Of a DNA stretch of 64,000 nucleotides, positions 1 to 64,000 are shown piece by piece (within the stretch, counting starts at the first letter, position 1; each line of letters begins with the position of its first letter). The notes beneath the pieces were generated by a model that had not been told where the DNA came from, searched no databases, and worked only from the letters and a program-made list of their open reading frames with translations. Source of the stretch: Corallococcus coralloides (GTDB lineage: Bacteria; Myxococcota; Myxococcia; Myxococcales; Myxococcaceae). The stretch lies in NCBI RefSeq assembly GCF_004104415.1, contig NZ_CP034669.1; one strand, written 5' to 3'. The translations under genes and the position numbers were made by a program.

Positions 1-1347
1 CACCGACTCCGGGGCCTCCACCTGGAACTCGCAGTGCTCCAGGGCGAACCTCGGCGCGAACCGCGCGGCCACCTCGCGCACCACCTCCGCGACGTCCACC
101 TCCTCGCGCTGCAGGCGGAAGGTGCCGGCGCTGATGCGCGACACGTCCAGCAGGTCGTTCATCAGCTCCGTGAGCCGGCGGACCTGGCGGTGCCCCGTCT
201 CCACGTGGGCCTCGATGACCGGGGCGAGCGGCGAGTCCGGATGCGACTTCACCGCGCGCGAGAGCGCCTGGAGCTTCAGGCTCAGCGGCGTCAGCGGCGT
301 CTTCAGCTCGTGGCTCGCGACGGAGAGGAACTCGTCGCGCAGGCGGATGGCCTCGCGCGCGCCGTGGAGCAGCCGCGCGTTGTCCACCGCGAGCGCGGCC
401 ACGTTCGCCAGCTCCTGGGCGAAGCGCAGGTCCTCGTCGTCATACCGGCGGCTGGAGGTGGTGAGCAGGAAGGTCAGCGCGCCCAGGATGTGCCCCCGGG
501 CAATGAGCGGCACGGTGAGCAGCGAACGGACGCCCACCCGCCGCATCGTCTCCAGGTGCTCCGCGTCCTGCGCCACGGACTGCATCACCGCGTCCGTGAC
601 CTCCGGCACCAGGGTGGACCGGCCGGTCGCCAGCGCCACCGCGGGAGGATAGACGGGCCGCTCCTGGGGCACCGGCGTCAGCCGCTGCACGGTGGCCGCG
701 AGCGGCGCCTGCGAGGGATCCGCCGCCACCACCTGGACGCGCTCGAAGTGGCCGTCCGAAAGCAGCACGTCCACGATGCACCAGTCCGCGAGCGCCGACA
801 CCGACAGGTTCGCCAGCGACGCCAGCGTGGCGGAGGCGTCCAGCGACGACGCGAACAGCTCGCTGGCCCGCGCCAGGAACCCGGCGCGCTCCTCGCCCAG
901 GACCTGCGCCTGGATGTCCACGCAGGTGCCCACCCATTCGCGCACGCAGCCGTCCGGCCCCATCACGGGCACGCCCCGCGCGAGCATCCACACGTACGCG
1001 CCATCCACGCGGCGCAGCCGGTAGCGCGTGGCGAAGCGCTGCGTGCCCGCCTTGGCCCGCTGCCACGCCGCCAGGGCCCCGGCCTGGTCATCCGGGTGCA
1101 GGGCGAGGAGCCACCCCTGGTTGCGCAGCTGCTCCGCCGTCTGGCCGGTGAAGGCCGTCCACGACGGAGAGACGGGCGTCAGCGCATCCCGGGCGGGGTT
1201 CGTCGACCAGGTGACCTGCGCCGCGGTCTCCAGCAGCCGGCGGAGCCGCTCGGTCTCCTGGCGCAGTTGGGCCACCTCCTCACGCAGGGCGGCCTCGGCG
1301 CCGACAGGAGGCGTGGAGACGCGGCTCGGTTCCGTGAGGGGGGACGT
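1..1347 (-). CDS. Sensor histidine kinase (PAS-GAF-HisKA-HATPase); 3' end lies beyond window start
   Basis: Minus-strand frame ending at nt 1 translates cleanly: ATG at 1345-1347, GAF-like 'VRSLLTVPLIARGHILGALTFLLTTSSRRYDDEDLRFAQELANVAALAVDNARLL', HisKA H-box 'FLSVASHELKTPLT', 'NDLLDVSRISAGT', C-terminal 'FRLQREEVDVAEVVREVAARFAPRFALEHCEFQVEAPESV'. Not in ORF track because it runs off the window. Overlapping + ORF 34..2403 is R/H/G-rich antisense artefact. Confidence 0.75.
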
Positions 1348-1359
1348 CATCGTGGTGCC

Positions 1360-2376
1360 TCAGTACACGTTGTACTTGGCCCGAAGCGCTTCGTGCTCCT
1401 GCGCGTTGCGCGACGGGTGGAGGACCTTCCGCGCGTCGTGCAGGTAGTACCAGTAGTCGCTCTTCACCGGCCGCAGCGCGGCGAGCAGCGAGTCCACCGT
1501 GGGCGCGCCAATGGGGCCCGGCGGCAGGCCCGCGCGGGTGCGCGAGTTCCACGGATCCGAGTTGTCCCGCAGCCGCTTGAGGAACGCCTTGCGGTCGTTC
1601 CACTCCGCCAGCTCGTAGCGGCTGGTGGCGTCCACACCCAGCGGGAAGCCCTTGTCCACGCGCTTCCAGAGGATGCCCGCGACGAGCGCGCGCTGGGACG
1701 GCACCGGCTCCTCGCGCTCCAGCATGGAGGCCATCACGACGATGTCGTGCAGCGACCGGCCGCTCTTGGCGATCTCGTCCTTGTGCGCGTCGTAGAAGCG
1801 CGCGCGGAAGGTGTCGATCTGCCGCTGGATGAACGCCTCCACCTTGAAGTTGTCCGCGATGATCCCGTACGTCTCCGGGTAGAGGTAGCCCTCCAGGCTG
1901 CGCACAGGCAGCGGGAACGGCGCGGCGAAGTTGCTCGTGCGGCTGGCCGCGGCGATGTACTCGCCCGGTTTGATCAGCCCCTGGGCGGCGAGCACCTGGT
2001 CGGTGTCGCGCAGGCGCCAGCCTTCAATCATCGCGAAGGGCACGTCCTCCGGCAGCGGCTGGCCTTCCAGGGCGGTGGCCAGCTCCGCCACGGAGGCGGT
2101 GGGGCTGAGCATGAAGCGGCCCGCCTTCACGTTGAGGCTGCCCCGGCGCCACAGGTGGAAGCGCCACACCTTGGGGTCGTCCAGGAAGCCCTGGGCCTGG
2201 AGCTGCTGGCCCAGCGAGCGCGCGGACGCGCCCTTCTTCACCACGAACTCCTTGGGAGCCGGATCCGCCGCCGCATGCGGCGCGGTGGTGGCGTTCTGGA
2301 AGTGCATGAACACGCCGCCTGCACCCGCGACCGCCAGGACGATGAGCACGAGGAGCGCGACCAAAATCTTCTTCAT
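1360..2376 (-). CDS. mltG: Endolytic murein transglycosylase MltG (YceG-like)
   Basis: ORF 1360..2469; internal start MKKILVALLVLIVLAVAG (signal anchor) at 2376; YceG-like body 'KEFVVKKGASARSLGQQLQAQGFL...IEGWRLRD...GYLYPETY'. Upstream extension of the ORF lacks protein-like composition. Confidence 0.8.
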   Translation of the reverse strand: MKKILVALLVLIVLAVAGAGGVFMHFQNATTAPHAAADPAPKEFVVKKGASARSLGQQLQAQGFLDDPKVWRFHLWRRGSLNVKAGRFMLSPTASVAELATALEGQPLPEDVPFAMIEGWRLRDTDQVLAAQGLIKPGEYIAAASRTSNFAAPFPLPVRSLEGYLYPETYGIIADNFKVEAFIQRQIDTFRARFYDAHKDEIAKSGRSLHDIVVMASMLEREEPVPSQRALVAGILWKRVDKGFPLGVDATSRYELAEWNDRKAFLKRLRDNSDPWNSRTRAGLPPGPIGAPTVDSLLAALRPVKSDYWYYLHDARKVLHPSRNAQEHEALRAKYNVY

Positions 2377-2502
2377 GGGGCGCCAACCTATCAAAGGCCC
2401 TGACGCTTCCAACGAGAACCACCGTGCGCCCGGCCGGGCAGGCGGACGCAAGCGCCCCCTTCTCAACACCCGCCGGCCCCCCTGCCCCCTCCGGACGGAG
2501 GG

Positions 2503-3291
2503 TCAGCTCGCGAGGATGTGCAGGGACAGCTCGTTGGGCGTGAGGACTTCACAGCCGTCGCGGGTGACGAGCACGGTGTGCTCGAACTGGGCGGACAGGC
2601 TGCCGTCCGCGGTCACGACGGTCCACCCGTCCGGCATCATCCGGATGTCCGGCCGCCCCAGGTTCACCATGGGCTCGATGGTGATGACCATCCCCGACTT
2701 CAGCGTGATGCCCGTGCCCGCCCTGGCCACGTGCGGCACGTGCGGCTCCCCGTGCATCTGCCTGCCGATGCCGTGGCCTCCGAACTCCTCCACCACGCTG
2801 CACCCCTCCGCCTTCGCCAGCGCCATCACCGCCGCGCCAATGTCCCCCAGCCGCGCGCCGTGCCGCACCACGGACACGCCCACGTCCCGGCAGCGCCGCG
2901 CCACGTCCACGACGTGCTTCGCGTCCGCGGAGACTTCACCCATCATGAACGTGGCGGACGTGTCGCCGTGGAAGCCGTCCAGGTGCGTCGTCACGTCCAC
3001 GTTGACGATGTCGCCGGGCTTCAGCACCTCATCCGTGCGCGGGATGCCATGGCACACCACGTGGTTGCGGCTGGTGCACACCGTGGCCGGGAAGCCCTTG
3101 TAGCCCAGCTGGCTGGGCGTCCCACCCCGCCGCGCCGTGTCCTCGCGAACCCACGCGTCGATGTCCGCCGTCGTCACGCCCGGCTGGAGCCGGGAGCCCA
3201 CGTGCGCCAACGTGCCCGCCGCCGCGCGGCCCGCCAGCCGCAGCCGCTCCACTTCACTGCCCTTGAAGAGAGGAATGCCCATGCCGGGCAA
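2503..3291 (-). CDS. map: Type I methionine aminopeptidase
   Basis: 262 aa; metal ligands and motifs 'HGIPRTDEVLKPGDIVNVDV', 'DTSATFMMGE', 'FGGHGIGRQMHGEPHVPH', 'ITIEPMV' typical of MetAP1. Confidence 0.9.
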   Translation of the reverse strand: MPGMGIPLFKGSEVERLRLAGRAAAGTLAHVGSRLQPGVTTADIDAWVREDTARRGGTPSQLGYKGFPATVCTSRNHVVCHGIPRTDEVLKPGDIVNVDVTTHLDGFHGDTSATFMMGEVSADAKHVVDVARRCRDVGVSVVRHGARLGDIGAAVMALAKAEGCSVVEEFGGHGIGRQMHGEPHVPHVARAGTGITLKSGMVITIEPMVNLGRPDIRMMPDGWTVVTADGSLSAQFEHTVLVTRDGCEVLTPNELSLHILAS

Positions 3292-3384
3292 GGTGGCACC
3301 CGCCCGTCCGGAGCGTCCAATGCTGTTCTGGCATGACGCGGCCCGGGTGCACGGCGCGCACGACTCGCGCTAACCTCCCCGCGC

Positions 3385-3681
3385 GTGAGCATCACGCACC
3401 TCCAGTCCTTCGTCGCGGTGGCGGAAGAGGGCCACGTGGGCCGGGCCGCGCTCCGGCTGCACCTCACCCAGCCGCCGCTCAGCCGTCACATCCTCGCCCT
3501 GGAGGATGAACTGGGCACGCCCCTCTTCGAGCGCGTCCCCAAGGGCATGCGCCTCTTGCCCACCGGCGAGGCCCTGCTCCAGCACGCGCGCCGCATCCTC
3601 GCGGAGGTGGAGGTCGCCACCCGCACCGTGCGCGAGGCGGCCCAAGGCTCCGGAGCCGCCTCCAAGCCGCCCGCCGCCTGA
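3385..3681 (+). pseudogene. LysR-family regulator, N-terminal HTH fragment only (98 aa; truncated)
   Basis: 'MSITHLQSFVAVAEEGHVGRAALRLHLTQPPLSRHILALEDELGTPLFERVPKGMRLLPTGEALLQHARRIL' is a canonical LysR wHTH but ORF stops after ~98 aa, abutting the 3' end of the helicase gene (3685); no co-inducer-binding domain in any frame downstream. Confidence 0.45.
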
Positions 3682-3684
3682 CGG

Positions 3685-6246
3685 CTACGACCAGGCGGCC
3701 ATGCCGCCAATGCGGCGCAGCATCAGGATGGGGCCGTCGTCCATGCGCCGGCCGCGCAGATCAATCTCACAGTCGATGACCCAGTCCCCATGGCCCTCCG
3801 GGTCCATGATGCGCTGCTGGGCCTCCCACTGGCGCGTTCCTGCTTCCTTGAGCTGCGTGTTCGCCGGCTTGCGCGCCTGGGGCGTGAGCACCACCAGCTT
3901 GTGCTCCTCGAAGTACGGAGCCATGGCCTGCTCCAGCTTCGGCGCGGTCCACTCGCCCAGCGCGTTGTCCAGCATGCCCAGCGCGTCCAGGTAGCGGCGC
4001 TGGCCCAGCGCGCGCAGCAGCCGGTGCAGCTCCTCGCGCACGCGCGCGGCGAAGGCCTTGGGGTCCTCCGTGAGCTCCTTGGGCTTCAGGTCCACCACCG
4101 GCTTCACTTCGACGGGGGCCTCCGGGTTGCGCATCCGCTCCCACTCGTCCAGGAGGCTGGAGTCCACCTGACGCAGCGTCGCGCGGAGGTGGTCCAGGAT
4201 GTCGTCCAGGTCCTCGTTGCGGAACTTCTCCGGCACCGTCTGCACCAGCGACTTGTAGACGTCACCCACGTAGCGCAAGAGCACGCCCTCGCTGCGCTGC
4301 AGGCCGTACTCGCGCACGTAGTCGTGGAAGGACATGAAGCGCTCGAACATGTCCCGGACAATGGACTTGGGCCGGATGTTCTCCTCGCCCACCCACGGGT
4401 GCTTCTTCGCGAAGGCGTTGAAGGTGCCGTAGACGAACTCGCGGTTCGGCTTGGGCCACTCCAGCTTCTCCAGCTCCTCCATGCGGTCGTCGTACTCCAC
4501 GCCCCGCGCCTTCATCTCTTGGATCTTCTCCCCCTTCAGCTGGTGCAGCTGCGCGTACAGCACCACGTCCGGGTTCTCCAGGATGGACTCCACCAGCGTG
4601 ACGACGTCCAGCGCGTACGTGTCCAGCGTGGGATCCAACAGCTCCAGCGTCTCATGCAGGTACAGGGACAGCGTGTGGTTGAGGCTGAAGTCGCGCTGCA
4701 GGTCCTCCGACACCTCCACCGTCGCCGAGTGCTTCTCCCACTGCACCACCTTGACGATGCCCGCGTCGCGCAGCGTGCGGAAGTACATCGCCGCGTCCTT
4801 CAGCAGCTTCTTCTTCGTGTAGTCGGAGCTGTGCGAGCGCATCACCAGCTGCACCAGCCGCTTGTAGCCACCGCTGCCCTCCGTCTTGTCGCTCTGCAGC
4901 AGGTTGAGCAGCAGGCCGTGGCTCACGTCGAAGCGCGACTCCAGCGGCTCCGGCAGCCCGTTCTGGAGCCGCTCGAAGGTGCTCTTGTCGTACTGCACGA
5001 AGCCCTTCTGCGGCGGCTTCGCCTTGGGCGACTTCTTCTTGCCCGCGGCCTCCTTCGCGGCCTGGCGGATGTTTTCAATCATGTACTCCGGGGCCTGCGC
5101 CACCACGCTGCCCTCGGTGTCGAAGCCCTTGCGGCCCGCGCGGCCGGCGATCTGCTTGAAGTCGCGCACGCTCAGCGTCGTCAGCTTCTCGCCGTTGAAC
5201 TTGAACAGCTGCGTGAAGAGCACCGTGCGGATGGGGATGTTCACGCCCACGCCCAGCGTGTCCGTGCCGCTGATGACCTTGAGCAGGCCCTGCTGCGCCA
5301 GCTTCTCCACCAGCAGGCGGTACTTGGGCAAGAGGCCCGCGTGGTGCATGCCGATGCCGTGGCGCAGGAAGCGCTGGAAGTCCTTGCCGTAGGGCGTGTC
5401 GAAGGGGGCGTCCAAGAGCGCCTGGCGGATCTCCTCCTTCTCCTCCTTGGTGTTGAAGTCCACGGACATCAGATTCTGCGCCTGCTCGGCCGCGGCCCGC
5501 TGCGTGAAGTTCACCAGGTACACGGGGAACTTCCCGCGCGCGATGAGGTCCTGGATGGTCTCGTGCAGCGGCACCTCGCGGTAGTCGAAGTCCAGCGGCA
5601 CGGGGCGCTCGGAGCTGCGCACCGTGGCCACCTCGCGGCCGGTGAGCTTCTCCAGGCTCTGCTCGATGACGTGCGTGTCGCCCAGCGTGGCGGACATCAG
5701 CAGGAACTGCGTCTTGGGCAGCGCCAGCAGCGGAATCTGCCAGGCCACCCCGCGCTCCTTGTCGGAGTAGTAGTGGAACTCGTCCATCACCACCGCGTCC
5801 ACGCGCGCGGAGGCGTCACGCAGCGCGAGGTTCGACAAAATCTCCGCCGTGCAGCAGAGGATGGGCGCCTCGCGGTTGATGGACGCGTCGCCCGTGAGCA
5901 TGCCCACGTTCTCCGGGCCGAAGGCCTTGGAGAGCGCGAAGAACTTCTCGTTCACCAGCGCCTTGATGGGGCACGTGTAGAACGACACCCTCCCTTCGGC
6001 CATGGCCTTGAAGTGGAGCGCCATGGCCACCAGCGACTTGCCGGAGCCCGTGGGCGTCTTGAGGAACAGGTGCTTGTCGCTCAAGAGCTCCAGGATGGCC
6101 TCCTCCTGGGCGGAGTACAGGGAGAGGCCGTTCGTGGCCACGTAGCCCACGAAGCGGTTGAGGATCTCGTCGGCATCGAGGGGGGGCTCGCCGGGCTTCG
6201 GCAGCAGGGCGGCGAGCGGGGCGCGGGTGTCGGCGGAGGCACTCAT
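3685..6246 (-). CDS. DEAD/DEAH-box helicase with DUF3516-type C-terminal region (Ski2/Lhr-like)
   Basis: 853 aa; motif I 'KTPTGSGKSLVAMAL', II 'DEFHYY', III 'SATLG', VI 'QIAGRAGRKGFDTEG'; long helical C-terminal extension characteristic of DUF3516 helicases of high-GC bacteria. Confidence 0.85.
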   Translation of the reverse strand: MSASADTRAPLAALLPKPGEPPLDADEILNRFVGYVATNGLSLYSAQEEAILELLSDKHLFLKTPTGSGKSLVAMALHFKAMAEGRVSFYTCPIKALVNEKFFALSKAFGPENVGMLTGDASINREAPILCCTAEILSNLALRDASARVDAVVMDEFHYYSDKERGVAWQIPLLALPKTQFLLMSATLGDTHVIEQSLEKLTGREVATVRSSERPVPLDFDYREVPLHETIQDLIARGKFPVYLVNFTQRAAAEQAQNLMSVDFNTKEEKEEIRQALLDAPFDTPYGKDFQRFLRHGIGMHHAGLLPKYRLLVEKLAQQGLLKVISGTDTLGVGVNIPIRTVLFTQLFKFNGEKLTTLSVRDFKQIAGRAGRKGFDTEGSVVAQAPEYMIENIRQAAKEAAGKKKSPKAKPPQKGFVQYDKSTFERLQNGLPEPLESRFDVSHGLLLNLLQSDKTEGSGGYKRLVQLVMRSHSSDYTKKKLLKDAAMYFRTLRDAGIVKVVQWEKHSATVEVSEDLQRDFSLNHTLSLYLHETLELLDPTLDTYALDVVTLVESILENPDVVLYAQLHQLKGEKIQEMKARGVEYDDRMEELEKLEWPKPNREFVYGTFNAFAKKHPWVGEENIRPKSIVRDMFERFMSFHDYVREYGLQRSEGVLLRYVGDVYKSLVQTVPEKFRNEDLDDILDHLRATLRQVDSSLLDEWERMRNPEAPVEVKPVVDLKPKELTEDPKAFAARVREELHRLLRALGQRRYLDALGMLDNALGEWTAPKLEQAMAPYFEEHKLVVLTPQARKPANTQLKEAGTRQWEAQQRIMDPEGHGDWVIDCEIDLRGRRMDDGPILMLRRIGGMAAWS

Positions 6247-6298
6247 CGGGCCCGACTCTAGGGGTTGGCGCTGGGGCCACCGTGAAAAATCGCGCGGC

Positions 6299-6733
6299 TC
6301 AGCGGGAAACGTACAGTCCCACCGCGATGCGACCCTCCGTCAGGGGTCCGCCGGCCGCGGGGCGCTGCCAGCACACCCGCCCCGCCTGCTCCTGCGACAG
6401 GCAGGGCACGTCCGTCACCTCCAGCGAGGCTCCGGCCAGGCGGGCCTTGCGCACGGCGGCGCTCCGCGTCAGGCCCAGCAGCTCCGGCGCGGCGGGCGGT
6501 GTCGCCTCGGGGCCCTGCTGGACGAAGAGGGCCCGCACCTCACCGGGGCCACCGGGGGTGAAGCGCATTCCCGTCCCGTCCGCGGTGACCCCGCCGTGCA
6601 GCTCCAGCTCCACCGGCCCCAGCACGAAGGGGCCGGCGCCGAGCCGCGCCTGGACCCGCGCGAGCGACTCACGCAGGTCCACCAGCAGGGCCTCCAGGTC
6701 GATGGCGTCGCTCATCGCGCCAGGGGCCTCCAC
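6299..6733 (-). CDS. Hypothetical protein with C-terminal PASTA-like domain; last gene of 11-gene operon
   Basis: 144 aa; C-terminus 'PELLGLTRSAAVRKARLAGASLEVTDVPCLSQEQAGRVCWQRPAAGGPLTEGRIAVGLYV' fits PASTA consensus; N-terminus helix+hairpin 'LEALLVDLRESLARVQARLG...VELELHGGV' may be a degenerate copy of the operon's repeated module. No signal peptide. Confidence 0.5.
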   Translation of the reverse strand: MEAPGAMSDAIDLEALLVDLRESLARVQARLGAGPFVLGPVELELHGGVTADGTGMRFTPGGPGEVRALFVQQGPEATPPAAPELLGLTRSAAVRKARLAGASLEVTDVPCLSQEQAGRVCWQRPAAGGPLTEGRIAVGLYVSR

Positions 6734-6752
6734 CGTGGCGTGGCGCCCCGGC

Positions 6753-7421
6753 TCACTTCAGCGTCCCGGGCGTCGTGGACTCCAGGACGGGCGAGCGGGT
6801 GGGCGTGCTGGTGGGGGGGAGCTTCCCGCCCCCGGTGGCTTGCACGGTGAGCACCAGCTCGGTGCCGCGCGGAAGCAGCGTCCCCGGCTCGGCCGAGGCC
6901 GAGGTGACCAGGGCGGCGTCCGCCGCGCCGCTGGGGAACCGGTGCGGCACGCCAATCGCGGACAGCAGCAGCCGCGCGTCGCCCACCGTCTTGCCCACCA
7001 CCGCCGGCACCACCACCAGCGCCTCCGCCTGGGGCGAGGGAGGCACCGGCACCACCCGGAACTTCAGCCGCGACTGCGCCGTCAGGTTGTAGGCGAAGCG
7101 GTTGGTGTAGCTGGCGTCCATGGGCGCGCCGTACATCTTCAGCCGCGTCCGTCCATCCGTCCGCTCCTCCGCGGTGATGGACAGCGCCACGGCGATCTCC
7201 GCCTCGGCCTCGGGGATGTGGTACCAGGTCGGCCGGTAGCCGATGCGCTGCAGCTCCACCGCCAGGTCCTCGTCGGAGGCGTAGAGCTCGCGGATCCGCT
7301 CGATGGTCGCCGCGTCCAGCTCCCGCTGCGCCTCCGCCACGCCGCGGCCCACCGAGGAGATCAACGCGCCCAGCGGCGCGCTCAGCGCCTCCAGTTGGGG
7401 GACGTCATTCGAATCCGCCAT
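6753..7421 (-). CDS. Repeated-module paralog (copy 6) fused to C-terminal PASTA-like domain
   Basis: 222 aa; module 'LGALISSVGRGVAEAQRELD...WYHIPEAEAEIAVALSITAEERT...YNLTAQSRLKFRVVPVPPSP' then PASTA-like 'VVPAVVGKTVGDARLLLSAIGV...VTSASAEPGTLLPRGTELVLTV'. 3-nt gap to next gene. Confidence 0.55.
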   Translation of the reverse strand: MADSNDVPQLEALSAPLGALISSVGRGVAEAQRELDAATIERIRELYASDEDLAVELQRIGYRPTWYHIPEAEAEIAVALSITAEERTDGRTRLKMYGAPMDASYTNRFAYNLTAQSRLKFRVVPVPPSPQAEALVVVPAVVGKTVGDARLLLSAIGVPHRFPSGAADAALVTSASAEPGTLLPRGTELVLTVQATGGGKLPPTSTPTRSPVLESTTPGTLK

Positions 7422-7424
7422 GGT

Positions 7425-8156
7425 TCAGCCCTCCATCGCCTGGCCAATGATCAACTGCACGGGGCCCGAAGCGAGCGGCTTGCCGGGCTCCGGAATCTGC
7501 CGCAGCACGCGCCCCCACTGCCCGGGCTCCTTGACGAAGAGCGGCATCAGGTCCACCCGCAGCCCCGCCTCCGCCGCGCGCCGCCGGGCCGCCGAGGCCG
7601 TCAGCCCCAGGAAGCCTGGCACCTCGCGGGCGGGCGCGTCGCCCGGCTCGGGCGCGGCGGGAGACTGCTCCACGAACTGGGCCTCCGCCTCCGTCACGCC
7701 CTCGGGCGTCGTCTCCGTCCACCGCACGCGCACGGTGCTCAACCGCACCGTCGTCAGCGACGAGCGCACCGACTCAATCTGCTGGCCCGCCGACTTCAAC
7801 TTGTCGGACAGCACCAGGGACGGGGGCTGTTCCAGGGCGGGCTCCTTCGTGGGCTCCACCGCCGCGGAGGACACGGCGCGGACGCCCTCCCTCGCGGGCT
7901 CCAGGACGACCATCGTCCCGTAGTCGATGAGGGTGCTGCTCATCTTCACCGGGAAGGTGGCCACCCCGGCGGAGTCCAGCCGGAGGTGGGAGCCGAAGGT
8001 GGCGCTGCTGACCTCCATCTCCAGCACGCCCTCCTGGTTCGTCACCCCGGTGTCGCGCAGCTCGAAGGTGCCCGCCTTCGCGGGGACCCACCACGCCACC
8101 TTCATGCCCGCCACGGGGACTCCCGTGGCCTTGCGGAACACGGCCCGGACCTTCAT
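7425..8156 (-). CDS. CarboxypepD_reg/Big-like domain protein with C-terminal PASTA-like domain
   Basis: 243 aa; 'KATGVPVAGMKVAWWVPAKAGTFELRDTGVTNQEGVLEMEV' resembles carboxypeptidase-regulatory-like beta-sandwich; C-terminus 'VPGFLGLTASAARRRAAEAGLRVDLM...VLRQIPEPGKPLASGPVQLIIG' PASTA-like. ATGA overlap with upstream gene. Confidence 0.5.
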   Translation of the reverse strand: MKVRAVFRKATGVPVAGMKVAWWVPAKAGTFELRDTGVTNQEGVLEMEVSSATFGSHLRLDSAGVATFPVKMSSTLIDYGTMVVLEPAREGVRAVSSAAVEPTKEPALEQPPSLVLSDKLKSAGQQIESVRSSLTTVRLSTVRVRWTETTPEGVTEAEAQFVEQSPAAPEPGDAPAREVPGFLGLTASAARRRAAEAGLRVDLMPLFVKEPGQWGRVLRQIPEPGKPLASGPVQLIIGQAMEG

Positions 8157-8818
8157 CGAGCCACCTCGCAGGACAGCGCCAGCGTCCGCGACGCGGCGTC
8201 CACCGTGAGCGCCAGGATGCGGGCCTGCTCGCCGGCCGCCACGCGCAGCGTCGTCCGCGCCTCCCCGGCCGCGTCCGTCCTCACCACCGCGAGCACCACG
8301 TCCGTGCCCGCCAGCGGCGCCACGCCGGACAGCGACTGCGTCGTCCGCCGGTCCAGGTTGAACTCCACCTCCACGCCCGGCAGGGGCTCGCCCGCGGCGT
8401 TGCGCACGCGCACCACCACGCCCGGCACGCCCCCGTCGCCGAGGACGCAGCGGGCGTCCAGCACCACCGGAGGCAGGCCCTCGTTGGCCGGCACCGCGAC
8501 GAAGCTGCCGCGGATCACGCTGACAATCTCAGTCTGCGTCTGCGAAGAGGCCACGTCCGCCAGCCGCACGGGCCGCATCTTCAGGATCTTCCCGGTGGCC
8601 ACCGGTCCGGTGGTGGTGGTGGACGTCTCCACGCGCAGGTCCATCCGCAGCTCGAACTCCAGCTTCGGCACGTAGTAGGTGAACTGGCGGCCGGGGGCGC
8701 CGGCCGCGGAGATGCCCCCCAGCTCCTGCTGGGCCTTCGCCAGGCCGTCGGCCAGCTCGAGCAGGTACTCGTCCAGCGTGCCGAACAACTCCTGCGCCTG
8801 CTGTGTCGTGTCACTCAT
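8153..8818 (-). CDS. Repeated-module paralog (copy 5) fused to CarboxypepD_reg/Big-like domain
   Basis: Track ORF 8153..8857; start MSDTTQQAQELF at 8818 gives 8-nt 'ATGAGTGA' overlap with upstream stop. Module 'LDEYLLELADGLAKAQQELG...FTYYVPKLEFELRMDLRVETS...TQTEIVSVIRGSFVAVPANE' then 'VPGVVVRVRNAAGEPLPGVEVEFNLD' beta-sandwich. Confidence 0.55.
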   Translation of the reverse strand: MSDTTQQAQELFGTLDEYLLELADGLAKAQQELGGISAAGAPGRQFTYYVPKLEFELRMDLRVETSTTTTGPVATGKILKMRPVRLADVASSQTQTEIVSVIRGSFVAVPANEGLPPVVLDARCVLGDGGVPGVVVRVRNAAGEPLPGVEVEFNLDRRTTQSLSGVAPLAGTDVVLAVVRTDAAGEARTTLRVAAGEQARILALTVDAASRTLALSCEVAR

Positions 8819-9761
8819 CCCGCGCTCCCTGGCGCCCGCGTTCCCGCCGCGCGTCACGTGCCGTGTCGCGTGCGTCCATGTCGTCCATGCCCATGCCGGC
8901 GCGCTCCATCTCCATGTCCATCCGCTGCTCCATGGATTCCATGTCCATGCCGGCCATCGCCAGTCCGCGCATCATCAGGGCCTCGGTGTCCATCGAGCGG
9001 GGATCCATCCCCCGAAGCTCGCGCGCCACCGCCACCCCCTTCTCCACCTTCCCTACCGTGAGCCCGCCGCGCCCCACCAGGGCCCGGCCCACCTGCCCGA
9101 GCGAGGGCAGCGCCTGGCCCTTCTCCAGCGCGAGGGGCTTGCGCGCCGCCGAGCGCGCCTCCTCCGCCGCGTCCGACAGCCGCCGGGTCGCGGACCCCAG
9201 CTCGCCCAGGGTCATGCGCCCCCGGCCCGGAGACTCCAGCACGCGCTGCGCCAGCCGCGTCGCCAGCTTCGCGCGCTCACGCGCCTTGCGCGCCCACTGC
9301 TGGCGCAGCGTCTGCTGCTTCTGCGCCTGACGCCGGGCCGCCTTCCCCGTCTCCAGGCGCTCGCGGCGCAGCGCCTCCACCCGCTCGGCCTCCTCCGCCT
9401 CCGTCCGGCGCCGGGCGTATAGCTTCTGCTCCAGCAGCCGCCGCGCGGTGTCCCGCTCGTGCTGCTTGCGCTCCGCGATGCGCGACTCCGGCGTGTGCTG
9501 GACGACGGGGAACTGCTTCGCCAGCCGCTCGTCCACGGGCGCCTCCTGCACGCCGCTCAGCGCCTTCATCGTGTCTTCGAGCTGCCGGCGCTCCTTCAGC
9601 AGCGCCGCCAGCTCCGGGTCGCTGGCGGCCACCTGCTCCAGCGAGGGCACGGGCGCCGCCGCGGACGTGTCCGCTCCCGGAGCAGGAGCGGGCGCGCCAG
9701 CGTCGTCGGGGGCCCCGGCGGCGTCCTCCTCGAGCAGGTCTTCCCAACGGACGTGTGACAT
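8811..9761 (-). CDS. Highly charged coiled-coil protein with Met/Asp-rich C-terminal tail
   Basis: 316 aa, R/E/K/Q-rich heptad-like stretches ('RRRTEAEEAERVEALRRERLETGKAARRQAQKQQTLRQQWARKARERAKLA'), C-terminus 'MMRGLAMAGMDMESMEQRMDMEMERAGMGMDDMDARD'. No signal peptide. Confidence 0.5.
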   Translation of the reverse strand: MSHVRWEDLLEEDAAGAPDDAGAPAPAPGADTSAAAPVPSLEQVAASDPELAALLKERRQLEDTMKALSGVQEAPVDERLAKQFPVVQHTPESRIAERKQHERDTARRLLEQKLYARRRTEAEEAERVEALRRERLETGKAARRQAQKQQTLRQQWARKARERAKLATRLAQRVLESPGRGRMTLGELGSATRRLSDAAEEARSAARKPLALEKGQALPSLGQVGRALVGRGGLTVGKVEKGVAVARELRGMDPRSMDTEALMMRGLAMAGMDMESMEQRMDMEMERAGMGMDDMDARDTARDARRERGRQGARDE

Positions 9762-9779
9762 GCGCGGCGCCCCTCTTCG

Positions 9780-10370
9780 TCAGGTGACGTTGCCCACGGC
9801 GGTGTCGATCTTCCCGCTGACGGCCTCGCCCTCCGCGGTGCCCTTGAGGCTCTTGGCGATCTCCGCGCAGATCTGCTGGAGCGCCGCGGGCGGGGGGATG
9901 GGCACCAGCTTGGTGCGGATGAGGCTCGAGCCCTCGGCGGAATAGCTGTACTTCTGCGAGTGCTTGGCCGTGACGGTGGTGACGTGGCTCTTGTGGCCCT
10001 TCACCAGCGTGGTGAGGATGCCCTTGTCGCGGTCCACCTTGCGGTCGCGCGTCTGGGTCGAGTCGTCCGTGGACTCGTGCATGGAGATCTCCATCTTCAC
10101 TTCGATGATGGTCTCCACGAACTGGTAGAACGTGGGCGTGAAGCCGAGCAGGAGCAGGGGGTACTCGGTGGTCCCCAGCTTCACGAAGCCGGCGCCGTCC
10201 CGCACGGCGTTGCCGCTATCGTCGATGCGGTAGCCCGCCATGAGCTGGGCGATCTTCAGCGATGAGCTGTCCAGCGCGTACTGGGCATCCGCGATGGCGT
10301 TGCCCAGGTTGCGGACCATCTCCCCGAAGGGGACGTTGAGCAGATCCTGACCAATGGAGTGAGTGGGCAT
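9780..10370 (-). CDS. Repeated-module paralog (copy 1), stand-alone 196 aa
   Basis: 'LLNVPFGEMVRNLGNAIADAQYALD...LGFTPTFYQFVETIIEVKMEISMHEST...KYSYSAEGSSLIRTKLVPIPPPAAL'. Aligns along full length with 10389..10961 and 10984..11487. Confidence 0.6.
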   Translation of the reverse strand: MPTHSIGQDLLNVPFGEMVRNLGNAIADAQYALDSSSLKIAQLMAGYRIDDSGNAVRDGAGFVKLGTTEYPLLLLGFTPTFYQFVETIIEVKMEISMHESTDDSTQTRDRKVDRDKGILTTLVKGHKSHVTTVTAKHSQKYSYSAEGSSLIRTKLVPIPPPAALQQICAEIAKSLKGTAEGEAVSGKIDTAVGNVT

Positions 10371-10388
10371 GGTGCGCGCGCTCCCGGG

Positions 10389-10961
10389 CTACTTCGTGGT
10401 GGGCGTGGTGCCGGCCCTGGACGCGATGAGCGCGCGAACCCGCTCCTCGAAGAGGGCCGGCGGAGGCACCGGCACCAGCTTGGTGCGCAGCAGGCTGGAG
10501 CCCTCCACGCTGTAGTCGTACTTGCGCGTGTAGCTGGCATCCACGGTCGTCACCACGGCCTGGGGCGCGCCGCCGCGCTTGAAGAGGCGCAGCCCGCCGG
10601 CCGTCCGCGAGGTGCTCTGCGTCGCCACCTTGCTCTCCGTGCTCTCCGTCATCTTGATGGCGATCTTCACCTCGATGATGGTGTCCACGAACTGGTAGAA
10701 GTTGGGCGCGAAGCCCAGCTCCATCATGGACGAGGGCGTGCCCGCGAAGGACACCTTGGTGTCCACCCGGATGGGCTTGCCGGAGCCGTCGAGCTGGATG
10801 TTCCCGTCGGCGTCCCGCAGCAGCGCCTCGCCGCTCATCATCTCCGCGACGAGCATCCCGCTCTTGTCCAGCTCGAGCTGCGCCTCGGCGATGGCGGTCG
10901 CCATCTCACGAATCATGTCCCCCATGGGGACGTTCAGCAGTTCCTGACCGACGTTGGGCAT
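10389..10961 (-). CDS. Repeated-module paralog (copy 2), stand-alone 190 aa
   Basis: 'LLNVPMGDMIREMATAIAEAQLELD...LGFAPNFYQFVDTIIEVKIAIKMTESTES...KYDYSVEGSSLLRTKLVPVPPPALF'; AAGGA Shine-Dalgarno-like upstream. Confidence 0.6.
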   Translation of the reverse strand: MPNVGQELLNVPMGDMIREMATAIAEAQLELDKSGMLVAEMMSGEALLRDADGNIQLDGSGKPIRVDTKVSFAGTPSSMMELGFAPNFYQFVDTIIEVKIAIKMTESTESKVATQSTSRTAGGLRLFKRGGAPQAVVTTVDASYTRKYDYSVEGSSLLRTKLVPVPPPALFEERVRALIASRAGTTPTTK

Positions 10962-10983
10962 GGTGTCTGGGTCCTTGCGCGCT

Positions 10984-11487
10984 TCAGGCGGAGGTGTTGG
11001 TGGAGGCCGCGGGGGCGGGCGGCTGGGCGGCGATCTCGTTGAGCAGTTGGTGCAGGCGCGCGGGCGGGGGCAGCGACACCAGCCGCGCGGCGATGGAGCT
11101 GGCCCCCTGCACCTCGAAGCCGTACTTGCGGCTGTACTCGGCGTTGACCGTCACGGAGAAGACGCCGGCCATGCCGCCCGTCGCGCCGCCGCCCACGGAG
11201 AACTCCGTGGACTCGCGGATGGTGAAGGTGAGCTTCGCCTCGAGCGTGGCCTCGGCGAAGGCGTAGAACGTGGGCGTGAAGCCGAGCGCGAGCAGGCTCC
11301 ACAGCTGCCCGTCGCCCAGGTCCACGGTGCGCTCGGACATGCGCTTCGCGATGTCCAGCGAGTTGATGTCCAGCGCGTGCTGCGCGTCCGCCACCGCGCG
11401 CCCGAGCCGCTCGATGAGCTCCGGCAGCGGCGCGTCCAGCACCGTCATCATCGCGCGCTGGCCCTGCGTGGTGTTGTTTCCGGGCAT
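10984..11487 (-). CDS. Repeated-module paralog (copy 3), stand-alone 167 aa
   Basis: 'LPELIERLGRAVADAQHALD...LGFTPTFYAFAEATLEAKLTFTIRESTEFSV...KYGFEVQGASSIAARLVSLPPPARL'; AGGAGG SD immediately upstream. Confidence 0.6.
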   Translation of the reverse strand: MPGNNTTQGQRAMMTVLDAPLPELIERLGRAVADAQHALDINSLDIAKRMSERTVDLGDGQLWSLLALGFTPTFYAFAEATLEAKLTFTIRESTEFSVGGGATGGMAGVFSVTVNAEYSRKYGFEVQGASSIAARLVSLPPPARLHQLLNEIAAQPPAPAASTNTSA

Positions 11488-11496
11488 GGGGCCTCC

Positions 11497-13593
11497 TTAC
11501 GGGTACCAGCGCTGGAGGTAGTCGCCAATGGCCTGGAGGAACTGGGGCGGCGCGGGCACCGCCACCAGACGGGCCTTGATGGTCGAGCTGCCGGACACGC
11601 TCAGCTCGTACTTCACCGCCAGGTGCGCATCCACGTTGAGGGCGCGCAGCTCGCGCTCGGAGCTCTCCTCGCGGTCCGCGGACGGCTTGCCGGCGATGCG
11701 GTTGGCGGACAGCAGGAAGGCGGCGGGGTTGCTGGTGCCCAGCATGGTGCCGGAGGGGCCGGAGACGGTGACGATGTTGCCCGCGGACTGGGCCTGGAGG
11801 CCCGCGGCCAGCAGGCCGGAGCTGGAGCCCGCCGTGATGGCGGCGGCCAGGTTGCGCGCCGTGTCCGCGGCCGTCACCCCCAGCGTGAACTGCCCTGGCT
11901 GCGGGGCGACGCCGGCCTCCACGGCCACCAACTGCACGTTGTCGAGGACGACGGTGTCGCGCGGCTGGGGCGAGGCCGGGGGGCGGCCGTCGCCGAAGCG
12001 GCGGGCCACGCGGATGGAGCCGGCGGCGGACAGGGCCGGCGCGGTGGGCGTGCGCGCGAACAGGGTGAACAGGGCGTGGTCGCCGGTGCCGTACAGGTAG
12101 ACGCGGTCCCCGCGCGCGAAGGCGCCGAAGGCGGTGTTGGCGTTGGCGTCGCGGATGGCGCGGGCCAGGTTGGCGGCGGTGGACTCGGCGGTGGCGCCCA
12201 CCGCGAAGGTGGTGCCCTGGGAGGCGGTGCCCTGGGTGAAGTCCGTGCCGCGGAAGGTGACGACGGCCGTGGTGGGCGCGTTCGCCGCGGCGCGCGTGCG
12301 CGGCACGATGCGGGCCTCCCGGTCCGCCCCCGTGGGGTCGAAGGCGGCCGTGGCCGCGACGGTGCGGGCCACCAGCGACGCGGGCACGCCGGCGAACTTG
12401 AAGACGACGCGCCGGTTGGCCGCCAGGTCGGAGCCGCTGAAGCTGACCGTCGCGCCCATGCCCCGGGCCTTGAGCCTGCTGGCCGCCACGCCCCGCGACG
12501 TCAGCGCCCGCAGGACGAAGTCCGCGCGCTTCTGCGACAGGCGCTGGTTGTAGCCGGGGGCCGGCGGGGTGCGCTGGTCCGCCCAGCCCTCCAGGTCCAG
12601 CGAGGCGGACGGGTGCTCCGCCAGCAGCGCCGCCACCGCGTCGAGCACGGCGGAGGGCTCGCGGTCCGTGCTGTAGGTGGTGGTGGGCACGTCGTGGATG
12701 TCGGTGTCGAAGTAGAGGGCCCGGTTGCAGTCAGCGCCGGAGACGACGACGAAGGCCGCCGGGTCCACCTGCTGGCCAATGTCCGCCAGCGCCGCGCCCA
12801 CCGTCGCCGCGGCGCTGGTGTAGCGCGTGCCGTTGGTGGCCGGCAGCAGCAGCGCGGGCGCGGGCGTCACGCTGCCCAGGCGCGCGATGACCAGGTTGTC
12901 GCCGGGCGCCGCCTGCGGCGAGGTGCGCACGGTGATGACCGAGCGGTTGATGGCGTAGAGGTCCGGGCGGTTGGTGCTGGCGGTGACGCCCGACTGCATC
13001 TCCCAGTCCATGAAGATGCCCTGCAGATCCCCCGTGGCCTGGTTGGTCCAGACGGAGTTGTTGCGCAGGGCCACGAGCAGCTCCTGCGCCGTCTCCCACA
13101 GCGTGTCCTGGCGGGTCACGGGCAGGCCGGTGCTGTTGGGCCCCACGCCGCCGTCCAGCGCGTAGCTGGTGGTGCCCACCGTGAGGTGGCCCGGCGCGTT
13201 GGCCACCAACGCCAGACAGGCGTAGGGGGGAATGCCCTCGCCGTCCTGCACGGTGAGGGTGGCGCTGCCGCTGGCGGAGGACGTCTCGAGGCTGTACTCG
13301 CTCGACTCGTTCTCCCGGTCGTAGTTGAAGTTGACGTCCACGTCGACGGTGGTCGAGTAGTAGACGTTGAGGTTCACCTCCAGGTCGGCGTACTGGAAGT
13401 GGTAGAAGGCCGGCCGCAGCCCCAGCGACAGCAGGTTCTGCGTCATGCCCGGCAGGACGGTCTGCCCCATGCGCAGCGTCTGGTCCACGCTGTTGGTGTC
13501 CAGCTTGGCCTGGGCCTCGGCGATGGCGAGCCCCATGTCCCGGATGAAATCGGAGATGTTGAGATCCGCGAGGATCTTCCCTGCTTTCGGCAT
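11497..13593 (-). CDS. Repeated-module paralog (copy 4) split around a large insert containing an OmpA/MotB-like peptidoglycan-binding domain
   Basis: 698 aa; N-terminus 'ILADLNISDFIRDMGLAIAEAQAKLD...LGLRPAFYHFQYADLEVNLNVYYSTTVDVDV', central 'LDLEGWADQRTPPAPGYNQRLSQKRADFVLRALTSRGVAASRLKARGMGATVSF...NRRVVFKF' (OmpA_C-like), C-terminus 'KYELSVSGSSTIKARLVAVPAPPQFL'. No signal peptide. Confidence 0.6.
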   Translation of the reverse strand: MPKAGKILADLNISDFIRDMGLAIAEAQAKLDTNSVDQTLRMGQTVLPGMTQNLLSLGLRPAFYHFQYADLEVNLNVYYSTTVDVDVNFNYDRENESSEYSLETSSASGSATLTVQDGEGIPPYACLALVANAPGHLTVGTTSYALDGGVGPNSTGLPVTRQDTLWETAQELLVALRNNSVWTNQATGDLQGIFMDWEMQSGVTASTNRPDLYAINRSVITVRTSPQAAPGDNLVIARLGSVTPAPALLLPATNGTRYTSAAATVGAALADIGQQVDPAAFVVVSGADCNRALYFDTDIHDVPTTTYSTDREPSAVLDAVAALLAEHPSASLDLEGWADQRTPPAPGYNQRLSQKRADFVLRALTSRGVAASRLKARGMGATVSFSGSDLAANRRVVFKFAGVPASLVARTVAATAAFDPTGADREARIVPRTRAAANAPTTAVVTFRGTDFTQGTASQGTTFAVGATAESTAANLARAIRDANANTAFGAFARGDRVYLYGTGDHALFTLFARTPTAPALSAAGSIRVARRFGDGRPPASPQPRDTVVLDNVQLVAVEAGVAPQPGQFTLGVTAADTARNLAAAITAGSSSGLLAAGLQAQSAGNIVTVSGPSGTMLGTSNPAAFLLSANRIAGKPSADREESSERELRALNVDAHLAVKYELSVSGSSTIKARLVAVPAPPQFLQAIGDYLQRWYP

Positions 13594-13596
13594 GGT

Positions 13597-14145
13597 CTAC
13601 CCCAGGGGTGAAGCAACGGGAGGAAGTGAGACGGCGACTTCGGGACGAACGGTGTCCGGACGGACGACCCAGTAGGCGTGACGGTCCTGCTCCAGCGTGA
13701 TGCGGCGCGCGTCCACGTGCAGCCCGGTCCGCGCCCAGCCCAGTACCCGCTCCGACAGCGGGAGCCGCCCGGCGCCGGCCAGCGCCACCGCGGACTCCAG
13801 CCGGGTGCGCGCCTCCGCCAGGCGCCCCAGCTTCGCCAACGCCAGGCCGTGCCGCTCGTGGTGCGCGGCCAGGTCCAGGAGGGCCAGGTCGCTCGTGGGA
13901 GGCTGCTGCTGGTAGTGGGCCTCCACGCGCTGGCAGAAGGAGATGACGGCCTCGTGGGCCCCCGAGCGCTCCAGCGACTCGAGCACGCACCACGCATAGT
14001 GACGCTGGCAGACGTCGGAGCCGCCCTGGAGCGCGGCCAGCCGCAGCGCTTCCCGGTAGTGGCGCAGCGCCTCGTCATGCCGGCCGGCCAGCGCGAACAC
14101 CTTGCCCTGCTCCGCCACGCGGAAGTGGAGCGCGAGGGAGCTCAC
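13597..14145 (-). CDS. TPR-repeat protein
   Basis: 182 aa; helical repeats 'HDEALRHYREALRLAALQGG', 'AEARTRLESAVALAGAG' typical of TPR; ATGA overlap with upstream gene. Confidence 0.55.
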   Translation of the reverse strand: MSSLALHFRVAEQGKVFALAGRHDEALRHYREALRLAALQGGSDVCQRHYAWCVLESLERSGAHEAVISFCQRVEAHYQQQPPTSDLALLDLAAHHERHGLALAKLGRLAEARTRLESAVALAGAGRLPLSERVLGWARTGLHVDARRITLEQDRHAYWVVRPDTVRPEVAVSLPPVASPLG

Positions 14146-15224
14146 TGGGCCACCAGCGAGGCCCGCGTGCCCCGCGCTTTCAGCTCCGCGACGAGCCAGC
14201 GTGCGCGCGTGTCCCCCACCGCGGGCTGGAAGGTATGCGGCAGCCGGGAGAGCGCGGTGCGCGCCTCGTTGGCGGGCAGCCCCAGCACCGGGGCCAGCAG
14301 CTCCGCGGCCCCGGCGGGGTCCTTCGAGTCCTCCACCGTCAGGCGGAAGCTGCGGAAGTTGAGGAGCTGCACGGCCAGCTTCGCGCCCGCGGCCTCCAGG
14401 GGAGCGGTGCGCGCCACCACGTCCGCGCGCGACAGTCCCGTGTGCAGCACCACCGGCAGCCGCTTGAGCACCTTCGGCACCAGCGCCGGGGGCATGCCGG
14501 TCTCACGCACCAGCAGCTCCGGGAAGCCGGCGGCGGCGGGGGCCTCCAGGAGGCTGACGTCGAAGCGCTGGAAGGCGTGGTCCAACAACCGCACCCCACC
14601 CCGCGCTCCCAGCTCCCGCCACACGCGCTCCGCCTGCTCGTGCGAGAGGTCCCGGGCCACCAGCGGAGGCTCGCCCGGACTCACGCCCTGCGCCTCCAGC
14701 ACCGAGCGGACCACCGAGAGGCTGACCGCTTCGGTGGCGAAGACGTCATAGCGGGCCGTGGGCGGATGGCTGGCGTCCACCTCCGCGCCCAGCGGGGCGA
14801 AGCGCTCCCGGAGCGCGTCCACCGTGGCCTGGGACACGGAGCCGAGCACCGTGGGCGGCGTGGCGCAGAGCGCCGCGGCGGCGTCCGCCAGGGGACAGCC
14901 CAGGACGGCCGCCAGCTCCGTGGAAACCTCACGGAAGCGCCCGCCGTCACGCAGGTACAGCGCCACGTCGTAGGTCTGCCCGGCGGGGGGAGGAAGGGGC
15001 GCGTCATCCGGCTCCACGACCACGCGCAGGCCGGCGTTGCCCAGCACCTCCGACAGGCTCCTGGCGAGCTCCTCGGGCAGCCCTCCCGCCAGCACCGCGG
15101 GGGCGCGGAACAGCCGCGCGGCGAGCTCCGCCGGGGGCAGATCGAAATGGGGCACCAGGGCGCGGACGATGCTCGCGGAGCCTCGGTGCAAGGAGAGAAC
15201 AGTAACGCGCCATGAACCGTTCAT
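14142..15224 (-). CDS. Protein composed of ~5 tandem ribosomal L7/L12 C-terminal-domain-like repeats; first gene of operon
   Basis: 360 aa; repeats e.g. 'LPEELARSLSEVLGNAGLRVVVE', 'LSRADVVARTAPLEAAGAKLAVQ', 'ANEARTALSRLPHTFQPAVGDTRARWLVAELKARGTRASLV' resemble Ribosomal_L12 CTD (EAKdlve..Pk.lkegvskeeAeeikkkLeeaGAkvel). Confidence 0.5.
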   Translation of the reverse strand: MNGSWRVTVLSLHRGSASIVRALVPHFDLPPAELAARLFRAPAVLAGGLPEELARSLSEVLGNAGLRVVVEPDDAPLPPPAGQTYDVALYLRDGGRFREVSTELAAVLGCPLADAAAALCATPPTVLGSVSQATVDALRERFAPLGAEVDASHPPTARYDVFATEAVSLSVVRSVLEAQGVSPGEPPLVARDLSHEQAERVWRELGARGGVRLLDHAFQRFDVSLLEAPAAAGFPELLVRETGMPPALVPKVLKRLPVVLHTGLSRADVVARTAPLEAAGAKLAVQLLNFRSFRLTVEDSKDPAGAAELLAPVLGLPANEARTALSRLPHTFQPAVGDTRARWLVAELKARGTRASLVAQ

Positions 15225-15234
15225 CTGGAAACAC

Positions 15235-15262
15235 GAGACACCATCCGGTGTTTCACTGTCAA
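15235..15262 (-). promoter_or_regulatory. Candidate operator/promoter of the 11-gene operon: imperfect inverted repeat GAGACACC-N4-GGTGTTTC 11 nt upstream of ATG, preceded by TTGACA hexamer
   Basis: Seen directly: + strand 15235-15254 'gagacaccatccggtgtttc' (7/8 palindromic arms); 15257-15262 'tgtcaa' = TTGACA on the coding strand. No convincing -10 hexamer. Confidence 0.25.
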
Positions 15263-15510
15263 CGATTCGCGAGGTGCGAGGCGCTTACCAATGTATGAGA
15301 AATGCCCGCTCGCTCCTCTCAATCCAACCTCCTCCGTCATGACGCGGGCTGATACACGCCCGTGAAACATCCGGCTGGGTCTGGGCCGGCGGGTCGTGCC
15401 TGACGCCCTGCCTGCCCGGTCTGTGCTCACAGGCACACTGGCAACGGCTGAAGCGCGCATGGCCATGGGCGGAGGGCCTCCCCATCCTGCCCCCGCGACA
15501 TTCACGGGGG

Positions 15511-16161
15511 ATGAAAATGCGGACAGCGAAATTCTGGATGGGGACACTGCTGGCGGGCGCGCTGGCGCTGGGCTACGGGTGCGGAAGCGACGCGAACAAG
15601 GATCCGGCGCCGCAGGACGCGCCACAGCAGCAGGTCCCGGACGCGGGCACCGACGCGGGCGTGGTGCTGACGCTCACCGACGCGCAGATCGCCCGCGTCC
15701 TGCAGGTGGCCAACGAGGGCGAGGTGATGCTCGGCCAGTACGCCGCGTCGGTCGCCACCGACCAGGCCGTGATCGACTTCAACAACCAGATGGTGACCGA
15801 GCACACCGCCGTGAAGCAACGGCTGGACGCGGTGCTCGCGGCCGAGGGCATCACGCCCGAGGACTCCGCGCTGAGCCTCCAGTTGCAGACCGAGGTCCAG
15901 CAGCTCATGCAGATCCTCCAGGGCCCGAACGCGCCGGCCGCGGGCGCCGCGCTCGACCTGGCGTTGCTCAGCGCGCAGCTCAACGCGCACGCGCGCACCG
16001 CCTTCATCGGCGACAGCCTGCTGACGCCGCAGGCCACCAACACGGCCCTTCAGCAGGAGCTGCTCAGCGAACGGCAGGCCGTGCAGACGCACATCGACGA
16101 GGTGGCGGAACTCCAGTCCGCCATCGTCTTGCCTCCCATCGAGCCTCCCGTCGAGCCGTAG
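15511..16161 (+). CDS. DUF4142-family lipoprotein (predicted outer-membrane protein)
   Basis: 216 aa; signal + lipobox 'LALGYGC'; 'LTDAQIARVLQVANEGEVMLGQYAASVATDQAVIDFNNQMVTEHTAVKQRLD' matches DUF4142 duplicated-helix pattern. Confidence 0.75.
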   Translation: MKMRTAKFWMGTLLAGALALGYGCGSDANKDPAPQDAPQQQVPDAGTDAGVVLTLTDAQIARVLQVANEGEVMLGQYAASVATDQAVIDFNNQMVTEHTAVKQRLDAVLAAEGITPEDSALSLQLQTEVQQLMQILQGPNAPAAGAALDLALLSAQLNAHARTAFIGDSLLTPQATNTALQQELLSERQAVQTHIDEVAELQSAIVLPPIEPPVEP

Positions 16162-16196
16162 CCGGAGCGCCTTCCGTCTCTGGCTAAAAGTACAGC

Positions 16197-16228
16197 TCGG
16201 GCTCTCAGAACCTGAGAGCCCGAGCGCC
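16197..16228 (+). terminator. Perfect 14-bp stem hairpin (GCTCGGGCTCTCAG-AACC-CTGAGAGCCCGAGC) downstream of DUF4142 gene
   Basis: Seen directly; GC-rich stem, no U-tract (common in high-GC genomes). Confidence 0.5.
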
Positions 16229-16309
16229 TTCGCACGACCCGTGGGGGAGGATTCGACCCAGGTGCTTTCCAATCGTGTCGGCCCGGTTTAGTAGGAATTT
16301 GGACCGCCG

Positions 16310-17935
16310 ATGCAAAAGCCAACCGAACCGACCTCCGCGCAGAGTGAGCCGTTGACGACGGGCCGGGTCCTGCGCTCCACGTATGAGATTGGCACCGTGC
16401 TGGGCAAGGGCGGCATGGGCGCGGTGTTCCTCGCGCGCCACCTGCGCCTGCCGGGCAAGCAGGTCGCCATCAAGGTGCTGCACGGCGCGGAGGCGCTGTC
16501 GGAGGAGGTGGCGGTGCGCTTCCGGCGCGAGGCGGAGATCGCCTCGCGGCTGGGGCACCCGAACATCGTGGAGGTGCTGGACTTCGACACCCTGGAGGAC
16601 GGCACGCCCTTCATGGTGATGGAGTACCTGCGCGGTGAGGGCCTGTCGCGCCGGCTGCGCAAGCAGAAGCAGCTGCCGCTGGAGGAGGTCTTCTCCATCA
16701 CGCGGCAGATGGGCGCGGCGTTGCAGGCGGCGCACCGCGCGGGCGTGGTGCACCGCGACCTGAAGCCGGGCAACGTGTTCCTCGTGCCCACGGAGGCGGG
16801 CGGCGTCGTGGGCGAGCGCGTGAAGCTGCTCGACTTCGGCATCTCCAAGCTCGTGGACGCGCGCACGGTGATGACGCTGGACTCCGTGCTGATGGGGACG
16901 CCGCAGTACATGGCCCCCGAGCAGGCCATGGGCCACAACAGCAACGTGGACGCTCGCACGGACCTCTTCGCGTTCGGCTGCATCGTCTACGAGATGCTCG
17001 CCGGCCGGCCGCCCTACTCCGGCGAGAACGTCGCGGAGCTCATCTACCAGATCGTCCACCTGGAGCCCCCGCCGCTGCTGACGCTGGCGCCCGGGACGCC
17101 GCCGCACGTGGTGGCGGCCATCTCCCGCGCGATGGCGAAGAAGCCGGAGGACCGCTACCCGGACGTGGGCGCGTTCATCCTGGAGCTGACGGGCAGCCCG
17201 CTCCAGACGCTCGCGGAAGTGAAGCCGGAGCAGCGCTCGCGCCCCACCGCGCCCACGGCTCCGCCGCCCTCGGTGCCGCGTCCGCCGGACCGCGAGGAGC
17301 ACATCCCCACGGTGGGCATGCGCCCCCACGCCGGCCGGGATACGTCCCCTCCTGCTTCCGGGCCCCGGACGGAGTCCCTGGCCGCGCAGCCGCTGGCCCC
17401 CGCCCGCCCGAAGTGGCCGGTGGCCGTGGCGGTGGGGATGGCGGTCATCATCGCGTTCGCGGTCGCCTTCTTCTGGAAGCGCCCGGACGTGGCGCCGCCC
17501 GCCGTCGTCGCGGTGGATCCCCCGGCCCGGCCCCAGCCCTCCACGCCCGTCACCCCGCCGCCCGCGGCGGTCGTTGCGCCGCCGGAGGACGTGAAGAAGC
17601 CCGTGGAGCCGGAACCCCAGCAGCCGCCGACGGACCCGCCCACGGTGAACGCGAAGCCGAAGCCTCGCGTCGCCCCCGAGTCCATGCCGGACAGCGTGCG
17701 CGAGGACCTGGCGGCGGCGCAGAAGGCGCTGGACGCTTCGAACACGGAGGAAGCGCTGCGCCACATCCGGCGCAGCCAGCGCACGAAGATCACCGGCCTG
17801 TCGTTCTCGCTGCTCACCCGCGTGTACTGCCAGCAGCACGACCTGGCGAACACGCGAGCACAATGGACCCGCGTACCGGCAACGGAACGTCCCAGGGTCC
17901 GACAATACTGTTCGCAGTACGATATCGACCTGTAG
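16310..17935 (+). CDS. Ser/Thr protein kinase with Pro-rich linker, TM segment and C-terminal extracytoplasmic domain
   Basis: 541 aa; 'LGKGGMGAVFLARH', 'VAIKVL', 'HRDLKPGNVFL', 'DFGISK', 'APEQ'; TM 'WPVAVAVGMAVIIAFAVAFFW'. Confidence 0.9.
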   Translation: MQKPTEPTSAQSEPLTTGRVLRSTYEIGTVLGKGGMGAVFLARHLRLPGKQVAIKVLHGAEALSEEVAVRFRREAEIASRLGHPNIVEVLDFDTLEDGTPFMVMEYLRGEGLSRRLRKQKQLPLEEVFSITRQMGAALQAAHRAGVVHRDLKPGNVFLVPTEAGGVVGERVKLLDFGISKLVDARTVMTLDSVLMGTPQYMAPEQAMGHNSNVDARTDLFAFGCIVYEMLAGRPPYSGENVAELIYQIVHLEPPPLLTLAPGTPPHVVAAISRAMAKKPEDRYPDVGAFILELTGSPLQTLAEVKPEQRSRPTAPTAPPPSVPRPPDREEHIPTVGMRPHAGRDTSPPASGPRTESLAAQPLAPARPKWPVAVAVGMAVIIAFAVAFFWKRPDVAPPAVVAVDPPARPQPSTPVTPPPAAVVAPPEDVKKPVEPEPQQPPTDPPTVNAKPKPRVAPESMPDSVREDLAAAQKALDASNTEEALRHIRRSQRTKITGLSFSLLTRVYCQQHDLANTRAQWTRVPATERPRVRQYCSQYDIDL

Positions 17936-17995
17936 GGTCGTCCGGGCGCGCGGAAGCTCCAGAGCGGGGGCGCGCCCGCAATCCAAGGAGTCGTC

Positions 17996-18826
17996 GTGAG
18001 AGTGCTACTGGCAGTGGGGGTCGTGGCGCTGTCCCTGGGGTGTTCCCGGGGCGTGCGGCCCGACAGCGAGGTGGCGGGCACGAAGCCTGTCACCGGCAAG
18101 GTGTATTCCAATGAGGCCGGCGAGAAGATCACCCTCATCGCGCTGGAGCCCGGTGACGCGAAGAAGGCGCTGGTCGCGTTTGACGGCACGAAGAGCGAGC
18201 TGGACGGTCAGGTGCTGGTCGCGTCGGTGGGCCAGGACCGCCGCGCCGTGGAGTACTGGACGCTGTGGCGCGGCCGCAAGCAGCGCTTCGTCTCCGTGCA
18301 TGACCGGGGCGGCTTCGAGGACCTCGTTTTCAGCGGCGTGAACCACACGGGCTACACGCACCTGAAGCCGGACACGGGCAAGACGGGCGCGCTGAAGGTG
18401 GAGAAGGTCTTCGAGCGCTACGCGGACCTGGAAGGCGACAAGAAGTACCAGGGGATGCTCGCGTTCGACCGCAAGTTCTGGGCGAACCAGGCGGAGACGC
18501 AGCTCGCGGAGGCCCTGGCGGAGACGAACAAGGCGTGCGGCTCCAAGCTGACGTCCACCGTGGCCTGGGACTCCATCACGGACGCGCAGATCAACGAGAT
18601 CTCCTTCGGCAGCTACTGCGTGGGCCCGCTGGAGTCGCTCCAGAAGCTGTGCGAGCGCTCCGACGAGGCGAAGCGCACCGTGCAACAGAAGCTCCAGGCG
18701 GTGGAGTGCCGCATGGACGCGAAGGCCGCGGTGAAGCTGGAGGCCCAGAAGGTCATCTGGTCCGTGACCTCCGGTGAGCTGGTCCAGCCGGACGCGACCA
18801 CCACCTTCTTCATCGACACCCTCTAG
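17996..18826 (+). CDS. Hypothetical lipoprotein
   Basis: 276 aa; 'LLAVGVVALSLGCS' lipobox; no recognisable domain. Confidence 0.6.
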   Translation: MRVLLAVGVVALSLGCSRGVRPDSEVAGTKPVTGKVYSNEAGEKITLIALEPGDAKKALVAFDGTKSELDGQVLVASVGQDRRAVEYWTLWRGRKQRFVSVHDRGGFEDLVFSGVNHTGYTHLKPDTGKTGALKVEKVFERYADLEGDKKYQGMLAFDRKFWANQAETQLAEALAETNKACGSKLTSTVAWDSITDAQINEISFGSYCVGPLESLQKLCERSDEAKRTVQQKLQAVECRMDAKAAVKLEAQKVIWSVTSGELVQPDATTTFFIDTL

Positions 18827-18843
18827 AACGAAAGCCCACTGAC

Positions 18844-19659
18844 ATGACTCTTCGACGCATGGTCATCGCCCTGGGGCTCGTCCTGGCCCCGCAAGCCGCG
18901 CTCGCGCTGGATCCGCCCTGGAAGAAGGAGGAGAAGCTGCGCGACCGCATGGTGCTGGAGTCCGCGAAGGTCTGCGCGGACGGCAAGGGCCACTACACGG
19001 TCCTCATCCCCCAGACGCCCGAGCACGACGGCGAGCTGTATTACGGCGACGGCAAGACGTTCACGCAGGTGGCGCCCGTGGGCTACCCCAACGCCACGGA
19101 GGGCGGCTTCTTCGAGCCCCGCTTCTTCAACCCCAAGGCCAACGACAACTTCCGCGGCACGGACTACCGGGTCGTCTCGTACTTGAAGCTCAGCGAGGAC
19201 CTCAAGTCGTGCACGCTCAGCTGCGGGGAGAAGTCCCTGCCGCAGCAGCCGGTGCCGGCGGAAGAGGCCAGGGCGCTCCTGCGCAAGGCCGCCTACCAGC
19301 CCAGCCCGGTGAAGTTCCAGCCGTACGCGCTGCTGCGCGACGACAAGGGCGTGTACTACCTGGTGGAGCGCGGCATCGGCGCGGACAACAAGAGCTTCCG
19401 CATCTTCACGGGCCAGCGCGGCCAGGTGAAGCAGCAGAAGATGATCAACGTCGTCACCGACTCGCAGGGGGAGATCTTCTCCACGCAGGGCGGCGACCTG
19501 CGCCTCGTGGTGGACCGCGAGGAGCCGTCGTTCTGGGTGGTGAAGAGCAAGCGCCAGAAGCTGCGCGCGGTGCCGGTGGGTGAGAACCTGCCCTTCATCT
19601 ACAACGAGCTGGGCGTCTACACGGGCGCGCGGCTGGGCACGCCCTGCGACGACGTGTAG
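18844..19659 (+). CDS. Hypothetical secreted protein
   Basis: 271 aa; signal peptide 'MTLRRMVIALGLVLAPQAALA'. Confidence 0.6.
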   Translation: MTLRRMVIALGLVLAPQAALALDPPWKKEEKLRDRMVLESAKVCADGKGHYTVLIPQTPEHDGELYYGDGKTFTQVAPVGYPNATEGGFFEPRFFNPKANDNFRGTDYRVVSYLKLSEDLKSCTLSCGEKSLPQQPVPAEEARALLRKAAYQPSPVKFQPYALLRDDKGVYYLVERGIGADNKSFRIFTGQRGQVKQQKMINVVTDSQGEIFSTQGGDLRLVVDREEPSFWVVKSKRQKLRAVPVGENLPFIYNELGVYTGARLGTPCDDV

Positions 19660-19689
19660 TCCCGCATCCCCGGGGAGCCCCGGGCACGG

Positions 19690-22458
19690 TCAGCCGTGGA
19701 GCACCTTCACGGCCTTGACCATGTCCGGGGCCAGCTCCTCGTGTTCCACGAGGGTGAACCCCAGCTTCTTGCTGACGGCCTGCATGCCGCGGTTGCGCGT
19801 GAGGATGTCCGCGACGATGCGGCGCAGGCCCCAGTCCTTCCCGATATCCACCAGCCGCCGCAAGAGCTCCGTGCCCAGGCCCAGCCGCTGCGCGGGGTCG
19901 CTGACGGTGATGGCGAACTCCGCGTCCTTCGTGCCGCGCAGGCGCGTGAGCCGGCCCACCGCCAGAATCTCTCCCCCGCCCTTCCCGTCCACAGACGGCC
20001 GCTCGGCGACGAGCGCCATCTCCCGCGCGTAGTCGTTGAAGCAGATGCGCGCCAGGCGCTCGTGGGCCACGCGCTGGCTGAGCTTCATCAGGCCCGCGTA
20101 GCGCATGAACACGGTCTGTTCGGAGAGCGCCTGGTGGAAGCGGCCCATGGCGGGCTCGTCCTCCGGGCGGATGGGGCGCACCAGGAGCTGCTCGCCGTTC
20201 TTCAGCGTGAGCACCTTCGCGTACTGGTGCGGGTACGGTTCGATGGCGAGCTTCGGCAGCGACGCGGCAGCGACGTCCGGCGGGTGCAGCACCACGCGCG
20301 CGTCCAGCGCGATGATGCGCTCGCCGGAGACGAGCAGCGGGTTGATGTCCAGCTCGCGGATGAGGGGCTGCTCCACCACCAGCTGGCTGAAGCGCACCAT
20401 CAGCCGCTCCAGCGCGCCCAGGTCCACGGGGGCCCGGCCGCGCACGCCCTTGAGCGCGTGGTGGATGCGCGTGCGCTCCATCATCCGCCGCGCCAGCGTG
20501 GTGTTGAGGGGCGGCAGGCCCAGGGCCCGGTCCTGCATCACCTCCACCAGCGTGCCGCCCGCGCCGAAGAGCAGCACCGGCCCGAACTGCGCGTCCAGGC
20601 TGCTGCCCAGAATCAGCTCGTAGCCGTCCAGCTTCGCCATGGGCTGCACGGTGACACCGTGGAACGCGTCCTGGAGGCCCCGCTCCGCGAGCGCGTCGCG
20701 GATGGCGCGGTAGGCCTCCCGCACCTGCGCCTCGTCGCGCAGGTCCAACCGCACGCCGCCCACGTCCGTCTTGTGCGTCACCGTGAGCGAGTGCAGCTTG
20801 AGCACCACGGGGAAGCCCAGCGCGCGGGCCTTCTCCACCGCCTCGTCCTCCGACAGGGCGAGCCACGTCTCCACGGTGGGGATGCCGTAGGCGGCCAGGA
20901 GGCGCTTGGACTCGTATTCGGACAGGAGGGTGCGGCCGGAGGCGCGGGCCTCGTCCACCAGGGCGCGCGCCACGTCGCGGCCTCCGCCGGTGGGCTCCTC
21001 CGCCAGCGTGGGCGTCTCATAGAGCCCGGCGATGTTGTCCGAGTAGCGCCACATGTAGTTGAAGACGCGGGCCGCGGTGTCCGGGTAGCCGAAGGTCGGG
21101 ATGCCCGCGTCGTTGAGGATGCGCTCGCCCGCGGCCACTTCGGAGCCGCCCATCCAGCTGGCGAGCACGGGCTTGCCGGGCAGCTTCGCGTAGCCCTTGA
21201 GGCGGTCCGCCGTCTGGGTGGGCTCCGTCATGTCCTGCGGGGTGAGGATGACGAGCAGGCCGTCGCTGTTGGGGTCCGCGCCGGTGGTCTCCAGCGCCTT
21301 CGCGTAGCGCTCCGCGTCCGCGTCTCCCAGGATGTCCACCGGGTTGGCGTGGCTCCACGGCGGCGGCAGGAAGCCGTCCAGCTGCTTCCGGGTGTCGTCG
21401 GACAGCACGGCCAATTCACCGCCGCCGGACACGAGCGCGTCCGTGGCGAGCACCGCGGGGCCGCCCGCGTTGGTGAGCAGCGTGAGCCTGCGGCCGGAGG
21501 GCCGGGGCTGGCGGGCCAGCACCTCCGCCATGTGGAACAGGTCCTCGATGGAGTCCACGCGCAGCACGCCCGCGCGGCGGAAGGCGGCGGAGAGCACCTC
21601 GTCGCTGCCGGCGAGCGTGCCGGTGTGGGACGCGGCGGCCTGCGCGGCCTGCGCGGTGCGGCCGGCCTTGATGACGATGATGGGCTTGGTGAGGGCCACC
21701 TCGCGCGCGGCGGACAGGAAGGCGCGCGCGTCGCCGATGGACTCCATGTAGAGCAGGATGGAGCGCGTCATCGGATCATCCGCGAGGTAGTCGATGAGGT
21801 CTCCCCAGCCCACGTCCAGCATGGAGCCCACGGAGACGAAGGCGCTGAAGCCCACGGCCTCGCGCAGGCTCCAGTCGAGGATGGAGGTGAGCAGCGCGCC
21901 GGACTGGCTGATGAAGGCCACGTTGCCGGGGCGGGCCATGCCCTTGGCGAAGGTGGCGTTGAAGCCGCTCGTGGGGCGCATCACGCCCAGGCAGTTGGGC
22001 CCGATGATGCGCAGGTTCGCGGCCTGCGCGATGTGCAGCACCTCCTGCTCCAGCTTCGCGCCCTCCGGGCCCGTCTCCTTGAAGCCCGCGGAGATGATGA
22101 TGGCGCCCTTCACGCCGACCTCCGCGCACTCGCGGATGATGGCCGGCACGGACTTCGCGGGCGTGACGATGACGGCCAGGTCCACGGCCTCCGGCAGCGC
22201 GCGCAAGGAAGGCCACGCCTTGATGCCGAGCACGTTGGGGCGCTGCGGGTTCACCGGGTAGACGGTGCCGCCGAACGGGCTGCTGATGAGGTTCCAGAGG
22301 ACGGTGCGGCCCACGCTGCCGGGGCGCTCGCTCGCCCCCACCACCGCGACGCTGCGGGGGGAGAAGAGGACCTCCAGCGGCTGGCGGGTCCGCTGGTGGA
22401 GCAGGTCGATGGAGGGGTCCGTCCGGGCCGGGGGCGGGGCGGGGCGTTGCTCGTCCAT
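19690..22458 (-). CDS. Pat-like bifunctional protein: NDP-forming acyl-CoA synthetase domains fused to C-terminal GNAT acetyltransferase
   Basis: 922 aa; CoA-binding '[14 protein letters not shown]', succinyl-CoA-synthetase-like/ATP-grasp regions, C-terminal GNAT '[54 protein letters not shown]'. Same architecture as protein lysine acetyltransferase Pat. Confidence 0.8.
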
Positions 22459-22634
22459 GGTGCGCTCTTCTTCAGTGGGGTGGCCCTACCGGAGCAATCT
22501 CCGGCAGGCCCCCATTGTGCACCAGTTGTCAGGGAGGGGGCGGGGCGGCGGACGTTTCCCCTCACCCTGCCGCGGATGCGAGCGAACGGGCGGACGCCCC
22601 GCGCGTGGGGCGGAGCGTCCGCGGCGTCACCGGA

Positions 22635-25600
22635 CTACCGGACGCGACGGCGCCGCAAGCCCCAGGCGAGCACGACGAGGGTCCCGAGCCAGGGGGCCCA
22701 CCCCGAGGGGCCTCCCGCCGAGCACGCGAAGCCGCCGGGGGCGTTCTCCGCCTCCGCGAGCCCCTGTCCGCCGGACATCCGCCCAAGCGTGGCCGGCGTC
22801 ACGTTGAAGGACGCGGGCGGGGAGAAGCCGCTGCGGTGTCCCTGGGAGTCCTGCGCCTCCACGCGCCACGTGTACGTGCCGGGTGACAGCGTCCCGGGCA
22901 GCGTGAGCGTCGTGCCCGCGGCGTTGAGCGACGCGATGACGGCACCGTCACGGCTCAACTCCAACCGGTAGCTGACCGCGTCGCCCTCCGGGTCGAGCGA
23001 GGCGTCCCACGTGAAGGTGACCTCACCCGAGGACACGAGCGCGCTGTCGGCGGGCGAGCGGAGCACGGGCACCGCGGGCGCATGAGGCACCTGCGCGACG
23101 GTGGTGAGGGTGACGGTGGCGGGAGGGGACGCGGTGGTGCCGTCATGCGCCTGGAAGGTGAAGGTGTCGGGGCCCTCGTGGCCAGCCTGCGGCGTGTAGA
23201 TGACGTGGGGCGCGGTGCCGGAGAGCGTGCCGTGCGAGGGGAGCTGGAGCACGCTGTACGTCAGCGTGTCTCCATCCGCGTCGGTGGCCTCCAGGGTGAC
23301 GGGCACGCCCTGCCCCACCACGGTGGTGAGCGACGCGCTTCGCGCCACGGGGGCCAGGTTCACGGTGCCGAGCGTCACGGTCACGGGCCAGGAGTCGATG
23401 GTCCCGTCATTCACCCGGTAGGTGAAGGAGTCCGTGCCGGTGTGGCCCGCGTTGGGCGTGTACGTCAGGTCCGGCGCGGTGCCAGAAAGCGTGCCGCGCG
23501 AGGGCTGGCTGAGGACGCGGAAGGTGAGCGCGTCTCCGTCGCCGTCCTGGCCGGAGAGCGTGAGCTGCACGGGCTTCGCCTTGGAGGTCGTGACGGCGAA
23601 GGCGAGCGCCACCGGGATGGAGTTGCTCACCCGCAGCGTCACGGTGCCCAGGTTGGAGTCCGCGACGCCGTCGCTCACCCGGAAGGTGAACGTGTCGAGG
23701 CCGCTGTAGCCGGGCTGGGGCGTGTAGACGTGGGATGCGCCCGCGCCGGACAGCGTGCCGTGCTGGGGCGCCTGGACGATGGCGTACGTCAGCGAGTCCG
23801 AGTCCGCGTCCACGCCATTCAGCGTCACGGCGATGGGCGTGTTCTTCGACACGGACAGGGAGGCGTTGAGCGCGACGGGGGCGGCGTTCTCGTCGGTGAC
23901 GCGCACCATGCGTCCGCCGGTGACGCCCTGGACCGTGACGAGCAACAGGTACTGTCCGGCCGCGACGGTGGGAGCGCGCGCGGAGAACTGCTTGCCGTCC
24001 TGCCATCCGGTCACGCCCTTCACCCAGGAGACCGCTCCGCTCTCCACGTTCATCAGCCGGACCAGGGGCGCTTCGCTCGCGGAGGAGCCCGTGGTGCCAC
24101 CACCGCCATCGGAGACGCCCCGCAGGCGGGTGCCCGTGGCGATGAACGCGGCCCCGGGAGACAGGATGCGCGGCGTGTCGAGTGTGGGCCGCGCGGAGGC
24201 CGCCGCGGACACGGGGTCGAAGGACTCCACGGAGGCCAGCACCGCGTTGCTGCGCCCACCGGACACGAGGATTTCTCCCGAGGGCAACAGCGTCGCGGCG
24301 TGGCCAGCGCGCGCGGTCACCATGGGGGCCAGGTAGTCCCAGGCGGCGGTGGTGGCCTCGAAGCGCTCGACGCTGTTGAAGTAGCTCTCCGCGCCGCTGT
24401 GGCCACCGGTGATGATGACGTCACCGGAAGGCAGCAGCGTCGCGGTGTGGCCCGCGCGCGGAACGCCCAGCCGGGTGAGCCGGGTCCAGGTGTTGAGGCC
24501 CGGGTCGAACTGCTCCACTTCAGGCGTGGCGCCGCCGCCGGTGGTGAGGCCGCCGACGAGCAGCACCTTGCCGGAGGACAACACCGTCGCGGTGTGGTCC
24601 TCCCTGGCGGTGAGCATCGTGAGCACGGAGCCCCACGTATCCGTGGCCGGGTCGTAGACCTGGGCGGTGTTGAGCGGCGCGGTGCCGTTGGTGCCGCCCG
24701 CGACCAGCACCTTGCCGTTGGGCAGCAGCGTGGCGGTGTGCGAGGCGCGCGGCACGGCCATGGGGCTCGCGGCGGTCCACAGGCCGCTGCGCGGGTCATA
24801 CAGTTCCACGGTGTCGTGGACGCCGTAGTAGCTCGCGCCACCGGTCACCAGCACCTTGCCGGAAGGCAGCAGGGTCGCGGTGTGCCGCGCGCGCTCCACG
24901 GACATCCGGCCCGCGGGCATCCACTGGCTGGAGGCCGCGTCATACAGCTCCGCTTCGGGGACGGGCGCGAAGCCATCCGAGCCTCCGGTGACGAGCACAC
25001 GGCCCGAGGGCAGCAGGGTCGCGGTGTGCTGGGTGCGAGGCACGAGCATCCAGCCAGCCCCTACCCACCGTGCCCCGTGACGGTCGTAGAGGTCCGTGGT
25101 GGAGAGCGCCCCGCTGGCATCCTCGCCTCCCACGGCCAGCAACTGGCCGGACGGAAGCGGTGTCACGGTGTGCTTCATGCGCGGCGCGCCGAAGGCTTGA
25201 GCCTGGCTCCACTGCCCCGCGGACTCCAGCACCTCCGCGGTGTTCAGATAGGTCTGGCCAACCCCGAAGACTTGATAGATGCCTCCCGTGGCCAGGATGC
25301 GTCCCGAGGGCAACAGCGTCGCGGTGTGTTGCGCACGGCCTTTATTGAGTGAGCTGCCCTGCTGCCAGGTTCCCCTCGCAGGAACATAAATCTCGGAGGT
25401 GGCCAACACGTTGTAGTAGCCGCTGTTGTTGGGCTGATCCACGGACGAACCGCCAAGCACCAGCACGGAACCATCAGGCTGCAGGCTCGAGGAGTGCCAG
25501 CACCGCGCCGTCCCCATGGACGCCAGGGCCTTCCAGAGCCGCGTGGAGGGGTCGAAGAGCTCCGTGGAGGCCAGGAACGTCGTGCCGCCCGTGATCGAGC

Positions 25601-27080
25601 CGCCACTGACCAGGACTTTTCCATCTGGGAGCAGCGTCGCGGCGTGGCTCTGTCGATTCACGGAAGGGGCGCCCGCAGGCTCCCATTGCTCCGTCGTGGG
25701 GTTGAACATCTCAGCGGTATTGACCGTGCCTCCTCCACTCACGAGCACCGCCCCCGATGGCAGCAGCGTCGCGATGGCATGGGACCGCCCTACCGCCATG
25801 TTCGCGACCGGGCTCCAGCTCCCCGTCGCGGGATTGAACACCTCCGCGGATGCATGCCTCGCACCACCGGGCGCGATTCCGCCCGCCACCAACACGCGTC
25901 CATCCTGGAGATGCGTCGCGGTGTGGAAGGCACGACTGGTGGTCATGACGTCCGCGGGGCTCCAACTCCCTGTCTCCGGGTCAAACAGTTCGCTTGTCGC
26001 GACGCCCTCCGCGCTGGAGGTGACCCCGCCCGCCACGAGCAGCCGTCCCGAGGTGAGCATCGTCGCGGTGTGAAACACGCGTCCTTCTGCCATCGGCGCG
26101 ACACCGGCCCAGGTTCCGGACAACGGGTCATGGATCTCCACCGTGCGCATCGCCGTCGACTGGACGTAGGTCGACCGTCCACCCGTGACGAGCACCTTGC
26201 CCGAAGGCAGGAGCGTCGCCGTGTGGTTCAGGCGGTTCGAGGCCATGCTGCCCGTCGATGACCAGCCCGGATCCACGACCACGGGCCCCTGCATCCCGCG
26301 CAGGTCCACGGCCATCGCCACGTCCAGGCTTCGTCCCGTCAGCGCGTAGCGCGTGGGCCCCGCGCCCGGCAGCCGCACCGCGCCGTGCAACTGGACCGAG
26401 CCCTCGCGGTTCAACCCCTCCGCGTCCCTCGCGACCAGCGCGTGCATGCGCAGCTGGGGCACACCCTGCACGTCCGCGAACTCCAGATAGTCCCCCAGGT
26501 CGCGCACCGTGACGATGCCCTCGGGCACCTCCACCGTGTAGCGCACGCGGTGCTCGGGAGCGCCTTCCGGCGCGACGTCATACTCCTCCACGCGGGACGT
26601 CACCCAGCGGCCGGACGCGTCCGTCGAACGCGCCCCCACCTGCGCCCAGAAGTGCGGCGCGGCGGCGCGGTCCTTCACCGGGACGCCCTGCCCTTCCACG
26701 CCGTGCCGCCTCGCCCGGAACGTCAGGCCCCGGGTCTCCACCTCCAGCGTCCCCGTGGCCGTCTGGGGCACCGTCACGCGCAGGGCCGACGGCGACGCGT
26801 CCGAACCCACGGCGTCACCACCAGGCGCCCACTCCGGGAAGTACGCGTGCGCCAACGCGCGGGCCCCGGCTTCCGACGGCGCCTCCCGCCACGCGCGCAC
26901 CGCCGCGCTCCGGGCTTCAGCCGCCCCTGGGTTGGCGCCGAGCCGTGACTCCGAAGTGACTCCCACCCCTTCGCGCGGACGTGAGGCAACACCGTCACAC
27001 GCCGTCACCCCCAGCAAGAGGCACAGCCACACGACCACCGGTCTTCTCATGTCGAGCACGCCTGTCAGTCCGGCACACAC
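22635..27080 (-). CDS. Kelch-repeat lipoprotein with Ig/cadherin-like and FN3 domains and MYXO-CTERM sorting tag
   Basis: 1481 aa; lipobox 'LLGVTAC'; ~10 Kelch blades ('TATLLPSGKVLVTGG', 'AEVFNPATGSW'); cadherin-like repeats ('TYAIVQAPQHGTLSG...DTFTFRVSDG'); C-terminus 'GGFACSAGGPSGWAPWLGTLVVLAWGLRRRRVR' = MYXO-CTERM pattern. Confidence 0.85.
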   Translation of the reverse strand: MCAGLTGVLDMRRPVVVWLCLLLGVTACDGVASRPREGVGVTSESRLGANPGAAEARSAAVRAWREAPSEAGARALAHAYFPEWAPGGDAVGSDASPSALRVTVPQTATGTLEVETRGLTFRARRHGVEGQGVPVKDRAAAPHFWAQVGARSTDASGRWVTSRVEEYDVAPEGAPEHRVRYTVEVPEGIVTVRDLGDYLEFADVQGVPQLRMHALVARDAEGLNREGSVQLHGAVRLPGAGPTRYALTGRSLDVAMAVDLRGMQGPVVVDPGWSSTGSMASNRLNHTATLLPSGKVLVTGGRSTYVQSTAMRTVEIHDPLSGTWAGVAPMAEGRVFHTATMLTSGRLLVAGGVTSSAEGVATSELFDPETGSWSPADVMTTSRAFHTATHLQDGRVLVAGGIAPGGARHASAEVFNPATGSWSPVANMAVGRSHAIATLLPSGAVLVSGGGTVNTAEMFNPTTEQWEPAGAPSVNRQSHAATLLPDGKVLVSGGSITGGTTFLASTELFDPSTRLWKALASMGTARCWHSSSLQPDGSVLVLGGSSVDQPNNSGYYNVLATSEIYVPARGTWQQGSSLNKGRAQHTATLLPSGRILATGGIYQVFGVGQTYLNTAEVLESAGQWSQAQAFGAPRMKHTVTPLPSGQLLAVGGEDASGALSTTDLYDRHGARWVGAGWMLVPRTQHTATLLPSGRVLVTGGSDGFAPVPEAELYDAASSQWMPAGRMSVERARHTATLLPSGKVLVTGGASYYGVHDTVELYDPRSGLWTAASPMAVPRASHTATLLPNGKVLVAGGTNGTAPLNTAQVYDPATDTWGSVLTMLTAREDHTATVLSSGKVLLVGGLTTGGGATPEVEQFDPGLNTWTRLTRLGVPRAGHTATLLPSGDVIITGGHSGAESYFNSVERFEATTAAWDYLAPMVTARAGHAATLLPSGEILVSGGRSNAVLASVESFDPVSAAASARPTLDTPRILSPGAAFIATGTRLRGVSDGGGGTTGSSASEAPLVRLMNVESGAVSWVKGVTGWQDGKQFSARAPTVAAGQYLLLVTVQGVTGGRMVRVTDENAAPVALNASLSVSKNTPIAVTLNGVDADSDSLTYAIVQAPQHGTLSGAGASHVYTPQPGYSGLDTFTFRVSDGVADSNLGTVTLRVSNSIPVALAFAVTTSKAKPVQLTLSGQDGDGDALTFRVLSQPSRGTLSGTAPDLTYTPNAGHTGTDSFTYRVNDGTIDSWPVTVTLGTVNLAPVARSASLTTVVGQGVPVTLEATDADGDTLTYSVLQLPSHGTLSGTAPHVIYTPQAGHEGPDTFTFQAHDGTTASPPATVTLTTVAQVPHAPAVPVLRSPADSALVSSGEVTFTWDASLDPEGDAVSYRLELSRDGAVIASLNAAGTTLTLPGTLSPGTYTWRVEAQDSQGHRSGFSPPASFNVTPATLGRMSGGQGLAEAENAPGGFACSAGGPSGWAPWLGTLVVLAWGLRRRRVR

Positions 27081-27232
27081 TGCGGCGCTCGTGCAGGACG
27101 GGATGGTGTTGAGCGCAATGGCCCGCGCTCAACGCAATCCCCAGGCCAGGACCCAACCCCCTGGATTCTCAGGCTCTCAATCCCAGACAAGACCAGTCAC
27201 GTTGTACCCGGGTCCCCACCCGGGCGGCACCG

Positions 27233-28126
27233 TCACGACGCGCGCGCCCGCTCCACCACCGGCTTGAGCACGGTGCTGGCGAACTCCGCCAGCGTGGTGG
27301 GCGTGGTGGTCTCCTTCGAGCGCGGCTCCGCCGGGTCCATGCGCCCGTCCAGGATGGCGCCGTACATCTCCACGAAGGTGTCCGCCGCGAAGGCCGGCAT
27401 GCCCGCGCCCGTCATGCCCTTGCGCAGGTCCTCCAGCCCCACTTGCAGGTACTTCACGGGCTGGCCCAGCACCTGGGTGAGGATGCTGGCGACCTCCGGA
27501 TAGGTGAGGTCCCTGGGCCCGTGCACGCCCACGTAGCGGTGGCCCGTCCACGACGGCTCCAACAGGAACTCGGCGGCCTTGGCCGCGATGTCCGCCGTGG
27601 CGACCATGGGGAACGCCTTCGTCTCCGGGTTCGCGCTGAAGAGCGCGCCCGCCTTCGCCAGGCCCTGCACGTCGCGCAGCAGGTTCTCCATGAAGAAGCC
27701 CGCGCGCAGGCTGACGACGTGGGGCGCCGCCGCCTGGAAGGCCTCTTCAATGGACTTCATCGCGGACACCGGCCCCGTGCCGGCTCCGCTCTGCGCGCCG
27801 ACGCTGGAGAGCAGCACCACGCGCTTGACGCCGTGCGCCTTCACGCGCTCCGCGGCCCGCTGGCCGTTGGCCTTCGCCCAGTCGTGGAAGTCCGGGCGGA
27901 TGGCGGGCGGAGACAGCCAGAACAGCGCCTCCGCGCCAGCGAGCGCCGCGTCCAGCGTGGCCTGCTCGTCGATGGAGCCCTGCACCACCTTCGCGCCCCG
28001 CTTCACCAGGTCCGCCACCTTCTCCGGCGTGCGCGAGATGACGGTGACCTGCTTGCCCGCCTTCAGCAGCTGCTCCACGAGGGGACGGCCGATGTTGCTG
28101 TTCGGGGTGTTGATGACGATGGACAT
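27233..28126 (-). CDS. NmrA-like NAD(P)-binding family protein
   Basis: Real start MSIVINTPNSNIGRPLVEQLLKAGKQVTVISR at 28126 (Rossmann GxxGxxG-like); upstream part of track ORF 27233..29116 is antisense of lysR. Divergent from LysR gene. Confidence 0.75.
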   Translation of the reverse strand: MSIVINTPNSNIGRPLVEQLLKAGKQVTVISRTPEKVADLVKRGAKVVQGSIDEQATLDAALAGAEALFWLSPPAIRPDFHDWAKANGQRAAERVKAHGVKRVVLLSSVGAQSGAGTGPVSAMKSIEEAFQAAAPHVVSLRAGFFMENLLRDVQGLAKAGALFSANPETKAFPMVATADIAAKAAEFLLEPSWTGHRYVGVHGPRDLTYPEVASILTQVLGQPVKYLQVGLEDLRKGMTGAGMPAFAADTFVEMYGAILDGRMDPAEPRSKETTTPTTLAEFASTVLKPVVERARAS

Positions 28127-28195
28127 GGGGTGCCTCCAGCGACCGCGAGATGGAGCAACAGTGCCCCCGCGCCCTGCATGAGGCCACTGCATGCT

Positions 28196-29209
28196 ATGCA
28201 TGCGCCCATGCGCCGCGCTCATGAAACCCCAGCGCCCTCCCCCGCGGAGGTGGACCTCTCCGGCATCAACCTCAACCTGATGGTGGCGCTGGACGCGCTG
28301 CTGCACGAGGTGCACGTCACCCGCGCCGCCGCGCGCGTGGGCCTCACCCAGTCCGCGATGAGCCACGCGCTCGCCCAGCTGCGGGAGCTGTTGGGCGACG
28401 CGCTCCTCATCCGCGGCCGGGGCGGCATGGTGCTGACGCCGCGCGCGCAGGCCCTGGCCGCGCCGCTCAAGCGGGGGCTGGCGGAGCTGCGGCGGGCCCT
28501 GCGCGACGAGCCCGCGTTCGAGCCCGCCACCGCGAAGCGCCGCTTCACCGTGGCCACGCGCGACTTCTTCGGGTCGGTGCTGCTGCCGGGCGCGCTGGAG
28601 CTCCTGGGCCGCGAGGCCCCCGGCGTGGACCTGTCCGTGCTGCACGTGGACAGCAACACCTTCCCCAGCCACCTGGAGACGGGCGAGGTGGACCTGGCCA
28701 TCATCGTCGCGCCCGTGCCGTCCGGGCCGGGCCTGCGCCAGCAGAAGCTCCTCACCGAGGACTTCGTCTGCGTGGTGCGCAAGGACCACCCCACCGTGCG
28801 CCGCAAGCTGGACGTGGACACCTACCTGAAGCTGTCCCACATCCTCATCAGCCCCAAGGGCGACGGCGTGGGCGCGGTGGACCTGGCCCTGGCCCAGCGC
28901 GGCCTGCCCCCGCGCCGCATCGCCGTGCGCGTGCCCTACTTCCTCATCGCGCCGCTGGCGGTGTCGCGCTCGGACCACGTCCTCACCGCGCCCCGCCGCC
29001 TCATCGCCGCGTTCAAGGACGCGTACGCGCTCCAGGTGTTCCCCCCGCCCATCCCCCTGCGCCCCTTCGACATCCTCCAGGTCTGGCACGAGCGCTTCGA
29101 CGGCGACCCCGCGCACCAGTGGCTGCGCGGACTGGTGGCTCGGTCCGTCAACGCAGGGTCTGAAAACACCCGGAGTTCACGAAGGGTACGGCGCGCGCCA
29201 GCTTCCTGA
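28196..29209 (+). CDS. LysR-family transcriptional regulator
   Basis: HTH 'INLNLMVALDALLHEVHVTRAAARVGLTQSAMSHALAQLRELLGD' plus LysR substrate-binding domain; classic divergent arrangement with NmrA-like gene (69-bp intergenic). Start 28196 or 28208. Confidence 0.8.
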   Translation: MHAPMRRAHETPAPSPAEVDLSGINLNLMVALDALLHEVHVTRAAARVGLTQSAMSHALAQLRELLGDALLIRGRGGMVLTPRAQALAAPLKRGLAELRRALRDEPAFEPATAKRRFTVATRDFFGSVLLPGALELLGREAPGVDLSVLHVDSNTFPSHLETGEVDLAIIVAPVPSGPGLRQQKLLTEDFVCVVRKDHPTVRRKLDVDTYLKLSHILISPKGDGVGAVDLALAQRGLPPRRIAVRVPYFLIAPLAVSRSDHVLTAPRRLIAAFKDAYALQVFPPPIPLRPFDILQVWHERFDGDPAHQWLRGLVARSVNAGSENTRSSRRVRRAPAS

Positions 29210-29279
29210 CACTCGGGGGGCGCGGCACTGAACGTCAGTACACAGGTGGGGGAGCGTCGCATGGGGGGCTTCGTGTAGG

Positions 29280-29906
29280 GTGCTCCGCATGAATCCTGAG
29301 AAGCTTGTTTTCGCCCAGACCGTCGAAGCGCTCTTCGTCCGGGCGCTGGAGAACCGCCTGACGCCCGCATGCCGCGAGCACCTGAAGCGGGCAGGGCTGG
29401 ATCTCGACCGCAAGCTGGAGCGCACCTATTCGCTGGAGCAGTGGCGGGAGTTCCTGCGCATCGCGGCCGGGCACGTCTATGGCGGCGTGCCGGCGGAGGC
29501 CGCGTACTACTCCCTGGGCGAGCGCTTCATGGACGCCTACTTCGGGACGTTCTTTGGCCGCGCGCTCCTGGGCGTGGGCCGGCTGGCCGGTCCCCGGCGG
29601 ATGCTGCTGCGGGCGGACCTGGGCTTTCGCGCCGGCAACAACTTCAGTGAAGTCAAAATCGTGGAGCGCAGCGCGACTTCGCTGGAGCTGTGGATGAACG
29701 ACGTGCTGGCGGATCAGCCGACGTTCGCGGCGGGCTTGCTGGCGCGCGCGGTGGCGCTGTGCGGGGGCTGGCGGGTGGTGGCGCTGCCGGAGGAGTTCGA
29801 CGGCACGGCGGCGACGTTCCACCTGCGCTGGAGCGAGGCCGCCGTGGAAGGGGCGCTCAGCGCCACTGGGGATGGGTCCGGAGGCGACGCTCGACCTCAG
29901 GCGTGA
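29280..29906 (+). CDS. DUF2378-family protein (myxobacteria-specific paralogous family)
   Basis: 208 aa; 'EKLVFAQTVEALFVRALENRLTPACREHLKRAGLDLDRKLERTYSLEQWREFLRIAAGHVYGG' pattern recalled from DUF2378/TIGR02265. Confidence 0.55.
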   Translation: MLRMNPEKLVFAQTVEALFVRALENRLTPACREHLKRAGLDLDRKLERTYSLEQWREFLRIAAGHVYGGVPAEAAYYSLGERFMDAYFGTFFGRALLGVGRLAGPRRMLLRADLGFRAGNNFSEVKIVERSATSLELWMNDVLADQPTFAAGLLARAVALCGGWRVVALPEEFDGTAATFHLRWSEAAVEGALSATGDGSGGDARPQA

Positions 29907-30702
29907 GGGTGCCCCCGTGCGGGGCCCGGGAGGACGAGCGCTCCCAGCGCTCCAGCCACCGGGTCCCCAGCGGGGCCGTCAGTGTTTCGTAGCGGGTCGA
30001 GGCCACGGTGGTCTCCCCCTTGGTGCCGGTGGAAGCGCCGGCGCCCACGTAGAACCCCGCGAGCAGCAGCGTGACGCGGGTGGGCGTGGCCGCGCTGTAG
30101 GTCATCAGCAGGGCGCCCTCTGCGTCTTCCCGGCAGTGCCGGCGCACCCGGGCGAGGACGGCTTCGGTCCACATGTCCGGGTTGGACGCGGGTGAGAACG
30201 GGTCGAAGAAGACGAGGTCCGCGGGGGGCAGCTCCGCCTCCAGGAAGGGCACGGCGTCCCCCAGCTTGAGGGTCCACTGGATGCCGGGCTCGGACCAGGC
30301 GCCGTGCTTCATGAGGCGCTCACAGGCCTCGCGGAACGGCTGGAGGAAGGGGAAGCCCTCCGCGTCCGCGAGCGCGAGCCGCAGGGGGGCCAGGTCCACC
30401 TCGAAGCTGACGATGTGCAGGTCGCGGGCGCGGTCCGGGCCCAGCTCCCGGGCGCGGGTGAGCGCGGCGACGGCGTTGGTGGCGGCGCCCAGGCCCACGT
30501 CGTGGATGACGAGCGGCGGGCCGGGCTGGCGCAGGCGGTCCGCGAGGCCGGGCTGGTCGACGTAGAGGCGCAGGGCCTCCTGCCACGGGCCTACCGCGGG
30601 GTGCATGACCTCGCCATGGCCCAGGTGGCGCACGGCGCGGTGGCCGTTGCGCAGGGTGACGAGTTCGAAGTCGCCGTCGCGCGGATGGGAGGGCTCGGAC
30701 AT
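29857..30702 (-). CDS. MnmC-like SAM-dependent methyltransferase domain protein (DUF752/Methyltransf_30)
   Basis: Real start MSEPSHPRDGDFELVTLRNGHRAV at 30702; 'DLVFFDPFSPASNPDMWTEAVLARV' is the hallmark MnmC N-terminal-domain motif. Convergent 50-nt overlap with DUF2378 gene. Confidence 0.65.
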   Translation of the reverse strand: MSEPSHPRDGDFELVTLRNGHRAVRHLGHGEVMHPAVGPWQEALRLYVDQPGLADRLRQPGPPLVIHDVGLGAATNAVAALTRARELGPDRARDLHIVSFEVDLAPLRLALADAEGFPFLQPFREACERLMKHGAWSEPGIQWTLKLGDAVPFLEAELPPADLVFFDPFSPASNPDMWTEAVLARVRRHCREDAEGALLMTYSAATPTRVTLLLAGFYVGAGASTGTKGETTVASTRYETLTAPLGTRWLERWERSSSRAPHGGTLTPEVERRLRTHPQWR

Positions 30703-30750
30703 GGGGCTCCTGGCCTGGAGGGGACGTGTGGGAAAGGATGGGTGCCTAGC

Positions 30751-31749
30751 ATGACGACTCCAGGGCAGGAACATCGGGGCGCGCTTCACGGGGAGGACGT
30801 CCGGCACGGGGAGGCTCCATTCGAGGGCGGCCGGGTGCGGCTGTCGCTGCGGGTGGAGGCGGAGACGCGCACGGTGCTGGCGGCGGCGTGGGAGGCGTCG
30901 GGGGAAGCTTCGGGGGAAGCCTTGGGGCCTGCGCTGGCGGCGTGCCTGGAGTCGCTGTGTCAGAACGCGGTGGGCATGGGGGTGGACGTGTTCCTGCGCT
31001 TCGACGACTTCCACCTGCGCTCGGGGTGTCCTGAGGGGTTGGAGGCGACGGAGGAGGCGGGGCTGGCGGTGCGGGTGTTCCGGCTGGCGTTCAGCCAGTT
31101 CCACCCCCGGGCCACGGGGCCCGCGTACCTGTCGAGCGGGCTGGTGCTGGCGAAGCTGCCCCGGGGCGCGAGTCCGGAGTGGGACGAGCCGGGGTTCTAC
31201 TTCGCGCACTACTACCGGGAAGAGCTGTGGCCCGCGGCGGTGGAGGAGGCGCGCCGGGGCGGCGTGCTGGGGCCGCGAGCGGCGTGTGCGTACATCGATG
31301 CGCTGCTGGCGAAGGCGGATGACACGGTGGAGCTGGACTGGCCCGTGGAGCAGGGCACGGCGACCTGGGACTGGCTGACGCGCGTGTGCCTGCCGGCGGT
31401 GACGGGGGGAGAGGAGCGGACGCGTCAGCTGCTGGAAGGTGGGTACGGGGGCGCGAGCGGCACGGGGAGCTTCCCTTTCGGGCACCTGGACGGGGGCACG
31501 TGGCATCCACCGGAGGGGCTGCCGGAGCCCGAGGATGTGGGGCACGCGGAGTTCATCCTCGGCGATTTGGAGCACCTGCTGCCGGAGCTGCCGAAGGACG
31601 GAGTGCTGCTGGCCGCGCCCCGGTGGATGGCGGTGGGACAGACGCGGGACTCCCCTGCCCTGCGCCGGGCGGACATCTCCAGCGAGGAGGCCGGGGGCTT
31701 CGGCCTGTTCAACGCGGCGGCGCACGACGTGGGTGAAGACGATGATTGA
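30751..31749 (+). CDS. Hypothetical protein (333 aa)
   Basis: Real start MTTPGQEHRG at 30751 (upstream part of ORF 30304.. is antisense of MnmC-like gene). No recognised domain; 8-nt overlap with next gene. Confidence 0.5.
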   Translation: MTTPGQEHRGALHGEDVRHGEAPFEGGRVRLSLRVEAETRTVLAAAWEASGEASGEALGPALAACLESLCQNAVGMGVDVFLRFDDFHLRSGCPEGLEATEEAGLAVRVFRLAFSQFHPRATGPAYLSSGLVLAKLPRGASPEWDEPGFYFAHYYREELWPAAVEEARRGGVLGPRAACAYIDALLAKADDTVELDWPVEQGTATWDWLTRVCLPAVTGGEERTRQLLEGGYGGASGTGSFPFGHLDGGTWHPPEGLPEPEDVGHAEFILGDLEHLLPELPKDGVLLAAPRWMAVGQTRDSPALRRADISSEEAGGFGLFNAAAHDVGEDDD

Positions 31750-32464
31750 TGGGCGCCTGCTGTGCGGGCTGTTGGCCCTGCTCTGTCTGTCGTGCGCTTC
31801 GGGTCCAAGGCAGTACGCGCAGACGTCCGACTCCGCGACCAGCGGATGTCTGCGCAATCCCACCTGCTACACGCAGCCGGGGGATGAGGCGTTCCTGCCG
31901 TGGGTGGACAAGGCCGCCAGGGCCGCGGCCTCAGCGGGCGCCACGATGAAGCTCCTGGAGGCGGCGGACGTGGCCCGCATCGAGCACCTGCTGGTGGAGT
32001 GCGCGAAGGACGCGGACTTCATCGTCAATGAGCGTGAGTACGGCGAGGGGAAATACCCGGACGACAAGGAGTGCTTGCGCGTGGTGGGCCAGGACAAGGA
32101 CGGCAAACCCATCCGGCGGCAAGCGGAGCTGGGTAGGTTGAAGCATGACGTTGCCTTCGCATGCGTACGGCGTGAAATCCTCCGGCGCTTCCCCAGCAAC
32201 GTTTCGATCGAGCCGAGCTATGTGATCCGCACGGGCAAGTCGGGGCAACAGGACCTCATGAAGCCCGACGTCGTCCTTCACGCTTCAGGCCGGCCGGATC
32301 AGGCCCAGTGCGTCTACGACTTCAAGTTTCCATGTCTCAAGGCAAGCAAGGGCAATCCGCTCTCGGTTCCAGAAACACAGGTTCAGATGACCCGGTACTC
32401 ACGACTTGATGGACAGTGTAACCCCGCCATCATCACACCTCAGTTCGGGATCATTCGTGAGTAG
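31742..32464 (+). CDS. Lipoprotein with PD-(D/E)xK-like motif; candidate lipoprotein toxin (SitA-like?)
   Basis: Start MIDGRLLCGLLALLCLSCAS (lipobox LSC) overlapping upstream stop (ATGATTGA); 'KPDVVLH...(15)...CVYDFKFPC' resembles PD-(D/E)xK nuclease core; locally reduced GC (~58%). Confidence 0.45.
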   Translation: MIDGRLLCGLLALLCLSCASGPRQYAQTSDSATSGCLRNPTCYTQPGDEAFLPWVDKAARAAASAGATMKLLEAADVARIEHLLVECAKDADFIVNEREYGEGKYPDDKECLRVVGQDKDGKPIRRQAELGRLKHDVAFACVRREILRRFPSNVSIEPSYVIRTGKSGQQDLMKPDVVLHASGRPDQAQCVYDFKFPCLKASKGNPLSVPETQVQMTRYSRLDGQCNPAIITPQFGIIRE

Positions 32465-33461
32465 CTACACTCCCTCTGAACACTTCGCCACGACACTCCC
32501 CAGGGTCCAGCTCGTCCTGCGCATCGTGTTCTATCTGCCGCATGACCACGGGGTGCTGACCCCTGTTCTACGACGCCTTCTCGATACCTATCTCGCATTC
32601 ATTGCCGCCAGCGGTGGAGCACTGACTGCAGGAGCGGATCCCGACATCAGTGAGGCTGTCTTCCCGCTCACTCCCGCCACCTGGGAAGAGGTCCATACGG
32701 AACTGGCGAAGGCTCGTTTCGGCCCATTGGATGACATGGACAAGGACTCCTTCTGGTTCTGGACCTTGACCAAGCGGGGCTTCGACACGTGGGTCCATCT
32801 CATTGGCGGAGAGTCAGATCCCAGCGGCTACGAATTCAGCTTCCGCTCTCGGCTTCCCTGGCGTGAACCTTCTTCTGAGTACAGCGTCCTGAGCGTGAAG
32901 GTCCCCATGCAGTACCTGGAGGACCAGGGGCCCGAGAAGGCACGTGAGCTGGCGCTGGCGCTGGCGGAGCTCCTTCCCTTCAGCACGGGCCATGCGGGAC
33001 TGTCGCTTTCGTTCACCCGTGGGAGGTCGCAACTCCTTCCCCTCCTGAGGGATCGACTGACCCAACATCCCGGCTGGGATGTTCCACGGGAGAGTACCTG
33101 GGGCATGGGAGAAGGAGTTGACGGCATCCACTGGCTGAACTTCCTGGGCCCTCCCCTCCTCGAAACCGTTGGCGGCATCCAGGCGCTCCGCTCGCACCTG
33201 AGCCACCCGGAGACCTCCGTCCAGGAGCTCACCGGAGGCCGTGCCGTCATCGACCTGGGCCCCGCGCCGCTCGCGGGGAATACGAAGTGGGGTGAAACGC
33301 TGCCGGCGTATCGAGAGCTGGCCCGGTTCCTGGAGCCGTGGATGCTGCCCTCCGCTCCCTTCAACAATTTCGAGGGCTACACCCCGGAGGAGGCCCGCCT
33401 CTGGTGGCGCCGCTTCCTGGAGGCCCCTCCCGAGAAGCTCTACGACCCTCGCGGCGGGTAA
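32409..33461 (+). CDS. Hypothetical protein (possible cognate immunity protein); start may be GTG at 32457
   Basis: Track ORF begins TTG 32406/ATG 32409; GTG at 32457 would give the same 8-nt overlap geometry (GTGAGTAG) as upstream junction. Low GC (~57%) in first 600 nt. No recognised domain. Confidence 0.45.
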   Translation: MDSVTPPSSHLSSGSFVSSYTPSEHFATTLPRVQLVLRIVFYLPHDHGVLTPVLRRLLDTYLAFIAASGGALTAGADPDISEAVFPLTPATWEEVHTELAKARFGPLDDMDKDSFWFWTLTKRGFDTWVHLIGGESDPSGYEFSFRSRLPWREPSSEYSVLSVKVPMQYLEDQGPEKARELALALAELLPFSTGHAGLSLSFTRGRSQLLPLLRDRLTQHPGWDVPRESTWGMGEGVDGIHWLNFLGPPLLETVGGIQALRSHLSHPETSVQELTGGRAVIDLGPAPLAGNTKWGETLPAYRELARFLEPWMLPSAPFNNFEGYTPEEARLWWRRFLEAPPEKLYDPRGG

Positions 33462-33590
33462 CCGCGCCGGATTTTTTCACGCATTGCCCCAGCACCCGGC
33501 GCACTGATAATCCGCAACCCGGAGTGTTTACGTCGAGCGGCGGGCCGACGGTCGTGTTCGCGCCAGCCCTCGCGGATCGGGGTTTCATCG

Positions 33591-36500
33591 ATGCGGTCAC
33601 AACGCGCTGTCTGGAGCAGGCTCCTGTTGTTCGCCGCGAGCCTGGGCCTTCTGTCCTGCGGCGGGAACGAGCGCCCGGCGGCATCCGCGGGCATCCGCAC
33701 CACGCACGCCCGTCTCGCGACGGCGCCGGCCTGGTACGACACCGCCTCCATGGCGGCGACGCGCGCTCAACACGCGACCGTCCTGCTCCCAGACGGGAGG
33801 CTGCTCGTCGTCAATGGCATCAACACGGCCGGCTTCGTGGGGACGGCGGAGACCTACGATCCCGCCACCAACACCTGGAGCTCCGCGGGCCCCACCAGCC
33901 TCACGGGCAACGTCACCCTGGCCGTGCTCCTGCCCACGGGCCGGGTCCTGGTGCTGACCGATGGCTCGCAGGGGGGACGCCTCTATGATCCCGCCACCAA
34001 CGCCTGGTCCGCCACGGGCAACATGTCCTCGACCCGCGCCCTCCCCACGGCCACGCTGCTGGGCACGGGACAGGTCCTGATCGCGGGCGGCACTGGCGGT
34101 GGCGGCGTCCGGCTCGCCACCGCGGAGCTCTACGACCCCGCGACCAACACCTTCCTTCCCACCGGGGCGATGCCCCAGGGCCGCAACGCGCACACCGCCA
34201 CGCGCCTGCGCGACGGACGCGTGCTCGCGGTGAGCGGATTCAGCGGGTCCGGCGAGGTGGCCGGCGCCGACCTCTACGCCCCCGCGACCGGGACCTGGTC
34301 CGCCGCCGCGCCCCCGCTGGTCGCCCGTCACTACGCCACGAGCACCCTGCTCCCCGACGGCCGCGTGCTCGTCTCGGGTGGCTTCACCGCGGGCGGTGCC
34401 ACGGCCCAGTCGGAGCTCTACGATCCGGCGGCCAACACCTGGACCGCCACGGGCAGCCTCGCGTTCCCGCGCTCCGGCCACATGGCCACGCTGCTGCCCG
34501 ACGGGCGCGTCCTCGTCACCGGTGGTTCCGCCTCCGTCAGCGCGGCGGCGCAGATCGAATCGGAGATCTACGATCCCGCCACCGGCACCTGGACCAACGC
34601 GGGCACGATGAAGGTCGCCCGCGAGAACCACACCGCGACGCTGCTGCCCACGGGCAAGGTGTTCGTCGCGGGCGGCTACTCCAGAACCCCCGGCCTGACC
34701 TTCTATGCGCAGACGGAGGTCTACGACCCCGCCAGGAGCCAGTGGTCCCCGGCCGGCGCCATGGGCACGCCCCGCACCGACGCCGCCGTGGCGCTGCTGC
34801 CCTCGGGCCAGGTGCTCGTCGCGGGTGGCCGTGCGATCGGTTCCTCGGCGGCGGTGGAAGTGTACGACCGCGCGAGCAACAGCTGGAGCGCCGCGCCCGC
34901 GCTCGCCGGGCCTCGCGAGCGCGCGACCGCGACCGTCCTTCGCTCCGGCCAGGTGCTGGTCGCCGGTGGACGCGACGGGAGCACGTCGAGGGAGAGCGCG
35001 CAGCGCTTCGATCCCGCCACCAACACCTGGCTGGCCACCGCGCCCCTGCCGAGCCCGCGCCACCTGCACACCGCCACGCTCCTTCCGGATGGCCGGGTGC
35101 TCGTCGTCGGCGGTCAGCGCAACACCACCGTGCTGGACACCGTGGAGATCTACGCGCCCGACACGGATACCTGGACCTCCGGGGCCCCGCTCGCCACGAC
35201 GCGCGCCGGACACCGCGCCGTGCTGCTCCAGGACGGCCGGGTGCTCGTCGCGGGCGGCCGCACGGGCGGCGGCGTGGAGCTGGACTCGGCGGAGCTCTAC
35301 AACCCCACCAACGACACCTGGGCCCCGGCGGCGAACCTCCTGGGCGCCCGCGACGAGCTGACGCTGACGCTCTTGCCGTCGGGTCAGGTGCTCGCGGTGG
35401 GCGGCCTCGCGGCCTTCACGAAGCTTGCGTCCGCGGAGCTCTACACGCCCGGCACCAACACCTGGACGTCCGTGGGTGCGCTCACGCAGCCGCGCTGGAT
35501 CCACTCCGCCACGCTGATGCCTTCCGGCAAGGTGCTGGTCGCGGGCGGCATCACCACGACCGACGACTACGCCGACACGGCGGAGGTCTACGACCCCGCC
35601 CTCCGCGCTTGGACCAACGTCGAGGACCCCGCCGCGGCGGGAGGTCTGATCACCGTCTCCCTGCCCTCGGGCGAGGTCCTGCTGGCGGGGGGCCAGGAGC
35701 CCACCAACGCGCAGCTGTTTGACGACACCCGGGCCCTTCCCGCCTGGAAGCCGACGGTGACGAACCCGGCGACCCTCGTCGCCGCCTGCCCCACCGTCGT
35801 GGAGGGCCTGCGCTTCCGGGGCATCTCCGGCGGAAGCGGCGGCAACTTCGCGGACTCGCCCGCGGACTTCCCCCTGGTGCGCCTGCGGGCCGCCGAGGGT
35901 GGACGCCTCTGGACGCTCCCCAGCAGCAACACCTCGGACACCCGCGCGACGGTGACGGTGCCCGCAGACGCGCCGCTGGGCACCTACGCGCTCTCCGTCT
36001 TCGCCAACGCCATCCCCGGCGGCCGCATGGTGACGGTCGTCGCCAACCAGCCTCCGACGGCGGCGGACCAGACGGTCACCGTCCAGAGGGACACGCCGCT
36101 GGAACTCGCCCTGGCCGGCACGGATCCGGACCCCGGCCAGGTGTTGACCTGGACAATCGTCACCCAGCCGCAGCACGGCACGCTCGGCACCAGCGCGCAG
36201 GGGAACCTCGAGTACACGCCCGAGGCCGGCTTCGTGGGCACGGACAGCTTCACCTACCGGGTCCGCGACTGCGCCGACGACAGCAACGTCGCGACCGTGA
36301 CCCTCAACGTGACGGAGGACGTGGTCACCCGCACCCTCACCTGCCCCGCGAACGTCGTCGTGGAGGCGACGGATCCGGACGGCGCGCTCGTGACCTACGA
36401 CCCCGCGGTCCTGGACCCGGCGGGCGGGCTCCCGGTGAGCTACACGCAGCCGTCGGGCGCTCTGTTCCCCATTGGCACCACGACGGTCACCGCGACCTCC

Positions 36501-36872
36501 ACGGGCCTCACCTGTTCGTTCCAGGTGACGGTGCAGGACACCACGGCGCCCACGCTGACCTGCCCCGAGTCCCGGAGCGCGGCCCCTGGCGAGACGATCA
36601 CGTTCGAGCCCACGGCCACGGACGCGGTGACGGCCTCTCCGGTGGTGACGTCCTCGCCGGCTTCCGGCAGCCCCTTCCCCGCGGGCGCCACGACGGTCAC
36701 CGTCACCGCCACGGATGACGCGGGCAACACCGCGCAGTGCACGTTCCAGGTCCGGGTCCAGGCGCAGGTCGTGGAGATCGCTGGCGGTGGCTGCGATAGC
36801 ACCGGTGGCACCACGTCCGCGCTGGCGCTCCTCGCCGCGCTCGCGGCCTGGGGGAACTCGCGCCGCCGTCAG
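33591..36872 (+). CDS. Kelch-repeat lipoprotein with Ig-like/HYR domains and MYXO-CTERM tag; no in-frame stop before next gene
   Basis: Lipobox 'LGLLSCG'; >12 Kelch blades ('AELYDPATNTW', 'ATLLPDGRVLV'); HYR-like 'TLTCPANVVVEATDPDGALVTYDP'; MYXO-CTERM 'GGGCDSTGGTTSALALLAALAAWGNSRRRQ' then immediately 'MRMKAQSWALAALLATAVTPAAFA' (signal peptide of next protein) in the same frame. Confidence 0.7.
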
Positions 36873-38579
36873 ATGCGGATGAAGGCCCAGAGCTGGGCGC
36901 TGGCCGCGCTGCTGGCCACCGCCGTCACCCCCGCCGCTTTCGCGCAGACCCCCACGAGCCCGCTCGTCCCGCTGGACCTGGAGCGCCTGCGCTTCACGCC
37001 CGCGGCGACGGACTCGATGCTGGTGGACACCGGCCGCGTGCTCCCCGAGGGCGGCTACCGCCTGCTCCTCATGGTCAACTACGAGCGCGGCATCCTCCTG
37101 CTCCAGGGCAGTGACGGGCTGGAGCGCTCCATCCTCCACTACCGCACCGCGGGCTGGCTGGCCGGCGCGTGGTCGCCGGTGGACCGGTTGGAGTTCTCCG
37201 CGAAGCTGCCCGTCATCATCGCGCAGGGAGGCCACGGCGCGGAGCAGCTGGTGGGCGTGAGCGAGCCGGACTCGTTCGGCCTGGGCACGCCGGAGCTGGG
37301 CGTGCGCTACGAGCTCTTGCGGCGCGAGGAAGGCGCGCCGGTGTTCCTGGGCCTGGGATTGGACATCGGGATTCCGGGCGGCACGGCGGACGCGTTCGGC
37401 CGTCAGGCGGGCTGGGCCGGGTTCCAGTTCGCGCCCCGCGTGTCGGTGAGCCGCGAGCTGGGCCCCGTGGTGCTGGGCGCCAACGCGGGCATCCGGATCC
37501 GCTCGAAGGAAGTCGAGCCGGGCCGCGACGTGGGCACGGAGCTGGAGCAGGGCGTGGTGGTGGCCACGCGAGGCAAGGGGCTGCGCGGCGAAATCGCGCT
37601 GCAGGCCGCCGAGTCGCTCGTGGAGTCGGACTTCGCGCTGGAGCTGCTGGGCGGCGTGCGGCTGCCGGTGGGCGCCGGCTTCGAGGCGTTCGCGATCGGC
37701 GGGCACGGCTTCACGGACATCCCGGGCACGCCGTCGTTCCGGCTGGCTGCGGGCATCGCTTACGCGAACGATCCCGAGCCCGTGGACCGCTGCCGCACCG
37801 GCCGCAGCCACACGCCGGAGCAGTGCCCGAACGAGGACGACGACGGCGACGGCGTGGCGAACAAGGACGACCGCTGCCCGCTGGAGTCCGGCTCCGTGGA
37901 GAACAACGGCTGCCCGGACAAGGACTCGGACGGCGACGGCGTGGTGGACCGTGAGGACCAGTGCCCGAACGAGGCCGGTCCCTCGTCCGAGCGCGGCTGC
38001 CCCGTGAAGGACACGGATGGCGACGGCGTGCCCGACAAGGACGATGCCTGCCCGAACGAGGCCGGTCCGTCGTCCGAGCGTGGCTGCCCCGTGAAGGACA
38101 CGGACGGCGACGGCGTGCCGGACAAGGACGACGCCTGCCCGAACGAGGCCGGTCCCTCGTCCGAGCGCGGCTGCCCCGTCAAGGAACAGCCCAAGCCCGA
38201 GCCGAAGCCCGAGGAGAAGCCCGCGGAGGAGACGACGTCGCCGCTGGAGCACATCGTCCAGTTCCCGGTGAACCAGTCGGAGTTCCAGGAGAACGAGCAG
38301 CAGCAACTGGACGCCATCGTGGCCTACCTGAAGGCGAACCCGAAGCTGAACGTCCGGATTGAGGGCCACACGGACAACAGCGGCCCGGAGGAGGCCAACC
38401 GCACGCTGAGCCATCAGCGCGCGAACCGCGTGCGCGCGTACCTCATCCAGAAGGGCATCGCGGGCTCGCGGCTGGAGGCGAAGGGCTTCGGCCCCGACCG
38501 TCCGCGCGTGTCCAACGAGACGCCAGAAGGCCGCAGCGCGAACCGCCGCGTGGAGTTCGTCCCCGTCACGGGGAGCTGA
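36873..38579 (+). CDS. OmpA-family outer-membrane protein with thrombospondin type-3 (TSP3) repeats
   Basis: Signal 'MRMKAQSWALAALLATAVTPAAFAQ'; N-terminal beta-barrel-like region; TSP3 repeats 'DTDGDGVPDKDDACPNEAG' x5-6; C-terminal OmpA domain 'NVRIEGHTDNSGPEEANRTLSHQRANRVRAYLIQKGIAGSRLEAKGFGPDRP...ANRRVEF'. Confidence 0.85.
   Translation: MRMKAQSWALAALLATAVTPAAFAQTPTSPLVPLDLERLRFTPAATDSMLVDTGRVLPEGGYRLLLMVNYERGILLLQGSDGLERSILHYRTAGWLAGAWSPVDRLEFSAKLPVIIAQGGHGAEQLVGVSEPDSFGLGTPELGVRYELLRREEGAPVFLGLGLDIGIPGGTADAFGRQAGWAGFQFAPRVSVSRELGPVVLGANAGIRIRSKEVEPGRDVGTELEQGVVVATRGKGLRGEIALQAAESLVESDFALELLGGVRLPVGAGFEAFAIGGHGFTDIPGTPSFRLAAGIAYANDPEPVDRCRTGRSHTPEQCPNEDDDGDGVANKDDRCPLESGSVENNGCPDKDSDGDGVVDREDQCPNEAGPSSERGCPVKDTDGDGVPDKDDACPNEAGPSSERGCPVKDTDGDGVPDKDDACPNEAGPSSERGCPVKEQPKPEPKPEEKPAEETTSPLEHIVQFPVNQSEFQENEQQQLDAIVAYLKANPKLNVRIEGHTDNSGPEEANRTLSHQRANRVRAYLIQKGIAGSRLEAKGFGPDRPRVSNETPEGRSANRRVEFVPVTGS
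37962..38180 (+). repeat. Near-identical 87-bp tandem repeats (2.5 copies) encoding TSP3 units
   Basis: Seen directly: 37962-38048 and 38049-38135 differ at only a few positions; third copy starts 38136 and diverges after ~45 nt. Confidence 0.8.
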
Positions 38580-38600
38580 CTCCCGCGGGTCTCAACATGA

Positions 38601-38630
38601 CGCCGCTTCGTGGACACCCACGAAGCGGCG
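38601..38630. terminator. Perfect 13-bp stem hairpin (CGCCGCTTCGTGG-ACAC-CCACGAAGCGGCG) between convergent OmpA and HAD genes
   Basis: Seen directly; likely bidirectional terminator. Confidence 0.55.
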
Positions 38631-38668
38631 CATGGAAGTTCCCAGCACCTCGAAGGATGGCGCGGGCG

Positions 38669-39466
38669 TCAGGCCTCTTCGGGGTGCAGCTGTACCAGCG
38701 CGGGCAGCTCCGCCGCACGGTCGCGCAGCCGCGCCTTGGGCCGGATGGCCACCGGGACGCGGGAGGCCGCGAGCAGCTCCAGGTCGAACACGTTGTCGCC
38801 GAACGCCGCGTAGAGCGGCCGGTCCGTCCGCAGCCTCAGGCTGTTCACCTTGCCGGGGCCGTAGGGCACGGGCTCGAAGACGGACGTCAGCAGCCGTCCT
38901 CCCTCCTCCTTTGGCGTGCACGCCACCACGAAGTCGGGCGTGATGCCCACCTCGCGCACGGCGGCCTCCACCACCGCGCGCGGCGACGCGCTGACCACGT
39001 AGCAGTCCACGCCCTGCCCCCGGGCCCACTCCACCACGCGGCGGGCCTCCGGATGGACGCGGCCAGCCACGCCCCGCCGGGCCACCACGTCGAGGGCGAA
39101 GCCGCGCACCTCCTCCGCGTGCCAGCCGGCGAAGACCCACGCCATCATCTCGTAGGTGTCCTTCTCCGGCAGCCGCCCGGCCTCGAACGCCTTGAACAGC
39201 GCGTGCGCCAGCGTCACCGCGTCCGGATGCGACTCCACGCCATGGCGGGTCCCCAGTTGCTCCAGCGCCGCGCGGGCCTCGGGGCGCACGCCGCCGTGCT
39301 CCAGCAGGGCCATGAACAGGTCGTCCCCCACGTCCCCGCTCCACAGCGTGCCGTCCCCATCGAAGGCCAGCACGCCGTCCGGCGTCCGCTCCACCTCGCG
39401 ACGGATGCGCTCCAGCGTCTCCTCGACCCGCTCAGTCCTCATGGCCGGCATCCTCGCTGGCCGCAC
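38669..39466 (-). CDS. HAD-superfamily hydrolase (HAD-IB/phosphoserine-phosphatase-like)
   Basis: 'VLAFDGDGTLWSGDVGDDLF' DxDxT motif I; 'VVSASPRAVVEAA' motif II; start may be MRTERVEE (39442). Confidence 0.75.
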   Translation of the reverse strand: MRPARMPAMRTERVEETLERIRREVERTPDGVLAFDGDGTLWSGDVGDDLFMALLEHGGVRPEARAALEQLGTRHGVESHPDAVTLAHALFKAFEAGRLPEKDTYEMMAWVFAGWHAEEVRGFALDVVARRGVAGRVHPEARRVVEWARGQGVDCYVVSASPRAVVEAAVREVGITPDFVVACTPKEEGGRLLTSVFEPVPYGPGKVNSLRLRTDRPLYAAFGDNVFDLELLAASRVPVAIRPKARLRDRAAELPALVQLHPEEA

Positions 39467-39546
39467 TGTCCGGTGTCACCCGCGTCCGCGAAGCCGGGCC
39501 ACGGGCTGTTCACCATCCAGGGGAACAGGTGGCTACTCTTCAGGGC

Positions 39547-40107
39547 ATGGCACGAACCGAGAAAGAGAAGATGCTCGCGGGCGAGCTGTACAGCGCCAAT
39601 GACCCGCGGCTGACGGCCGAGCGGGGCCGCGCCCGCAAGCTCCTGCGCTCCTACAACCAGTCCACCGAGGACGAGCTGCCGCTGCGTGAGAGCCTGCTCA
39701 CCGAGCTCCTGGGCAAGGTGGGCGCCGGGACGTGGATCGAACCGCCGTTCTTCTGCGACTACGGCGAGCACATCCGGCTGGGCGAGCGCGTCTTCATGAA
39801 CTTCCAGTGCGTCATCCTGGACTGCAACACGGTGACGATTGGCGACGACGTGTCCTTCGGCCCGGGCGTGCAGGTGTACGCGGCCACGCATCCCCTGGAC
39901 CCGGATGAGCGCATCAAGGGCCCGGAGCTGGGGCGCCCCGTCACCATCGGCGCGAAGGTGTGGATTGGCGGCGGCTCCATCATCTGCCCGGGCGTCACCA
40001 TCGGCGAGGGGACCACGATTGGCGCGGGCAGCGTGGTGACGCGGGACATCCCGCCGTACGTCTTCGCCGCCGGCAATCCCTGTCGCGTCATCCGGAACCT
40101 CCGGTAG
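39547..40107 (+). CDS. maa: Maltose/galactoside O-acetyltransferase (hexapeptide-repeat)
   Basis: 'MARTEKEKMLAGELYSANDPRL...RKLLRSYNQS' parallels E. coli Maa N-terminus 'MSTEKEKMIAGELY'; LbH repeats 'VWIGGGSIICPGVTIGEGTTIGAGSVV'. Track start 39529 is GTG; ATG 39547 preferred. Confidence 0.9.
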   Translation: MARTEKEKMLAGELYSANDPRLTAERGRARKLLRSYNQSTEDELPLRESLLTELLGKVGAGTWIEPPFFCDYGEHIRLGERVFMNFQCVILDCNTVTIGDDVSFGPGVQVYAATHPLDPDERIKGPELGRPVTIGAKVWIGGGSIICPGVTIGEGTTIGAGSVVTRDIPPYVFAAGNPCRVIRNLR

Positions 40108-40117
40108 CGCACGGACC

Positions 40118-40966
40118 TCAGCCCACGGCCTGGTGGGTCTCGGTGACGCCCTGGTACCCGTAGAGGCCGCTGTCGTACGGGGTGATGGCGTCGTCGGCCT
40201 TCTTGGTGCAGGCCGCGGCGGTCGGGTCGAAGGCCTGGAACTGGCCCTTGTCGTCCTTGAACTCCACCCACGCATGGAGGCCCCGGTCCGTATTGCCGAA
40301 GACGACTTGCGCGTCCACGCCGGCCTGCTCGAAGCGCTGCTCGGCCTCGATGGCCATGTCCACGCAGACGCCGGACTTGGACGCGTCGAAGTTGCCGGCG
40401 TTCTTCATGGCGGCATCCCACGACTTGCCGCCCGTGTAGTCGTACTTCCAGGACGTGGCCTGCTTCGCGATGTCCTGGGCCACCGCATCCGCGCTCTTGC
40501 CGGAGGACGGGCCCTTCGCGCCCTGCGCCTGAGCGGGGGCAGGAGCCGGGGCCGGCGCGGGCTGCGCCTTCTGGGCCTGGGCCTTGGACGGCTCGAAGCT
40601 GTCGCGCTGCCAGTTCTGCTGGAAGCGCTGTGAGCCATTGGTGGGCTTCGGACCCTGGGCCTTCGCGCCCTCGCCCTTCAGCAGGGACTCCTTCGTCAGG
40701 CCCAGCTCCTTCAGCAGCTTCGCGAACTCCTGGGGCTGCTTCGCGGAGTCCACCGTCTTCACGTGCGAGCCGTCCGGCTTCACGACCTTCACCACGACAT
40801 TCCGCGGGGCCTGCCCGGCTTCGGGGGAAGGCTTCGCGCAAGGGCTGGAGGACGGACGTGAGAGGAAGGAGATCGCCATGGGACAGGGCCTCGAAGAAGC
40901 AGCGGGGATGCCCGTCCCATGAGCACGGCGTGTGCCAACGCTCGTGCTTCTTGGGGTGAACGCCAA
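40118..40966 (-). CDS. Transglutaminase-like (papain-fold) domain protein
   Basis: 'SGVCVDMAIEAEQRFEQAGVDAQVVFGNTDRGLHAWVEFKDDKGQFQAFDPT' gives Cys...His...Asp triad spacing of transglut_core; Pro/Ala/Gln-rich linker upstream. Start uncertain. Confidence 0.65.
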   Translation of the reverse strand: MAFTPRSTSVGTRRAHGTGIPAASSRPCPMAISFLSRPSSSPCAKPSPEAGQAPRNVVVKVVKPDGSHVKTVDSAKQPQEFAKLLKELGLTKESLLKGEGAKAQGPKPTNGSQRFQQNWQRDSFEPSKAQAQKAQPAPAPAPAPAQAQGAKGPSSGKSADAVAQDIAKQATSWKYDYTGGKSWDAAMKNAGNFDASKSGVCVDMAIEAEQRFEQAGVDAQVVFGNTDRGLHAWVEFKDDKGQFQAFDPTAAACTKKADDAITPYDSGLYGYQGVTETHQAVG

Positions 40967-41058
40967 ACCCCTGTGTTTCCAGGACCCGTGGGCCGGGCCT
41001 CGTCAGCGAAGGCCCGCGCCCCTGATGACAGCCGTGCGCCGGGTGATGTCCGGAGTCA

Positions 41059-42234
41059 TCACCCCGCCGGCTCGGAGGCGCCGTCGGGCTCCGGCTCCTC
41101 CGGCCCCTCCACGGTGCGCTCCAGGGTGCGTGCGAGCGCGGCCCGGGCCTCCTCGAAAGGCTCATCATTCCCGGCCCGGGCGGGGGCAGGCACCGTCGCC
41201 TCCAGTTCGTCCGGGTGCAGGCGGAACCACTTCGCGACGAGCATCACCTCCTGGGCCTCCTGCGCGCGGAGACCAATCGCCTCCGGCTCCGGCACGTCGA
41301 AGATGGCCCGCACGCGCGCGTCCAGCGCCGCCTGCTCCTCCGGCGTCCGGGGCGTGGGCACCTCCGCGCGGATCCGTCCCCGCCTGAGCACATACGTGCG
41401 GTCCTCACCGCCGTGCCCGCGCGCCGTGTAGACCAACGACAGCCGGCGCAGCGTGCGGCCCAGCTCGACGATCCACGCCTGCACGTTCTCCAGCCGCTCC
41501 GCGCGGTCGCGCAGCTCCGCCGCGTATTCGAACTGGAGCCGCCGCGCCGCCATCGCCATGCGCTCGCGAAGGATGACGAGCGGCCGGTCCGACTCCCCGT
41601 TGAGGAACGCCCGAGCCAGCGCGACCCGAGCCAGGTACTCCGCCGTCGTGCACCCGCCCGCGCACGGCGAGAGGCACCGCGCCGTCTGCCCGCGCATGCA
41701 CCGCGGGTCGTCCTTCAGGGGGAAGAGCTGGATCTGATCCGCCAGCCGCATGGGCGTCTCGGACGGACAGTCGCGCAGCTCCAGCAAGTCGTTCACCGCG
41801 CGCACCACGTCCGCCATGGTGTGCCGGCCGTGGAAGGGCCCGAAGTACTCCGCGCTCCCGCCGCCGCCGGGCTGGCCCACCACGCGCAGCCGGGGCACGG
41901 CCTCGCGCGTGAGCTGGAGGAAGCAGTGCGCGCGGTCGCGCTTGTGCTCCACGTTGTAGAGGGGCCGGTGGCTCTTGATGAGCCGGAACTCCTGGAGCAG
42001 CGCCGCGAACTCGCTGGCCGTGTACTCCCACTCCACCTGGTGCGCCTGGGCGACGATCTCCCAGGCCTTCTCGCCCTCGTCCGCGCGGAAGTACGACAGG
42101 AGCCGCGTGCGCACCCGCACGGACTTGCCCACGTAGAGCAGCTCCCCGGCGGGACCGAAGAACCGGTACACGCCGGGCCGGTTCTCCGCGCTCGCGCGGA
42201 CGTGACTCAGGAGGGTGGCGACGCGCGGGTCCAT
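41059..42234 (-). CDS. GIY-YIG nuclease domain protein (UvrC/Cho N-terminal-like)
   Basis: 'PGVYRFFGPAGELLYVGKSVRVRTRLLSYF...AQAHQVEWEYTASEFAALLQEFRLIKSHRPLYN' GIY-YIG core; followed by Cys cluster 'CPSE...CMRGQTARCLSPCAGGC'. Confidence 0.7.
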   Translation of the reverse strand: MDPRVATLLSHVRASAENRPGVYRFFGPAGELLYVGKSVRVRTRLLSYFRADEGEKAWEIVAQAHQVEWEYTASEFAALLQEFRLIKSHRPLYNVEHKRDRAHCFLQLTREAVPRLRVVGQPGGGGSAEYFGPFHGRHTMADVVRAVNDLLELRDCPSETPMRLADQIQLFPLKDDPRCMRGQTARCLSPCAGGCTTAEYLARVALARAFLNGESDRPLVILRERMAMAARRLQFEYAAELRDRAERLENVQAWIVELGRTLRRLSLVYTARGHGGEDRTYVLRRGRIRAEVPTPRTPEEQAALDARVRAIFDVPEPEAIGLRAQEAQEVMLVAKWFRLHPDELEATVPAPARAGNDEPFEEARAALARTLERTVEGPEEPEPDGASEPAG

Positions 42235-42367
42235 GCGGCGAAAAGGTGCGCCGGGCAGCCGGACCCGGGCACCGCAGGCTAACCCGCCACGTCCCGCCGC
42301 ACCGCCGTTCGCGTGGCGCCCATCACAACCCGGCCGGAGGGCGGGCGGAGGGCCGCGCGCCCGGACT

Positions 42368-43693
<1,326 letters not shown>

Positions 43694-43779
43694 TTACATT
43701 GGGTCCTCCGGTACGCCGCCGGGCTTCGATTTACCGCGCGTCTTGGGTCGCCGCGCCATTTCCGTTACAAGCCGCCGCC

Positions 43780-45378
43780 ATGTTCAACGTCATCAACGTC
43801 TCCAAGGCCTATGGGCCCAAGAAGCTGTTCGAGGAGGTCAACGTCGCCTTCTCGCCGGGCCGCCGCTACGGCCTGACCGGTCCGAACGGGGCCGGCAAGT
43901 CCACGTTCATGAAGATCCTCGCGGGAGACGAGGAGCAGGACACGGGCGAGATCATCCGCCCCCGCAAGCTGGGCATCCTGCGCCAGGACCACTTCCGCTA
44001 CGAGAACGACCGCGTCATCGACGTGGTGTTGATGGGCAACCGCCACCTGTGGGCGGCGATGGACGAGAAGAACAAGCTGCTCGCCAAGCCGGACATCACC
44101 GAGGAGGACGGCAACCGGCTGGGTGAGCTGGAAGGCGTCATCGCGGAAGAGGACGGCTACTCGGCGGAGAGCGACGCGGCCACGCTGCTGGCCGGCCTGG
44201 GCATCGAGGAGTCCTTCCACGAAGAGCCCATGCGCCAGCTGACGGGCGGCCTGAAGCTGCGAGTGCTGCTCGCGCAGGCGCTGTTCGGCAAGCCGGAGGG
44301 GCTGCTGCTCGACGAGCCCACGAACAACCTGGACATCGACTCCATCCGCTGGCTGGAGAACTTCCTGCATGTGTACGAGGGCGTGCTGATCACCATCAGC
44401 CACGACCGGCACTTCCTGAACTCCATCTGCACGCACATCGCGGACATCGATTACGAGACCATCATCCAGTACACGGGTGGTTACGACGACATGGTCCGGC
44501 AGAAGTCGCAGCTGCGCACCCGGGTCGAGTCCGAGACGGCGGAGAAGAAGAAGAAGATCGCCCAGCTGCAGGACTTCGTGGCGCGCTTCCACGCCGGTAC
44601 GCGCGCGTCGCAGGTGCAGAGCCGCATCAAGCAGATCGACAAGCTGAAGACGGAGGACCTGAAGCGCTCGAACATCGCGCGGCCGTTCATCCGGTTCGAC
44701 CAGAAGGTGGTGAGCGGCCGGCAGACGCTGATGTTCGAGGGGCTGAAGAAGTCCTTCGACGGGGTGCCTGTCATCAAGCCGTTCACGGGCCTGGTCTGCA
44801 AGGGCGAGCGCATCTGCGTGATTGGCCGCAACGCCGTGGGCAAGTCCACGCTGGTGAAGATGCTGGCCGGGCAGCTGGAGCCGGACGCGGGGACCATCAC
44901 CTGGGGCCATCAGGCGACGGTGGGCTACCTGCCTCAGGACCACCACGGCGTCATCCACAAGGGGACGACGTGCTTCGGCTACCTCCGGGAGATCAGCGAG
45001 AAGCTGACGAACGAGGAGATTTCCGGCGTGTTGGGCCGGATGCTCTTCTCGGGTGAGGAGCGGATGAAGGCGACGGACACGCTCTCCGGTGGTGAGACGG
45101 TGCGCGTGCTGTTGTCCAAGCTGATGATCACGCAGGACAACGTGCTGATTCTGGACGAGCCGACGAACCACCTGGACCTGGAGTCCATCGCGGCGCTGGC
45201 GGAAGGCCTGTCGAAGTTCGACGGCACGGTCATCTGCGTGACCCACGACCAGGAGCTCATCTCCGAGGTCGCGACCCGCATCTGGAGCCTGGAGGCGGGC
45301 AAGGACGTGCTCGACTTCAACGGCCCCTACTCCGAGTTCATGGAGAAGCACGCGGACGCGGCGCTCAAGCGCCGGTAG
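43780..45378 (+). CDS. ABC-F family ATPase (two ABC domains, no TMD; Uup/YheS/EttA-like)
   Basis: Start MFNVINVSKAYGPKKLF at 43780; two Walker A 'GPNGAGKST'/'GRNAVGKST', two signatures 'LTGGLKLRV'/'LSGGETVRV', inter-domain linker with KKKK. Confidence 0.9.
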   Translation: MFNVINVSKAYGPKKLFEEVNVAFSPGRRYGLTGPNGAGKSTFMKILAGDEEQDTGEIIRPRKLGILRQDHFRYENDRVIDVVLMGNRHLWAAMDEKNKLLAKPDITEEDGNRLGELEGVIAEEDGYSAESDAATLLAGLGIEESFHEEPMRQLTGGLKLRVLLAQALFGKPEGLLLDEPTNNLDIDSIRWLENFLHVYEGVLITISHDRHFLNSICTHIADIDYETIIQYTGGYDDMVRQKSQLRTRVESETAEKKKKIAQLQDFVARFHAGTRASQVQSRIKQIDKLKTEDLKRSNIARPFIRFDQKVVSGRQTLMFEGLKKSFDGVPVIKPFTGLVCKGERICVIGRNAVGKSTLVKMLAGQLEPDAGTITWGHQATVGYLPQDHHGVIHKGTTCFGYLREISEKLTNEEISGVLGRMLFSGEERMKATDTLSGGETVRVLLSKLMITQDNVLILDEPTNHLDLESIAALAEGLSKFDGTVICVTHDQELISEVATRIWSLEAGKDVLDFNGPYSEFMEKHADAALKRR

Positions 45379-45457
45379 TCAGCACAGCAAGACGAGGCAG
45401 TGCGAACGCCGCCCGTTTCCGGTCCTCCGGAAGCGATGCGGCGTTTTCGTGCGGGTG
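45363..45457 (+). repeat. Direct repeat copy 1 (ABC-F 3' end 'gctcaagcgccggtag' + terminator hairpin 'aacgccgcccgtttccgg...ccggaagcgatgcggcgttttc')
   Basis: Seen directly; 30-nt core 'ggcagtgcgaacgccgcccgtttccggtcc' (45396-45425) identical to 54818-54847; flanks putative island. Confidence 0.8.
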
Positions 45458-45553
45458 TCAATCACCCTCACGGGGGATGCAACCGCGGCGAGGAGTGCGC
45501 CAGAACCTGGGGTGCCAGGTCGTCCCACCCATGACGACCCGGGGGGCACCTCC

Positions 45554-48500
45554 ATGACTCCGCACGACTCGGACCTGCTGAAAGAGCTTCAGCGGCAACG
45601 CACCCGGTTGCTGGATCTGAGCGCAACCAACCGACTCCTCCATTTCAAGCACACGGCCCGGACGTCGCTGCGCCTTGTGGATGAACTGCCAGGTGTTGTC
45701 TTCGAGCGCCTGAGCAACCACCGCGCGCTCACGTTCCTCCCTGTGATGCCGCCGGAGCATGCCTCCTCGGAAGAGGAGGACTTCGACCCTGCCGCCGCGA
45801 CGGTGGTGTTTTCGATGACGGCGGAGGAGGCCCCCAGCAAGGACGCCCGGCAGAAGCTGGTGCTTCAACAGGCGAAGAAGTTGGGCATCGATACCCGGTA
45901 TGATCTGCCCAAGGCGGTCCCTGCAGAGAGCGGCAGCAATCCGCGCAAGCACCAGGACCGCCACATCCAAACGTTGTACTTCCCGGAGGATCTGGAGAGC
46001 CACCTGCACCGCCTCCAGGGCCTCGCGCAAACGGCCATCCAGGAGACCGGGGCCAACCTGCTCCACTTCGTCTTCGGGTTCCTGCGCTGGTACGAGTCCG
46101 GTGACACCCGACAGGAGAAGCCTCGCAGCGCTCCGCTCGTGCTCATGCCGGTGAGCCTCAAGCGCGGCCAGGCGCACCCGGAGACGCGGGTCCACGCCTA
46201 CGAGGTGGACTACAACGAAGGCGAGTCCATCGAAACGAACCTCACGCTCCAGGAGAAGCTGCGGCAGGAGTTCGGCATCACGCTGCCGACCTTCTCCGTG
46301 GAGGATGGCTTGGAGGCGTACTTCGACAAGGTGACGGCGCTGCTCAAGGGCCTGCGCCCTGGCTGGAGCCTGGAGCGGCAGGTGACCCTGACGCTGCTGT
46401 CCTTCGGGCGGCTCCTGATGTGGCGGGACCTGGAGCCCACCCGCTGGCCCCAGAACAGTCCCATGCTGGCGAACCCGCTCGTCCAGACGCTGATGGGAGG
46501 ACAGGCGCATGCGAACGAACTTGGCGGAGGTGGCGGGGGGAGTCGGGAACGCCGGAGCGAGGTCTACGACCTGGACTCGCCAGCAGTGAATCCTCCGCCG
46601 CTCATCACGGACGCGGACAGCAGCCAGCACAGCGTGTTGGTGGACGTGCTCCGAGGCGAGAACCTGGTGGTCCAGGGGCCGCCTGGCACCGGGAAATCAC
46701 AGACCATCACCAACCTCATTGGCGCGGCGCTGGCGGCGGGCAAGACTGTGCTGTTCGTTACGCAGAAGCTGGCGGCGCTGGAGGTCGTCTCACGCCGCCT
46801 CCAGCAGGCGGGGCTCGGCGAGTTCTGCTTGGAGTTACACAGCCACAAGACCCAGAAACAGCAGTTCATGGAGGACCTGCGTCGACGACTCAACCTGGAT
46901 GCGAGCGCGAGCGCCCCTCGCCCGCTCACCGAACAGGTCTCGAGCGCGGCGGGCATCCTGCGCGCGCATACCGAGCGAATGCACAAGCCATTCGGGACGC
47001 TCGGCATGTCACCACACGACGTGTTCTGGAAGGTCAGTCGTGCTGAATCAGAGCTCGGGGAAGCGGTCGTGGAGCTGGAGGGCCTCCGCTTCGAGGGCGC
47101 TGAAGGCATGTCCACCTCTGCTCTGGCGGAGGTTCGCGACGCGGTTCGGAGCCTCGCGGCTCAGCTGGGGGATGTTCGCCGCGTCGCACCCATCCTTAGT
47201 GCTCACCCCTGGGCGGGTGTGACGAACGATGCGCTGACCGACAAGGACCGCCAGACACTCATTCAACGGATCGCCACTTGGGAAGAGTCCGCCCTGCGCT
47301 TGGAGAAAGCGCTGGCGGCCTTCACCGTCCGCACGGGCGTCACGCCCAGGTCGAGCGTGCTCGCGGCGGATGCGCTGGTCTCCAACATCCGGGTCTTGCC
47401 GCGACTCCCGGAGGGGGCTCCCGCGACGCTGGTCCCTGCCCTGCTCGATTCCACGCAGCGCGAGGGATTACGAGCCCTGCTTGATGCCATCGAAGCGGTC
47501 CAGGCGCGGTGGGCGGGGTTGGAAGCGGGCTGGCGCGCCCAGGAGGACCTGACCGCGCCCGCGCTGCGCGATGCGGAAGCCGTCCTCGACATTGCCCTGC
47601 GCCTGCTCTCGCCTGACACCACGCTCGTCACCCTGACGCGCGCGCATGAAGCGGTGGAAGCAGCGGCCCGAGCACTGGCGCAGGCTCGCCGGTTCGTGGC
47701 CGAAGTGGCCTCGTGCCTGGAGGTCGATGTCACGCTCTGGACGCCTCAGCAGCTCCAGACTTTCGCCCGCGTTGTCGAGGCGATGGCCGCCCTGGACGAC
47801 ACCACTTTGGAGTGGCGGGACCCGCGCTGGCTCGATCGCGAAGCCGAGGAGTCACTTCGGAAGGCCGACAGGACCTGCACGGAATTGAAAGAGCAGGCGC
47901 GGGCGCTCGCGGTGCGCTTCATGCCCGAGCTCGTTCCTCCCCTCGCGACGCTCAAGTCCCATGCCGTCGCGGTTGCGACCGCGCCATTCATCCCCTGGCT
48001 CTCGGGCGCATGGCGTGCCGCGCGGCGAGATTTCCAGGCCATGGCCCACGGCGTCCGTCCAACGAGGCCCGTATTGATCCAGGGCTACAACGACCTGCTG
48101 GCACATTACGCGGCACGGGAGCGGCTCCAAGAGGACGCGCCCCTGAAAGCGACCTTGGGCGCCCGCTTCCAGGGAGTCGAGACACGCTTCGACCGAATCC
48201 TTTCGTGGTTGGACGCATACCGGAACATCGATGCATTGCTCCTCACAATGGGCGATCGAGGTTTGGAGCTACGCCGCGCGGTGTTGGAGCGCTCCCCGAG
48301 CCATTGGAGAGAGGTCCTGGCGAAGGTCCGCGCGAAGAGTGATGAACTGCCCCAGGTCCGCGACGTGAGTACCTCCGTGCAAGAGGCCTCGACGCGCATG
48401 GGGCTGCCGCACGCGCCCTGGAACACCGAGCCTTTCGGAAAGGCCCAGGACAGTCTCGACGCCCTGCGGAAGCACCTGGGCGAGGTTCTAAACTGGGCAC

Positions 48501-50752
48501 GGAAGGGAGATGCCCCGCCGTCCCTGACCCTCTCCCAGCTCCAGGGACAGCTGCGCCGGGTGCACGAGGCGTGCGGCGCCACGGACGAACTGGAAGCGCA
48601 CGCTCCCGCAGCGGCCCTGCCAGGGGTGGCCTACCAGGGCCGGAAAACCTCCCTCGCGGGTCCCCGAAGCGTTCTCCGCCATGTTGATGACCTCCTCGCG
48701 GCGCCGCTGCCGGAAGGCTTGGCCGAGTGGCTGCTGCGAGAGGACACGCCACGAAAGCATGCGGACCTGCTCGCCGCCGCGGACGAGTTGGAGACAGCGC
48801 TCTCCGCCTACAGACAGTCCGCCACCCAAGCCTGGGAACTGGGAAGGATGGCCCCGGGCACCTGGGAGGATCACTCCGCCGAGGAACCGCTCCAATGGAC
48901 GGTCTTGCGCCTGCGCCAGGCCCGAAGCCAGTCCGCGACGCTTCCGGCCTGGTGCGCGTATCAACGGCAGCGGCGCGCCGTCGCGCGAGCGCGGAGCACC
49001 GCTGGGTTCTTGGAGCGCGTCGACACACGCCCCGGCCTGGAGCCAGAGCGGCTGGTCGCGGCCTTCGACGCTGTCTTCTTCCGCTCCCTGGCGGAAGCCA
49101 TCCTGCGAAACCAACCGGAGCTCGATCAATTCACGGGCGCCGTCCATGCCTCCCAGCGTGAGGAGTTCGCACGCCTGGACACGCATTGCATCGAAAAGCA
49201 GGGTCGATACCTGGCGCGTCAGCTCAGCCAGCGTCCGGCTCCTCCCGGCGTGTCCTCGGCGAAAGTGGCGGGTATGACGGAGACCCATCTTCTGAGGCAT
49301 GAGCTGGGTAAGAAGCAGCGGCACCTCCCCATCCGTGAGCTGGTGGCACGCGCTGGCAGTGCGCTTCAGACGCTGATGCCGTGTTTCATGATGGGTCCGC
49401 AGTCAGTTGCCCAGTACCTGCCCGCCGGACAGCTGACCTTCGACCTGGTGGTGATGGACGAGGCCAGCCAGATGCGTCCCGAGGATGCACTGGGAGCCAT
49501 TGCCCGAGGAAGGCAGTTGGTGGTGGTGGGCGACCCGGAGCAACTCCCTCCCACCAGCTTCTTCGCCCAGATGGAGCAGGAGGACACAGACTCCAACAAC
49601 GAGACGGGAGACGAGGTCCAGGGCCCGTCCTTCCTGGAGGATTCAGAGAGCATCCTCACGGCGGCGGCGGAGCGGTTCCCCATGCGCATGCTGCGCTGGC
49701 ATTACCGTTCCCGCCATCCCTCGCTCATCGCTTTCAGCAATCGCGAGTTCTACAACGGAGACCTCATCACCTTCCCCGCACCAGGTGAGCAACTGGACGG
49801 GCTGGGACTGCGCTTCCACAAGGTAGACGGAGGATTGTACGAGTCCAACCGAAACGTCCCCGAAGCTCGCGAGGTGCTGGCGAAGGTGAAAGAGCACGCG
49901 CGTACTCGCCCCGAGCAGAGCCTGTTGGTCGTCACGTTGAACTCGAAGCAGCGGGATCTCATCGACGACCTGGTGATTGCCGAGGAGAAGAACGACGTGA
50001 CCCTCCGGGCCTTCCTGGCGAAATGGGAAAAGTCACCCATGCCCTTCAACGTGAAGAACCTGGAGAACGTCCAGGGCGACGAGCGCGACGCCATCTTCGT
50101 GTCGGTCACGTTTGGTCGGAACCAGCAGAAGCAGTTCCGGATGAACTTCGGCCCCATCAACCAAGCGGACGGGTACCGTCGGCTGAACGTGCTCTTCACG
50201 CGGGCGAGATGCGCGCTGACGGTGTTCGCATCGTTCGACCCCTCGGAACTCACGCTCCAGGAAAGCAGCCCGCGTGGGATGCGCGTCCTGCAACGGTACC
50301 TGTCCGAAGCCAAAGGAGAGAAGGTGGCGCACGGCGTGGGGAGCGGCCGTCCACCGGATTCCGACTTCGAAATCGCTGTCGCGAAGGCGCTCGCGGCGCG
50401 GGGCTTCGAGGTGGTTCCGCAGGTAGGCGTCGCGGGCTACTTCATCGACATGGCCCTCCGGCATCCCCAGCAACCGGGCCGATACATTCTCGGTGTCGAG
50501 TGCGACGGCGAGCGGTATCACTCATCGCGCTCCGCACGGGACCGAGATCGGCTCCGGGACCAGGTGTTGAAGGGCCTGGGGTGGAAGCTCCACCGCATCT
50601 GGTCCACGGACTGGTTCCGCTCACCTTCCGAAGAGGTCGCCCGGATCGTCGCGCACGTCGAAAAGCTCCTTCGGGAGGAGGCAACTGAGTTGCCAGCCGT
50701 CGTGCGTGATGCGTCCCAGGTGGAGCACCAGATGCGAGCCGTCAGCGCCTGA
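45554..50752 (+). CDS. Large DUF4011/SF1 (Upf1-DNA2-like) helicase fused to C-terminal Vsr/DUF559(DUF3320)-type endonuclease; candidate defence protein
   Basis: Start MTPHDSDLLKEL at 45554; Walker A 'VVQGPPGTGKSQTITNLI', motif II 'FDLVVMDEASQM', 'VVVGDPEQLPPT', 'NVQGDERDAIFVS', 'NVLFTRAR'; C-terminus 'GYFIDMALRHPQQPGRYILGVECDGERYHSSRSARDRDRLRDQVLKGLGWKLHRIWSTDW' REase-like. Confidence 0.8.
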   Translation: MTPHDSDLLKELQRQRTRLLDLSATNRLLHFKHTARTSLRLVDELPGVVFERLSNHRALTFLPVMPPEHASSEEEDFDPAAATVVFSMTAEEAPSKDARQKLVLQQAKKLGIDTRYDLPKAVPAESGSNPRKHQDRHIQTLYFPEDLESHLHRLQGLAQTAIQETGANLLHFVFGFLRWYESGDTRQEKPRSAPLVLMPVSLKRGQAHPETRVHAYEVDYNEGESIETNLTLQEKLRQEFGITLPTFSVEDGLEAYFDKVTALLKGLRPGWSLERQVTLTLLSFGRLLMWRDLEPTRWPQNSPMLANPLVQTLMGGQAHANELGGGGGGSRERRSEVYDLDSPAVNPPPLITDADSSQHSVLVDVLRGENLVVQGPPGTGKSQTITNLIGAALAAGKTVLFVTQKLAALEVVSRRLQQAGLGEFCLELHSHKTQKQQFMEDLRRRLNLDASASAPRPLTEQVSSAAGILRAHTERMHKPFGTLGMSPHDVFWKVSRAESELGEAVVELEGLRFEGAEGMSTSALAEVRDAVRSLAAQLGDVRRVAPILSAHPWAGVTNDALTDKDRQTLIQRIATWEESALRLEKALAAFTVRTGVTPRSSVLAADALVSNIRVLPRLPEGAPATLVPALLDSTQREGLRALLDAIEAVQARWAGLEAGWRAQEDLTAPALRDAEAVLDIALRLLSPDTTLVTLTRAHEAVEAAARALAQARRFVAEVASCLEVDVTLWTPQQLQTFARVVEAMAALDDTTLEWRDPRWLDREAEESLRKADRTCTELKEQARALAVRFMPELVPPLATLKSHAVAVATAPFIPWLSGAWRAARRDFQAMAHGVRPTRPVLIQGYNDLLAHYAARERLQEDAPLKATLGARFQGVETRFDRILSWLDAYRNIDALLLTMGDRGLELRRAVLERSPSHWREVLAKVRAKSDELPQVRDVSTSVQEASTRMGLPHAPWNTEPFGKAQDSLDALRKHLGEVLNWARKGDAPPSLTLSQLQGQLRRVHEACGATDELEAHAPAAALPGVAYQGRKTSLAGPRSVLRHVDDLLAAPLPEGLAEWLLREDTPRKHADLLAAADELETALSAYRQSATQAWELGRMAPGTWEDHSAEEPLQWTVLRLRQARSQSATLPAWCAYQRQRRAVARARSTAGFLERVDTRPGLEPERLVAAFDAVFFRSLAEAILRNQPELDQFTGAVHASQREEFARLDTHCIEKQGRYLARQLSQRPAPPGVSSAKVAGMTETHLLRHELGKKQRHLPIRELVARAGSALQTLMPCFMMGPQSVAQYLPAGQLTFDLVVMDEASQMRPEDALGAIARGRQLVVVGDPEQLPPTSFFAQMEQEDTDSNNETGDEVQGPSFLEDSESILTAAAERFPMRMLRWHYRSRHPSLIAFSNREFYNGDLITFPAPGEQLDGLGLRFHKVDGGLYESNRNVPEAREVLAKVKEHARTRPEQSLLVVTLNSKQRDLIDDLVIAEEKNDVTLRAFLAKWEKSPMPFNVKNLENVQGDERDAIFVSVTFGRNQQKQFRMNFGPINQADGYRRLNVLFTRARCALTVFASFDPSELTLQESSPRGMRVLQRYLSEAKGEKVAHGVGSGRPPDSDFEIAVAKALAARGFEVVPQVGVAGYFIDMALRHPQQPGRYILGVECDGERYHSSRSARDRDRLRDQVLKGLGWKLHRIWSTDWFRSPSEEVARIVAHVEKLLREEATELPAVVRDASQVEHQMRAVSA

Positions 50753-50765
50753 ACAGGAGACATCC

Positions 50766-52331
50766 ATGACAACGATCATCGCCATTGGCCTGGGCGTGTT
50801 GGGCCTGTTGCTCCTTGGCTTGTGGTTGCGGACGCGAAGCCAGCTCAAGGCCGTCCAGGAACGATTCAAGCCCATCCTGGACCTGGAGGCCGAACGGCGC
50901 CGGGTCGCGGAGGAGTTGACGCAGGCCCGCACGGACGCGACCACGGCGATGGCCGCGGAACAAAAGCGGGTCCAGGACGAACTGGCCAAAGCCCGAAGCG
51001 AAGCGGACAGTGCGCTGGCGGCGGAGCGGAAGCGGGTGGAAACCGAGCTCGCTCGCGCCAAGGCAGACGTGGAGCAGGCCATCTCCGCGGAACAGGGCCG
51101 GGCCAAAGCGGAGTTGAACCGGCTCCGCGAAGAGACGAGCCGGACGACGCAAAGCGCGACGCGCGCCATGGAGGAAGCCGAAGCGCGTCGAAAGCAGGCG
51201 AACACCGAGCGGACCAGCCTGGAGTCAGGCATCGCCCGACTGAAGGCCGAGTTGAAGGCATTGGAGGAAGAGGAGGTCCTGCTCTCATTCGGATTCTACA
51301 AGCCGGTGTATGCGTTGGCGTCGGTCAAGGAGTACGAGGACCGGCTGGAGAGGATCCGCGACTCCCAGAAGCAGATGCTGAAGAACAAGGAAGCCGCCAC
51401 GTGCTCCATTCAGTGGGAGGTGAATGGAAGCAAGGCAGAAGGCAAGAAGCAGATTGACCGGACCTTGAAGCTGATGCTCCGGGCCTTCAACGGCGAGGCG
51501 GACGCGTGTGTGGCGAAGGTGTCCTACAAGAACGTAAAGGCCATGGAGACGCGCATCGAGAAGGCGGCCGCCGCCATCAATGGTCTCGCGGAGATCCAGC
51601 AGTGCGTCATCGCCAGGCGCTACGTCAAGCTCAAGGTCGAGGAGCTGATGCTCGCGTACGAGTATGAGGAGAAGGTGCAGCAGGAGCGTGACGAGCAGCG
51701 CCGGATCCGGGAGCAGATGCGCGAGGAGGAGGCCGCCCAACGCGAGTTGGAGAAGGCGAAGCTGGAGGCGGAGCGCGAAGCGAAGCGCGACGCAGAGGCC
51801 CTGGCCAAGGCAAAGGCGGACTACGAGCAGGCCAAGGGCTCAGAGCAGCAGAGGCTGATGGAGCGCATCGCGGAGCTGGAGCGCCGTGTGGCGGAAGACC
51901 TGGAGAAGCAGCGCGCCATCTCCCAGGCCCAGCTCACCCGGACGGGGCATGTCTACGTCATCTCCAACATCGGCTCCTTTGGAGACGGCGTGTTCAAGAT
52001 GGGAATGACCCGGCGGCTGGTACCCCAGGACCGCATCGACGAGCTGGGAGACGCGTCGGTGCCCTTCGAGTTCGACGTCCACGCCATCATCCGGACCTCG
52101 GATGCCCCGGCCTTGGAAAACGCATTGCACAAGGCTTTCGCGAATCGGCGCGTCAACCGCATCAACGAGCGCAAGGAGTTCTTCCGCGTCAGCCTGGATG
52201 AGATCGCGGAGGCGGTCCGCAAGCATCACGGTGAGTTTGAATTGACCCGGACTGCTGAAGCTGCGGAATACCGGAAGACGTTGGCACTCCAAGAGGGAGA
52301 ACAAGGTCGGCCCAGTGAGCAAGCCGCATGA
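50766..52331 (+). CDS. N-terminal TM + coiled-coil + DUF4041 + T5orf172 (GIY-YIG-like) domain protein; candidate defence protein
   Basis: Start MTTIIAIGLGVLGLLLLGLWL at 50766; 180-aa coiled coil; C-terminus 'GHVYVISNIGSFGDGVFKMGMTRRLVPQDRIDELGDASVPFEFDVHAIIRTSDAPALENALHKAFANRRVNRINERKEFFRVSLDEI' matches T5orf172/MUG113 consensus. Confidence 0.75.
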   Translation: MTTIIAIGLGVLGLLLLGLWLRTRSQLKAVQERFKPILDLEAERRRVAEELTQARTDATTAMAAEQKRVQDELAKARSEADSALAAERKRVETELARAKADVEQAISAEQGRAKAELNRLREETSRTTQSATRAMEEAEARRKQANTERTSLESGIARLKAELKALEEEEVLLSFGFYKPVYALASVKEYEDRLERIRDSQKQMLKNKEAATCSIQWEVNGSKAEGKKQIDRTLKLMLRAFNGEADACVAKVSYKNVKAMETRIEKAAAAINGLAEIQQCVIARRYVKLKVEELMLAYEYEEKVQQERDEQRRIREQMREEEAAQRELEKAKLEAEREAKRDAEALAKAKADYEQAKGSEQQRLMERIAELERRVAEDLEKQRAISQAQLTRTGHVYVISNIGSFGDGVFKMGMTRRLVPQDRIDELGDASVPFEFDVHAIIRTSDAPALENALHKAFANRRVNRINERKEFFRVSLDEIAEAVRKHHGEFELTRTAEAAEYRKTLALQEGEQGRPSEQAA

Positions 52332-52371
52332 ATTATGACCGGCCTGCACTTCTGGTAGCGTTCAGCACTCG

Positions 52372-54102
52372 ATGAACTCCGACCCGTTTTCGCATCCTGC
52401 GGATGCGCTCCCTAATGCTGTCATTGCCGCCTCTCAAACTCGGAAGATCGCGTTTTTGCTAGGCTCCGCCCTGTCGACACAAGAAAGAACTGGCGCCCCC
52501 CAGGTCCCCGGGGTGAACGCGATGCTCGATCTGATCCGCGAGCACGTTCCCGCCCAGTTTCAGGCGAAATTCGATACAGATCGGATTCACATCAAAGACA
52601 ATATCTACCAATGGGCCATGCATTTTCTGCAGGGCCGAGAGGGCAAGCAGGTCGCCGAGAAGGTTGTGAGAGAAGCTGTGCTCCGTGCACGGCTCGACCG
52701 ACAAAGGGATGGCGCCGCAACTGATGCCGAGCTTGATCGGGACTACGACGGATGGGCACTGCCTCCTGCGACTGAGCACCTTGGCAAACTACTGGTGGAG
52801 CAGGCTGACAAATTTGGTCCTGTCTTGACCACGAACTTCGACCCTCTCATCTCCGCGTCAATCAAGATGGCTGGCGGAGATTTTCACCGCACCCTCGTGG
52901 TCAACAACAGTCCTTTTGGGCACACGACTCTATCCTCGAACTCGACACACATTATTCATCTACACGGCTACTGGCACAAGTCACCCACGTTACACTCCGT
53001 CGCGCAGATTGCTCGTGATCGAGATCAAGTCGCCGCAGAGCTTGTTCAGATTCTTCAAAACCACACCCTCGTTGTCGTCGGATACGGCGGCTGGGATGAC
53101 GTCTTCACCAAGACGCTCTCGGCTATCAACGCCAACCCGCATAATGATGTCGACATCCTTTGGGCATTCTACGAAACCGAAGCAGATCACTTGCTTGAGG
53201 CGCGTTATCACCACCTCTTCAGCAAGGTTTCAAACTTAAGGGGCAACACGGGTCTTCGCTGCTACAAGGGCATCAACTGCCACAAGTTCTTTCCTGAACT
53301 TCGAAAACAGTTCGACGCATCCGTTGCCCCGCAGTCGCCCCCTCCCAGCACAGTCCGACAGCCACCGCCGCCATCCATCCCAATCGCCTCGACCACCAGA
53401 GCCCCTGGGCCGGCGACCTCGTCCCCCTCAAGTGCGGCGAAGCCACCCGAGCCAGTGCCCTCCGCGTCGGACCGTCCCGCCTCCCCTTCCGTTCCAAAGA
53501 CGGACGGCACGGGCAGCCCTCCGAAATCAGGCTCCAGGAGAATCCTGCCGTTTGCGGCTGCCGCGCTGATTGCCGGCGGCGTGGCAGCGGTCTGGCCATC
53601 CCCGAGCAAAGGCGTCAGCAATGACGTCTTTGTCGTTCAGACTCCGCGCAATCTGAGACCTGTCGAGCCGCAGCCCCCGACGACGACCGCTCCGGCCCCG
53701 GTACCCGCAAGCACGCTCAGAAGCGTTCGCCAACAACACCAGGTCGTGGCAGCTTCGGACGCCGAACGCGGAACTCGCGTCTCGCAGCTTCCCCGGGGTC
53801 GCTACGCATTTGTGCCGATGAGCGCTCTTCCCACCTACAGCGCGGACACCCCCATCTACGGCCCCATTCAGGAGGGAATCGAGATTCATCGCTCGCGCGC
53901 GGATGGAGCCTTGTATCTCGTAGGCTACGCGGATGCCCCGACCATCGCGGCCCTGGGATATCCGAACCCCGCGCCCATCGTCATTACCCCAACACCCAGC
54001 GGTAGAAGGACGCAGGTCGCGAGCATTTCTGTCTCTCGGATGACCACCGCTGAAGTACGCATGGACAAGGGCACCCGCGTGTTGGTTCTCCACCTCAACT
54101 AA
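52372..54102 (+). CDS. SIR2-like (SIR2_2/DHS-like NAD-binding) domain protein with Pro-rich linker, single TM helix and C-terminal periplasmic domain
   Basis: Ordered motifs 'KIAFLLGSALS' (Rossmann Gly loop), 'VLTTNFDPLI' (TTNYD-like), 'HIIHLHGYW' (catalytic His) with ThsA-like spacing; TM 'ILPFAAAALIAGGVAAVW'; N-terminal 900 nt ~50-53% GC vs ~69% background. Confidence 0.6.
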   Translation: MNSDPFSHPADALPNAVIAASQTRKIAFLLGSALSTQERTGAPQVPGVNAMLDLIREHVPAQFQAKFDTDRIHIKDNIYQWAMHFLQGREGKQVAEKVVREAVLRARLDRQRDGAATDAELDRDYDGWALPPATEHLGKLLVEQADKFGPVLTTNFDPLISASIKMAGGDFHRTLVVNNSPFGHTTLSSNSTHIIHLHGYWHKSPTLHSVAQIARDRDQVAAELVQILQNHTLVVVGYGGWDDVFTKTLSAINANPHNDVDILWAFYETEADHLLEARYHHLFSKVSNLRGNTGLRCYKGINCHKFFPELRKQFDASVAPQSPPPSTVRQPPPPSIPIASTTRAPGPATSSPSSAAKPPEPVPSASDRPASPSVPKTDGTGSPPKSGSRRILPFAAAALIAGGVAAVWPSPSKGVSNDVFVVQTPRNLRPVEPQPPTTTAPAPVPASTLRSVRQQHQVVAASDAERGTRVSQLPRGRYAFVPMSALPTYSADTPIYGPIQEGIEIHRSRADGALYLVGYADAPTIAALGYPNPAPIVITPTPSGRRTQVASISVSRMTTAEVRMDKGTRVLVLHLN

Positions 54103-54108
54103 CTAACA

Positions 54109-54783
54109 ATGAAACTCAAAAATCGTCCCCTTTTCCTTGGTTTGATGTCGCTTCTCTTGCTTGCTGGCTGTGGGCCCGAGGACCTCAACCCTGGTCCCGT
54201 CGACCCCATCGTGGAAGACCCGCCGCTCGAGCAGATCTGCACTGCGGGAAACTGCGCGGGCTGCTGTGACCCGACCACGAAAAAATGCGTCCAGGTTCGC
54301 ACCAACGATGCATGTGGCGCCAATGGCGTCAGCTGCACGAAATGCGCGACGGGCACCATCTGCCATCCATCACAGCAACAGTGCTACACACCTACCATCC
54401 GCGCGAAGATCCGGGCTGTGCGGGCTACAGTCTCCTCCCATGATCCCGCAGATGACAGTGACTGGGATGTCGATGGCTCACCCCCGGACGCCTTGATTCA
54501 GCTGACCTGCCCCAACGCCCAGCCTGCGGTTTCCGAGTCGGAAGAGGTTGAGAGCTTCACCCCCAACTGGACCACGGGGGCGTGTGATGTCCTCGGCACG
54601 GATCTGCTTTCCATGCCTGTCCAGTTCAACGTTCTCGATGTCGACGTTCTCGTCGATGACAATGTTGCGTCAGGCCAGTACCAGTTCACCCAAGCCGACG
54701 TCGATAATGGAGCCGTGGAATTGACGGGCTCCGGTGCTCTGACCTCCGTGGTTTTCCAGCTCACCACCTACTACGCCGACTAG
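54109..54783 (+). CDS. Cys-rich lipoprotein (paralog of 58758..59378)
   Basis: Lipobox 'LLLLAGCG'; 'CTAGNCAGCCDPTTKKCVQVRTNDACGANGVSCTKCATGTICHPSQQQCYTP...DWDVDGSPPDALIQLTCPNA' conserved with 58758 gene. Confidence 0.65.
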   Translation: MKLKNRPLFLGLMSLLLLAGCGPEDLNPGPVDPIVEDPPLEQICTAGNCAGCCDPTTKKCVQVRTNDACGANGVSCTKCATGTICHPSQQQCYTPTIRAKIRAVRATVSSHDPADDSDWDVDGSPPDALIQLTCPNAQPAVSESEEVESFTPNWTTGACDVLGTDLLSMPVQFNVLDVDVLVDDNVASGQYQFTQADVDNGAVELTGSGALTSVVFQLTTYYAD

Positions 54784-54789
54784 GTCGGA

Positions 54790-54881
54790 GCTCAAGAGCG
54801 CCGGTTCCGAGGCTCCAGGCAGTGCGAACGCCGCCCGTTTCCGGTCCATCCGGAAACGAGGCGGCGTTTTCATGCCCGGGT
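54790..54881 (+). repeat. Direct repeat copy 2 (includes 'gctcaagagcgccggt' remnant of ABC-F 3' end + terminator hairpin with U-tract)
   Basis: Seen directly; hairpin 'aacgccgcccgtttccgg-tccat-ccggaaacgaggcggcgtt' followed by TTTTC. Confidence 0.8.
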
Positions 54882-54934
54882 CGACAATGGCTCTACTGCA
54901 ATATGGTGCAGCTCGTTCGGTATGATGCAGGGCC

Positions 54935-56365
54935 ATGTACCCGAGACGCCGTCTTCTGGCCCGTGGACAGTGGCTGTTCGATCTCAGACCGCATCGGCTC
55001 ATCGTCTTCCACGGAGGCGAAGGCGTGCGCCGGGAGGTCAGTGGAGACGTTCCGAATCCTCCGGCCGCACCCGTGGTGCTCGCCGCGCTGGATGAGGCAA
55101 CGAACGTCTGGGTGGGAAGCGGGAATCGGCGTGTCTTTACCGTGGGGGCCAGCGCGAGCGCTCCCGCCCAGGCCTTTCCGCGGGAGTGCTTCGATCTCAC
55201 CTCCGATGGGGACCGGCTCATCGGAACGGTGGTGGACGGCGCCCTCAAGCTGACCACCCTCTTCACGACCGATGGGTCCGGGCAGCAATGGGCGCCCCTG
55301 CCCCTGCCCAAGCCCGTGACCGCCACGCACGGATATGGGTACTCCGAGGGGCGCCCTCCCCGTCAGTCCCCTGATGGGGCGTTCCTTGATACGAGCCCCT
55401 TTGGCATCACCGTCGTGGAGAAGGGCCGGGGCCGCGTCTACGTGCTCCGCCCGGGGGCGGCTCAGCCGGAGGGAGCGCTCCAGATGGAACCGGGCCATGA
55501 GCAGGACATCTGGCGGGCCCAGGCCACTCCCCATGGTGTGCTCCTCCTGCTCGTCATCAACTACCGCCAGACAGCGCTCCTCCACTTCGCGCTCGACGGC
55601 ACCCTGCTCGGCTCCATCCCGGAACAGGATGGTGATGACGATGAGGAAGAGGAACAGACCTGGGGCGGTGCCGGTGTGTGTGTCCTCGACGCGGACCGGG
55701 CGCTCCTCTTCGTCCAGGACAAGGCCCTCCTCGTATCTCTGCCCGGGCTCCAGGTGATCGAAACGCTCGCGGGAGAATGGCCCTCCTTCGTGTCCGTGAC
55801 GCCCGCGGGACCTGACCGGTGGTGGGTGGGCGCCGAGGACAGTGACTCACTCTTCCTGCTCACAGCCGAACCCGGACACCCCTTGCACCTCCATTCCTCG
55901 AACCGTCCGGTGAGCCCGGGCGCGCCGCTCATGCACGTGGGCTACAAGACGCCCGCGATCCACTGGGCCGAGCACACCTCGGCGCCGCTGACCGTGTCCG
56001 CGCCCGTGACCGAGACCTGGCGGGCGGTGGTGCGCAATGACGGGACCGCGTGTGAGGTGGTGCGGATCCGCGTGTCCGGAGTGCTCGTCGGCGCTCGCGT
56101 GGTGGACGTGAGCGTGCGGTATCGCGGCCAGCCGCTCCCGATGGTAGAGGAGCACCGCGTGAACCTCGTGGGGAATACCTCCGGACTGGAGGGAGGGGCC
56201 ACCGCGGAGCTGGAGGTGACCTTCAAGCCCCGGAGCGAGGGCTCGGGACCGCTGACCATCACCGTCGAGCCGTGCTCCTGGCAGTGGCAGGGCAAGGACG
56301 AGCCTCGCGCCCTCGCGGTGACGGGCCATCCGGCATCCGCCCAATTCCTGCTCACGGTGGAGTAG
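54935..56365 (+). CDS. Hypothetical protein (476 aa)
   Basis: Protein-like composition, acidic linker 'DGDDDEEEEQ'; no recognised domain. Start uncertain. Confidence 0.45.
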   Translation: MYPRRRLLARGQWLFDLRPHRLIVFHGGEGVRREVSGDVPNPPAAPVVLAALDEATNVWVGSGNRRVFTVGASASAPAQAFPRECFDLTSDGDRLIGTVVDGALKLTTLFTTDGSGQQWAPLPLPKPVTATHGYGYSEGRPPRQSPDGAFLDTSPFGITVVEKGRGRVYVLRPGAAQPEGALQMEPGHEQDIWRAQATPHGVLLLLVINYRQTALLHFALDGTLLGSIPEQDGDDDEEEEQTWGGAGVCVLDADRALLFVQDKALLVSLPGLQVIETLAGEWPSFVSVTPAGPDRWWVGAEDSDSLFLLTAEPGHPLHLHSSNRPVSPGAPLMHVGYKTPAIHWAEHTSAPLTVSAPVTETWRAVVRNDGTACEVVRIRVSGVLVGARVVDVSVRYRGQPLPMVEEHRVNLVGNTSGLEGGATAELEVTFKPRSEGSGPLTITVEPCSWQWQGKDEPRALAVTGHPASAQFLLTVE

Positions 56366-56394
56366 CGCGGACCACGCCCCCGTCTTCGCTCAGC

Positions 56395-57393
56395 TCATGA
56401 CGGGCGAGGGCTGGAGTCGTCGCTCGCGGTGACCTGCTGGACGAGCTGGGCCAACTGCCGCGAGGTCACCGGCTCCCCCTCCGAGAGGATGAAGTCCTCC
56501 AGGTCCTTCCGGAACGCGTGGCAGTCCGGGTAGCGCTGCTCCCGCTCCTTCGCGAGCGCCCGGGCGAGGATGGCTCGAAGGGCATCGGGCAGGTCTTGCC
56601 GGTGCTGCTCGGCGGGCACGAGGGGCTCGAACAAGGCGGCCTGAAACAAGCCCCCGTCGGGCGTGGAATCAAAGGGCCTGCGCGTGGTGAGCACCCCGTA
56701 GAGCGCCACACCGAGCGCGTATACGTCCACCCTCCGATCCACCGGCACGCCCCTGGCCTCCTCGGTCGCCATGTACCTGTACTTGCTCAGGTTGGGGATG
56801 AGGTATCGGGGCGCCCATCGATCCCGGAAATCGTCGATGCCGAAGCCCACCACCTGGGTCATCCCCTGGCGCGACAGGAGGATGTTGTACGGCCTGATGT
56901 GTCGGTGGATGAGCCTCAACGGCTCGTGCGTCTTTGGGTCGGTGAGGTCGTGGGCATAGGCGAGCCCCTCGCAGGCTTGCGAGATGATGCGCGCGCACAG
57001 GGTCGCCGGCAGGGGCATCCGCTGGGCCGCCACGTGCTCGATCACCCTGCGCAGGCTGGGCCCGTCAATGTGCTCCCTGGCGAGGAAGTACGTGCCGTCC
57101 GCCTCACCCACGTCGAAGACCTTCACGAGGTGCGGGTGCGTGAGCCGGGCGGCGTTCCTCGCCGTGTCGAGGAAGATCTCCGGGAAATCCACCTGCTCGG
57201 CCATGTCCGAGCGGAGGCACTGGAGCACCAGCGTCTTCTCGGTGCCCTGCGGGCCGGCGGCGCTGGCCAGATAGTCCTCGATGATGCCTTCAGCGAGCAG
57301 GCGGATGCGCTGGTATTTGCCAACTTGGGATGTCACGGGGCGTATGAATAGCAGACCATGACCCGGTATCGCTTCCTGGGGCTTGCACCGCAC
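56395..57393 (-). CDS. Ser/Thr kinase-fold pseudokinase
   Basis: Kinase subdomains recognisable but catalytic residues replaced: 'TLVLQCL' (VAIK Lys->Gln), 'IHRHIRPYNILL' (HRD Asp->His), 'VVGFGI' (DFG->GFG); retains 'YMATEEA' (APE-like) and 'DVYALGVALYGVLT'. Confidence 0.65.
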   Translation of the reverse strand: MRCKPQEAIPGHGLLFIRPVTSQVGKYQRIRLLAEGIIEDYLASAAGPQGTEKTLVLQCLRSDMAEQVDFPEIFLDTARNAARLTHPHLVKVFDVGEADGTYFLAREHIDGPSLRRVIEHVAAQRMPLPATLCARIISQACEGLAYAHDLTDPKTHEPLRLIHRHIRPYNILLSRQGMTQVVGFGIDDFRDRWAPRYLIPNLSKYRYMATEEARGVPVDRRVDVYALGVALYGVLTTRRPFDSTPDGGLFQAALFEPLVPAEQHRQDLPDALRAILARALAKEREQRYPDCHAFRKDLEDFILSEGEPVTSRQLAQLVQQVTASDDSSPRPS

Positions 57394-57470
57394 CGGATTG
57401 TTGAGACACCCGATGGGTCGTAATCAGGCCGCTTGCTTTCGCAGCAGCTCCCGCCGGCCCTGACCCGCGC

Positions 57471-58130
57471 TCAATCGCGGTCCGGCGCTCCCAGCGGGAA
57501 GAGCGGCCGGTACGGCCTCCCTCCATCCACCGCGCGGGCAACGGACGGACGCGCGAGCAACCTCGCGCGATAGGCGCGCAGTTCGGGACACGACTCGGGA
57601 ATCCGGTGCGTCCAGTCCGCGTAGAACAGCGACGGCGCCGCCGCACAGTCCGCCAGCGTGAAGTCGTTGCCCGCGGCCCAGGTCCGGCCACCCAGCTGCC
57701 CTTCAATCCAACCGTAGGCGCGCTCCAGCTTCTCCACCGCCAGCTTCATCCCGTCCTGGCGCTTCACCGGGTCCCCCGTCAACGCACCATCCACGGCGTG
57801 CTGGACCATGTTCATGACGTGCAGGTCGAAGAAGCGGTCGAGGAACCGCACGTCCAGCGCTGCCATCGGCTCCTCGGGCAGCAGGCGCACCGGGCCGGGA
57901 TGCTTCAGTTGGAGATACTCGATGATGATGCTCGTCTCGACGACCTGACGGTCACCGTCCACCAGCAGCGGGAACTTGCGCAGCGGCCAGCGGCGCAGCC
58001 ATTCGGCTGAGTGCTCCGGTGTCTCCGGGCTGATGCTTCGAAACTCGAAGGGCGTGCCGTTCTCATACAGCGCGATGAGCACCTTCTGCGTGTACGCGGA
58101 GAAATAGTGACCGTAGACCGCGAGCGACAT
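57471..58130 (-). CDS. Glutathione S-transferase
   Basis: Start MSLAVYGHYFSAYTQKVLIALYENGTPFEF at 58130; GST N- and C-terminal domains. Upstream ORF extension not protein-like. Confidence 0.85.
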   Translation of the reverse strand: MSLAVYGHYFSAYTQKVLIALYENGTPFEFRSISPETPEHSAEWLRRWPLRKFPLLVDGDRQVVETSIIIEYLQLKHPGPVRLLPEEPMAALDVRFLDRFFDLHVMNMVQHAVDGALTGDPVKRQDGMKLAVEKLERAYGWIEGQLGGRTWAAGNDFTLADCAAAPSLFYADWTHRIPESCPELRAYRARLLARPSVARAVDGGRPYRPLFPLGAPDRD

Positions 58131-58227
58131 CGTCGGACCCTTCCTTTCGACTACTTGCGTTTCGCAATGGGTTGAACCGTATTCAGACTGCTTGCATACT
58201 GCAAGTATCAATTCCTGGAGAACGGCC

Positions 58228-58734
58228 ATGCCGCAGACGGGACGCTCCGGCTGCCCCATCAACCTGACGCTCGAACAGCTCGGCGACCGCTGGAGCCTGA
58301 TCGTCATCCGCGACGTCATGTTCGGGAACCGGCGCAGCTATGGCGACCTGCTCTCGCAGAGTGAGGAGGGCATCGCCTCCAACATCCTCGCGGACCGGCT
58401 CAAGCGCCTGACCGCGTCCGGCCTGCTGTCGCGACGTCCGGATCCGAAGCACCAACAGAAGGGCATCTACAGCCTCACGGAGGCGTCCATCCAGCTGGTG
58501 CCCCTGCTCGCGCACATGGGGGCCTGGGGCCGCCGGCACACGGAGGTGAGCGAGGAGCTGTCGGTGCGCGCGGAGCTGCTGGAGAAGGGCGGCCCGCCGC
58601 TCTGGGATGCGTTCATGGAGGAGCTGCGCCACCTGCACCTGGACGCGCCGCGCCCTACCCGCTCGGTGTTCCGCGAGCTTCAGGCCGCCTATGAGAAGGC
58701 CGTCGCGCGCAACGCTCGGGACGGACGGACCTGA
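58228..58734 (+). CDS. HxlR-family transcriptional regulator
   Basis: 'CPINLTLEQLGDRWSLIVIRDVMFGNRRSYGDLL...GIASNILADRLKRLTASGLLSR' HxlR wHTH; divergent from GST. Confidence 0.8.
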   Translation: MPQTGRSGCPINLTLEQLGDRWSLIVIRDVMFGNRRSYGDLLSQSEEGIASNILADRLKRLTASGLLSRRPDPKHQQKGIYSLTEASIQLVPLLAHMGAWGRRHTEVSEELSVRAELLEKGGPPLWDAFMEELRHLHLDAPRPTRSVFRELQAAYEKAVARNARDGRT

Positions 58735-58757
58735 AGCGGGTAGCGTTCACCGCGCTC

Positions 58758-59378
58758 ATGAAAGTCCTTGGCCGTTGGATGTTCGTCCTGCTGTGCGCGC
58801 TGTGGCTCCCCGCCTGCGGTCCCTACGACTGCAACCCGGAGAACTGCGCGGACGGCTGCTGCTCCGCGCTCAATGAGTGCATCCGCTACCGGAGCGACTC
58901 GGAATGCGGCCCCAATGGCGGCACCTGTGAAGCCTGCGCGGAAGGCAGCGTCTGCCGGCTCGACCAGCGCGTTTGCTACACGGGCGTGATGCGCACCTAC
59001 GTGCAGCCCCGGCGCGCCGTCATCGCGGACGTCGCCCCGGATACGGGCGAGGACTGGGACTCCGATGGCTCCCCGCCGGACGTCGTCGTGGAGATGGAGT
59101 GCCCCTCCGCTCCCGAGCGCTCCCGTACCCCCGAGGACGAGAGCTGGGACCCCGAATGGCGCTCCGGCGGCTGCCAGGTCATCACGTCCAACCTGCTGCG
59201 CTACCCGCTCGAAATCTCCATCTTCGACAACGACGACTTCACCTTCGATGACGGGTTCGGCGGCCTCTCCTACCAGGTCACCCGCGCGGACCTGAGCCTG
59301 GGCCGCATCGAGCTGTCCATCCCGCCCATCGTGAAGACGCTCGTCTTCGACCTGAGCCACAACTACGCGCCGCAATGA
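58758..59378 (+). CDS. Cys-rich lipoprotein (paralog of 54109..54783)
   Basis: Lipobox 'LWLPACG'; 'CNPENCADGCCSALNECIRYRSDSECGPNGGTCEACAEGSVCRLDQRVCYTG...DWDSDGSPPDVVVEMECPSA' same Cys spacing as 54109 gene. Confidence 0.65.
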   Translation: MKVLGRWMFVLLCALWLPACGPYDCNPENCADGCCSALNECIRYRSDSECGPNGGTCEACAEGSVCRLDQRVCYTGVMRTYVQPRRAVIADVAPDTGEDWDSDGSPPDVVVEMECPSAPERSRTPEDESWDPEWRSGGCQVITSNLLRYPLEISIFDNDDFTFDDGFGGLSYQVTRADLSLGRIELSIPPIVKTLVFDLSHNYAPQ

Positions 59379-59417
59379 GGCTGTAACCGCTCCCCCGCCC
59401 CCGGCGTAGTCCTGACC

Positions 59418-59903
59418 ATGCGCGCCCACCTCCTGCCGTACATGGTCCTGTTCGCCGCCGCCTGCGGTCCCTCCTCCTCCGTGGACGAGGGGCTCGGCGT
59501 CGTCCAGGGCATCGACACGTCCGAGACCGGCATCACCGCCTTCGTCCGCTCGGGCCAGTACACCTCCTGGCTCGCGGAGCCCTCGGTCCACGACACGCGC
59601 GCGCCCCATGGCAGCAAGGTCCGCGTGTTCTTCAACGACGTCGTCGCCCAGTCGCTTCGCGACGGCAACGCCACGCACCCCGTGGGCAGCATCCTGGTGA
59701 AGGAGCTCTTCGAGGACGACGGGAAGACGCTCAAGGGCCACGCGCTGGACGTGAAGGTCGCGGAGGGCCCCGGCAAGGACACCTGGATCTTCTACGAGGG
59801 CTTCGGCCCCAGCTACTCCAACAACTACTACGGCCGCGCCCACTCGACCTGCCACGGCTGCCACTCGGACGGGGTGGACTACGTCACCTCCCCCCTGCCC
59901 TGA
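59418..59903 (+). CDS. Small lipoprotein with C-terminal CXXCH motif
   Basis: Lipobox 'LFAAACG'; C-terminus 'AHSTCHGCHSDG' contains CHGCH (CXXCH haem-c-like). Confidence 0.5.
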   Translation: MRAHLLPYMVLFAAACGPSSSVDEGLGVVQGIDTSETGITAFVRSGQYTSWLAEPSVHDTRAPHGSKVRVFFNDVVAQSLRDGNATHPVGSILVKELFEDDGKTLKGHALDVKVAEGPGKDTWIFYEGFGPSYSNNYYGRAHSTCHGCHSDGVDYVTSPLP

Positions 59904-59956
59904 AAATGACGACGGGCGGCCCCCTTCCGAGGACCGCCCGCCGTTGAGCGGCTTGG

Positions 59957-60997
59957 CTACCGTGCCGCGGACTTGCGGCGCATCAGGAACACGCCCAGGC
60001 CCACGCCCGCGACCCACTTCGCTGCGGCGGCCAGCGGCGTCTTGCTCAGCGCCACCGGGCGGCTCTCGTACCGTGGCTGGGGCGGCACCGGACGGAAGTC
60101 CGTGGCGCCGGGGAGGCTCGCGCCCTTCTCCTCCGCCTCCGTCTTCGTCACGTTCGGTCCCGGCGCGTCCGGATCCCGCGAACCCGGCGCCTTCCCGTCC
60201 GGCGACTTGTGCTCGAGGATGCCGTTGATCTCCGCGCCCAGCAGCACGACCATGCAGGAGATCTGCATCCACAGCAGCATCACGATGACACCGCCGATGG
60301 CGCCGTAGTTCACGTCGTACGAGCCAAAGTTCGCCACGTACTTCGAGAACCCCCACGAGGCGAGCACCCAGATGATCACGCTCACCACCGACCCCGGCGT
60401 GATGAACCTGAACTTCTGCTTCACGTCCGGCAGCACGTAGTAGAGCACCGCCAGCAGCAGCATCATCAGGATGCCCGCCACCGGCATGCGCAGCCACAGC
60501 ACGAGGCTGGTGAATGGCTCGCCCAGCTTGTCCGCGATGGCCGGCGTGACGACCGCGACGAGGGCCGCCAGCACCACCGTCACCGCCGTGCCCAGCGTCG
60601 TCAGCAGGGCAATGCCGCGCTTCTTCCAGAACGGGCGCTTCTCCGTCACGCCGTAGACCGTGTTGAGCGCCTCCATCAGCGCCACCACACCGCCGGACGC
60701 CGCCCAGACGGCGCCCACGCCGCCGATCGTCAGCAACCCCACCGGATTGCTGGTCGCCAGCGCCTCCAACCGCTCGCCCAGGATCTTCGTCACCTCCTGG
60801 GGCGCCACCTTCGACAGCTCCTGGATGAGCTGCTGCGCCTGGTGCGGATCAATCAGCACACCGGCCAGTGACACGAGGAACAGCAGGAACGGGAACAGCG
60901 CCAGGATGGCGGAGAACGTCAGCGCGCCCGCGACGTTGCCCACGTTGTCGCGCCCCCACTCATCCTTGAGGGACTTGAAGAACTCCTTCCAACTCAT
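59957..60997 (-). CDS. YihY/BrkB-family inner-membrane protein
   Basis: Start MSWKEFFKSLKDEWGRDNVGNVAGALTFSAILALFPFLLF at 60997; six TM helices, family pattern 'YGAIGGVIVMLLWMQISCMVVLLGAEIN'. Confidence 0.8.
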   Translation of the reverse strand: MSWKEFFKSLKDEWGRDNVGNVAGALTFSAILALFPFLLFLVSLAGVLIDPHQAQQLIQELSKVAPQEVTKILGERLEALATSNPVGLLTIGGVGAVWAASGGVVALMEALNTVYGVTEKRPFWKKRGIALLTTLGTAVTVVLAALVAVVTPAIADKLGEPFTSLVLWLRMPVAGILMMLLLAVLYYVLPDVKQKFRFITPGSVVSVIIWVLASWGFSKYVANFGSYDVNYGAIGGVIVMLLWMQISCMVVLLGAEINGILEHKSPDGKAPGSRDPDAPGPNVTKTEAEEKGASLPGATDFRPVPPQPRYESRPVALSKTPLAAAAKWVAGVGLGVFLMRRKSAAR

Positions 60998-61164
60998 TCC
61001 CCTGCCGGGCAGGACCATGCGTCTCCTCCTTGGAGGAGATTGGGCATTCCATCCCCCGGCTGGCCTCCTCCCCCGGGACGATGCTCGCCCCCCTGCCTGC
61101 TCACCGCGCAGGGGGCGGGGAATGACAAGCCCCCCGCGCCACGCCTGCCCGGCCGCCCTTCGTG

Positions 61165-61710
61165 TCAGAAAACAGGCAGCACGGGCGCGTCCTTCAGCAG
61201 GGGCGCGCGCTGATCCTTCCCGGAAAGCAGGGGCTCCTTCACGGGCCAGGGGATGGCCAGGTCCGGATCATTCCAGGCCACGCTCCGCTCGGACTCCGGG
61301 GAGTACAGCGCGGTGCACTTGTAGAAGAAGTCCGCCGAGTCGCTCACCACGCAGAACCCGTGCGCGAAGCCCGCGGGCACCCAGAGCTGGTGCTTGTTCT
61401 CTCCCGTCAGCTCCGCGGCCACCCAGCGGCCGAACGTGGGTGAGCCCTTGCGGATGTCCACCGCCACGTCCCACACCGCGCCCGCCAGGCACTGCACCAA
61501 CTTGCCCTGCGCGTTCGGCTCCTGGAAGTGCAGCCCTCGCAGCGTGCCCTTCACCGAGCGCGACAGGTTGTCCTGCACGAACGGGCCCACCACGCCCACG
61601 TCCGCGTAGCGCTTCGCGTGGAAGGACTCGAGGAAGAAGCCCCGGTCGTCGCCGAACACCTTCGGCTCGATGAGCAGGACGTCCGGAATGGCCAGCGGGG
61701 TCACCTTCAC
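61165..61710 (-). CDS. rfbC: dTDP-4-dehydrorhamnose 3,5-epimerase
   Basis: GTG start at 61710 overlapping rfbA stop (GTGA); '[19 protein letters not shown]...GLHFQ...[27 protein letters not shown]' RmlC cupin. Confidence 0.85.
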
Positions 61711-62588
61711 GACACCGCCCCCCGCTTCTCCACCAGGTCCAACAGGTACTGGCCGTACTCGTTCTTGCGCATGGGCTCCGCCAGCGCCGTCAGCCGCTGC
61801 TCGTCGATGTAGCCCATGCGGAAGGCGATCTCCTCCGGACAGGCCACCTTGAGGCCCTGACGGCGCTCGATGATCTCGATGTAGTTGGAGGCCTGCATCA
61901 GCGACTCGTGCGTGCCGGTGTCCAGCCACGCGTAGCCGCGCCCCATCAGCTCCACGTTGAGCTGGCCGCGGCGCAGGTACTCCGCGTTGACGTCGGTGAT
62001 TTCGTACTCGCCGCGCTTGCCCGGCTTGAGGTTCGCCGCGATGTCGAGGACCTGGTTGTCGTAGAAGTACAGCCCGGTGACGGCGTAGTGCGACTTGGGC
62101 TTCGCCGGCTTCTCCTCGAGGCTGACGGCCTGGTGCTGGGCGTTGAGCTCCACCACGCCGTAGCGCTCCGGATCCTTCACGTAGTAGCCGAACACCGTGG
62201 CGCCCTGCGTCCGCTTCGACGCGCGCTGGGTGAGCTCCCCCATGCCGTGGCCGTAGAAGATGTTGTCCCCCAGGATGAGCGACACGGGGTCCTTGCCCAC
62301 GAAGTCCCGGCCGATGACGAACGCCTGCGCCAGGCCCTCCGGGCGCGGCTGCTCGGCGTACTGGAAGCGCACGCCCCACTGCTCTCCGTCGCCCAACAGC
62401 TCGCGGAAGCGCGGCAGGTCCTGCGGCGTGGAGATGATGAGGATCTCCCGGATGCCCGCCAGCATCAGCGTCGTCAGCGGGTAGTAGATCATCGGCTTGT
62501 CGTAGACGGGCAACAGCTGCTTGCTCACCACGCGCGTCAGCGGGTACAGGCGCGTGCCCGACCCCCCGGCCAGAACGATTCCCTTCAT
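61707..62588 (-). CDS. rfbA: Glucose-1-phosphate thymidylyltransferase
   Basis: Start [38 protein letters not shown] at 62588; upstream part of track ORF is not protein-like. Confidence 0.9.
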
Positions 62589-62659
62589 GCGTTCTCCCCT
62601 GTGTTCCACGGCGCGGCCGCGAAACGGATGCGCGCGGCCTGCCGCCACGCGCTCGATGC

Positions 62660-63559
62660 TCAACCGGCGCGGTGCGCCTTCCAGGCCGCGTGGAAGCGCG
62701 CCAGGGACTCCGCCAGCTCCAGCGGCTGGGCCTTCAGCTCCGTGCGCACCTTGTCCGTCTTGAGGCCGCTGCGCAGCGGGCGGGGGCTGGCCAGCTTCAG
62801 GTCCGCCATCCGCGTGGGAGTGATCAGCGACGCGTCGAAGCCGAACACCTCGCAGAGCGCCCGGCCAAAGCCCACCCGGTCGATGACCGTGCCGCCGCAG
62901 GTGTTCCACACCCCGCCGAGCCGGCGCTCCCCCAGCTCCACCAGCATGGCGGCCACGCTGTCCGCGAAGCTGGGGGACACCACCTGGTCCTCGAAGAGCT
63001 TCACCGGCTGGCCCTTCTCCAGCGCCCCCACCAGCCAGGCCCCGAAGTTGGGGCGGCCCGCCGCGGGCCAGCCATACACCACCGCGGTGCGCGCGATGGC
63101 ACAGCCCGGCGCGAAGACGCGCGCGGCCTGCTCGGCCATGTGCTTGGTCAGCGCGTACACGCCTCTGGGGTTTGGCAGCGCGTCTTCGGAGTACGGCCCC
63201 GCGTCCCCGTCGAAGACGTAGTCCGTGGAGACGTGCACCAGGTGCGCGCCCGCGAGCTTCGCCGCCCGGGCCACCGCCGCCGTGGCGTGGACGTTCGCCG
63301 CGTAGGCCGCGTCCGGGTCCTTCTCACACGCGTCCACCTCCGTCATGGAGGCGGGGTGGATGATGGCCTCCGGACGGGCCTGGGCGATGGCCGCGGCCAC
63401 GTCCTGCTCGCGCGTGAGGTCCACCTCCACGTAGCCGTGCGTGCCGCCCGTGCGCCGGGGACCGCGCCCCAGGCCCACCACTTCATGTCCACGTCCGGTC
63501 AGCTGCGCGCAGACGCGGCTGCCCACCAGACCGTTAGCCCCCGTGACGACAAAGCGCAT
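62660..63559 (-). CDS. rfbD: dTDP-4-dehydrorhamnose reductase
   Basis: '[16 protein letters not shown]' Rossmann; '[10 protein letters not shown]', '[10 protein letters not shown]' RmlD pattern. Confidence 0.85.
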
Positions 63560-63563
63560 GGCG

Positions 63564-64000
63564 CTAACCCCGCCCCTGCAGACGGGCCTTGTACTGGGTG
63601 TCGAAGTACTGGCGGTAGGCGCCGCTGGTGACGCGCTCCCACCAGGCGCGGTTCTCCACGTACCAGGTCACCGTGTCCGCCAGCCCCTGCTCGAAGGTGT
63701 GCTTCGGCTGATAGCCCAGCTCCGTGCGGATCTTCGTGGGGTCGATGGCGTAGCGGCGGTCATGGCCGGGCCGGTCCGCCACGTACTGGATGAGGGACTC
63801 GGGCTTCTTCAGGAGGCCCAGGATGCCCTTGACGATCTCGATGTTGCGCCGCTCGGAGCCGCCGCCGATGTTGTAGACCTCGCCCGCGCGGCCCTTCTCC
63901 AGCGCCACCAGCAGGCCCTGGCAGTGGTCGTCCACGTGGAGCCAGTCGCGCACGTTGGCGCCGTCGCCGTAGACGGGCAGCGGCTTGTCGTGCAGCGCGT
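63564..64000 (-). CDS. rfbB: dTDP-glucose 4,6-dehydratase, C-terminal part (5' end beyond window)
   Basis: 'RDWLHVDDHCQGLLVALEKGRAGEVYNIGGGSERRNIEIV...DRPGHDRRYAIDPTKIRTELGYQPKHTFEQGL' = RmlB C-terminus; minus-strand frame stays open to nt 64000. Confidence 0.8.
   Translation of the reverse strand, partial: ALHDKPLPVYGDGANVRDWLHVDDHCQGLLVALEKGRAGEVYNIGGGSERRNIEIVKGILGLLKKPESLIQYVADRPGHDRRYAIDPTKIRTELGYQPKHTFEQGLADTVTWYVENRAWWERVTSGAYRQYFDTQYKARLQGRG

Follow-up and report, generated by a model that had tools for sequence, protein, structure and literature searches.

A chromosomal defence hotspot downstream of an ABC-F gene in Corallococcus and the probable origin of a displaced copy of the ABC-F 3' end

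Introduction

The 64-kb stretch of Corallococcus coralloides DNA analyzed here (the window, denoted W; all coordinates are W positions) contains two copies of the 3' end of an ABC-F gene together with its terminator, one on either side of four genes. How did the second copy come to lie downstream of these genes? A preliminary description made from the sequence alone had read the two copies as attL and attR of an integrated defence island (45363-54881). W was compared with the corresponding loci of 20 other Corallococcus genomes (21 genomes in all), the loci of the other genomes being designated by the letter L and a number.

The two copies of the ABC-F 3' end

The elements discussed in this section are the following.
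45360-45462, plus strand: copy 1, comprising the last 19 nt of ABC-F, the stop codon, a 20-nt spacer, the terminator hairpin (arms 45405-45445) and a T-run
45463-45553, plus strand: leader, a conserved stretch from the terminator to the first cargo gene (GTGTCAATCACCCTCACGGGGGATGC...GAGTGCGCCAGAACC), defined by sequence comparison
54786-54888, plus strand: copy 2, an ABC-F 3'-end relic beginning at -19, with a different spacer, an intact hairpin and a T-run
54889-54918, no strand assigned: filler, 30 nt that separate copy 2 from module B

The direct repeats of the ABC-F 3' end and terminator are real: local alignment pairs 45360-45462 with 54786-54888, and, counted from the ABC-F stop codon, the similarity extends from -19 to +84, with three small indels. 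In copy 2 the ABC-F 3' end is retained as 'GCTCAAG(A)GCGCCGGT' and the stop codon is mutated from TAG to TTC. An extension of copy 2 beyond +86 into the leader was considered for W and rejected, the similarity being no better than that of shuffled sequences. The 30-nt filler (54889-54918) has no significant similarity to the leader or to the relatives.

As previously described, both copies contain a hairpin, in each case followed by a T-run. Both hairpins are strong, with folding energies of -46.9 kcal/mol (z -3.4) in copy 1 and, in copy 2, -60.1 kcal/mol (z -5.2). The arms of the latter (54827-54868) form a perfect 19-bp stem with one bulge. The 30-nt identical core reported for the two copies is indeed an exact repeat, of 31 nt (family D19; 45395-45425 and 54817-54847), and even with up to three mismatches allowed the 64-kb window contains no occurrence beyond these two (expectation 0 from 100 shuffles). 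It is not special, however. A counterpart of copy 1 was found 3' of ABC-F in all 19 loci that cover the ABC-F 3' end, and the 31-nt core recurs unchanged in the ABC-F terminator of a further species (L009) and with one change in that of L082; it is the conserved left arm of the ABC-F terminator and not peculiar to the two copies in W. The repeat does not belong to a dispersed REP-like family, since the hairpin was found nowhere in 473 kb of Corallococcus DNA except at the positions of ABC-F terminators or their relics. A metagenome scan with the 18-mer ACGCCGCCCGTTTCCGGT was uninformative (80 chance matches, none of which represented the hairpin).

The working terminator of ABC-F is the one in copy 1, and copy 2 is a relic of the ABC-F 3' end and terminator that probably now serves as the terminator of the four genes preceding it. 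The first approximately 65 nt of the leader are common to loci whose first cargo genes differ, and the homology of W to loci with other cargo stops at staggered points (45459, 45467, 45480 and 45507). The leader is presumed to be a promoter or operator region; a sigma-70 promoter scan of 43-58 kb yielded none, such a scan being uninformative for high-GC myxobacteria.

Gene content of the locus

The genes of the locus and its flanks are as follows.
42368-43576, minus strand: TGT (tRNA-guanine transglycosylase), left backbone (orthologue annotated PF01702)
43780-45378, plus strand: ABC-F family ATPase, 532 aa (Pfam ABC_tran twice and ABC_tran_Xtn)
45554-50752, plus strand: predicted Hhe (PDC-S37), 1732 aa (Pfam, PADLOC)
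50766-52331, plus strand: SNIPE/PD-Lambda-1, 521 aa (Pfam, PADLOC, TM helix)
52372-54102, plus strand: SIR2_2 protein, 576 aa (Pfam, PADLOC, TM helix, AF2 model)
54109-54783, plus strand: Cys-rich lipoprotein, 224 aa (lipobox LLAGC; alignment, AF2 model)
54919-57393, no strand assigned: module B, variable cargo consisting of a 476-aa protein and a Ser/Thr kinase
54935-56365, plus strand: 476-aa protein of module B (UniRef homologues named 'CARDB domain-containing')
56395-57393, minus strand: Ser/Thr kinase of module B
57471-58130, minus strand: GST (Pfam, orthologue annotation)
58228-58734, plus strand: HxlR-type regulator (Pfam, orthologue annotation)
58758-59378, plus strand: lipoprotein F2, right backbone
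59418-59903, plus strand: 161-aa protein (F9), right backbone
59957-61018, minus strand: BrkB/YihY-family membrane protein, right backbone

Regarding the left flank, TGT is 94-99% identical among the Corallococcus loci (tblastn) and adjoins ABC-F in all Corallococcus and Myxococcus loci, and the amino acid identity of ABC-F across Corallococcus is 95-98%. ABC-F forms the conserved left flank of the locus and is proposed to serve as the homology anchor for the exchange of cargo.

The four genes between the copies are those named in the preliminary description (a helicase-endonuclease, a DUF4041-T5orf172 protein, a SIR2/TM protein and a Cys-rich lipoprotein), as supported by Pfam, PADLOC and TM prediction, and they probably form one operon. 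The first has the single-protein architecture that defines Hhe, namely DUF4011 (2.5e-33), an SF1 helicase (AAA_11, AAA_12) and a C-terminal Vsr/DUF559-type nuclease (MTES_1575/DUF559; MTES_1575 5.6e-37), and PADLOC assigned it to PDC-S37 (E=0) and Hhe (4e-279); 45554-50752 is thus predicted to encode an Hhe-type anti-phage protein. The second consists of an N-terminal TM helix (residues 1-23), a coiled coil, DUF4041 (3.9e-21) and a T5orf172 (GIY-YIG) nuclease (9.4e-18), and matches PD-Lambda-1 of PADLOC over nearly its full length (1e-152). The hallmarks of SNIPE are an N-terminal TM anchor, DUF4041 and a C-terminal GIY-YIG (T5orf172) nuclease (PMC13190303), and 50766-52331 carries all of them. 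Both proteins agree with the known single-gene systems in their full domain architecture. With two named anti-phage systems, both recovered in the PADLOC run, and a SIR2 domain of defence type, the designation as a defence island is justified.

The composition is mosaic, as had been noted: the GC content falls to 53-58% over the N-terminal part of the SIR2 gene, whereas that of the backbone is 68-72%, and the island as a whole ranges from 53% to 66% compared with 68-74% in the flanks. The segment is phylogenetically mosaic, too. The reported absence of an integrase was borne out by Pfam for every island gene.

Comparison with other Corallococcus genomes

In all 21 genomes the left flank (ABC-F) and, wherever the contig reaches it, the right flank (F2, F9 and BrkB) are constant, and the content between them is variable. 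The cargo comprises Hhe and SNIPE with or without SIR2 and the lipoprotein, Shedu, an OLD/AriA-like ATPase-TOPRIM protein, TmtA, a SNIPE-like protein with PDC-M04A, a PDC-M51A radical SAM protein, a GGDEF protein, a Kelch protein and IS66. Apart from the systems in W, PADLOC recovered Shedu SduA (1.6e-132), an Old/AriA/GajA-like system (1e-54), TmtA (1e-109), PDC-M04A and PDC-M51A. Judged from these comparisons, the interval from ABC-F to the lipoprotein, 161-aa and BrkB genes is a genus-wide core chromosomal defence hotspot. In Myxococcus and Pyxidicoccus, the interval between ABC-F and BrkB is no defence hotspot and contains surface proteins with CHB_HEX_C_1 repeats. The only mobility genes seen at the hotspot were remnants of IS66, IS630-like and Tnp_1 transposases, in L008, L003 and L012. 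Rfam and tRNA searches yielded no match in 45000-59500 or in the window.

The only empty site encountered is that of C. llansteffanensis (L006), in which W 42002-45459 runs straight into approximately 58735 (58739-62000). Since 45459 is joined there to approximately 58735, the variable segment measures 13.3 kb (45460-58734) and copy 2 lies inside it; GST and HxlR (57471-58734) are the final part of the segment missing from the empty site. An empty site with the ABC-F terminator directly before the gene at 54935, as expected from the preliminary description, was found in no genome. That gene is itself variable cargo, and the left edge of module B is constant at 54919 in every genome carrying the module.

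The Hhe-SNIPE core lies directly 3' of ABC-F, with no second copy of the ABC-F 3' end, in nine relatives. Six of the nine (L002, L081, L082, L083, L088 and L025) carry all four genes in the same place and lack copy 2, which is the very outcome that had been named in advance as refuting the integrated element. L082 is colinear with W on both sides (92-94% identity), the sole difference being a 1216-bp antisense pentapeptide-repeat gene where W has 135 bp (54784-54918); L002, L081, L083 and L088 are arranged like L082. In L025, L009 and L011 the Hhe module is directly followed by the backbone. In a sliding comparison with its closest relatives, W is 93-99% identical throughout ABC-F, Hhe and SNIPE; the identity falls to 74-89% exactly over SIR2, the lipoprotein and copy 2, and returns to 92-97% in module B. 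The drop coincides with the dip in GC content.

Relics of the ABC-F 3' end

Relics of the ABC-F 3' end occur in five of the 21 genomes (W, L087, L085, L003 and L004), alongside differing and unrelated cargo, which includes a Kelch paralogue. All of them share a right edge, located at the terminator or the leader. The left edge lies at -19 in W and L087, at about 0 in L085, at -23 in L004 and at -465 in L003, where the relic measures 537 bp and is 95% identical. C. interemptor (L087) has the same junction and the same change from TAG to TTC as copy 2 of W, for which reason copy 2 is read as an old relic that was apparently lost or overwritten in other lineages; on the same grounds, the idea that the pentapeptide gene had been replaced by a patch peculiar to W was abandoned. 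The relics of L085 and L087 contain the leader, whereas copy 2 of W does not. The junction in L085 is unlike that in W and L087, and is compatible with one event or with several.

The interpretation of the two copies as attL and attR of a site-specifically integrated island, whose integrase was lost or acts in trans, would account for direct repeats of a gene 3' end around four foreign-looking defence genes, for the lower GC content of part of the segment and for the position of the relic after the lipoprotein gene in at least two species, which could date from the arrival of the module. Integrative islands (those targeting tRNA or tmRNA genes, ICEs and PICIs) likewise have direct repeats with a conserved gene 3' end around foreign genes. 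The W locus differs from them, however, in having no integrase (nor was any resolvase or other recombinase detected with Pfam in or beside the island in the 21 genomes), in repeats of variable extent, with left edges at 0, -19, -23 and -465 next to unrelated cargo, in the presence at this site of the module, unaccompanied by copy 2, in L002, L081-L083, L088, L025, L009 and L011, and in an empty site that joins 45459 to 58735 and not the two copies. The 31-nt 'core' is merely the conserved terminator arm, identical in the single copy of another species. A megablast comparison with 72,556 plasmids and 50,697 phages gave no match to the module, and no relatives of Hhe were found in IMG/VR viral contigs. 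With relatives that carry the same genes and no repeat, the attL/attR model is already largely refuted, and an integrated island is considered very improbable.

Regarding the sequence types of the copies, the spacers and terminators of the L003 and L004 relics are of the type of the L001 working copy, which is the type of their own clade (few informative sites), whereas the working copies of L003 and L004 are of types other than that of their own clade. Compared with L001 over the last approximately 410 nt, the identity was 96.8% for the relic of L003 and 94.9% for its working copy, that of the upstream ABC-F being 97.6%. Copy 2 of W aligned better with a copy of the C. exiguus type (score 119) than with copy 1 of W (score 113), and its spacer also resembles the C. 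exiguus type and not copy 1.

These types bear on the possibility that the ABC-F 3' end and terminator were duplicated locally in tandem, with cargo inserted later between the copies, or that copy 2 is an independently evolved look-alike terminator. Both copies do look like functional terminators and the hairpin is well conserved. Copy 2, however, contains ABC-F coding sequence (15/15 nt with one insertion in W, 465 nt in L003) and is therefore a copy and not a product of convergence, and the different lineage types of the copies within one genome (L003, L004 and W) speak against a simple duplication within the genome, except a very old one followed by the replacement of one copy. Either variant is given hardly any credence.

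Proposed origin of copy 2

The locus is probably a core hotspot that grows by homologous exchange anchored in ABC-F combined with illegitimate joining, copy 2 being a displaced relic. DNA from a donor strain, containing the 3' part of ABC-F, the terminator, the leader and new cargo, would recombine homologously inside the resident ABC-F, and an illegitimate joint would attach its far end to the resident gene, at the ABC-F stop codon or immediately 5' of it, so that the resident 3' end and terminator would be displaced downstream of the new cargo. The process would correspond to homology-facilitated illegitimate recombination, a 'displacement' as in Rhs, CDI and T6SS effector arrays. Later homologous exchanges between conserved genes and shared modules might then shuffle, replace or delete blocks, and the segment of SIR2, lipoprotein and copy 2 in W may be one such swapped block. 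We infer the direction of the event and the illegitimate joint.

In W, L087, L085, L003 and L004 a relic of the 3' end of the anchor precedes the displaced downstream module. The order expected before insertion (ABC-F, terminator and leader immediately followed by the radical SAM gene or the 476-aa gene) was found in none of the 21 genomes. At the joint between the lipoprotein stop codon and ABC-F position -19, microhomology is arguable, extends over no more than 3-5 nt (CGCCG / CGG) and is not significant. The 465 nt of homology in L003 would allow a clean homologous crossover, so an illegitimate join is unexpected there, which counts against displacement.

Nearly the same footprint is predicted by a Campbell-type integration, in which a circle containing an ABC-F 3' fragment, terminator and cargo, possibly formed by illegitimate circularisation of donor DNA, entered by one homologous crossover at the chromosomal ABC-F 3' end and the homologous stretch was duplicated around the cargo. 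No recombinase would thereby be needed to explain why the direct repeats vary in length but share one right edge, and the 537-bp, 95%-identical duplicate of L003 is of a size usable by a RecA-dependent single crossover. The 16-23 nt of coding sequence plus about 60 nt of terminator in W and L004 are, however, short for such a crossover, the circularisation step itself is unexplained, and chimeric copies are predicted, whereas the relic of L003 looks wholly native and its working copy wholly foreign (at low resolution). Campbell-type integration is accordingly regarded as rather unlikely.

Displacement anchored in ABC-F has counterparts in the arrays of Rhs C-terminal tips, CDI orphan modules and V. 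cholerae T6SS effector-immunity modules, for which homology-facilitated illegitimate recombination has been proposed and which keep relics of the conserved upstream gene (PMC5361080). As in these arrays, the Corallococcus locus has an upstream anchor, new modules beside the anchor, older modules downstream behind a leftover of the anchor 3' end, and no recombinase. It differs in that the anchor is an unrelated housekeeping gene with its terminator and not the 5' part of a toxin gene, that the cargo consists of anti-phage genes, and that there is at most one relic per locus and no long array.

Core hotspots without a single mobilising element are also known from P. aeruginosa (cDHS1 and cDHS2; Johnson et al. 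2023, PMC10250203). Conserved core flanks, strain-variable named defence systems, the lack of a single mobiliser and a lower GC content are common to both, and as a curiosity a DUF4011 gene lies at the edge of cDHS1 as well as of the Corallococcus locus (Hhe). The Corallococcus hotspot differs in genus, in its flanks (ABC-F and lipoprotein-BrkB), in its much smaller size (0 to about 13 kb) and in its additional non-defence cargo (GST, HxlR, kinase, Kelch protein); it alone keeps relics of the flank-gene 3' end, which hint at a mechanism. The assembly of defence islands without mobility genes is still poorly documented, and from the ABC-F relics the stacking of cargo through anchored recombination can apparently be read. 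Repeats that duplicate a gene 3' end need not be att sites; in the present case the comparison of genomes shows a core hotspot free of recombinases.

The SIR2 protein and the Cys-rich lipoprotein

The SIR2/lipoprotein pair is the least-known part of the locus. The SIR2_2 protein consists of a SIR2 domain, a Pro-rich disordered linker (318-445) with one TM helix (390-409), and a folded C-terminal domain (446-576); the SIR2 domain is predicted to be cytoplasmic and the C-terminal domain periplasmic. The catalytic motifs TTN155FD and H196-L-H198-G are invariant across 23 homologues. The AF2 model matched 8jl0, 8ykf, 7uxt, 8wld and 9jap with a Foldseek probability of 1.00, the matches being SPARSA SIR2, DSR2, ThsA, SIR2-HerA and Avs5. 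The coverage of the protein by PADLOC was limited to this domain, and neither the protein nor its neighbours contained a sensor or partner module of SIR2 systems (SLOG/TIR, DSR C-terminal repeats, HerA, pAgo-APAZ or STAND NTPase) according to Pfam and PADLOC. Among remoter homologues, the SIR2 domain occurs fused to NB-ARC/STAND modules. The SIR2 domain of W shares its catalytic N/H motifs and its fold with the known SIR2 effectors (ThsA, DSR1/2, SIR2-HerA, SPARSA and Avs5), from which the protein differs in having a TM helix, an extracytoplasmic domain and a co-inherited C2-like lipoprotein.

The Cys-rich lipoprotein has a C-terminal C2-like beta-sandwich (AF2 model; matches to C2 domains) and shares 38% identity with its paralogue, the backbone lipoprotein at 58758-59378 (alignment). 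Its homologues are confined to Corallococcus, and the SIR2 and lipoprotein genes are always co-inherited.

It is put forward tentatively, as a possibility, that the membrane SIR2 protein and the C2-lipoprotein form a new two-gene envelope-sensing abortive-infection system, and also that the terminator and the approximately 65-nt leader act as a landing pad. The envelope-sensing reading draws on predicted features, namely a cytoplasmic NADase domain, one TM helix, an extracytoplasmic domain, co-inheritance and the presence of SNIPE as a neighbour. A landing pad would be a platform for expression and recombination comparable to attI/Pc of integrons, though without an integrase, for the repeated entry of defence cargo, and the ABC-F 3' relics would be the footprints of such entry. 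Phage defence has been little studied in myxobacteria; the interval between ABC-F and BrkB is a place to seek new systems, and the SIR2-TM/C2-lipoprotein pair is the first candidate within it. SNIPE, encoded next to this pair, likewise acts at the membrane, during genome injection.

Gene content and direct repeats

The four genes downstream of ABC-F are listed with it below.

43780-45378, plus strand, ABC-F
45554-50752, Hhe (DUF4011, SF1 helicase and MTES_1575 nuclease; PADLOC Hhe 4e-279, PDC-S37 E=0)
50766-52331, SNIPE/PD-lambda-1 (N-terminal TM helix, DUF4041 and T5orf172; PADLOC 1e-152)
52372-54102, SIR2_2 protein
54109-54783, Cys-rich lipoprotein

Domain search and PADLOC agree with the preliminary description of these four genes (SF1 helicase-endonuclease, DUF4041-T5orf172, SIR2/TM and Cys-rich lipoprotein), the second of which has the SNIPE architecture defined experimentally in PMC13190303. 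The intergenic gaps are 13, 40 and 6 nt, so the four genes probably form a single operon. The mosaic GC content was recovered, with a minimum of 53-58% across the N-terminal part of the SIR2 gene, and the reported lack of an integrase was confirmed by the domain search of the island genes. No tRNA gene or Rfam match was found in the search of the window. Hhe and SNIPE/PD-lambda-1 (45554-52331), each described as a single-gene system, are separated by 13 nt; they are adjacent in 13 of the 21 Corallococcus genomes, differ in divergence (68-93% aa for Hhe and 84-96% aa for SNIPE among Corallococcus loci) and may work as a fixed pair.

The last base of the ABC-F gene ('GCGCTCAAGCGCCGGTAG') is 45378, with a hairpin and a T-run behind it; the lipoprotein gene stops at 54783, and beyond its stop codon come 'GGAGCTCAAGAGCGCCGGTT', a different spacer and then the same hairpin. 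Local alignment placed the full repeat at 45360-45462 (copy 1) and 54786-54888 (copy 2), corresponding to -19 to +84 from the ABC-F stop, and the ~90-bp direct repeats of the ABC-F 3' end and terminator are real. The identical core, given previously as 30 nt, is an exact repeat of 31 nt (45395-45425 = 54817-54847), the sole long direct repeat linking both places; a search of the window allowing up to three mismatches found these two occurrences and no others (0 expected by chance). Both copies are predicted to form terminator-like hairpins, of -46.9 kcal/mol (z -3.4) in copy 1 and -60.1 kcal/mol (z -5.2) in copy 2, with the more perfect predicted stem in copy 2. With its perfect hairpin and T-run retained, copy 2 is probably the terminator of the four-gene operon. 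Since the core is also identical in the single copy of locus L009, it reflects a conserved hairpin arm and not a crossover site.

A conserved leader of ~65 nt (GTGTC.AT.CCCCTCACGGGGGATGC...GAGTG...CCAGAAC) lies 3' of the ABC-F terminator and includes a small palindrome, CCCTC..GAGGG. The first cargo gene behind it differs by species (Hhe, TmtA, a SNIPE-like gene, a Shedu operon or a radical SAM gene), and the leader may serve as a promoter or operator common to whichever cargo comes first.

Positions of the leader
Window: 45453-45520
L001: 1810-1880
L085: 8280-8340
L087 (C. interemptor): 10720-10790

Comparison with orthologous loci

The SIR2 protein and the 476-aa protein of the window match C. 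coralloides entries at 100% identity. An ABC-F scan of species-representative genomes yielded 80 orthologous loci, 13 of them in Corallococcus, and context look-ups added eight loci from seven further genomes; the resulting comparison set comprised 21 Corallococcus genomes including the window (473 kb). Mapping of gene families gave a constant backbone of tgt (minus strand), ABC-F (plus), a variable segment, the lipoprotein gene F2 (plus), a 161-aa gene (plus) and BrkB (minus). C. llansteffanensis (L006) represents the empty site: window 42002-45459 aligned with L006 8228-11683 and window 58739-62000 with L006 11687-14969, which defines the variable segment as 45460-58734 (13.3 kb), including the 54935 gene, a Ser/Thr kinase, GST and HxlR. 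The most frequent occupant was Hhe plus SNIPE (13/21 genomes).

Other occupants of the variable segment
Shedu: L001
OLD/AriA-like ATPase-TOPRIM protein: L084
TmtA: L010
Second SNIPE type with PDC-M04A/DUF3800: L005
PDC-M51A radical SAM: L085, L087
GGDEF protein: L012
AAA_21-methyltransferase: L004 (C. carmarthensis)
Kelch/Big_7 paralogue: L004
IS66: L008 (C. sicarius)

The locus is a core defence hotspot and adds one more example of this kind; it contains known systems together with a single uncharacterised gene pair, and its recombination scars are informative. Throughout the Myxococcaceae, ABC-F has BrkB as its convergent neighbour, with an interval of 67 bp to 8.5 kb between the two; in Myxococcus and Pyxidicoccus, CHB_HEX_C_1 repeat proteins take the place of defence genes. 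Outside Corallococcus (L013-L029; Myxococcus, Pyxidicoccus and Hyalangium), the interval codes, on the minus strand, for large CHB_HEX_C_1/Fn3_assoc repeat proteins, one to three in number.

The preliminary description had interpreted the repeats as attL/attR, expecting an empty site in which the ABC-F terminator is directly followed by the 54935 gene, and had named the same genes without flanking repeats in relatives as evidence to the contrary. The closest relative found, Corallococcus sp. CA054B (L082), is colinear with window 43663-54783 (92.3% identity) and 54919-62000 (94.1%); the sole structural difference is 135 bp with copy 2 (54784-54918) in the window versus a 1216-bp antisense pentapeptide-repeat gene in L082. 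L002, L081, L083 and L088 are arranged like L082, and in L025, L009 and L011 the backbone follows the Hhe module immediately, again with no second copy; this is the outcome that the preliminary description had named as refuting. The empty site of L006 joins 45459 to 58739, with both copy 2 and the 54935 gene inside the missing segment. The left edge of the module of the 476-aa gene is constant (window 54919) in every carrier genome, whatever its left neighbour. Plasmid and phage megablast gave no match, and no relative of Hhe was found in viral contigs. The att interpretation is not supported. Dispersal as a REP-like genome-wide family was not seen either, the hairpin being confined to these positions in all Corallococcus DNA compared.

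Relics of the ABC-F 3' end

Second ABC-F 3' ends with terminator (relics) were found in other species around unrelated cargo. The relic of L003 measures 537 bp (95% identity, -465 to +67 from the ABC-F stop), that of L004 96 bp (-23 to +69), with a Kelch protein as the enclosed cargo; those of L085 and L087 lie directly 3' of the lipoprotein gene and are followed by the leader and the radical SAM gene. All these relics share their right edge, where the terminator or leader ends, but differ in their left edge. In both L003 and L004 the relic agrees in spacer and terminator with the working copy in L001, which represents their own clade's type, whereas the working copies next to ABC-F belong to other types. 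Over the last ~410 nt, identity to L001 was 96.8% for the L003 relic and 94.9% for the L003 working copy (97.6% in the upstream ABC-F). The relic therefore looks native, and the copy adjoining ABC-F looks imported along with the new cargo.

The best alignment partner of copy 2 in the window is a C. exiguus-type copy, not copy 1. The junction 'TAGGTCG(G)AG...CGCCGGTTC' and the change of the old stop codon from TAG to TTC are common to copy 2 and L087, in whose relic half of the hairpin is deleted. Judged by the alignment, junction and codon change, copy 2 is an old relic and not a recently duplicated target.

Four elements of the pattern, namely a conserved anchor, a right edge that is fixed, left edges that vary and a native-type relic beside a foreign-type working copy, fit homology-facilitated illegitimate recombination, or 'displacement'. 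Incoming DNA would pair within ABC-F, and the illegitimate joining of its far end would take place at the resident stop codon or before it, so that the resident ABC-F 3' end and terminator would come to lie downstream of the new cargo; we infer the joint itself, its direction and how many events took place. For T6SS effector-immunity, Rhs and CDI arrays, this logic has already been put forward (PMC5361080). A single crossover of the Campbell type, involving a circular intermediate and leaving a footprint nearly identical to that of displacement, could also have given rise to the copies.

Sliding identity between the window and its closest relatives was 93-99% over ABC-F, Hhe and SNIPE, fell to 74-89% exactly over SIR2, lipoprotein and copy 2 (52.2-54.9 kb), coinciding with the GC dip, and returned to 92-97% in the module beyond copy 2. 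This block was apparently exchanged whole, through homologous recombination between SNIPE and the 476-aa gene, which would explain copy 2 in the window versus the pentapeptide gene in the nearest relatives.

SIR2 protein and lipoprotein

The SIR2/lipoprotein pair is the least-known part of the locus. The motifs TTN155FD and HLH198G of the SIR2 protein are invariant among the homologues compared, and its predicted fold matches the defence SIR2 proteins SPARSA, DSR2, ThsA, SIR2-HerA and Avs5. One TM helix (residues 390-409) is predicted, and the C-terminal domain (446-576) is confidently folded in the model. The full architecture is essentially restricted to Corallococcus; elsewhere the same SIR2 domain occurs in fusions with STAND/NB-ARC modules. 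The lipoprotein, modelled as a C2-like beta-sandwich, is 38% identical (aa) to its paralogue in the backbone, the lipoprotein F2 (58758-59378) at the right flank of the hotspot, with all Cys conserved; the gene of the island lipoprotein accompanies the SIR2 gene in 9/9 genomes with the latter. The pair is a plausible candidate for a membrane-sensing NADase system. Both genes (52372-54783) share only 74-89% nt with all relatives, compared with 92-99% for the flanking genes, and have the lowest GC content; this suggests either import of the allele or rapid diversifying evolution.

Further features

In C. sicarius (L008 11744-13964) IS66 is inserted directly 3' of the ABC-F terminator, and IS630-like and Tnp_1 HTH remnants lie inside the hotspot of two other species (L003 5236-5784; L012 11830-12171); the terminator-proximal spot thus also collects IS elements. 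In C. interemptor (L087 12271-13056) the radical SAM gene and the 476-aa gene are separated by an AT-rich non-coding stretch of ~0.8 kb. In the window, two large genes (24250-26260, minus strand; 33840-35550, plus strand) carry Kelch-type coding repeats of ~144-147 nt in long arrays; in C. carmarthensis (L004) a paralogue of these Kelch genes is the cargo that the two ABC-F copies enclose. An 87-nt tandem repeat is present in four copies at 37.8-38.2 kb (37820-38190).

Follow-up and report, generated by a model that had tools for sequence, protein, structure and literature searches.

The sequence data suggest that the 1732-residue reading frame described here, which lies in a 64,000 nt window of the Corallococcus coralloides genome, encodes a divergent Hhe antiphage helicase–nuclease. 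The gene appears to have been horizontally acquired and takes first place in a defence hotspot that differs among strains and is bounded by the core genes ABC-F and BrkB (probability roughly 0.75). The architecture is not new, as it is already modelled as Hhe in both PADLOC and NCBIfam. The only new detail is the constant pairing of the hhe gene with a SNIPE gene in the Corallococcus-type clade. The coordinates of the features are given in Table 1.

Table 1. Features of the hhe locus (positions are those of the window)
Feature	Position	Strand	Size or residues	Basis or remarks
ABC-F ATPase, conserved left flank of the hotspot	43780..45378	+		Pfam
Terminator-like hairpin of the ABC-F gene and conserved 26 nt motif	45405..45480	+		Direct reading of the sequence
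Hhe-family gene	45554..50752	+	1732 aa	Open reading frame, start codon, Pfam, NCBIfam, PADLOC, alignment with Klebsiella Hhe
N-terminal DUF4011 domain	45554..46513	+	aa ~1-320	Low-confidence loop at aa ~66-95
Walker A (helicase motif I)	46676..46699	+	aa 375-382	GPPGTGKS
~790 aa insertion splitting the first RecA-like domain	46904..49273	+	aa ~451-1240	
Walker B and motif III	49457..49552	+	aa 1302-1305 and 1326-1333	DEAS and GDPEQLPP
Second RecA-like domain	49673..50230	+	aa 1374-1559	Pfam AAA_12
MTES_1575 nuclease domain (Vsr-like, PD-(D/E)xK)	50366..50656	+	aa 1605-1701	
SNIPE (PD-lambda-1) gene	50766..52331	+	521 aa	PADLOC PD-Lambda-1, 507 bits; Pfam
SIR2_2-domain protein	52372-54102	+		Pfam SIR2_2; weak PADLOC SIR2 matches; GC3 0.66
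Cys-rich predicted lipoprotein	54109-54783	+		Lipobox in the translation; GC3 0.70
BrkB-family gene, conserved right flank of the hotspot	59957..61018	-		Pfam

The open frame spans 45449-50752 on the plus strand and begins with GTG. The ATG at 45554 gives a protein of 1732 aa, which agrees with the annotated start and the length of the closest homologue (a protein of Corallococcus coralloides P0001, 1732 aa, 93 % identity). The longer GTG start at 45449 is disfavoured, as the homologues start at the position of the ATG. A chance open reading frame in high-GC DNA was ruled out because more than 7440 homologues keep the same domain order. The frame is genuine and the initial annotation gave its coordinates exactly. 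The two strings quoted there were also correctly placed, NRLLHFKH at aa 26-33 and GYFIDMAL at aa 1628-1635; GVECDGERYH is located at aa 1647-1656.

The protein had been read as a DUF4011 domain, a Upf1-like SF1 helicase and a C-terminal Vsr-like nuclease, and Pfam, profile matches to the PDB and the structural model all agree with this reading. DUF4011 (PF13195) matches aa 18-236 (E 2.5e-33), and the model of this domain, which is confident, matched none of the solved structures in the PDB. There are AAA_30 and AAA_19 matches around Walker A (aa 356-416), an AAA_11 match at aa 1295-1335 and, in the second RecA-like domain, the motifs WHYRS, VQGDERD and RRLNVLFTRAR. Walker A is invariant across 13 diverse homologues, and DEAS is invariant among the family homologues compared. 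The DEAS/GDPEQLPP stretch aligns with motifs II and III of IGHMBP2, Sen1, DNA2 and Upf1. To judge from these motifs, the SF1 ATPase core (Walker A, Walker B and motifs III-VI) is intact and is split by the insertion of ~790 residues.

The insertion is rich in Ala, Leu, Arg and Glu and had no Pfam match when the whole protein was scanned. No other part of the protein is so poorly conserved: there are few invariant columns among the homologues, and nucleotide identity to C. exiguus is lowest there (62-69 %). In a profile search, positions 556-778 of the profile matched the designed three-helix bundle 4tql, and we infer that the insertion is helical.

The C-terminal domain is best matched by the restriction-endonuclease-like family MTES_1575 (PF18741; aa 1605-1701, E 5.6e-37). 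For its nuclease the initial annotation had named PF04480 and PF11784 as families to scan for. The domain scan upheld DUF4011, AAA_11, AAA_12 and a nuclease fold; DUF559 (PF04480), however, scored only 17.8 bits, under its cut-off of 20.6 bits, and PF11784/DUF3320 gave no match. The model of the domain (pLDDT 87.5) was matched by Foldseek to 3hrl, the endonuclease-like protein NGO0050, and to 3r3p, the catalytic domain of I-Bth0305I, with target-normalised TM scores of 0.74-0.82 and a probability of 1.00. The nuclease fold is thus confirmed by both the MTES_1575 match and the fold match. The domain resembles the Vsr, DUF559 and I-Bth0305I ('EDxHD') nucleases in its fold and in the conserved D...ExD...H pattern. 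It differs from these nucleases in that it belongs to the sequence family MTES_1575 (126 bits) and is fused to a helicase rather than free-standing. The candidate active-site residues D1632, E1649, D1651 and H1656 are invariant in the family. All the helicase and nuclease motifs, which do not vary among 13-56 diverse homologues, are present, and the catalytic motifs of both activities are intact.

The assignment to Hhe rests in part on the NCBIfam model NF042953 ('DUF4011 domain-containing anti-phage protein Hhe'), which matches the protein with 1424.7 bits in a single stretch (aa 12-1724; profile positions 2-1702 of 1797). This does not reach the equivalog cut-off of 2000 bits, so we call the protein a divergent member. 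On the same model Klebsiella Hhe scores 2734.9 bits and other non-enterobacterial relatives score 1291-1661 bits. The PADLOC Hhe model (PDLC02194) gives 927 bits. In BLASTP, the protein is collinear with the PGAP-annotated Hhe of the Klebsiella plasmid pKP048, with 33 % identity over 1837 alignment columns, and the alignment is near full-length, running from query residue 8 to at least 1398. Additionally, the Pfam domain order equals that of the PGAP-annotated Hhe proteins of Klebsiella and Vibrio. Taken together, these comparisons indicate that the Corallococcus protein belongs to the Hhe family, though as a divergent member. The initial annotation had seen in it an echo of Nhi and type II Mokosh. 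Helicase and nuclease are indeed joined in one polypeptide, but the architecture is exactly that of the single-gene system Hhe, in which DUF4011, Walker A, a long insertion, AAA_11/AAA_12 and the MTES_1575 nuclease follow one another in the same order. Both the Corallococcus gene and hhe of other hosts are accessory and lie in mobile or variable DNA.

There are also differences from canonical Hhe. The protein has 1732 aa against 1911 aa for Hhe of pKP048. The C-terminal tail of Hhe (profile positions ~1703-1797; ~100-130 residues) is absent, and the protein stops ~30 aa past the nuclease domain. The DUF4011 insert is shorter, the host is a myxobacterium and within its clade the gene is always paired with SNIPE.

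Hhe (HheA) was reportedly first described as a single-gene antiphage system by Gao et al. in Science in 2020. It has since been used in E. coli as a validated single-gene helicase–nuclease defence, and the same study drew potential triggers, the T7 DNA-metabolism genes 1.4-2 and 2.8, from a fitness screen, found gene 40 of phage Bas63 to be toxic solely in the presence of hhe and suggested an involvement of NAD+ or adenine metabolism (PMC11482910). There is also a report of an anti-hhe gene in a phage (bioRxiv 10.1101/2024.04.14.589459), and mobile elements carry hhe as exchangeable cargo (PMC11551731). In the literature searched, where DUF4011 is named in only six papers, we found no published mechanism of Hhe, and we found no solved structure of any Hhe-family protein. 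Hhe-like proteins are patchily distributed over many bacterial phyla and archaea and are found on 497 plasmids. Only 3 of 50,697 phage records contain a relative, so the gene is not one that phages typically carry.

The initial annotation called the gene the first of an island, and this is true: it comes directly after ABC-F, a conserved gene, and the terminator-like hairpin of ABC-F (~45407-45443, followed by TTTT). The boundary is visible in the nucleotide identity to C. exiguus, which falls from 95-99 % in the ABC-F gene to 62-81 % in the hhe gene. In six loci with different cargo, the variable cargo starts immediately past the 26 nt motif (45455-45480). The ABC-F hairpin was recognised by eye; a scan of 45-57 kb found terminator-like sites no commoner than in shuffled sequence, and a promoter scan of the same region found no sigma-70-like sites. 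The presence of SNIPE and a SIR2 protein as neighbours at a strain-variable site bears out the proposed defence-island context.

The gene is accessory and its codon usage is atypical (GC3 is 0.81, compared with 0.94-0.97 in the flanks). It is not ubiquitous at a fixed position, as its presence varies at the ABC-F hotspot. Six C. exiguus contigs encode an identical ABC-F protein; two of them carry hhe, one carries SNIPE and SIR2 without hhe and three carry unrelated genes. This sample argues against hhe being fixed in all Corallococcus genomes. There is no island at the site in Myxococcus sp. SDU36 or Myxococcaceae GXIMD 01537, the last of which has an hhe–SNIPE pair at another genome location. 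At these empty sites BrkB follows ABC-F either directly (L097) or after one unrelated gene (L096). The ABC-F protein is 95-98 % identical among Corallococcus species and 85-88 % in other Myxococcaceae; between genomes with 95-98 % identical ABC-F, the Hhe protein is only 68-93 % identical.

The gene downstream of hhe encodes SNIPE. It has DUF4041 and the GIY-YIG-type nuclease domain T5orf172 in Pfam, and an N-terminal hydrophobic segment can be read off the DNA after the ATG at 50766. A membrane segment with DUF4041 and T5orf172 is the architecture described previously (bioRxiv 10.1101/2025.11.03.685801). The gene starts 13 nt past the hhe stop codon, with the ribosome-binding site GGAGA. To judge only from this gap, the two genes are most likely co-transcribed, as a layered pair in which SNIPE is not an obligate partner.

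A closer relationship can be considered in two forms. In the first, the bicistron would be a cooperative two-tier system in which SNIPE cuts at injection and cytoplasmic Hhe recognises the cut ends or the escapees; we regard this as improbable. In the second, which we likewise think unlikely, the Corallococcus-type Hhe-like protein and SNIPE would be one functional two-gene system. Membrane-anchored SNIPE would cut the entering phage DNA, leaving ends from which the helicase–nuclease would destroy the genome once loaded; alternatively, one of the two would regulate the other. Consistent with a two-gene system, the SNIPE gene lies 13-34 nt downstream in the same orientation in all 13 of the other Corallococcus-type loci examined, whose Hhe proteins are 56-93 % identical, and several of these loci share a nearly identical junction, TGAACAGGAGAC..CCATG. 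The pair is also kept in different genomic surroundings, at least five in all (the ABC-F hotspot, GXIMD 01537, JPH2 and the metagenome contigs L087 and L098), and in a sixth case, L007, a 41 %-identical Hhe-like gene has a convergent SNIPE gene. Against this, the C. exiguus contig with SNIPE and SIR2 (L094) has them at the same hotspot without hhe. No SNIPE was found by tblastn and a purpose-built SNIPE HMM within 10 kb of any of 77 Hhe-like loci of other lineages, and none adjoins a 39 %-identical Hhe-like gene of another Myxococcaceae genome. The two proteins differ to unequal degrees from those of C. exiguus (71 % identity for Hhe, 93 % for SNIPE), a discordance which implies that the genes recombine independently. 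Additionally, Hhe and SNIPE have each been reported to be sufficient alone in E. coli (PMC11482910; bioRxiv 10.1101/2025.11.03.685801), and the SNIPE paper mentions no helicase partner. The hhe gene probably acts on its own.

We think it quite doubtful that the protein belongs to PDC-S37, an untested phage-defence candidate, or to ProA, in which case the trigger range and mechanism might differ from those of Hhe. PDC-S37 gives the top PADLOC score (1260.9 bits, compared with 927 bits for the PADLOC Hhe model) and NCBIfam NF058533 ('anti-phage protein ProA') gives 1127.6 bits. However, the Hhe model of PADLOC is so narrow that it gives 4297 bits on Hhe of pKP048, the ProA score is under the cut-off of 1500 bits and canonical Klebsiella Hhe scores the same on both models (1266 bits on PDC-S37 and 1131 bits on ProA). 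These scores therefore appear to reflect the shared C-terminal half rather than membership, and PDC-S37, being an uninformative match, was dropped as the true family. The likeness to both is strong across the C-terminal ~700 residues (the C-terminal half of the helicase and the nuclease), but the matches are broken into three stretches centred on that half (the best for PDC-S37 covers profile positions 646-1350 of 1550), and only the NCBIfam Hhe model covers aa 12-1724 in a single stretch. We found no publication describing ProA in the literature searched.

The two systems named in the initial annotation were also rejected as identities. In Mokosh a helicase is combined with a nuclease of the PLD type; in type I there is also a second gene. 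The likeness to Mokosh lies in the defence context and in the C-terminal half of a Upf1-like SF1 helicase. The PADLOC matches to MkoA (97 bits) and MkoC (72 bits) are confined to aa 1295-1592, with no match beyond the helicase core, and the Mokosh models are without DUF4011. Nhi (nuclease-helicase immunity) is similar in combining an SF1 helicase and a nuclease in a single polypeptide against phage; there the nuclease, which belongs to another family, lies at the N-terminus. The PADLOC matches at E <= 0.01 did not include Nhi.

The nearest solved helicases by sequence are the eukaryotic SF1B enzymes IGHMBP2, Sen1, DNA2 and Upf1, which share helicase motifs I-III and V-VI with the protein; DNA2 too is a helicase–nuclease fusion. 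None of the four has DUF4011, the ~790 aa insertion or the Vsr-like nuclease. These relatives, together with the presence of the same locus in several Corallococcus species and the large DUF4011 gene of Pseudomonas aeruginosa, which is core and found in every isolate, so that DUF4011 proteins are not always accessory (PMC10250203), could point to a housekeeping helicase–nuclease for genome maintenance (DNA2-, Sen1- or Upf1-like repair or RNA surveillance) that merely adjoins defence genes. This is very improbable, given that the likeness to the eukaryotic enzymes is confined to helicase motifs (24-42 bits), that the gene comes and goes beside an identical ABC-F protein at a site that is empty in sister genera, that Hhe diverges far more than ABC-F and has atypical codon usage, and that the family is plasmid-borne and patchy across domains of life.

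If the protein is a divergent Hhe, it would combine sensor and effector. The ATP-driven motor may load on nucleic acid that is produced or exposed in phage DNA metabolism. Loading would position or license the C-terminal nuclease, so that DNA is nicked or cleaved. This damage would stop the phage from replicating and may also be harmful to the infected cell. The parts most likely to determine which target or trigger is recognised are DUF4011 and the insertion, which evolves fast. Substrate, polarity, trigger and the choice between direct and abortive defence are all inferred. The link to NAD+ or adenine metabolism (PMC11482910) is not explained by a simple DNA-cutting model.

In summary, the gene is ordinary in kind and does not by itself change what is known of the Hhe family. 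Hhe is a recognised antiphage system, to which the locus adds a divergent myxobacterial clade, and the locus clearly delimits a hotspot of defence genes, flanked by ABC-F and BrkB, in which at least three cargoes alternate. A further addition is an hhe–SNIPE pair that is tightly linked and specific to the lineage, together with natural variants without hhe, which are ready-made comparisons for cooperation between the two nucleases. If the two-tier system were real, it would give a first handle on what Hhe senses, and the ~790 aa insertion and DUF4011 would be the specificity module.

The plus-strand open frame runs from 45449 to 50752, and the start at ATG 45554, giving 1732 aa, agrees in position and length with the annotation of the closest homologue, which is 93% identical and comes from Corallococcus coralloides. 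The same domain order (Table) is found in more than 7440 database proteins. The GC content of the window is about 0.70-0.73 and drops to 0.60-0.68 at about 44-56 kb. This ORF is a true gene and no artefact of high GC. An example of the long spurious ORFs that arise in GC-rich DNA is provided by window 33591-38579, where a 1662-aa Kelch-repeat/OmpA-domain ORF is overlapped by an antisense ORF of 1605 aa (33597-38414). Separately, the 86% identical protein of Corallococcus sp. EGB (P0005) is annotated at 1474 aa only, without the DUF4011 region; a truncated N terminus, loss of function as a pseudogene or a wrongly called start could account for this.

Features of the Hhe-like protein (residues) and of the island and its flanks (window coordinates and strand)
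Feature	Position	Match or remark
tRNA-guanine transglycosylase (TGT) gene	upstream of Hhe	
ABC-F ATPase gene	43780-45378 (+)	upstream of Hhe
Hhe-like gene	45554-50752 (+)	1732 aa
PD-lambda-1/SNIPE gene	50766-52331 (+)	downstream; PADLOC 507 bits
SIR2_2 gene	52372-54102	downstream
Predicted lipoprotein gene	54109-54783	downstream
476-aa protein gene	downstream	no family match
Ser/Thr kinase gene	downstream	
Glutathione S-transferase (GST) gene	downstream	
BrkB gene	59957-61018 (-)	downstream
rml sugar genes	downstream	
DUF4011	aa 18-236	Pfam E 2.5e-33
P-loop matches surrounding Walker A	aa 356-416	Pfam
Walker A	aa 375-382	GPPGTGKS
AAA_11	aa 1295-1335	Pfam
Walker B	aa 1302-1305	DEAS
Motif III	aa 1326-1333	GDPEQLPP
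AAA_12	aa 1374-1559	Pfam
Later motifs	second RecA-like domain	WHYRS, VQGDERD, RRLNVLFTRAR
MTES_1575 restriction-endonuclease-like domain	aa 1605-1701	Pfam E 5.6e-37

The initial annotation read the protein as DUF4011, helicase and C-terminal nuclease; the Pfam matches agree and the peptide strings it quoted are correctly placed. Two alignments, of 13 and of 56 diverse homologues, show no variation in any of the helicase motifs, and the nearest solved structures by sequence are the Upf1-like SF1B helicases IGHMBP2, Sen1, DNA2 and Upf1; sequence and profile searches of the PDB found no Hhe-like chain. An insertion of about 790 residues, rich in Ala, Leu, Arg and Glu, divides the first RecA-like domain; no other part of the gene diverges as much. 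The insertion matched no Pfam family, its sole profile match is a designed three-helix bundle, and we infer that it is helical.

An AlphaFold model of aa 1560-1732 (pLDDT 87.5) matches, each with a probability of 1.00, the NGO0050 endonuclease-like protein (3hrl), the catalytic domain of the homing endonuclease I-Bth0305I (3r3p) and Toxoplasma mitoribosomal proteins. Target-normalised TM-scores against 3hrl and 3r3p are 0.74-0.82, and Hjc, VRR_NUC and TnsA rank lower. These matches confirm, at the level of the model, a Vsr-like PD-(D/E)xK fold, in which the family-invariant D1632, E1649, D1651 and H1656 probably form the active site. The proposed Vsr(DUF559) nuclease is thus right in fold and wrong in sequence family, since DUF559 reaches only 17.8 bits, under the Pfam threshold, and MTES_1575 is matched instead.

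The NCBIfam model NF042953 ('DUF4011 domain-containing anti-phage protein Hhe') matches aa 12-1724 in one stretch with 1424.7 bits, which falls short of its equivalog cut-off of 2000 bits. Hhe was reportedly first described by Gao et al. in 2020. The related NCBIfam model 'anti-phage protein ProA' gives 1127.6 bits, and PADLOC gives PDC-S37 1260.9, Hhe 927, MkoA 97 and MkoC 72 bits. To calibrate these scores we used Hhe genes annotated by NCBI's pipeline on plasmids; tblastn finds relatives on 497 plasmid records, chiefly from Klebsiella, Ralstonia and Acinetobacter. Hhe of the Klebsiella plasmid pKP048 (1911 aa) has the same Pfam order and aligns collinearly over nearly the full length at 33% identity. 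It scores 2735 bits with NCBIfam Hhe and 4297 bits with PADLOC Hhe, but also 1266 bits with PDC-S37 and 1131 bits with ProA. The scores of our protein with the last two models therefore reflect a shared C-terminal half and do not speak for membership of either family. Canonical Hhe differs in having a longer DUF4011 insert and a further 100-130 or so C-terminal residues. Taken together, the profile match and this calibration place the protein, by sequence, within the Hhe superfamily, as a divergent representative. The likeness to Nhi and Mokosh originally proposed does not hold: Nhi is absent among the PADLOC matches, and likeness to MkoA/MkoC is confined to aa 1295-1592. What had been observed stands, but its interpretation stands only in part because the architecture is already known; the gene is a new, divergent Hhe. 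Hhe-like proteins are scattered over many bacterial phyla and several archaeal lineages, and are rare in phage genomes (3 of 50,697 records).

The interval between ABC-F and BrkB (45379-59956; loci L090 and L093-L097) is a cargo hotspot. The ABC-F protein is 95-98% identical among Corallococcus species, and one version (P0121, 98% identical to that of the window) has exactly the same sequence on six C. exiguus contigs, where it is followed directly by three different cargoes. Two contigs carry Hhe-SNIPE-SIR2-lipoprotein, one carries SNIPE-SIR2-lipoprotein without Hhe, and three carry an unrelated cargo (a 145-aa protein, a B12-binding radical-SAM protein and an AAA_21 (+Methyltransf_12) ATPase), one of these with an IS66 element. 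There is no island in Myxococcaceae GXIMD 01537, where BrkB directly follows ABC-F and the Hhe-SNIPE pair lies elsewhere in the genome, or in Myxococcus sp. SDU36, where a single unrelated gene separates the two. The gene is therefore not ubiquitous at a fixed position, as a housekeeping gene might be. Nucleotide identity to C. exiguus is 95-99% for ABC-F, 62-81% for Hhe, 84-91% for SNIPE, about 80% for SIR2 and 91% for the 476-aa gene, and GC3 is 0.94-0.97 in flanking core genes; in the four genes of the island it is 0.81, 0.84, 0.66 and 0.70. Cargo polymorphism, empty sites, the drop in identity and GC3 together show that Hhe is an accessory gene, which was acquired horizontally and evolves fast. 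Pseudomonas aeruginosa has a large DUF4011 gene among its core genes, flanking a defence hotspot (PMC10250203), so DUF4011 proteins are not accessory in every lineage; for Corallococcus the polymorphism data settle the question.

There is a 26-nt motif, GTGTCAATCACCCTCACGGGGGATGC (45455-45480), right after the ABC-F terminator hairpin. It is kept in every cargo variant, similarity between variants stops immediately past it, and it may be part of a promoter or mark a boundary of recombination. The SIR2_2 protein (576 aa) and the Cys-rich lipoprotein (224 aa, lipobox LLAGC; together 52372-54783) travel together in Corallococcus islands whether or not Hhe is present. Their GC3 is below that of every other gene at the locus, and they weakly match the PADLOC models for pAgo-associated SIR2 and PDC-S65. 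The 476-aa protein, which has no Pfam, PADLOC or NCBIfam match, adjoins the convergent kinase (54935-57393). Every C. exiguus cargo variant has the two genes, at 75-87% conservation, but C. coralloides L001 lacks them; they apparently form a second variable layer in the flank. In two Myxococcaceae genomes, SbcCD-like pairs (Metallophos plus SMC-type ATPase) adjoin Hhe-like genes (L100, 1-6806; L084, 16774-20642), in one case with a SNF2 helicase.

The SNIPE ATG, preceded by a GGAGA ribosome-binding site, lies 13 nt past the Hhe stop codon, and the protein begins with a hydrophobic segment. A same-orientation SNIPE follows 13-34 nt downstream in all 13 other Corallococcus-type Hhe loci examined (56-93% identical proteins; among them L001, L002, L083-L087, L091, L092, L098 and L099), across at least five genomic contexts. 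The junction TGAACAGGAGAC..CCATG (50752-50766) is near-identical in several loci and contexts. That Hhe and SNIPE truly cooperate is the main novel possibility. Against obligate cooperation, an HMM built for SNIPE found none within 10 kb of 77 Hhe-like loci of other lineages and the homologue of 39% identity from a further Myxococcaceae genome has none either; additionally, one strain carries SNIPE without Hhe, and the divergence of the two genes is discordant. Each family serves as a single-gene system in E. coli (PMC11482910; bioRxiv 10.1101/2025.11.03.685801). We read the pair as a co-inherited, layered cassette, probably co-transcribed. In a Myxococcaceae metagenome-assembled genome (L007, 6156-12703), an Hhe-like gene of 41% identity is convergent with a SNIPE homologue that lies about 100 bp downstream on the opposite strand and is 71% identical to the one in the window; here the two families may have become associated a second time, independently.

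Alignments and the structural model show, in one chain within a defence hotspot, an SF1B-type motor and a Vsr-like nuclease, both predicted to be competent. E. coli hhe is likewise a single helicase-nuclease gene; knock-outs in a fitness screen point to the T7 class II DNA-metabolism genes 1.4-2 and 2.8 as potential triggers, gene 40 of phage Bas63 has a toxic effect only in the presence of hhe, and phage NAD+-synthesis genes counter it mildly (PMC11482910). A DruSM1 phage gene also counters hhe (bioRxiv 10.1101/2024.04.14.589459). The motor would bind nucleic-acid structures made by phage DNA metabolism and, once engaged, would license the nuclease, with recognition supplied by DUF4011 and the variable insertion. 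The worth of the locus lies in its lineage-specific SNIPE pairing and its sharply bounded hotspot, together with the DUF4011 fold and the mechanism of Hhe.

What the first reader, a model, noticed from the sequence alone, without database searches (positions are those of the whole stretch)
50766..52331. Membrane-anchored coiled-coil DUF4041-T5orf172 (GIY-YIG-like) protein
The protein has a single N-terminal TM helix and a ~180-aa coiled coil. The C-terminal T5orf172 domain matches its consensus residue by residue ('YVISN..G..K.G.T.R....R..EL.....P..F.....I.......E..LH..F...R.......EFF.V'). T5orf172/DUF4041 genes recur in phage-defence islands. The start abuts the helicase-nuclease stop (13-nt gap), suggesting co-operation.
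Basis: partly seen in the sequence, partly recalled or inferred. Interest (0 to 1): 0.6.

Follow-up and report, generated by a model that had tools for sequence, protein, structure and literature searches.

The report
Myxobacterial SNIPE membrane nuclease homologue
This gene is a Corallococcus copy of SNIPE (PD-lambda-1), an already characterised membrane-anchored nuclease that cuts phage DNA as it is injected; it is ordinary except that in this lineage it always travels with an Hhe-like helicase-nuclease gene.

Summary
It has an N-terminal transmembrane helix (aa 3-21), a ~150-aa helical stalk, DUF4041, a second helical hairpin, and a C-terminal T5orf172/GIY-YIG domain.

It is a full-length member of the PD-lambda-1/SNIPE family. 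The PADLOC match has E=1e-152. It is 50% identical to the experimentally studied E. coli SNIPE over DUF4041 through the nuclease, and the catalytic Glu is conserved (E414 = E451 here). [quoted passage not shown]

The window is Corallococcus coralloides. The gene lies in a low-GC defence hotspot downstream of an ABC-F gene. An Hhe-like helicase-nuclease sits upstream and a membrane SIR2 plus lipoprotein pair sits downstream.

SNIPE does not generally need the helicase: only 3 of 80 family-wide loci have one nearby, and Myxococcus and other Corallococcus copies stand alone. However, the close helicase clade (56% identity or more) is followed by SNIPE in all 8 sequence-resolved loci, across about three genomic contexts. 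This is a conserved cassette, but functional coupling is unproven.

Verdict: a new member of a known kind, of modest interest.

The parts
50755..50759 (+). AGGAG ribosome-binding site, 6 nt upstream of the SNIPE start codon and inside the 13-nt gap after the helicase stop codon.
   Evidence: Read directly from the sequence. The same junction, with an AGGAG or GGGGG site, is conserved in L002, L082, L083, L084, L099 and L100.
50766..52331 (+). SNIPE / PD-lambda-1 homologue, 521 aa (C. coralloides EJ065_4576).
   Evidence: PADLOC PD-Lambda-1 match with E=9.8e-153, covering aa 91-515 against model positions 51-478 of 496. 50% identity to E. coli SNIPE over aa 172-515, E=3e-113. 100% identical to P0001, named as Corallococcus coralloides.
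50772..50828 (+). Single N-terminal transmembrane helix (aa 3-21). Only 2 residues precede it.
   Evidence: Kyte-Doolittle mean 2.46. The C-terminal flank has 5 K/R and 1 D/E in 15 residues. The segment is helical in the AlphaFold2 model.
50832..51287 (+). Helical stalk (aa 23-174). About four 22-residue repeats lie at aa 41-128 (nt 50886-51149).
   Evidence: AlphaFold2 predicts one helix over residues 3-174. Autocorrelation gives z=7.0 at lag 22 and z=5.95 at lag 44. There is a weak profile match to ATP synthase subunit b stalks, E=4e-4. This region does not align with E. coli SNIPE.
51324..51635 (+). DUF4041 ('SNIPE') globular domain (aa 187-290). In E. coli SNIPE this domain binds DNA and phage tape measure protein.
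   Evidence: Pfam PF13250 E=3.9e-21. pLDDT is about 90 or higher. [quoted passage not shown] The functional role is taken from PMC13190303.
51636..51944 (+). E/R/K/A-rich helical hairpin linker (aa 291-393).
   Evidence: AlphaFold2 predicts helices at 284-355 and 359-393. The segment aligns with the E. coli SNIPE linker.
51945..52244 (+). T5orf172 / GIY-YIG nuclease domain (aa 394-493). The catalytic Glu E451 is codon 52116-52118 and corresponds to E. coli E414.
   Evidence: Pfam PF10544 E=9.4e-18 and PF13455 E=2e-17. Invariant in 30 homologues: Y397, K411, G413, T415, R416, R417, H439, E451, N464, N467. The model shows a beta-beta-alpha-beta-alpha order of elements. The E414 alignment is and the E451 codon.
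45554..50752 (+). Context: upstream Hhe-like helicase-nuclease, 1732 aa (DUF4011, SF1 helicase AAA_11/AAA_12, MTES_1575 Vsr-like nuclease). The true start is probably ATG 45554, not GTG 45449.
   Evidence: Pfam domains. PADLOC PDC-S37 1261 bits and Hhe 928 bits. NCBIfam Hhe_antiphage 1424.6 bits, below the 2000-bit cut-off, with full-length coverage. Start codon by comparison with homologues of 1724-1740 aa.
45406..45451 (+). Context: conserved GC-rich hairpin followed by TTTTCGTG after the ABC-F stop codon. It is a likely terminator and marks the left border of the variable cargo.
   Evidence: Invariant in 5 Corallococcus loci whether the next gene is the helicase or SNIPE.
52372..54783 (+). 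Context: downstream pair of a SIR2_2 protein with a putative TM helix (576 aa, 52372..54102) and a Corallococcus-specific lipoprotein (224 aa, 54109..54783). This is a separate module.
   Evidence: The pair is absent from L002, L084, L098 and L100, which keep the helicase and SNIPE. It is present in L085, which lacks the helicase.

Best explanation
The gene encodes a Corallococcus coralloides member of the SNIPE (PD-lambda-1) family.

Proposed mechanism:
- A ~150-aa helical stalk built of 22-residue repeats places the DUF4041 and GIY-YIG domains below the membrane. The stalk probably acts as the lineage-specific adaptor.
- When a long-tailed phage injects its genome, DUF4041 binds the incoming DNA and the tape-measure-protein conduit.
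- The GIY-YIG domain (catalytic E451) then cuts the DNA at the entry site.
- Membrane tethering keeps the nuclease away from the chromosome.

Shown here: the domain architecture, family membership, conservation of catalytic residues, the position in a variable low-GC defence hotspot, and stand-alone occurrence of close homologues.

Inferred from E. coli SNIPE experiments: membrane localisation, nuclease activity, cutting during injection, and tape measure protein recognition.

The upstream helicase-nuclease is most likely a separate Hhe-type system. It has been co-inherited with SNIPE as a two-gene cassette in Myxococcaceae and is probably co-transcribed with it here. It adds a second layer of defence rather than being required for SNIPE activity.
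For: Family membership:
- PADLOC PD-Lambda-1 match, E=1e-152, near full length.
- Pfam DUF4041 and T5orf172.
- 50% identity to the experimentally studied E. coli protein (L001, annotated PD-lambda-1), with E414 aligned to E451.
- GIY-YIG residues invariant in 30 homologues.
- TM helix and positive-inside flank.
- The AlphaFold2 model is elongated like published SNIPE (one search compared).
- 104 of 111 close homologues have a TM-like N terminus.

Mechanism, single-gene sufficiency, ManYZ/tape-measure binding and the variable N-terminal adaptor are taken from PMC13190303.

Autonomy of SNIPE:
- Stand-alone SNIPE in M. xanthus, C. macrosporus and Pyxidicoccus.
- SNIPE without the helicase at the same ABC-F hotspot in C. 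exiguus and C. exercitus.
- 77 of 80 family-wide loci have no helicase nearby.
- Six helicase relatives at 34-52% identity have no SNIPE nearby.
- hhe is active on its own.

Hotspot and horizontal acquisition:
- GC is 0.64 in the cargo against 0.70 elsewhere. GC3 is 0.66-0.84 in cargo genes against 0.89-0.97 in flanking core genes.
- Identities are discordant between modules.
Against: - No experiment exists for any myxobacterial SNIPE. Myxobacteria may lack the ManYZ partner used against lambda, and the relevant phages are unknown.
- The nuclease domain is modelled with low confidence (pLDDT 40-80), and the whole-model fold search gave nothing.
- The 'separate systems' part is weakened by the cassette data. 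All 8 resolved members of the close helicase clade are followed by SNIPE with a conserved 13-33 nt junction, in about three neighbourhoods. Helicase and SNIPE distances correlate (Mantel r=0.83, p=0.006).
Confidence: 0.75

Rival explanations
1. In Myxococcaceae the Hhe-like helicase-nuclease and SNIPE form one functional two-gene system. SNIPE would make the first cut at the entry site. The soluble SF1 helicase with its Vsr-like nuclease would then load on the new ends and degrade the rest, or the two would otherwise depend on or potentiate each other.
For: - The order, strand and 13-33 nt junction with its own RBS are conserved in 8 loci (window, L002, L082, L083, L084, L098, L099, L100). These span about three neighbourhoods and divergence down to 56% (helicase) and about 66-70% (SNIPE) identity.
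- Contig-length matches suggest 2-3 more pairs: P0133 with P0006, P0139 with P0010, and probably P0128.
- No member of this helicase clade was seen without SNIPE.
- The SIR2 module shuffles relative to SNIPE, whereas the helicase stays linked to it.
- Helicase and SNIPE have similar GC3 (0.81 and 0.84), unlike the SIR2 pair (0.66 and 0.70).
- There is a precedent: the membrane-associated Zorya II system and the helicase-nuclease of Druantia III synergise through shared DNA intermediates (PMC13192584).
Against: - The association is confined to one bacterial family and may reflect one or two historical events.
- Sister SNIPE alleles at the same hotspot lack the helicase (L085, L086).
- Window versus L099 shows SNIPE at 93% but the helicase at 71% identity, which implies recombination inside the cassette.
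- Both components are sufficient alone in E. coli.
- The helicase covers nearly the whole Hhe model, so it is not missing a part that SNIPE would supply.
- In L004 a DUF4011 helicase lies convergent to SNIPE, which looks like island clustering rather than an operon.
Confidence: 0.2
2. The protein is not a defence factor. It would be a mobile or homing T5orf172 endonuclease, or a structural coiled-coil protein. Database names such as 'chromosome segregation ATPase', 'ATPase' and 'AcrA' have been given to homologues.
For: - T5orf172 domains occur in phage homing-type nucleases (literature list).
- Some source annotations of homologues use such names.
Against: - There is no ATPase motif or Pfam ATPase hit.
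- The TM anchor plus DUF4041 architecture matches SNIPE full length.
- The gene does not interrupt another gene. It sits between other defence genes in a low-GC hotspot.
- The alternative names appear to stem from low-complexity coiled-coil similarity.
Confidence: 0.03

Closest known systems
E. coli SNIPE (PD-lambda-1; ECOR26 prophage PhiR26_1, RCP76574.1 / XSB42081.1)
   Same: - Single N-terminal TM helix, helical stalk, DUF4041, helical linker and C-terminal GIY-YIG/T5orf172 domain.
- 50% identity from the end of the stalk to the C terminus.
- Catalytic Glu conserved (E414 / E451).
- Similar length (500 versus 521 aa).
   Different: - The N-terminal ~170 aa do not align. The stalk here is about 40 aa longer and built of 22-residue repeats.
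- Only 2 residues precede the TM helix here.
- This copy is chromosomal, in a hotspot of a 70% GC myxobacterium, rather than in a lambdoid prophage.
- It sits 13 nt behind an Hhe-like gene, whereas the E. coli gene stands alone.
- At the positions where E223K and W257R enhance defence in E. coli, this protein has E261 and M295 (read by hand from the alignment).
Hhe (DUF4011 helicase with Vsr-like nuclease; single-gene system of Gao et al. 2020, cited from my own knowledge and)
   Same: The upstream neighbour has the same domain order and matches the NCBIfam Hhe model over positions 2-1702 of 1797 and the PADLOC Hhe model.
   Different: - It scores below the Hhe equivalog cut-off (1424.6 versus 2000 bits) and scores better on PADLOC candidate PDC-S37.
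- It belongs to a Myxococcaceae-restricted clade, about 40% identical to the next relatives.
- This family applies to the neighbouring gene, not to the finding itself.
Zorya II plus Druantia III synergy (PMC13192584)
   Same: A membrane-associated early-acting nuclease system is genomically linked with a soluble helicase-nuclease effector. The two co-operate through shared DNA intermediates.
   Different: The protein families are unrelated. No synergy data exist for SNIPE with Hhe. This is an analogy only.
F-type ATP synthase subunit b (peripheral stalk)
   Same: An N-terminal single TM helix is followed by a long Ala/Glu/Arg-rich helix with 11/22-residue periodicity. There is a weak profile match, E=4e-4.
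   Different: The similarity is probably only compositional or architectural. The E-value is marginal and nothing links the protein to ATP synthase.
Phage T5orf172 nucleases (T5 orf172, ICP1 and PLE nucleases)
   Same: They share the T5orf172 branch of the GIY-YIG fold.
   Different: Those proteins are soluble and pair the nuclease with sequence-specific DNA-binding domains. They have no TM anchor and no DUF4041.

Membership tests
SNIPE / PD-lambda-1 | Full-length match to the family profile. | tested here: met
   PADLOC PDLC03977 E=9.8e-153 (aa 91-515 against model 51-478 of 496) and PDLC03976 E=1.4e-151.
SNIPE / PD-lambda-1 | Central DUF4041 (PF13250) domain. | tested here: met
   E=3.9e-21, covering all 56 profile positions. 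The domain aligns with the E. coli SNIPE DUF4041.
SNIPE / PD-lambda-1 | C-terminal GIY-YIG (T5orf172) nuclease with the catalytic Glu equivalent to E414. | tested here: met
   PF10544 E=9.4e-18. E451 aligns with E414. E451, R416, R417, Y397 and N464 are invariant in 30 homologues.
SNIPE / PD-lambda-1 | N-terminal membrane targeting. The paper predicts one TM domain in 59% of homologues (7% have two), within the first 70 aa. | tested here: met
   Hydrophobic helix at aa 3-21, Kyte-Doolittle mean 2.46, with a positive-inside flank. This is a sequence-based prediction only.
SNIPE / PD-lambda-1 | Inner-membrane localisation with cytoplasmic DUF4041 and nuclease domains, shown experimentally. | not testable with these tools
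   Needs PhoA/LacZ-alpha fusions or fractionation, as in PMC13190303.
SNIPE / PD-lambda-1 | Cleaves phage DNA during injection and gives direct, non-abortive defence that depends on the catalytic Glu. | not testable with these tools
   Known only for the E. coli protein.
SNIPE / PD-lambda-1 | Functions as a single-gene system. | tested here: inconclusive
   Homologues at 65-72% identity stand alone. However, all 7 members of this allele's own clade are helicase-linked.
Hhe (applies to the neighbouring gene 45554..50752) | DUF4011, SF1 helicase and Vsr-like nuclease in one polypeptide, scoring above the NCBIfam equivalog cut-off. | tested here: inconclusive
   All domains are present. NF042953 scores 1424.6 bits against a 2000-bit cut-off despite near full-length coverage. 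It is best described as Hhe-like / PDC-S37.
   Seen from SNIPE: 3 of 80 family-wide loci, and several myxobacterial loci lack the helicase. Seen from the helicase: relatives at 34-52% identity lack SNIPE. Within the 56%-or-more helicase clade, 8 of 8 loci are paired.
Homing-type T5orf172 endonuclease | A soluble nuclease fused to a sequence-specific DNA-binding domain, inserted in or next to a target gene of a phage or mobile element. | tested here: not met
   The protein has a TM anchor and DUF4041 instead. It lies in a chromosomal defence hotspot and no host gene is interrupted.

The most novel reading that the evidence does not exclude
In Myxococcaceae, SNIPE and a dedicated clade of Hhe-like helicase-nucleases have become a coupled two-gene system. 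The membrane nuclease would nick or cut DNA at the entry port. The soluble helicase-nuclease would use those ends to degrade the genome processively. This clade of helicase may have become dependent on SNIPE-generated ends, which would explain why it was never seen without SNIPE.
Probability: 0.18. Interest if true: 0.55.

Novelty: new member of a known kind. Interest (0 to 1): 0.3.

Why it matters
As a SNIPE homologue the gene adds little. The family was already reported in about a third of well-sequenced bacterial clades, and its mechanism was published in 2026.

Three points give it modest value:
- It is a natural test case for SNIPE in a predatory, high-GC bacterium, where the membrane partner and target phages must differ from the ManYZ/lambda pair used in E. 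coli.
- The strictly conserved helicase-SNIPE cassette is a concrete, testable candidate for synergy between an entry-site nuclease and a helicase-nuclease.
- The stalk made of a variable number of 22-residue repeats suggests that the distance from membrane to nuclease is tuned. The SNIPE paper noted this length variation but did not describe any repeats.

Tried and rejected
- Foldseek of the whole AlphaFold2 model against the PDB gave no hit at E of 0.001 or better. The list was dominated by long-helix proteins and was uninformative.
- A PDB sequence-profile search found no solved SNIPE or GIY-YIG relative, only weak ATP synthase b stalk matches.
- The stalk repeat is not a DNA-level tandem repeat.
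- The sigma-70 promoter and terminator scan of 45200-55100 found 0 promoters, and terminators were at the shuffle expectation. This says little for a myxobacterium.
- NCBIfam has no model that hits the SNIPE protein.
- There are no Rfam families or tRNAs in the window, so no tRNA-linked island border.
It was redone with alignment A2.
- The metagenome scan with the helicase returned only 6 loci.
- The look-up of P0131 failed.
- I considered whether the SIR2 pair, rather than the helicase, is SNIPE's partner. I rejected this because no SIR2 homologue was found in the 80 family-wide loci and the pair is absent from L002, L084, L098 and L100.
- The annotations 'chromosome segregation ATPase', 'AcrA' and 'PulG' on homologues were rejected as coiled-coil artefacts. 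No such Pfam hits were found.
Full report
**1. Observation**

The ORF 50766..52331 (+) translates to 521 aa without interruption. The upstream 1767-codon ORF ends at TGA 50750-50752. The 13-nt gap ACAGGAGACATCC contains an AGGAG ribosome-binding site at 50755-50759. This ATG and RBS are conserved in seven related loci, so 50766 is the true start rather than the in-frame GTG at 50706 listed by the ORF finder.

Residues 3-21 form the only strongly hydrophobic segment (Kyte-Doolittle mean 2.46). They are followed by a K/R-rich flank, which predicts an N-out/C-in single-pass anchor.

AlphaFold2, run with a 30-sequence alignment (mean pLDDT 75), gives these elements:
- one continuous helix over residues 3-174;
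- a confident globular domain at 187-283;
- a helical hairpin at 284-393;
- a beta-beta-alpha-beta-alpha domain at 395-493.

Pfam finds DUF4041 (E=3.9e-21), T5orf172 (E=9.4e-18) and MUG113 (E=2e-17).

- The stalk is about 150 aa, and its main periodicity is 22 residues.

**2. What it is**

Against PADLOC the protein matches PD-Lambda-1 at E=1e-152 over nearly the whole model.

PD-lambda-1 was found in a functional selection in E. coli (PMC9519451). It was renamed SNIPE in a 2026 Nature paper (PMC13190303). That work showed the following for the E. coli protein:
- DUF4041 promotes DNA binding and contacts siphovirus tape measure proteins.
- The GIY-YIG domain (E414) cuts phage DNA during injection.
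- Removing the TM helix makes the nuclease toxic to the host.
- The protein works as a single gene.
- The N-terminal region varies strongly in sequence and length between homologues.

I recovered the E. coli protein itself from phage PhiR26_1, where it is annotated PD-lambda-1 and stands alone between ren and rha-like genes. The window protein is 50% identical to it over aa 172-515 (E=3e-113), and E414 aligns with E451. The first ~170 aa do not align, as the paper leads one to expect.

In alignments of 20 and 30 homologues the GIY-YIG signature residues are invariant: Y397, K411, G413, T415, R416, R417, H439, E451, N464, N467.

The protein is 100% identical to a Corallococcus coralloides hypothetical protein. 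At least 7,900 homologous clusters score E of 1e-10 or better. This is a lower bound, because only the 8,000 candidates sharing most words were scored.

Homologues also occur on 202 plasmid records and 45 phage records.

**3. Surroundings**

The gene order in the window is:
- tgt (42368..43576, minus strand);
- ABC-F ATPase (43537..45378);
- a conserved hairpin terminator (45406-45451);
- helicase-nuclease (true start probably ATG 45554, ending at 50752);
- SNIPE;
- SIR2_2 protein (52372..54102);
- 224-aa lipoprotein (54109..54783);
- ORF476;
- Ser/Thr kinase;
- GST.

The cargo from about 45.45 to 54.8 kb has GC 0.64 against 0.70 elsewhere. GC3 is 0.66-0.84 in cargo genes against 0.89-0.97 in the flanking core genes. 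This points to a horizontally acquired defence hotspot.

The helicase has DUF4011, SF1 helicase and MTES_1575 domains. It matches PADLOC PDC-S37 and Hhe, and the NCBIfam Hhe model over almost its full length, though below the equivalog cut-off. hhe is a validated single-gene system whose nuclease-site mutant loses activity.

**4. Test of the 'co-operation' idea**

*Family-wide.* A scan of one genome per GTDB species returned the 80 best SNIPE loci with up to 10 kb of flank. A tblastn search with the window helicase found a relative in only three:
- L002, a syntenic Corallococcus locus;
- L004, where the helicase is convergent to SNIPE and only 41% identical;
- L017, a weak match.

No SIR2 homologue was found in any of the 80 loci.

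*Close SNIPE relatives.* The cargo downstream of the ABC-F gene varies between Corallococcus genomes:

| Loci | Cargo at the ABC-F hotspot |
|---|---|
| window, L083, L099 | helicase, SNIPE, SIR2, lipoprotein |
| L002 | helicase, SNIPE |
| L085 | SNIPE, SIR2, lipoprotein |
| L086 | SNIPE, DUF3800 |

L082 (C. sicarius) carries the same helicase, SNIPE, SIR2 and lipoprotein cargo. In its 8-kb upstream flank an IS66 transposase and a hydrolase gene, not ABC-F, precede the helicase.

In M. xanthus, C. macrosporus and Pyxidicoccus the gene stands alone next to a serine dehydratase gene. SNIPE therefore does not need the helicase.

Module identities are discordant. Window versus L085 gives SNIPE 72% and SIR2 84%. 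Window versus L082 gives SNIPE 86%, helicase 68% and SIR2 55%.

*Seen from the helicase.*
- Six metagenomic relatives at 34-52% identity have no SNIPE in the available flanks.
- The close helicase clade is different. Fourteen clusters at 56-93% identity are all from Corallococcus or Myxococcaceae where a source names the organism, and the next relatives drop to about 40%.
- Every resolved member is followed by SNIPE on the same strand, with a 13-33 nt gap and an RBS. These are the window, L002, L082, L083 and L099 (four of them directly downstream of ABC-F), L084 and L100 (a GerE/haem-oxygenase neighbourhood in two arrangements), and L098 (a Tox-PAAR/NorB neighbourhood).
- Contig-length matches suggest more pairs.
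- Pairwise helicase and SNIPE identities correlate (Mantel r=0.83, p=0.006). One clear exception is window versus L099, with SNIPE at 93% and the helicase at 71%.

*SNIPE tree.* In a neighbour-joining tree, seven helicase-linked alleles form one clade. This clade is sister to the helicase-less L085 and L086 alleles. L098 falls elsewhere.

*Reading.* This is a long-lived two-gene cassette restricted to one bacterial family. That fits co-inheritance within defence islands, but it does not exclude a functional link.

**5. Mechanism**

Most likely (confidence about 0.75) the protein works as E. coli SNIPE does. It would be tethered to the membrane and auto-inhibited towards host DNA. At the injection site, DUF4041 would contact the DNA and tape measure protein, and the GIY-YIG domain would then cut.

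Only the architecture and residue conservation are shown here. The activities are inferred from PMC13190303.

The stalk probably acts as the lineage-specific adaptor. It resembles ATP synthase b stalks only weakly (E=4e-4). It is built of 22-residue repeats. Among 112 homologues the N-terminal length takes values such as 123, 145, 167 and 153, 175, 198, which are steps of about 22 residues.

The helicase is probably co-transcribed with SNIPE. There is no terminator between them, and the region just downstream of the ABC-F terminator is shared by loci whose first cargo gene is the helicase and loci whose first cargo gene is SNIPE.

The rival reading, a coupled helicase-SNIPE system (about 0.2), is made plausible by the Zorya II / Druantia III precedent.

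**6. Comparison and novelty**

This is a new member of a known kind. All sequence-testable defining features of SNIPE are met. The experimental features cannot be tested here.

Differences from the type protein:
- a longer, repeat-built stalk;
- almost no periplasmic N terminus;
- chromosomal hotspot carriage;
- the conserved helicase partner.

Interest is modest, at 0.3.

Noticed in passing
window 52372..54102 (+) and 54109..54783 (+): A possibly uncharacterised envelope-associated SIR2 pair.

- The 576-aa protein has an N-terminal SIR2_2 domain, a Pro/Ser-rich linker, one putative TM helix (aa 391-409, Kyte-Doolittle 1.87) and a ~150-aa C-terminal domain with no Pfam hit.
- Six nucleotides downstream lies a 224-aa lipoprotein (lipobox LAGC, Cys-rich, C2-like) with only 6 homologues, all in Corallococcus.
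- The SIR2 domain has 879 relatives at the 50%-identity cluster level, but only about 8 share the full-length architecture.
- The lipoprotein has no PADLOC hit.

   Followed up: partly
window 50886..51149 (aa 41-128 of the SNIPE homologue); proteins P0001-P0120: The stalk is made of about four 22-residue repeats with the pattern AAE(R/Q)(K/R)RVxxELxxA(R/K) (z=7.0 at lag 22). Homologues differ in N-terminal length in steps of about 22 aa (123/145/167 and 153/175/198). Lag 11 or 22 is the best period in 57 of 106. The SNIPE paper reports variable N-terminal length, and a text search of it found no mention of coiled coils or sequence repeats.
   Followed up: partly
window 45406..45554: The ORF finder's GTG 45449 start for the helicase lies inside the conserved ABC-F terminator hairpin. 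Comparison with homologues puts the real start at ATG 45554, giving 1732 aa.
   Followed up: yes
window ~45450..54800; loci L002, L083, L085, L086, L099 (L082 has the same cargo but no ABC-F in its flank): This is a defence hotspot downstream of the ABC-F terminator in Corallococcus, with at least four cargo variants. SNIPE is the constant element. The helicase, the SIR2-lipoprotein pair and DUF3800 come and go. Two C. exiguus strains differ by presence of the helicase and carry different SNIPE alleles (93% versus 71% identity to the window).
   Followed up: partly
L004:10001-16494 and L017:10001-15728: There are two further, independent adjacencies of a DUF4011-type helicase with a SNIPE homologue. 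In a Myxococcaceae MAG the two genes are convergent, tail to tail (helicase 41% identity). In a Bdellovibrionaceae MAG a weak relative (28%) lies downstream.
   Followed up: no
L082-L100 gene tables; phage and plasmid hits H1-H50: Newer Pfam labels already name PF13250 'SNIPE'. Many deposited homologues are still called 'ATPase', 'AAA-ATPase', 'chromosome segregation ATPase', 'AcrA' or 'putative regulatory protein', for example Corynebacterium phage Poushou gp33 and Clostridium phage CDMH1 gp42. Homologues are common on Klebsiella plasmid records of about 110 kb (113 of the 202 plasmid records are Klebsiella) and occur in Klebsiella phage records, with the same 48.8% match.
   Followed up: no
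window 54935..56365 (+) and 58689..60497 (-): Two sizeable ORFs (476 aa and 602 aa) have no Pfam or PADLOC hit. ORF476 is conserved (86% identity) next to the Ser/Thr kinase in L085 and L086, but no homologue was detected by tblastn in the fetched parts of L082 and L083.
   Followed up: no
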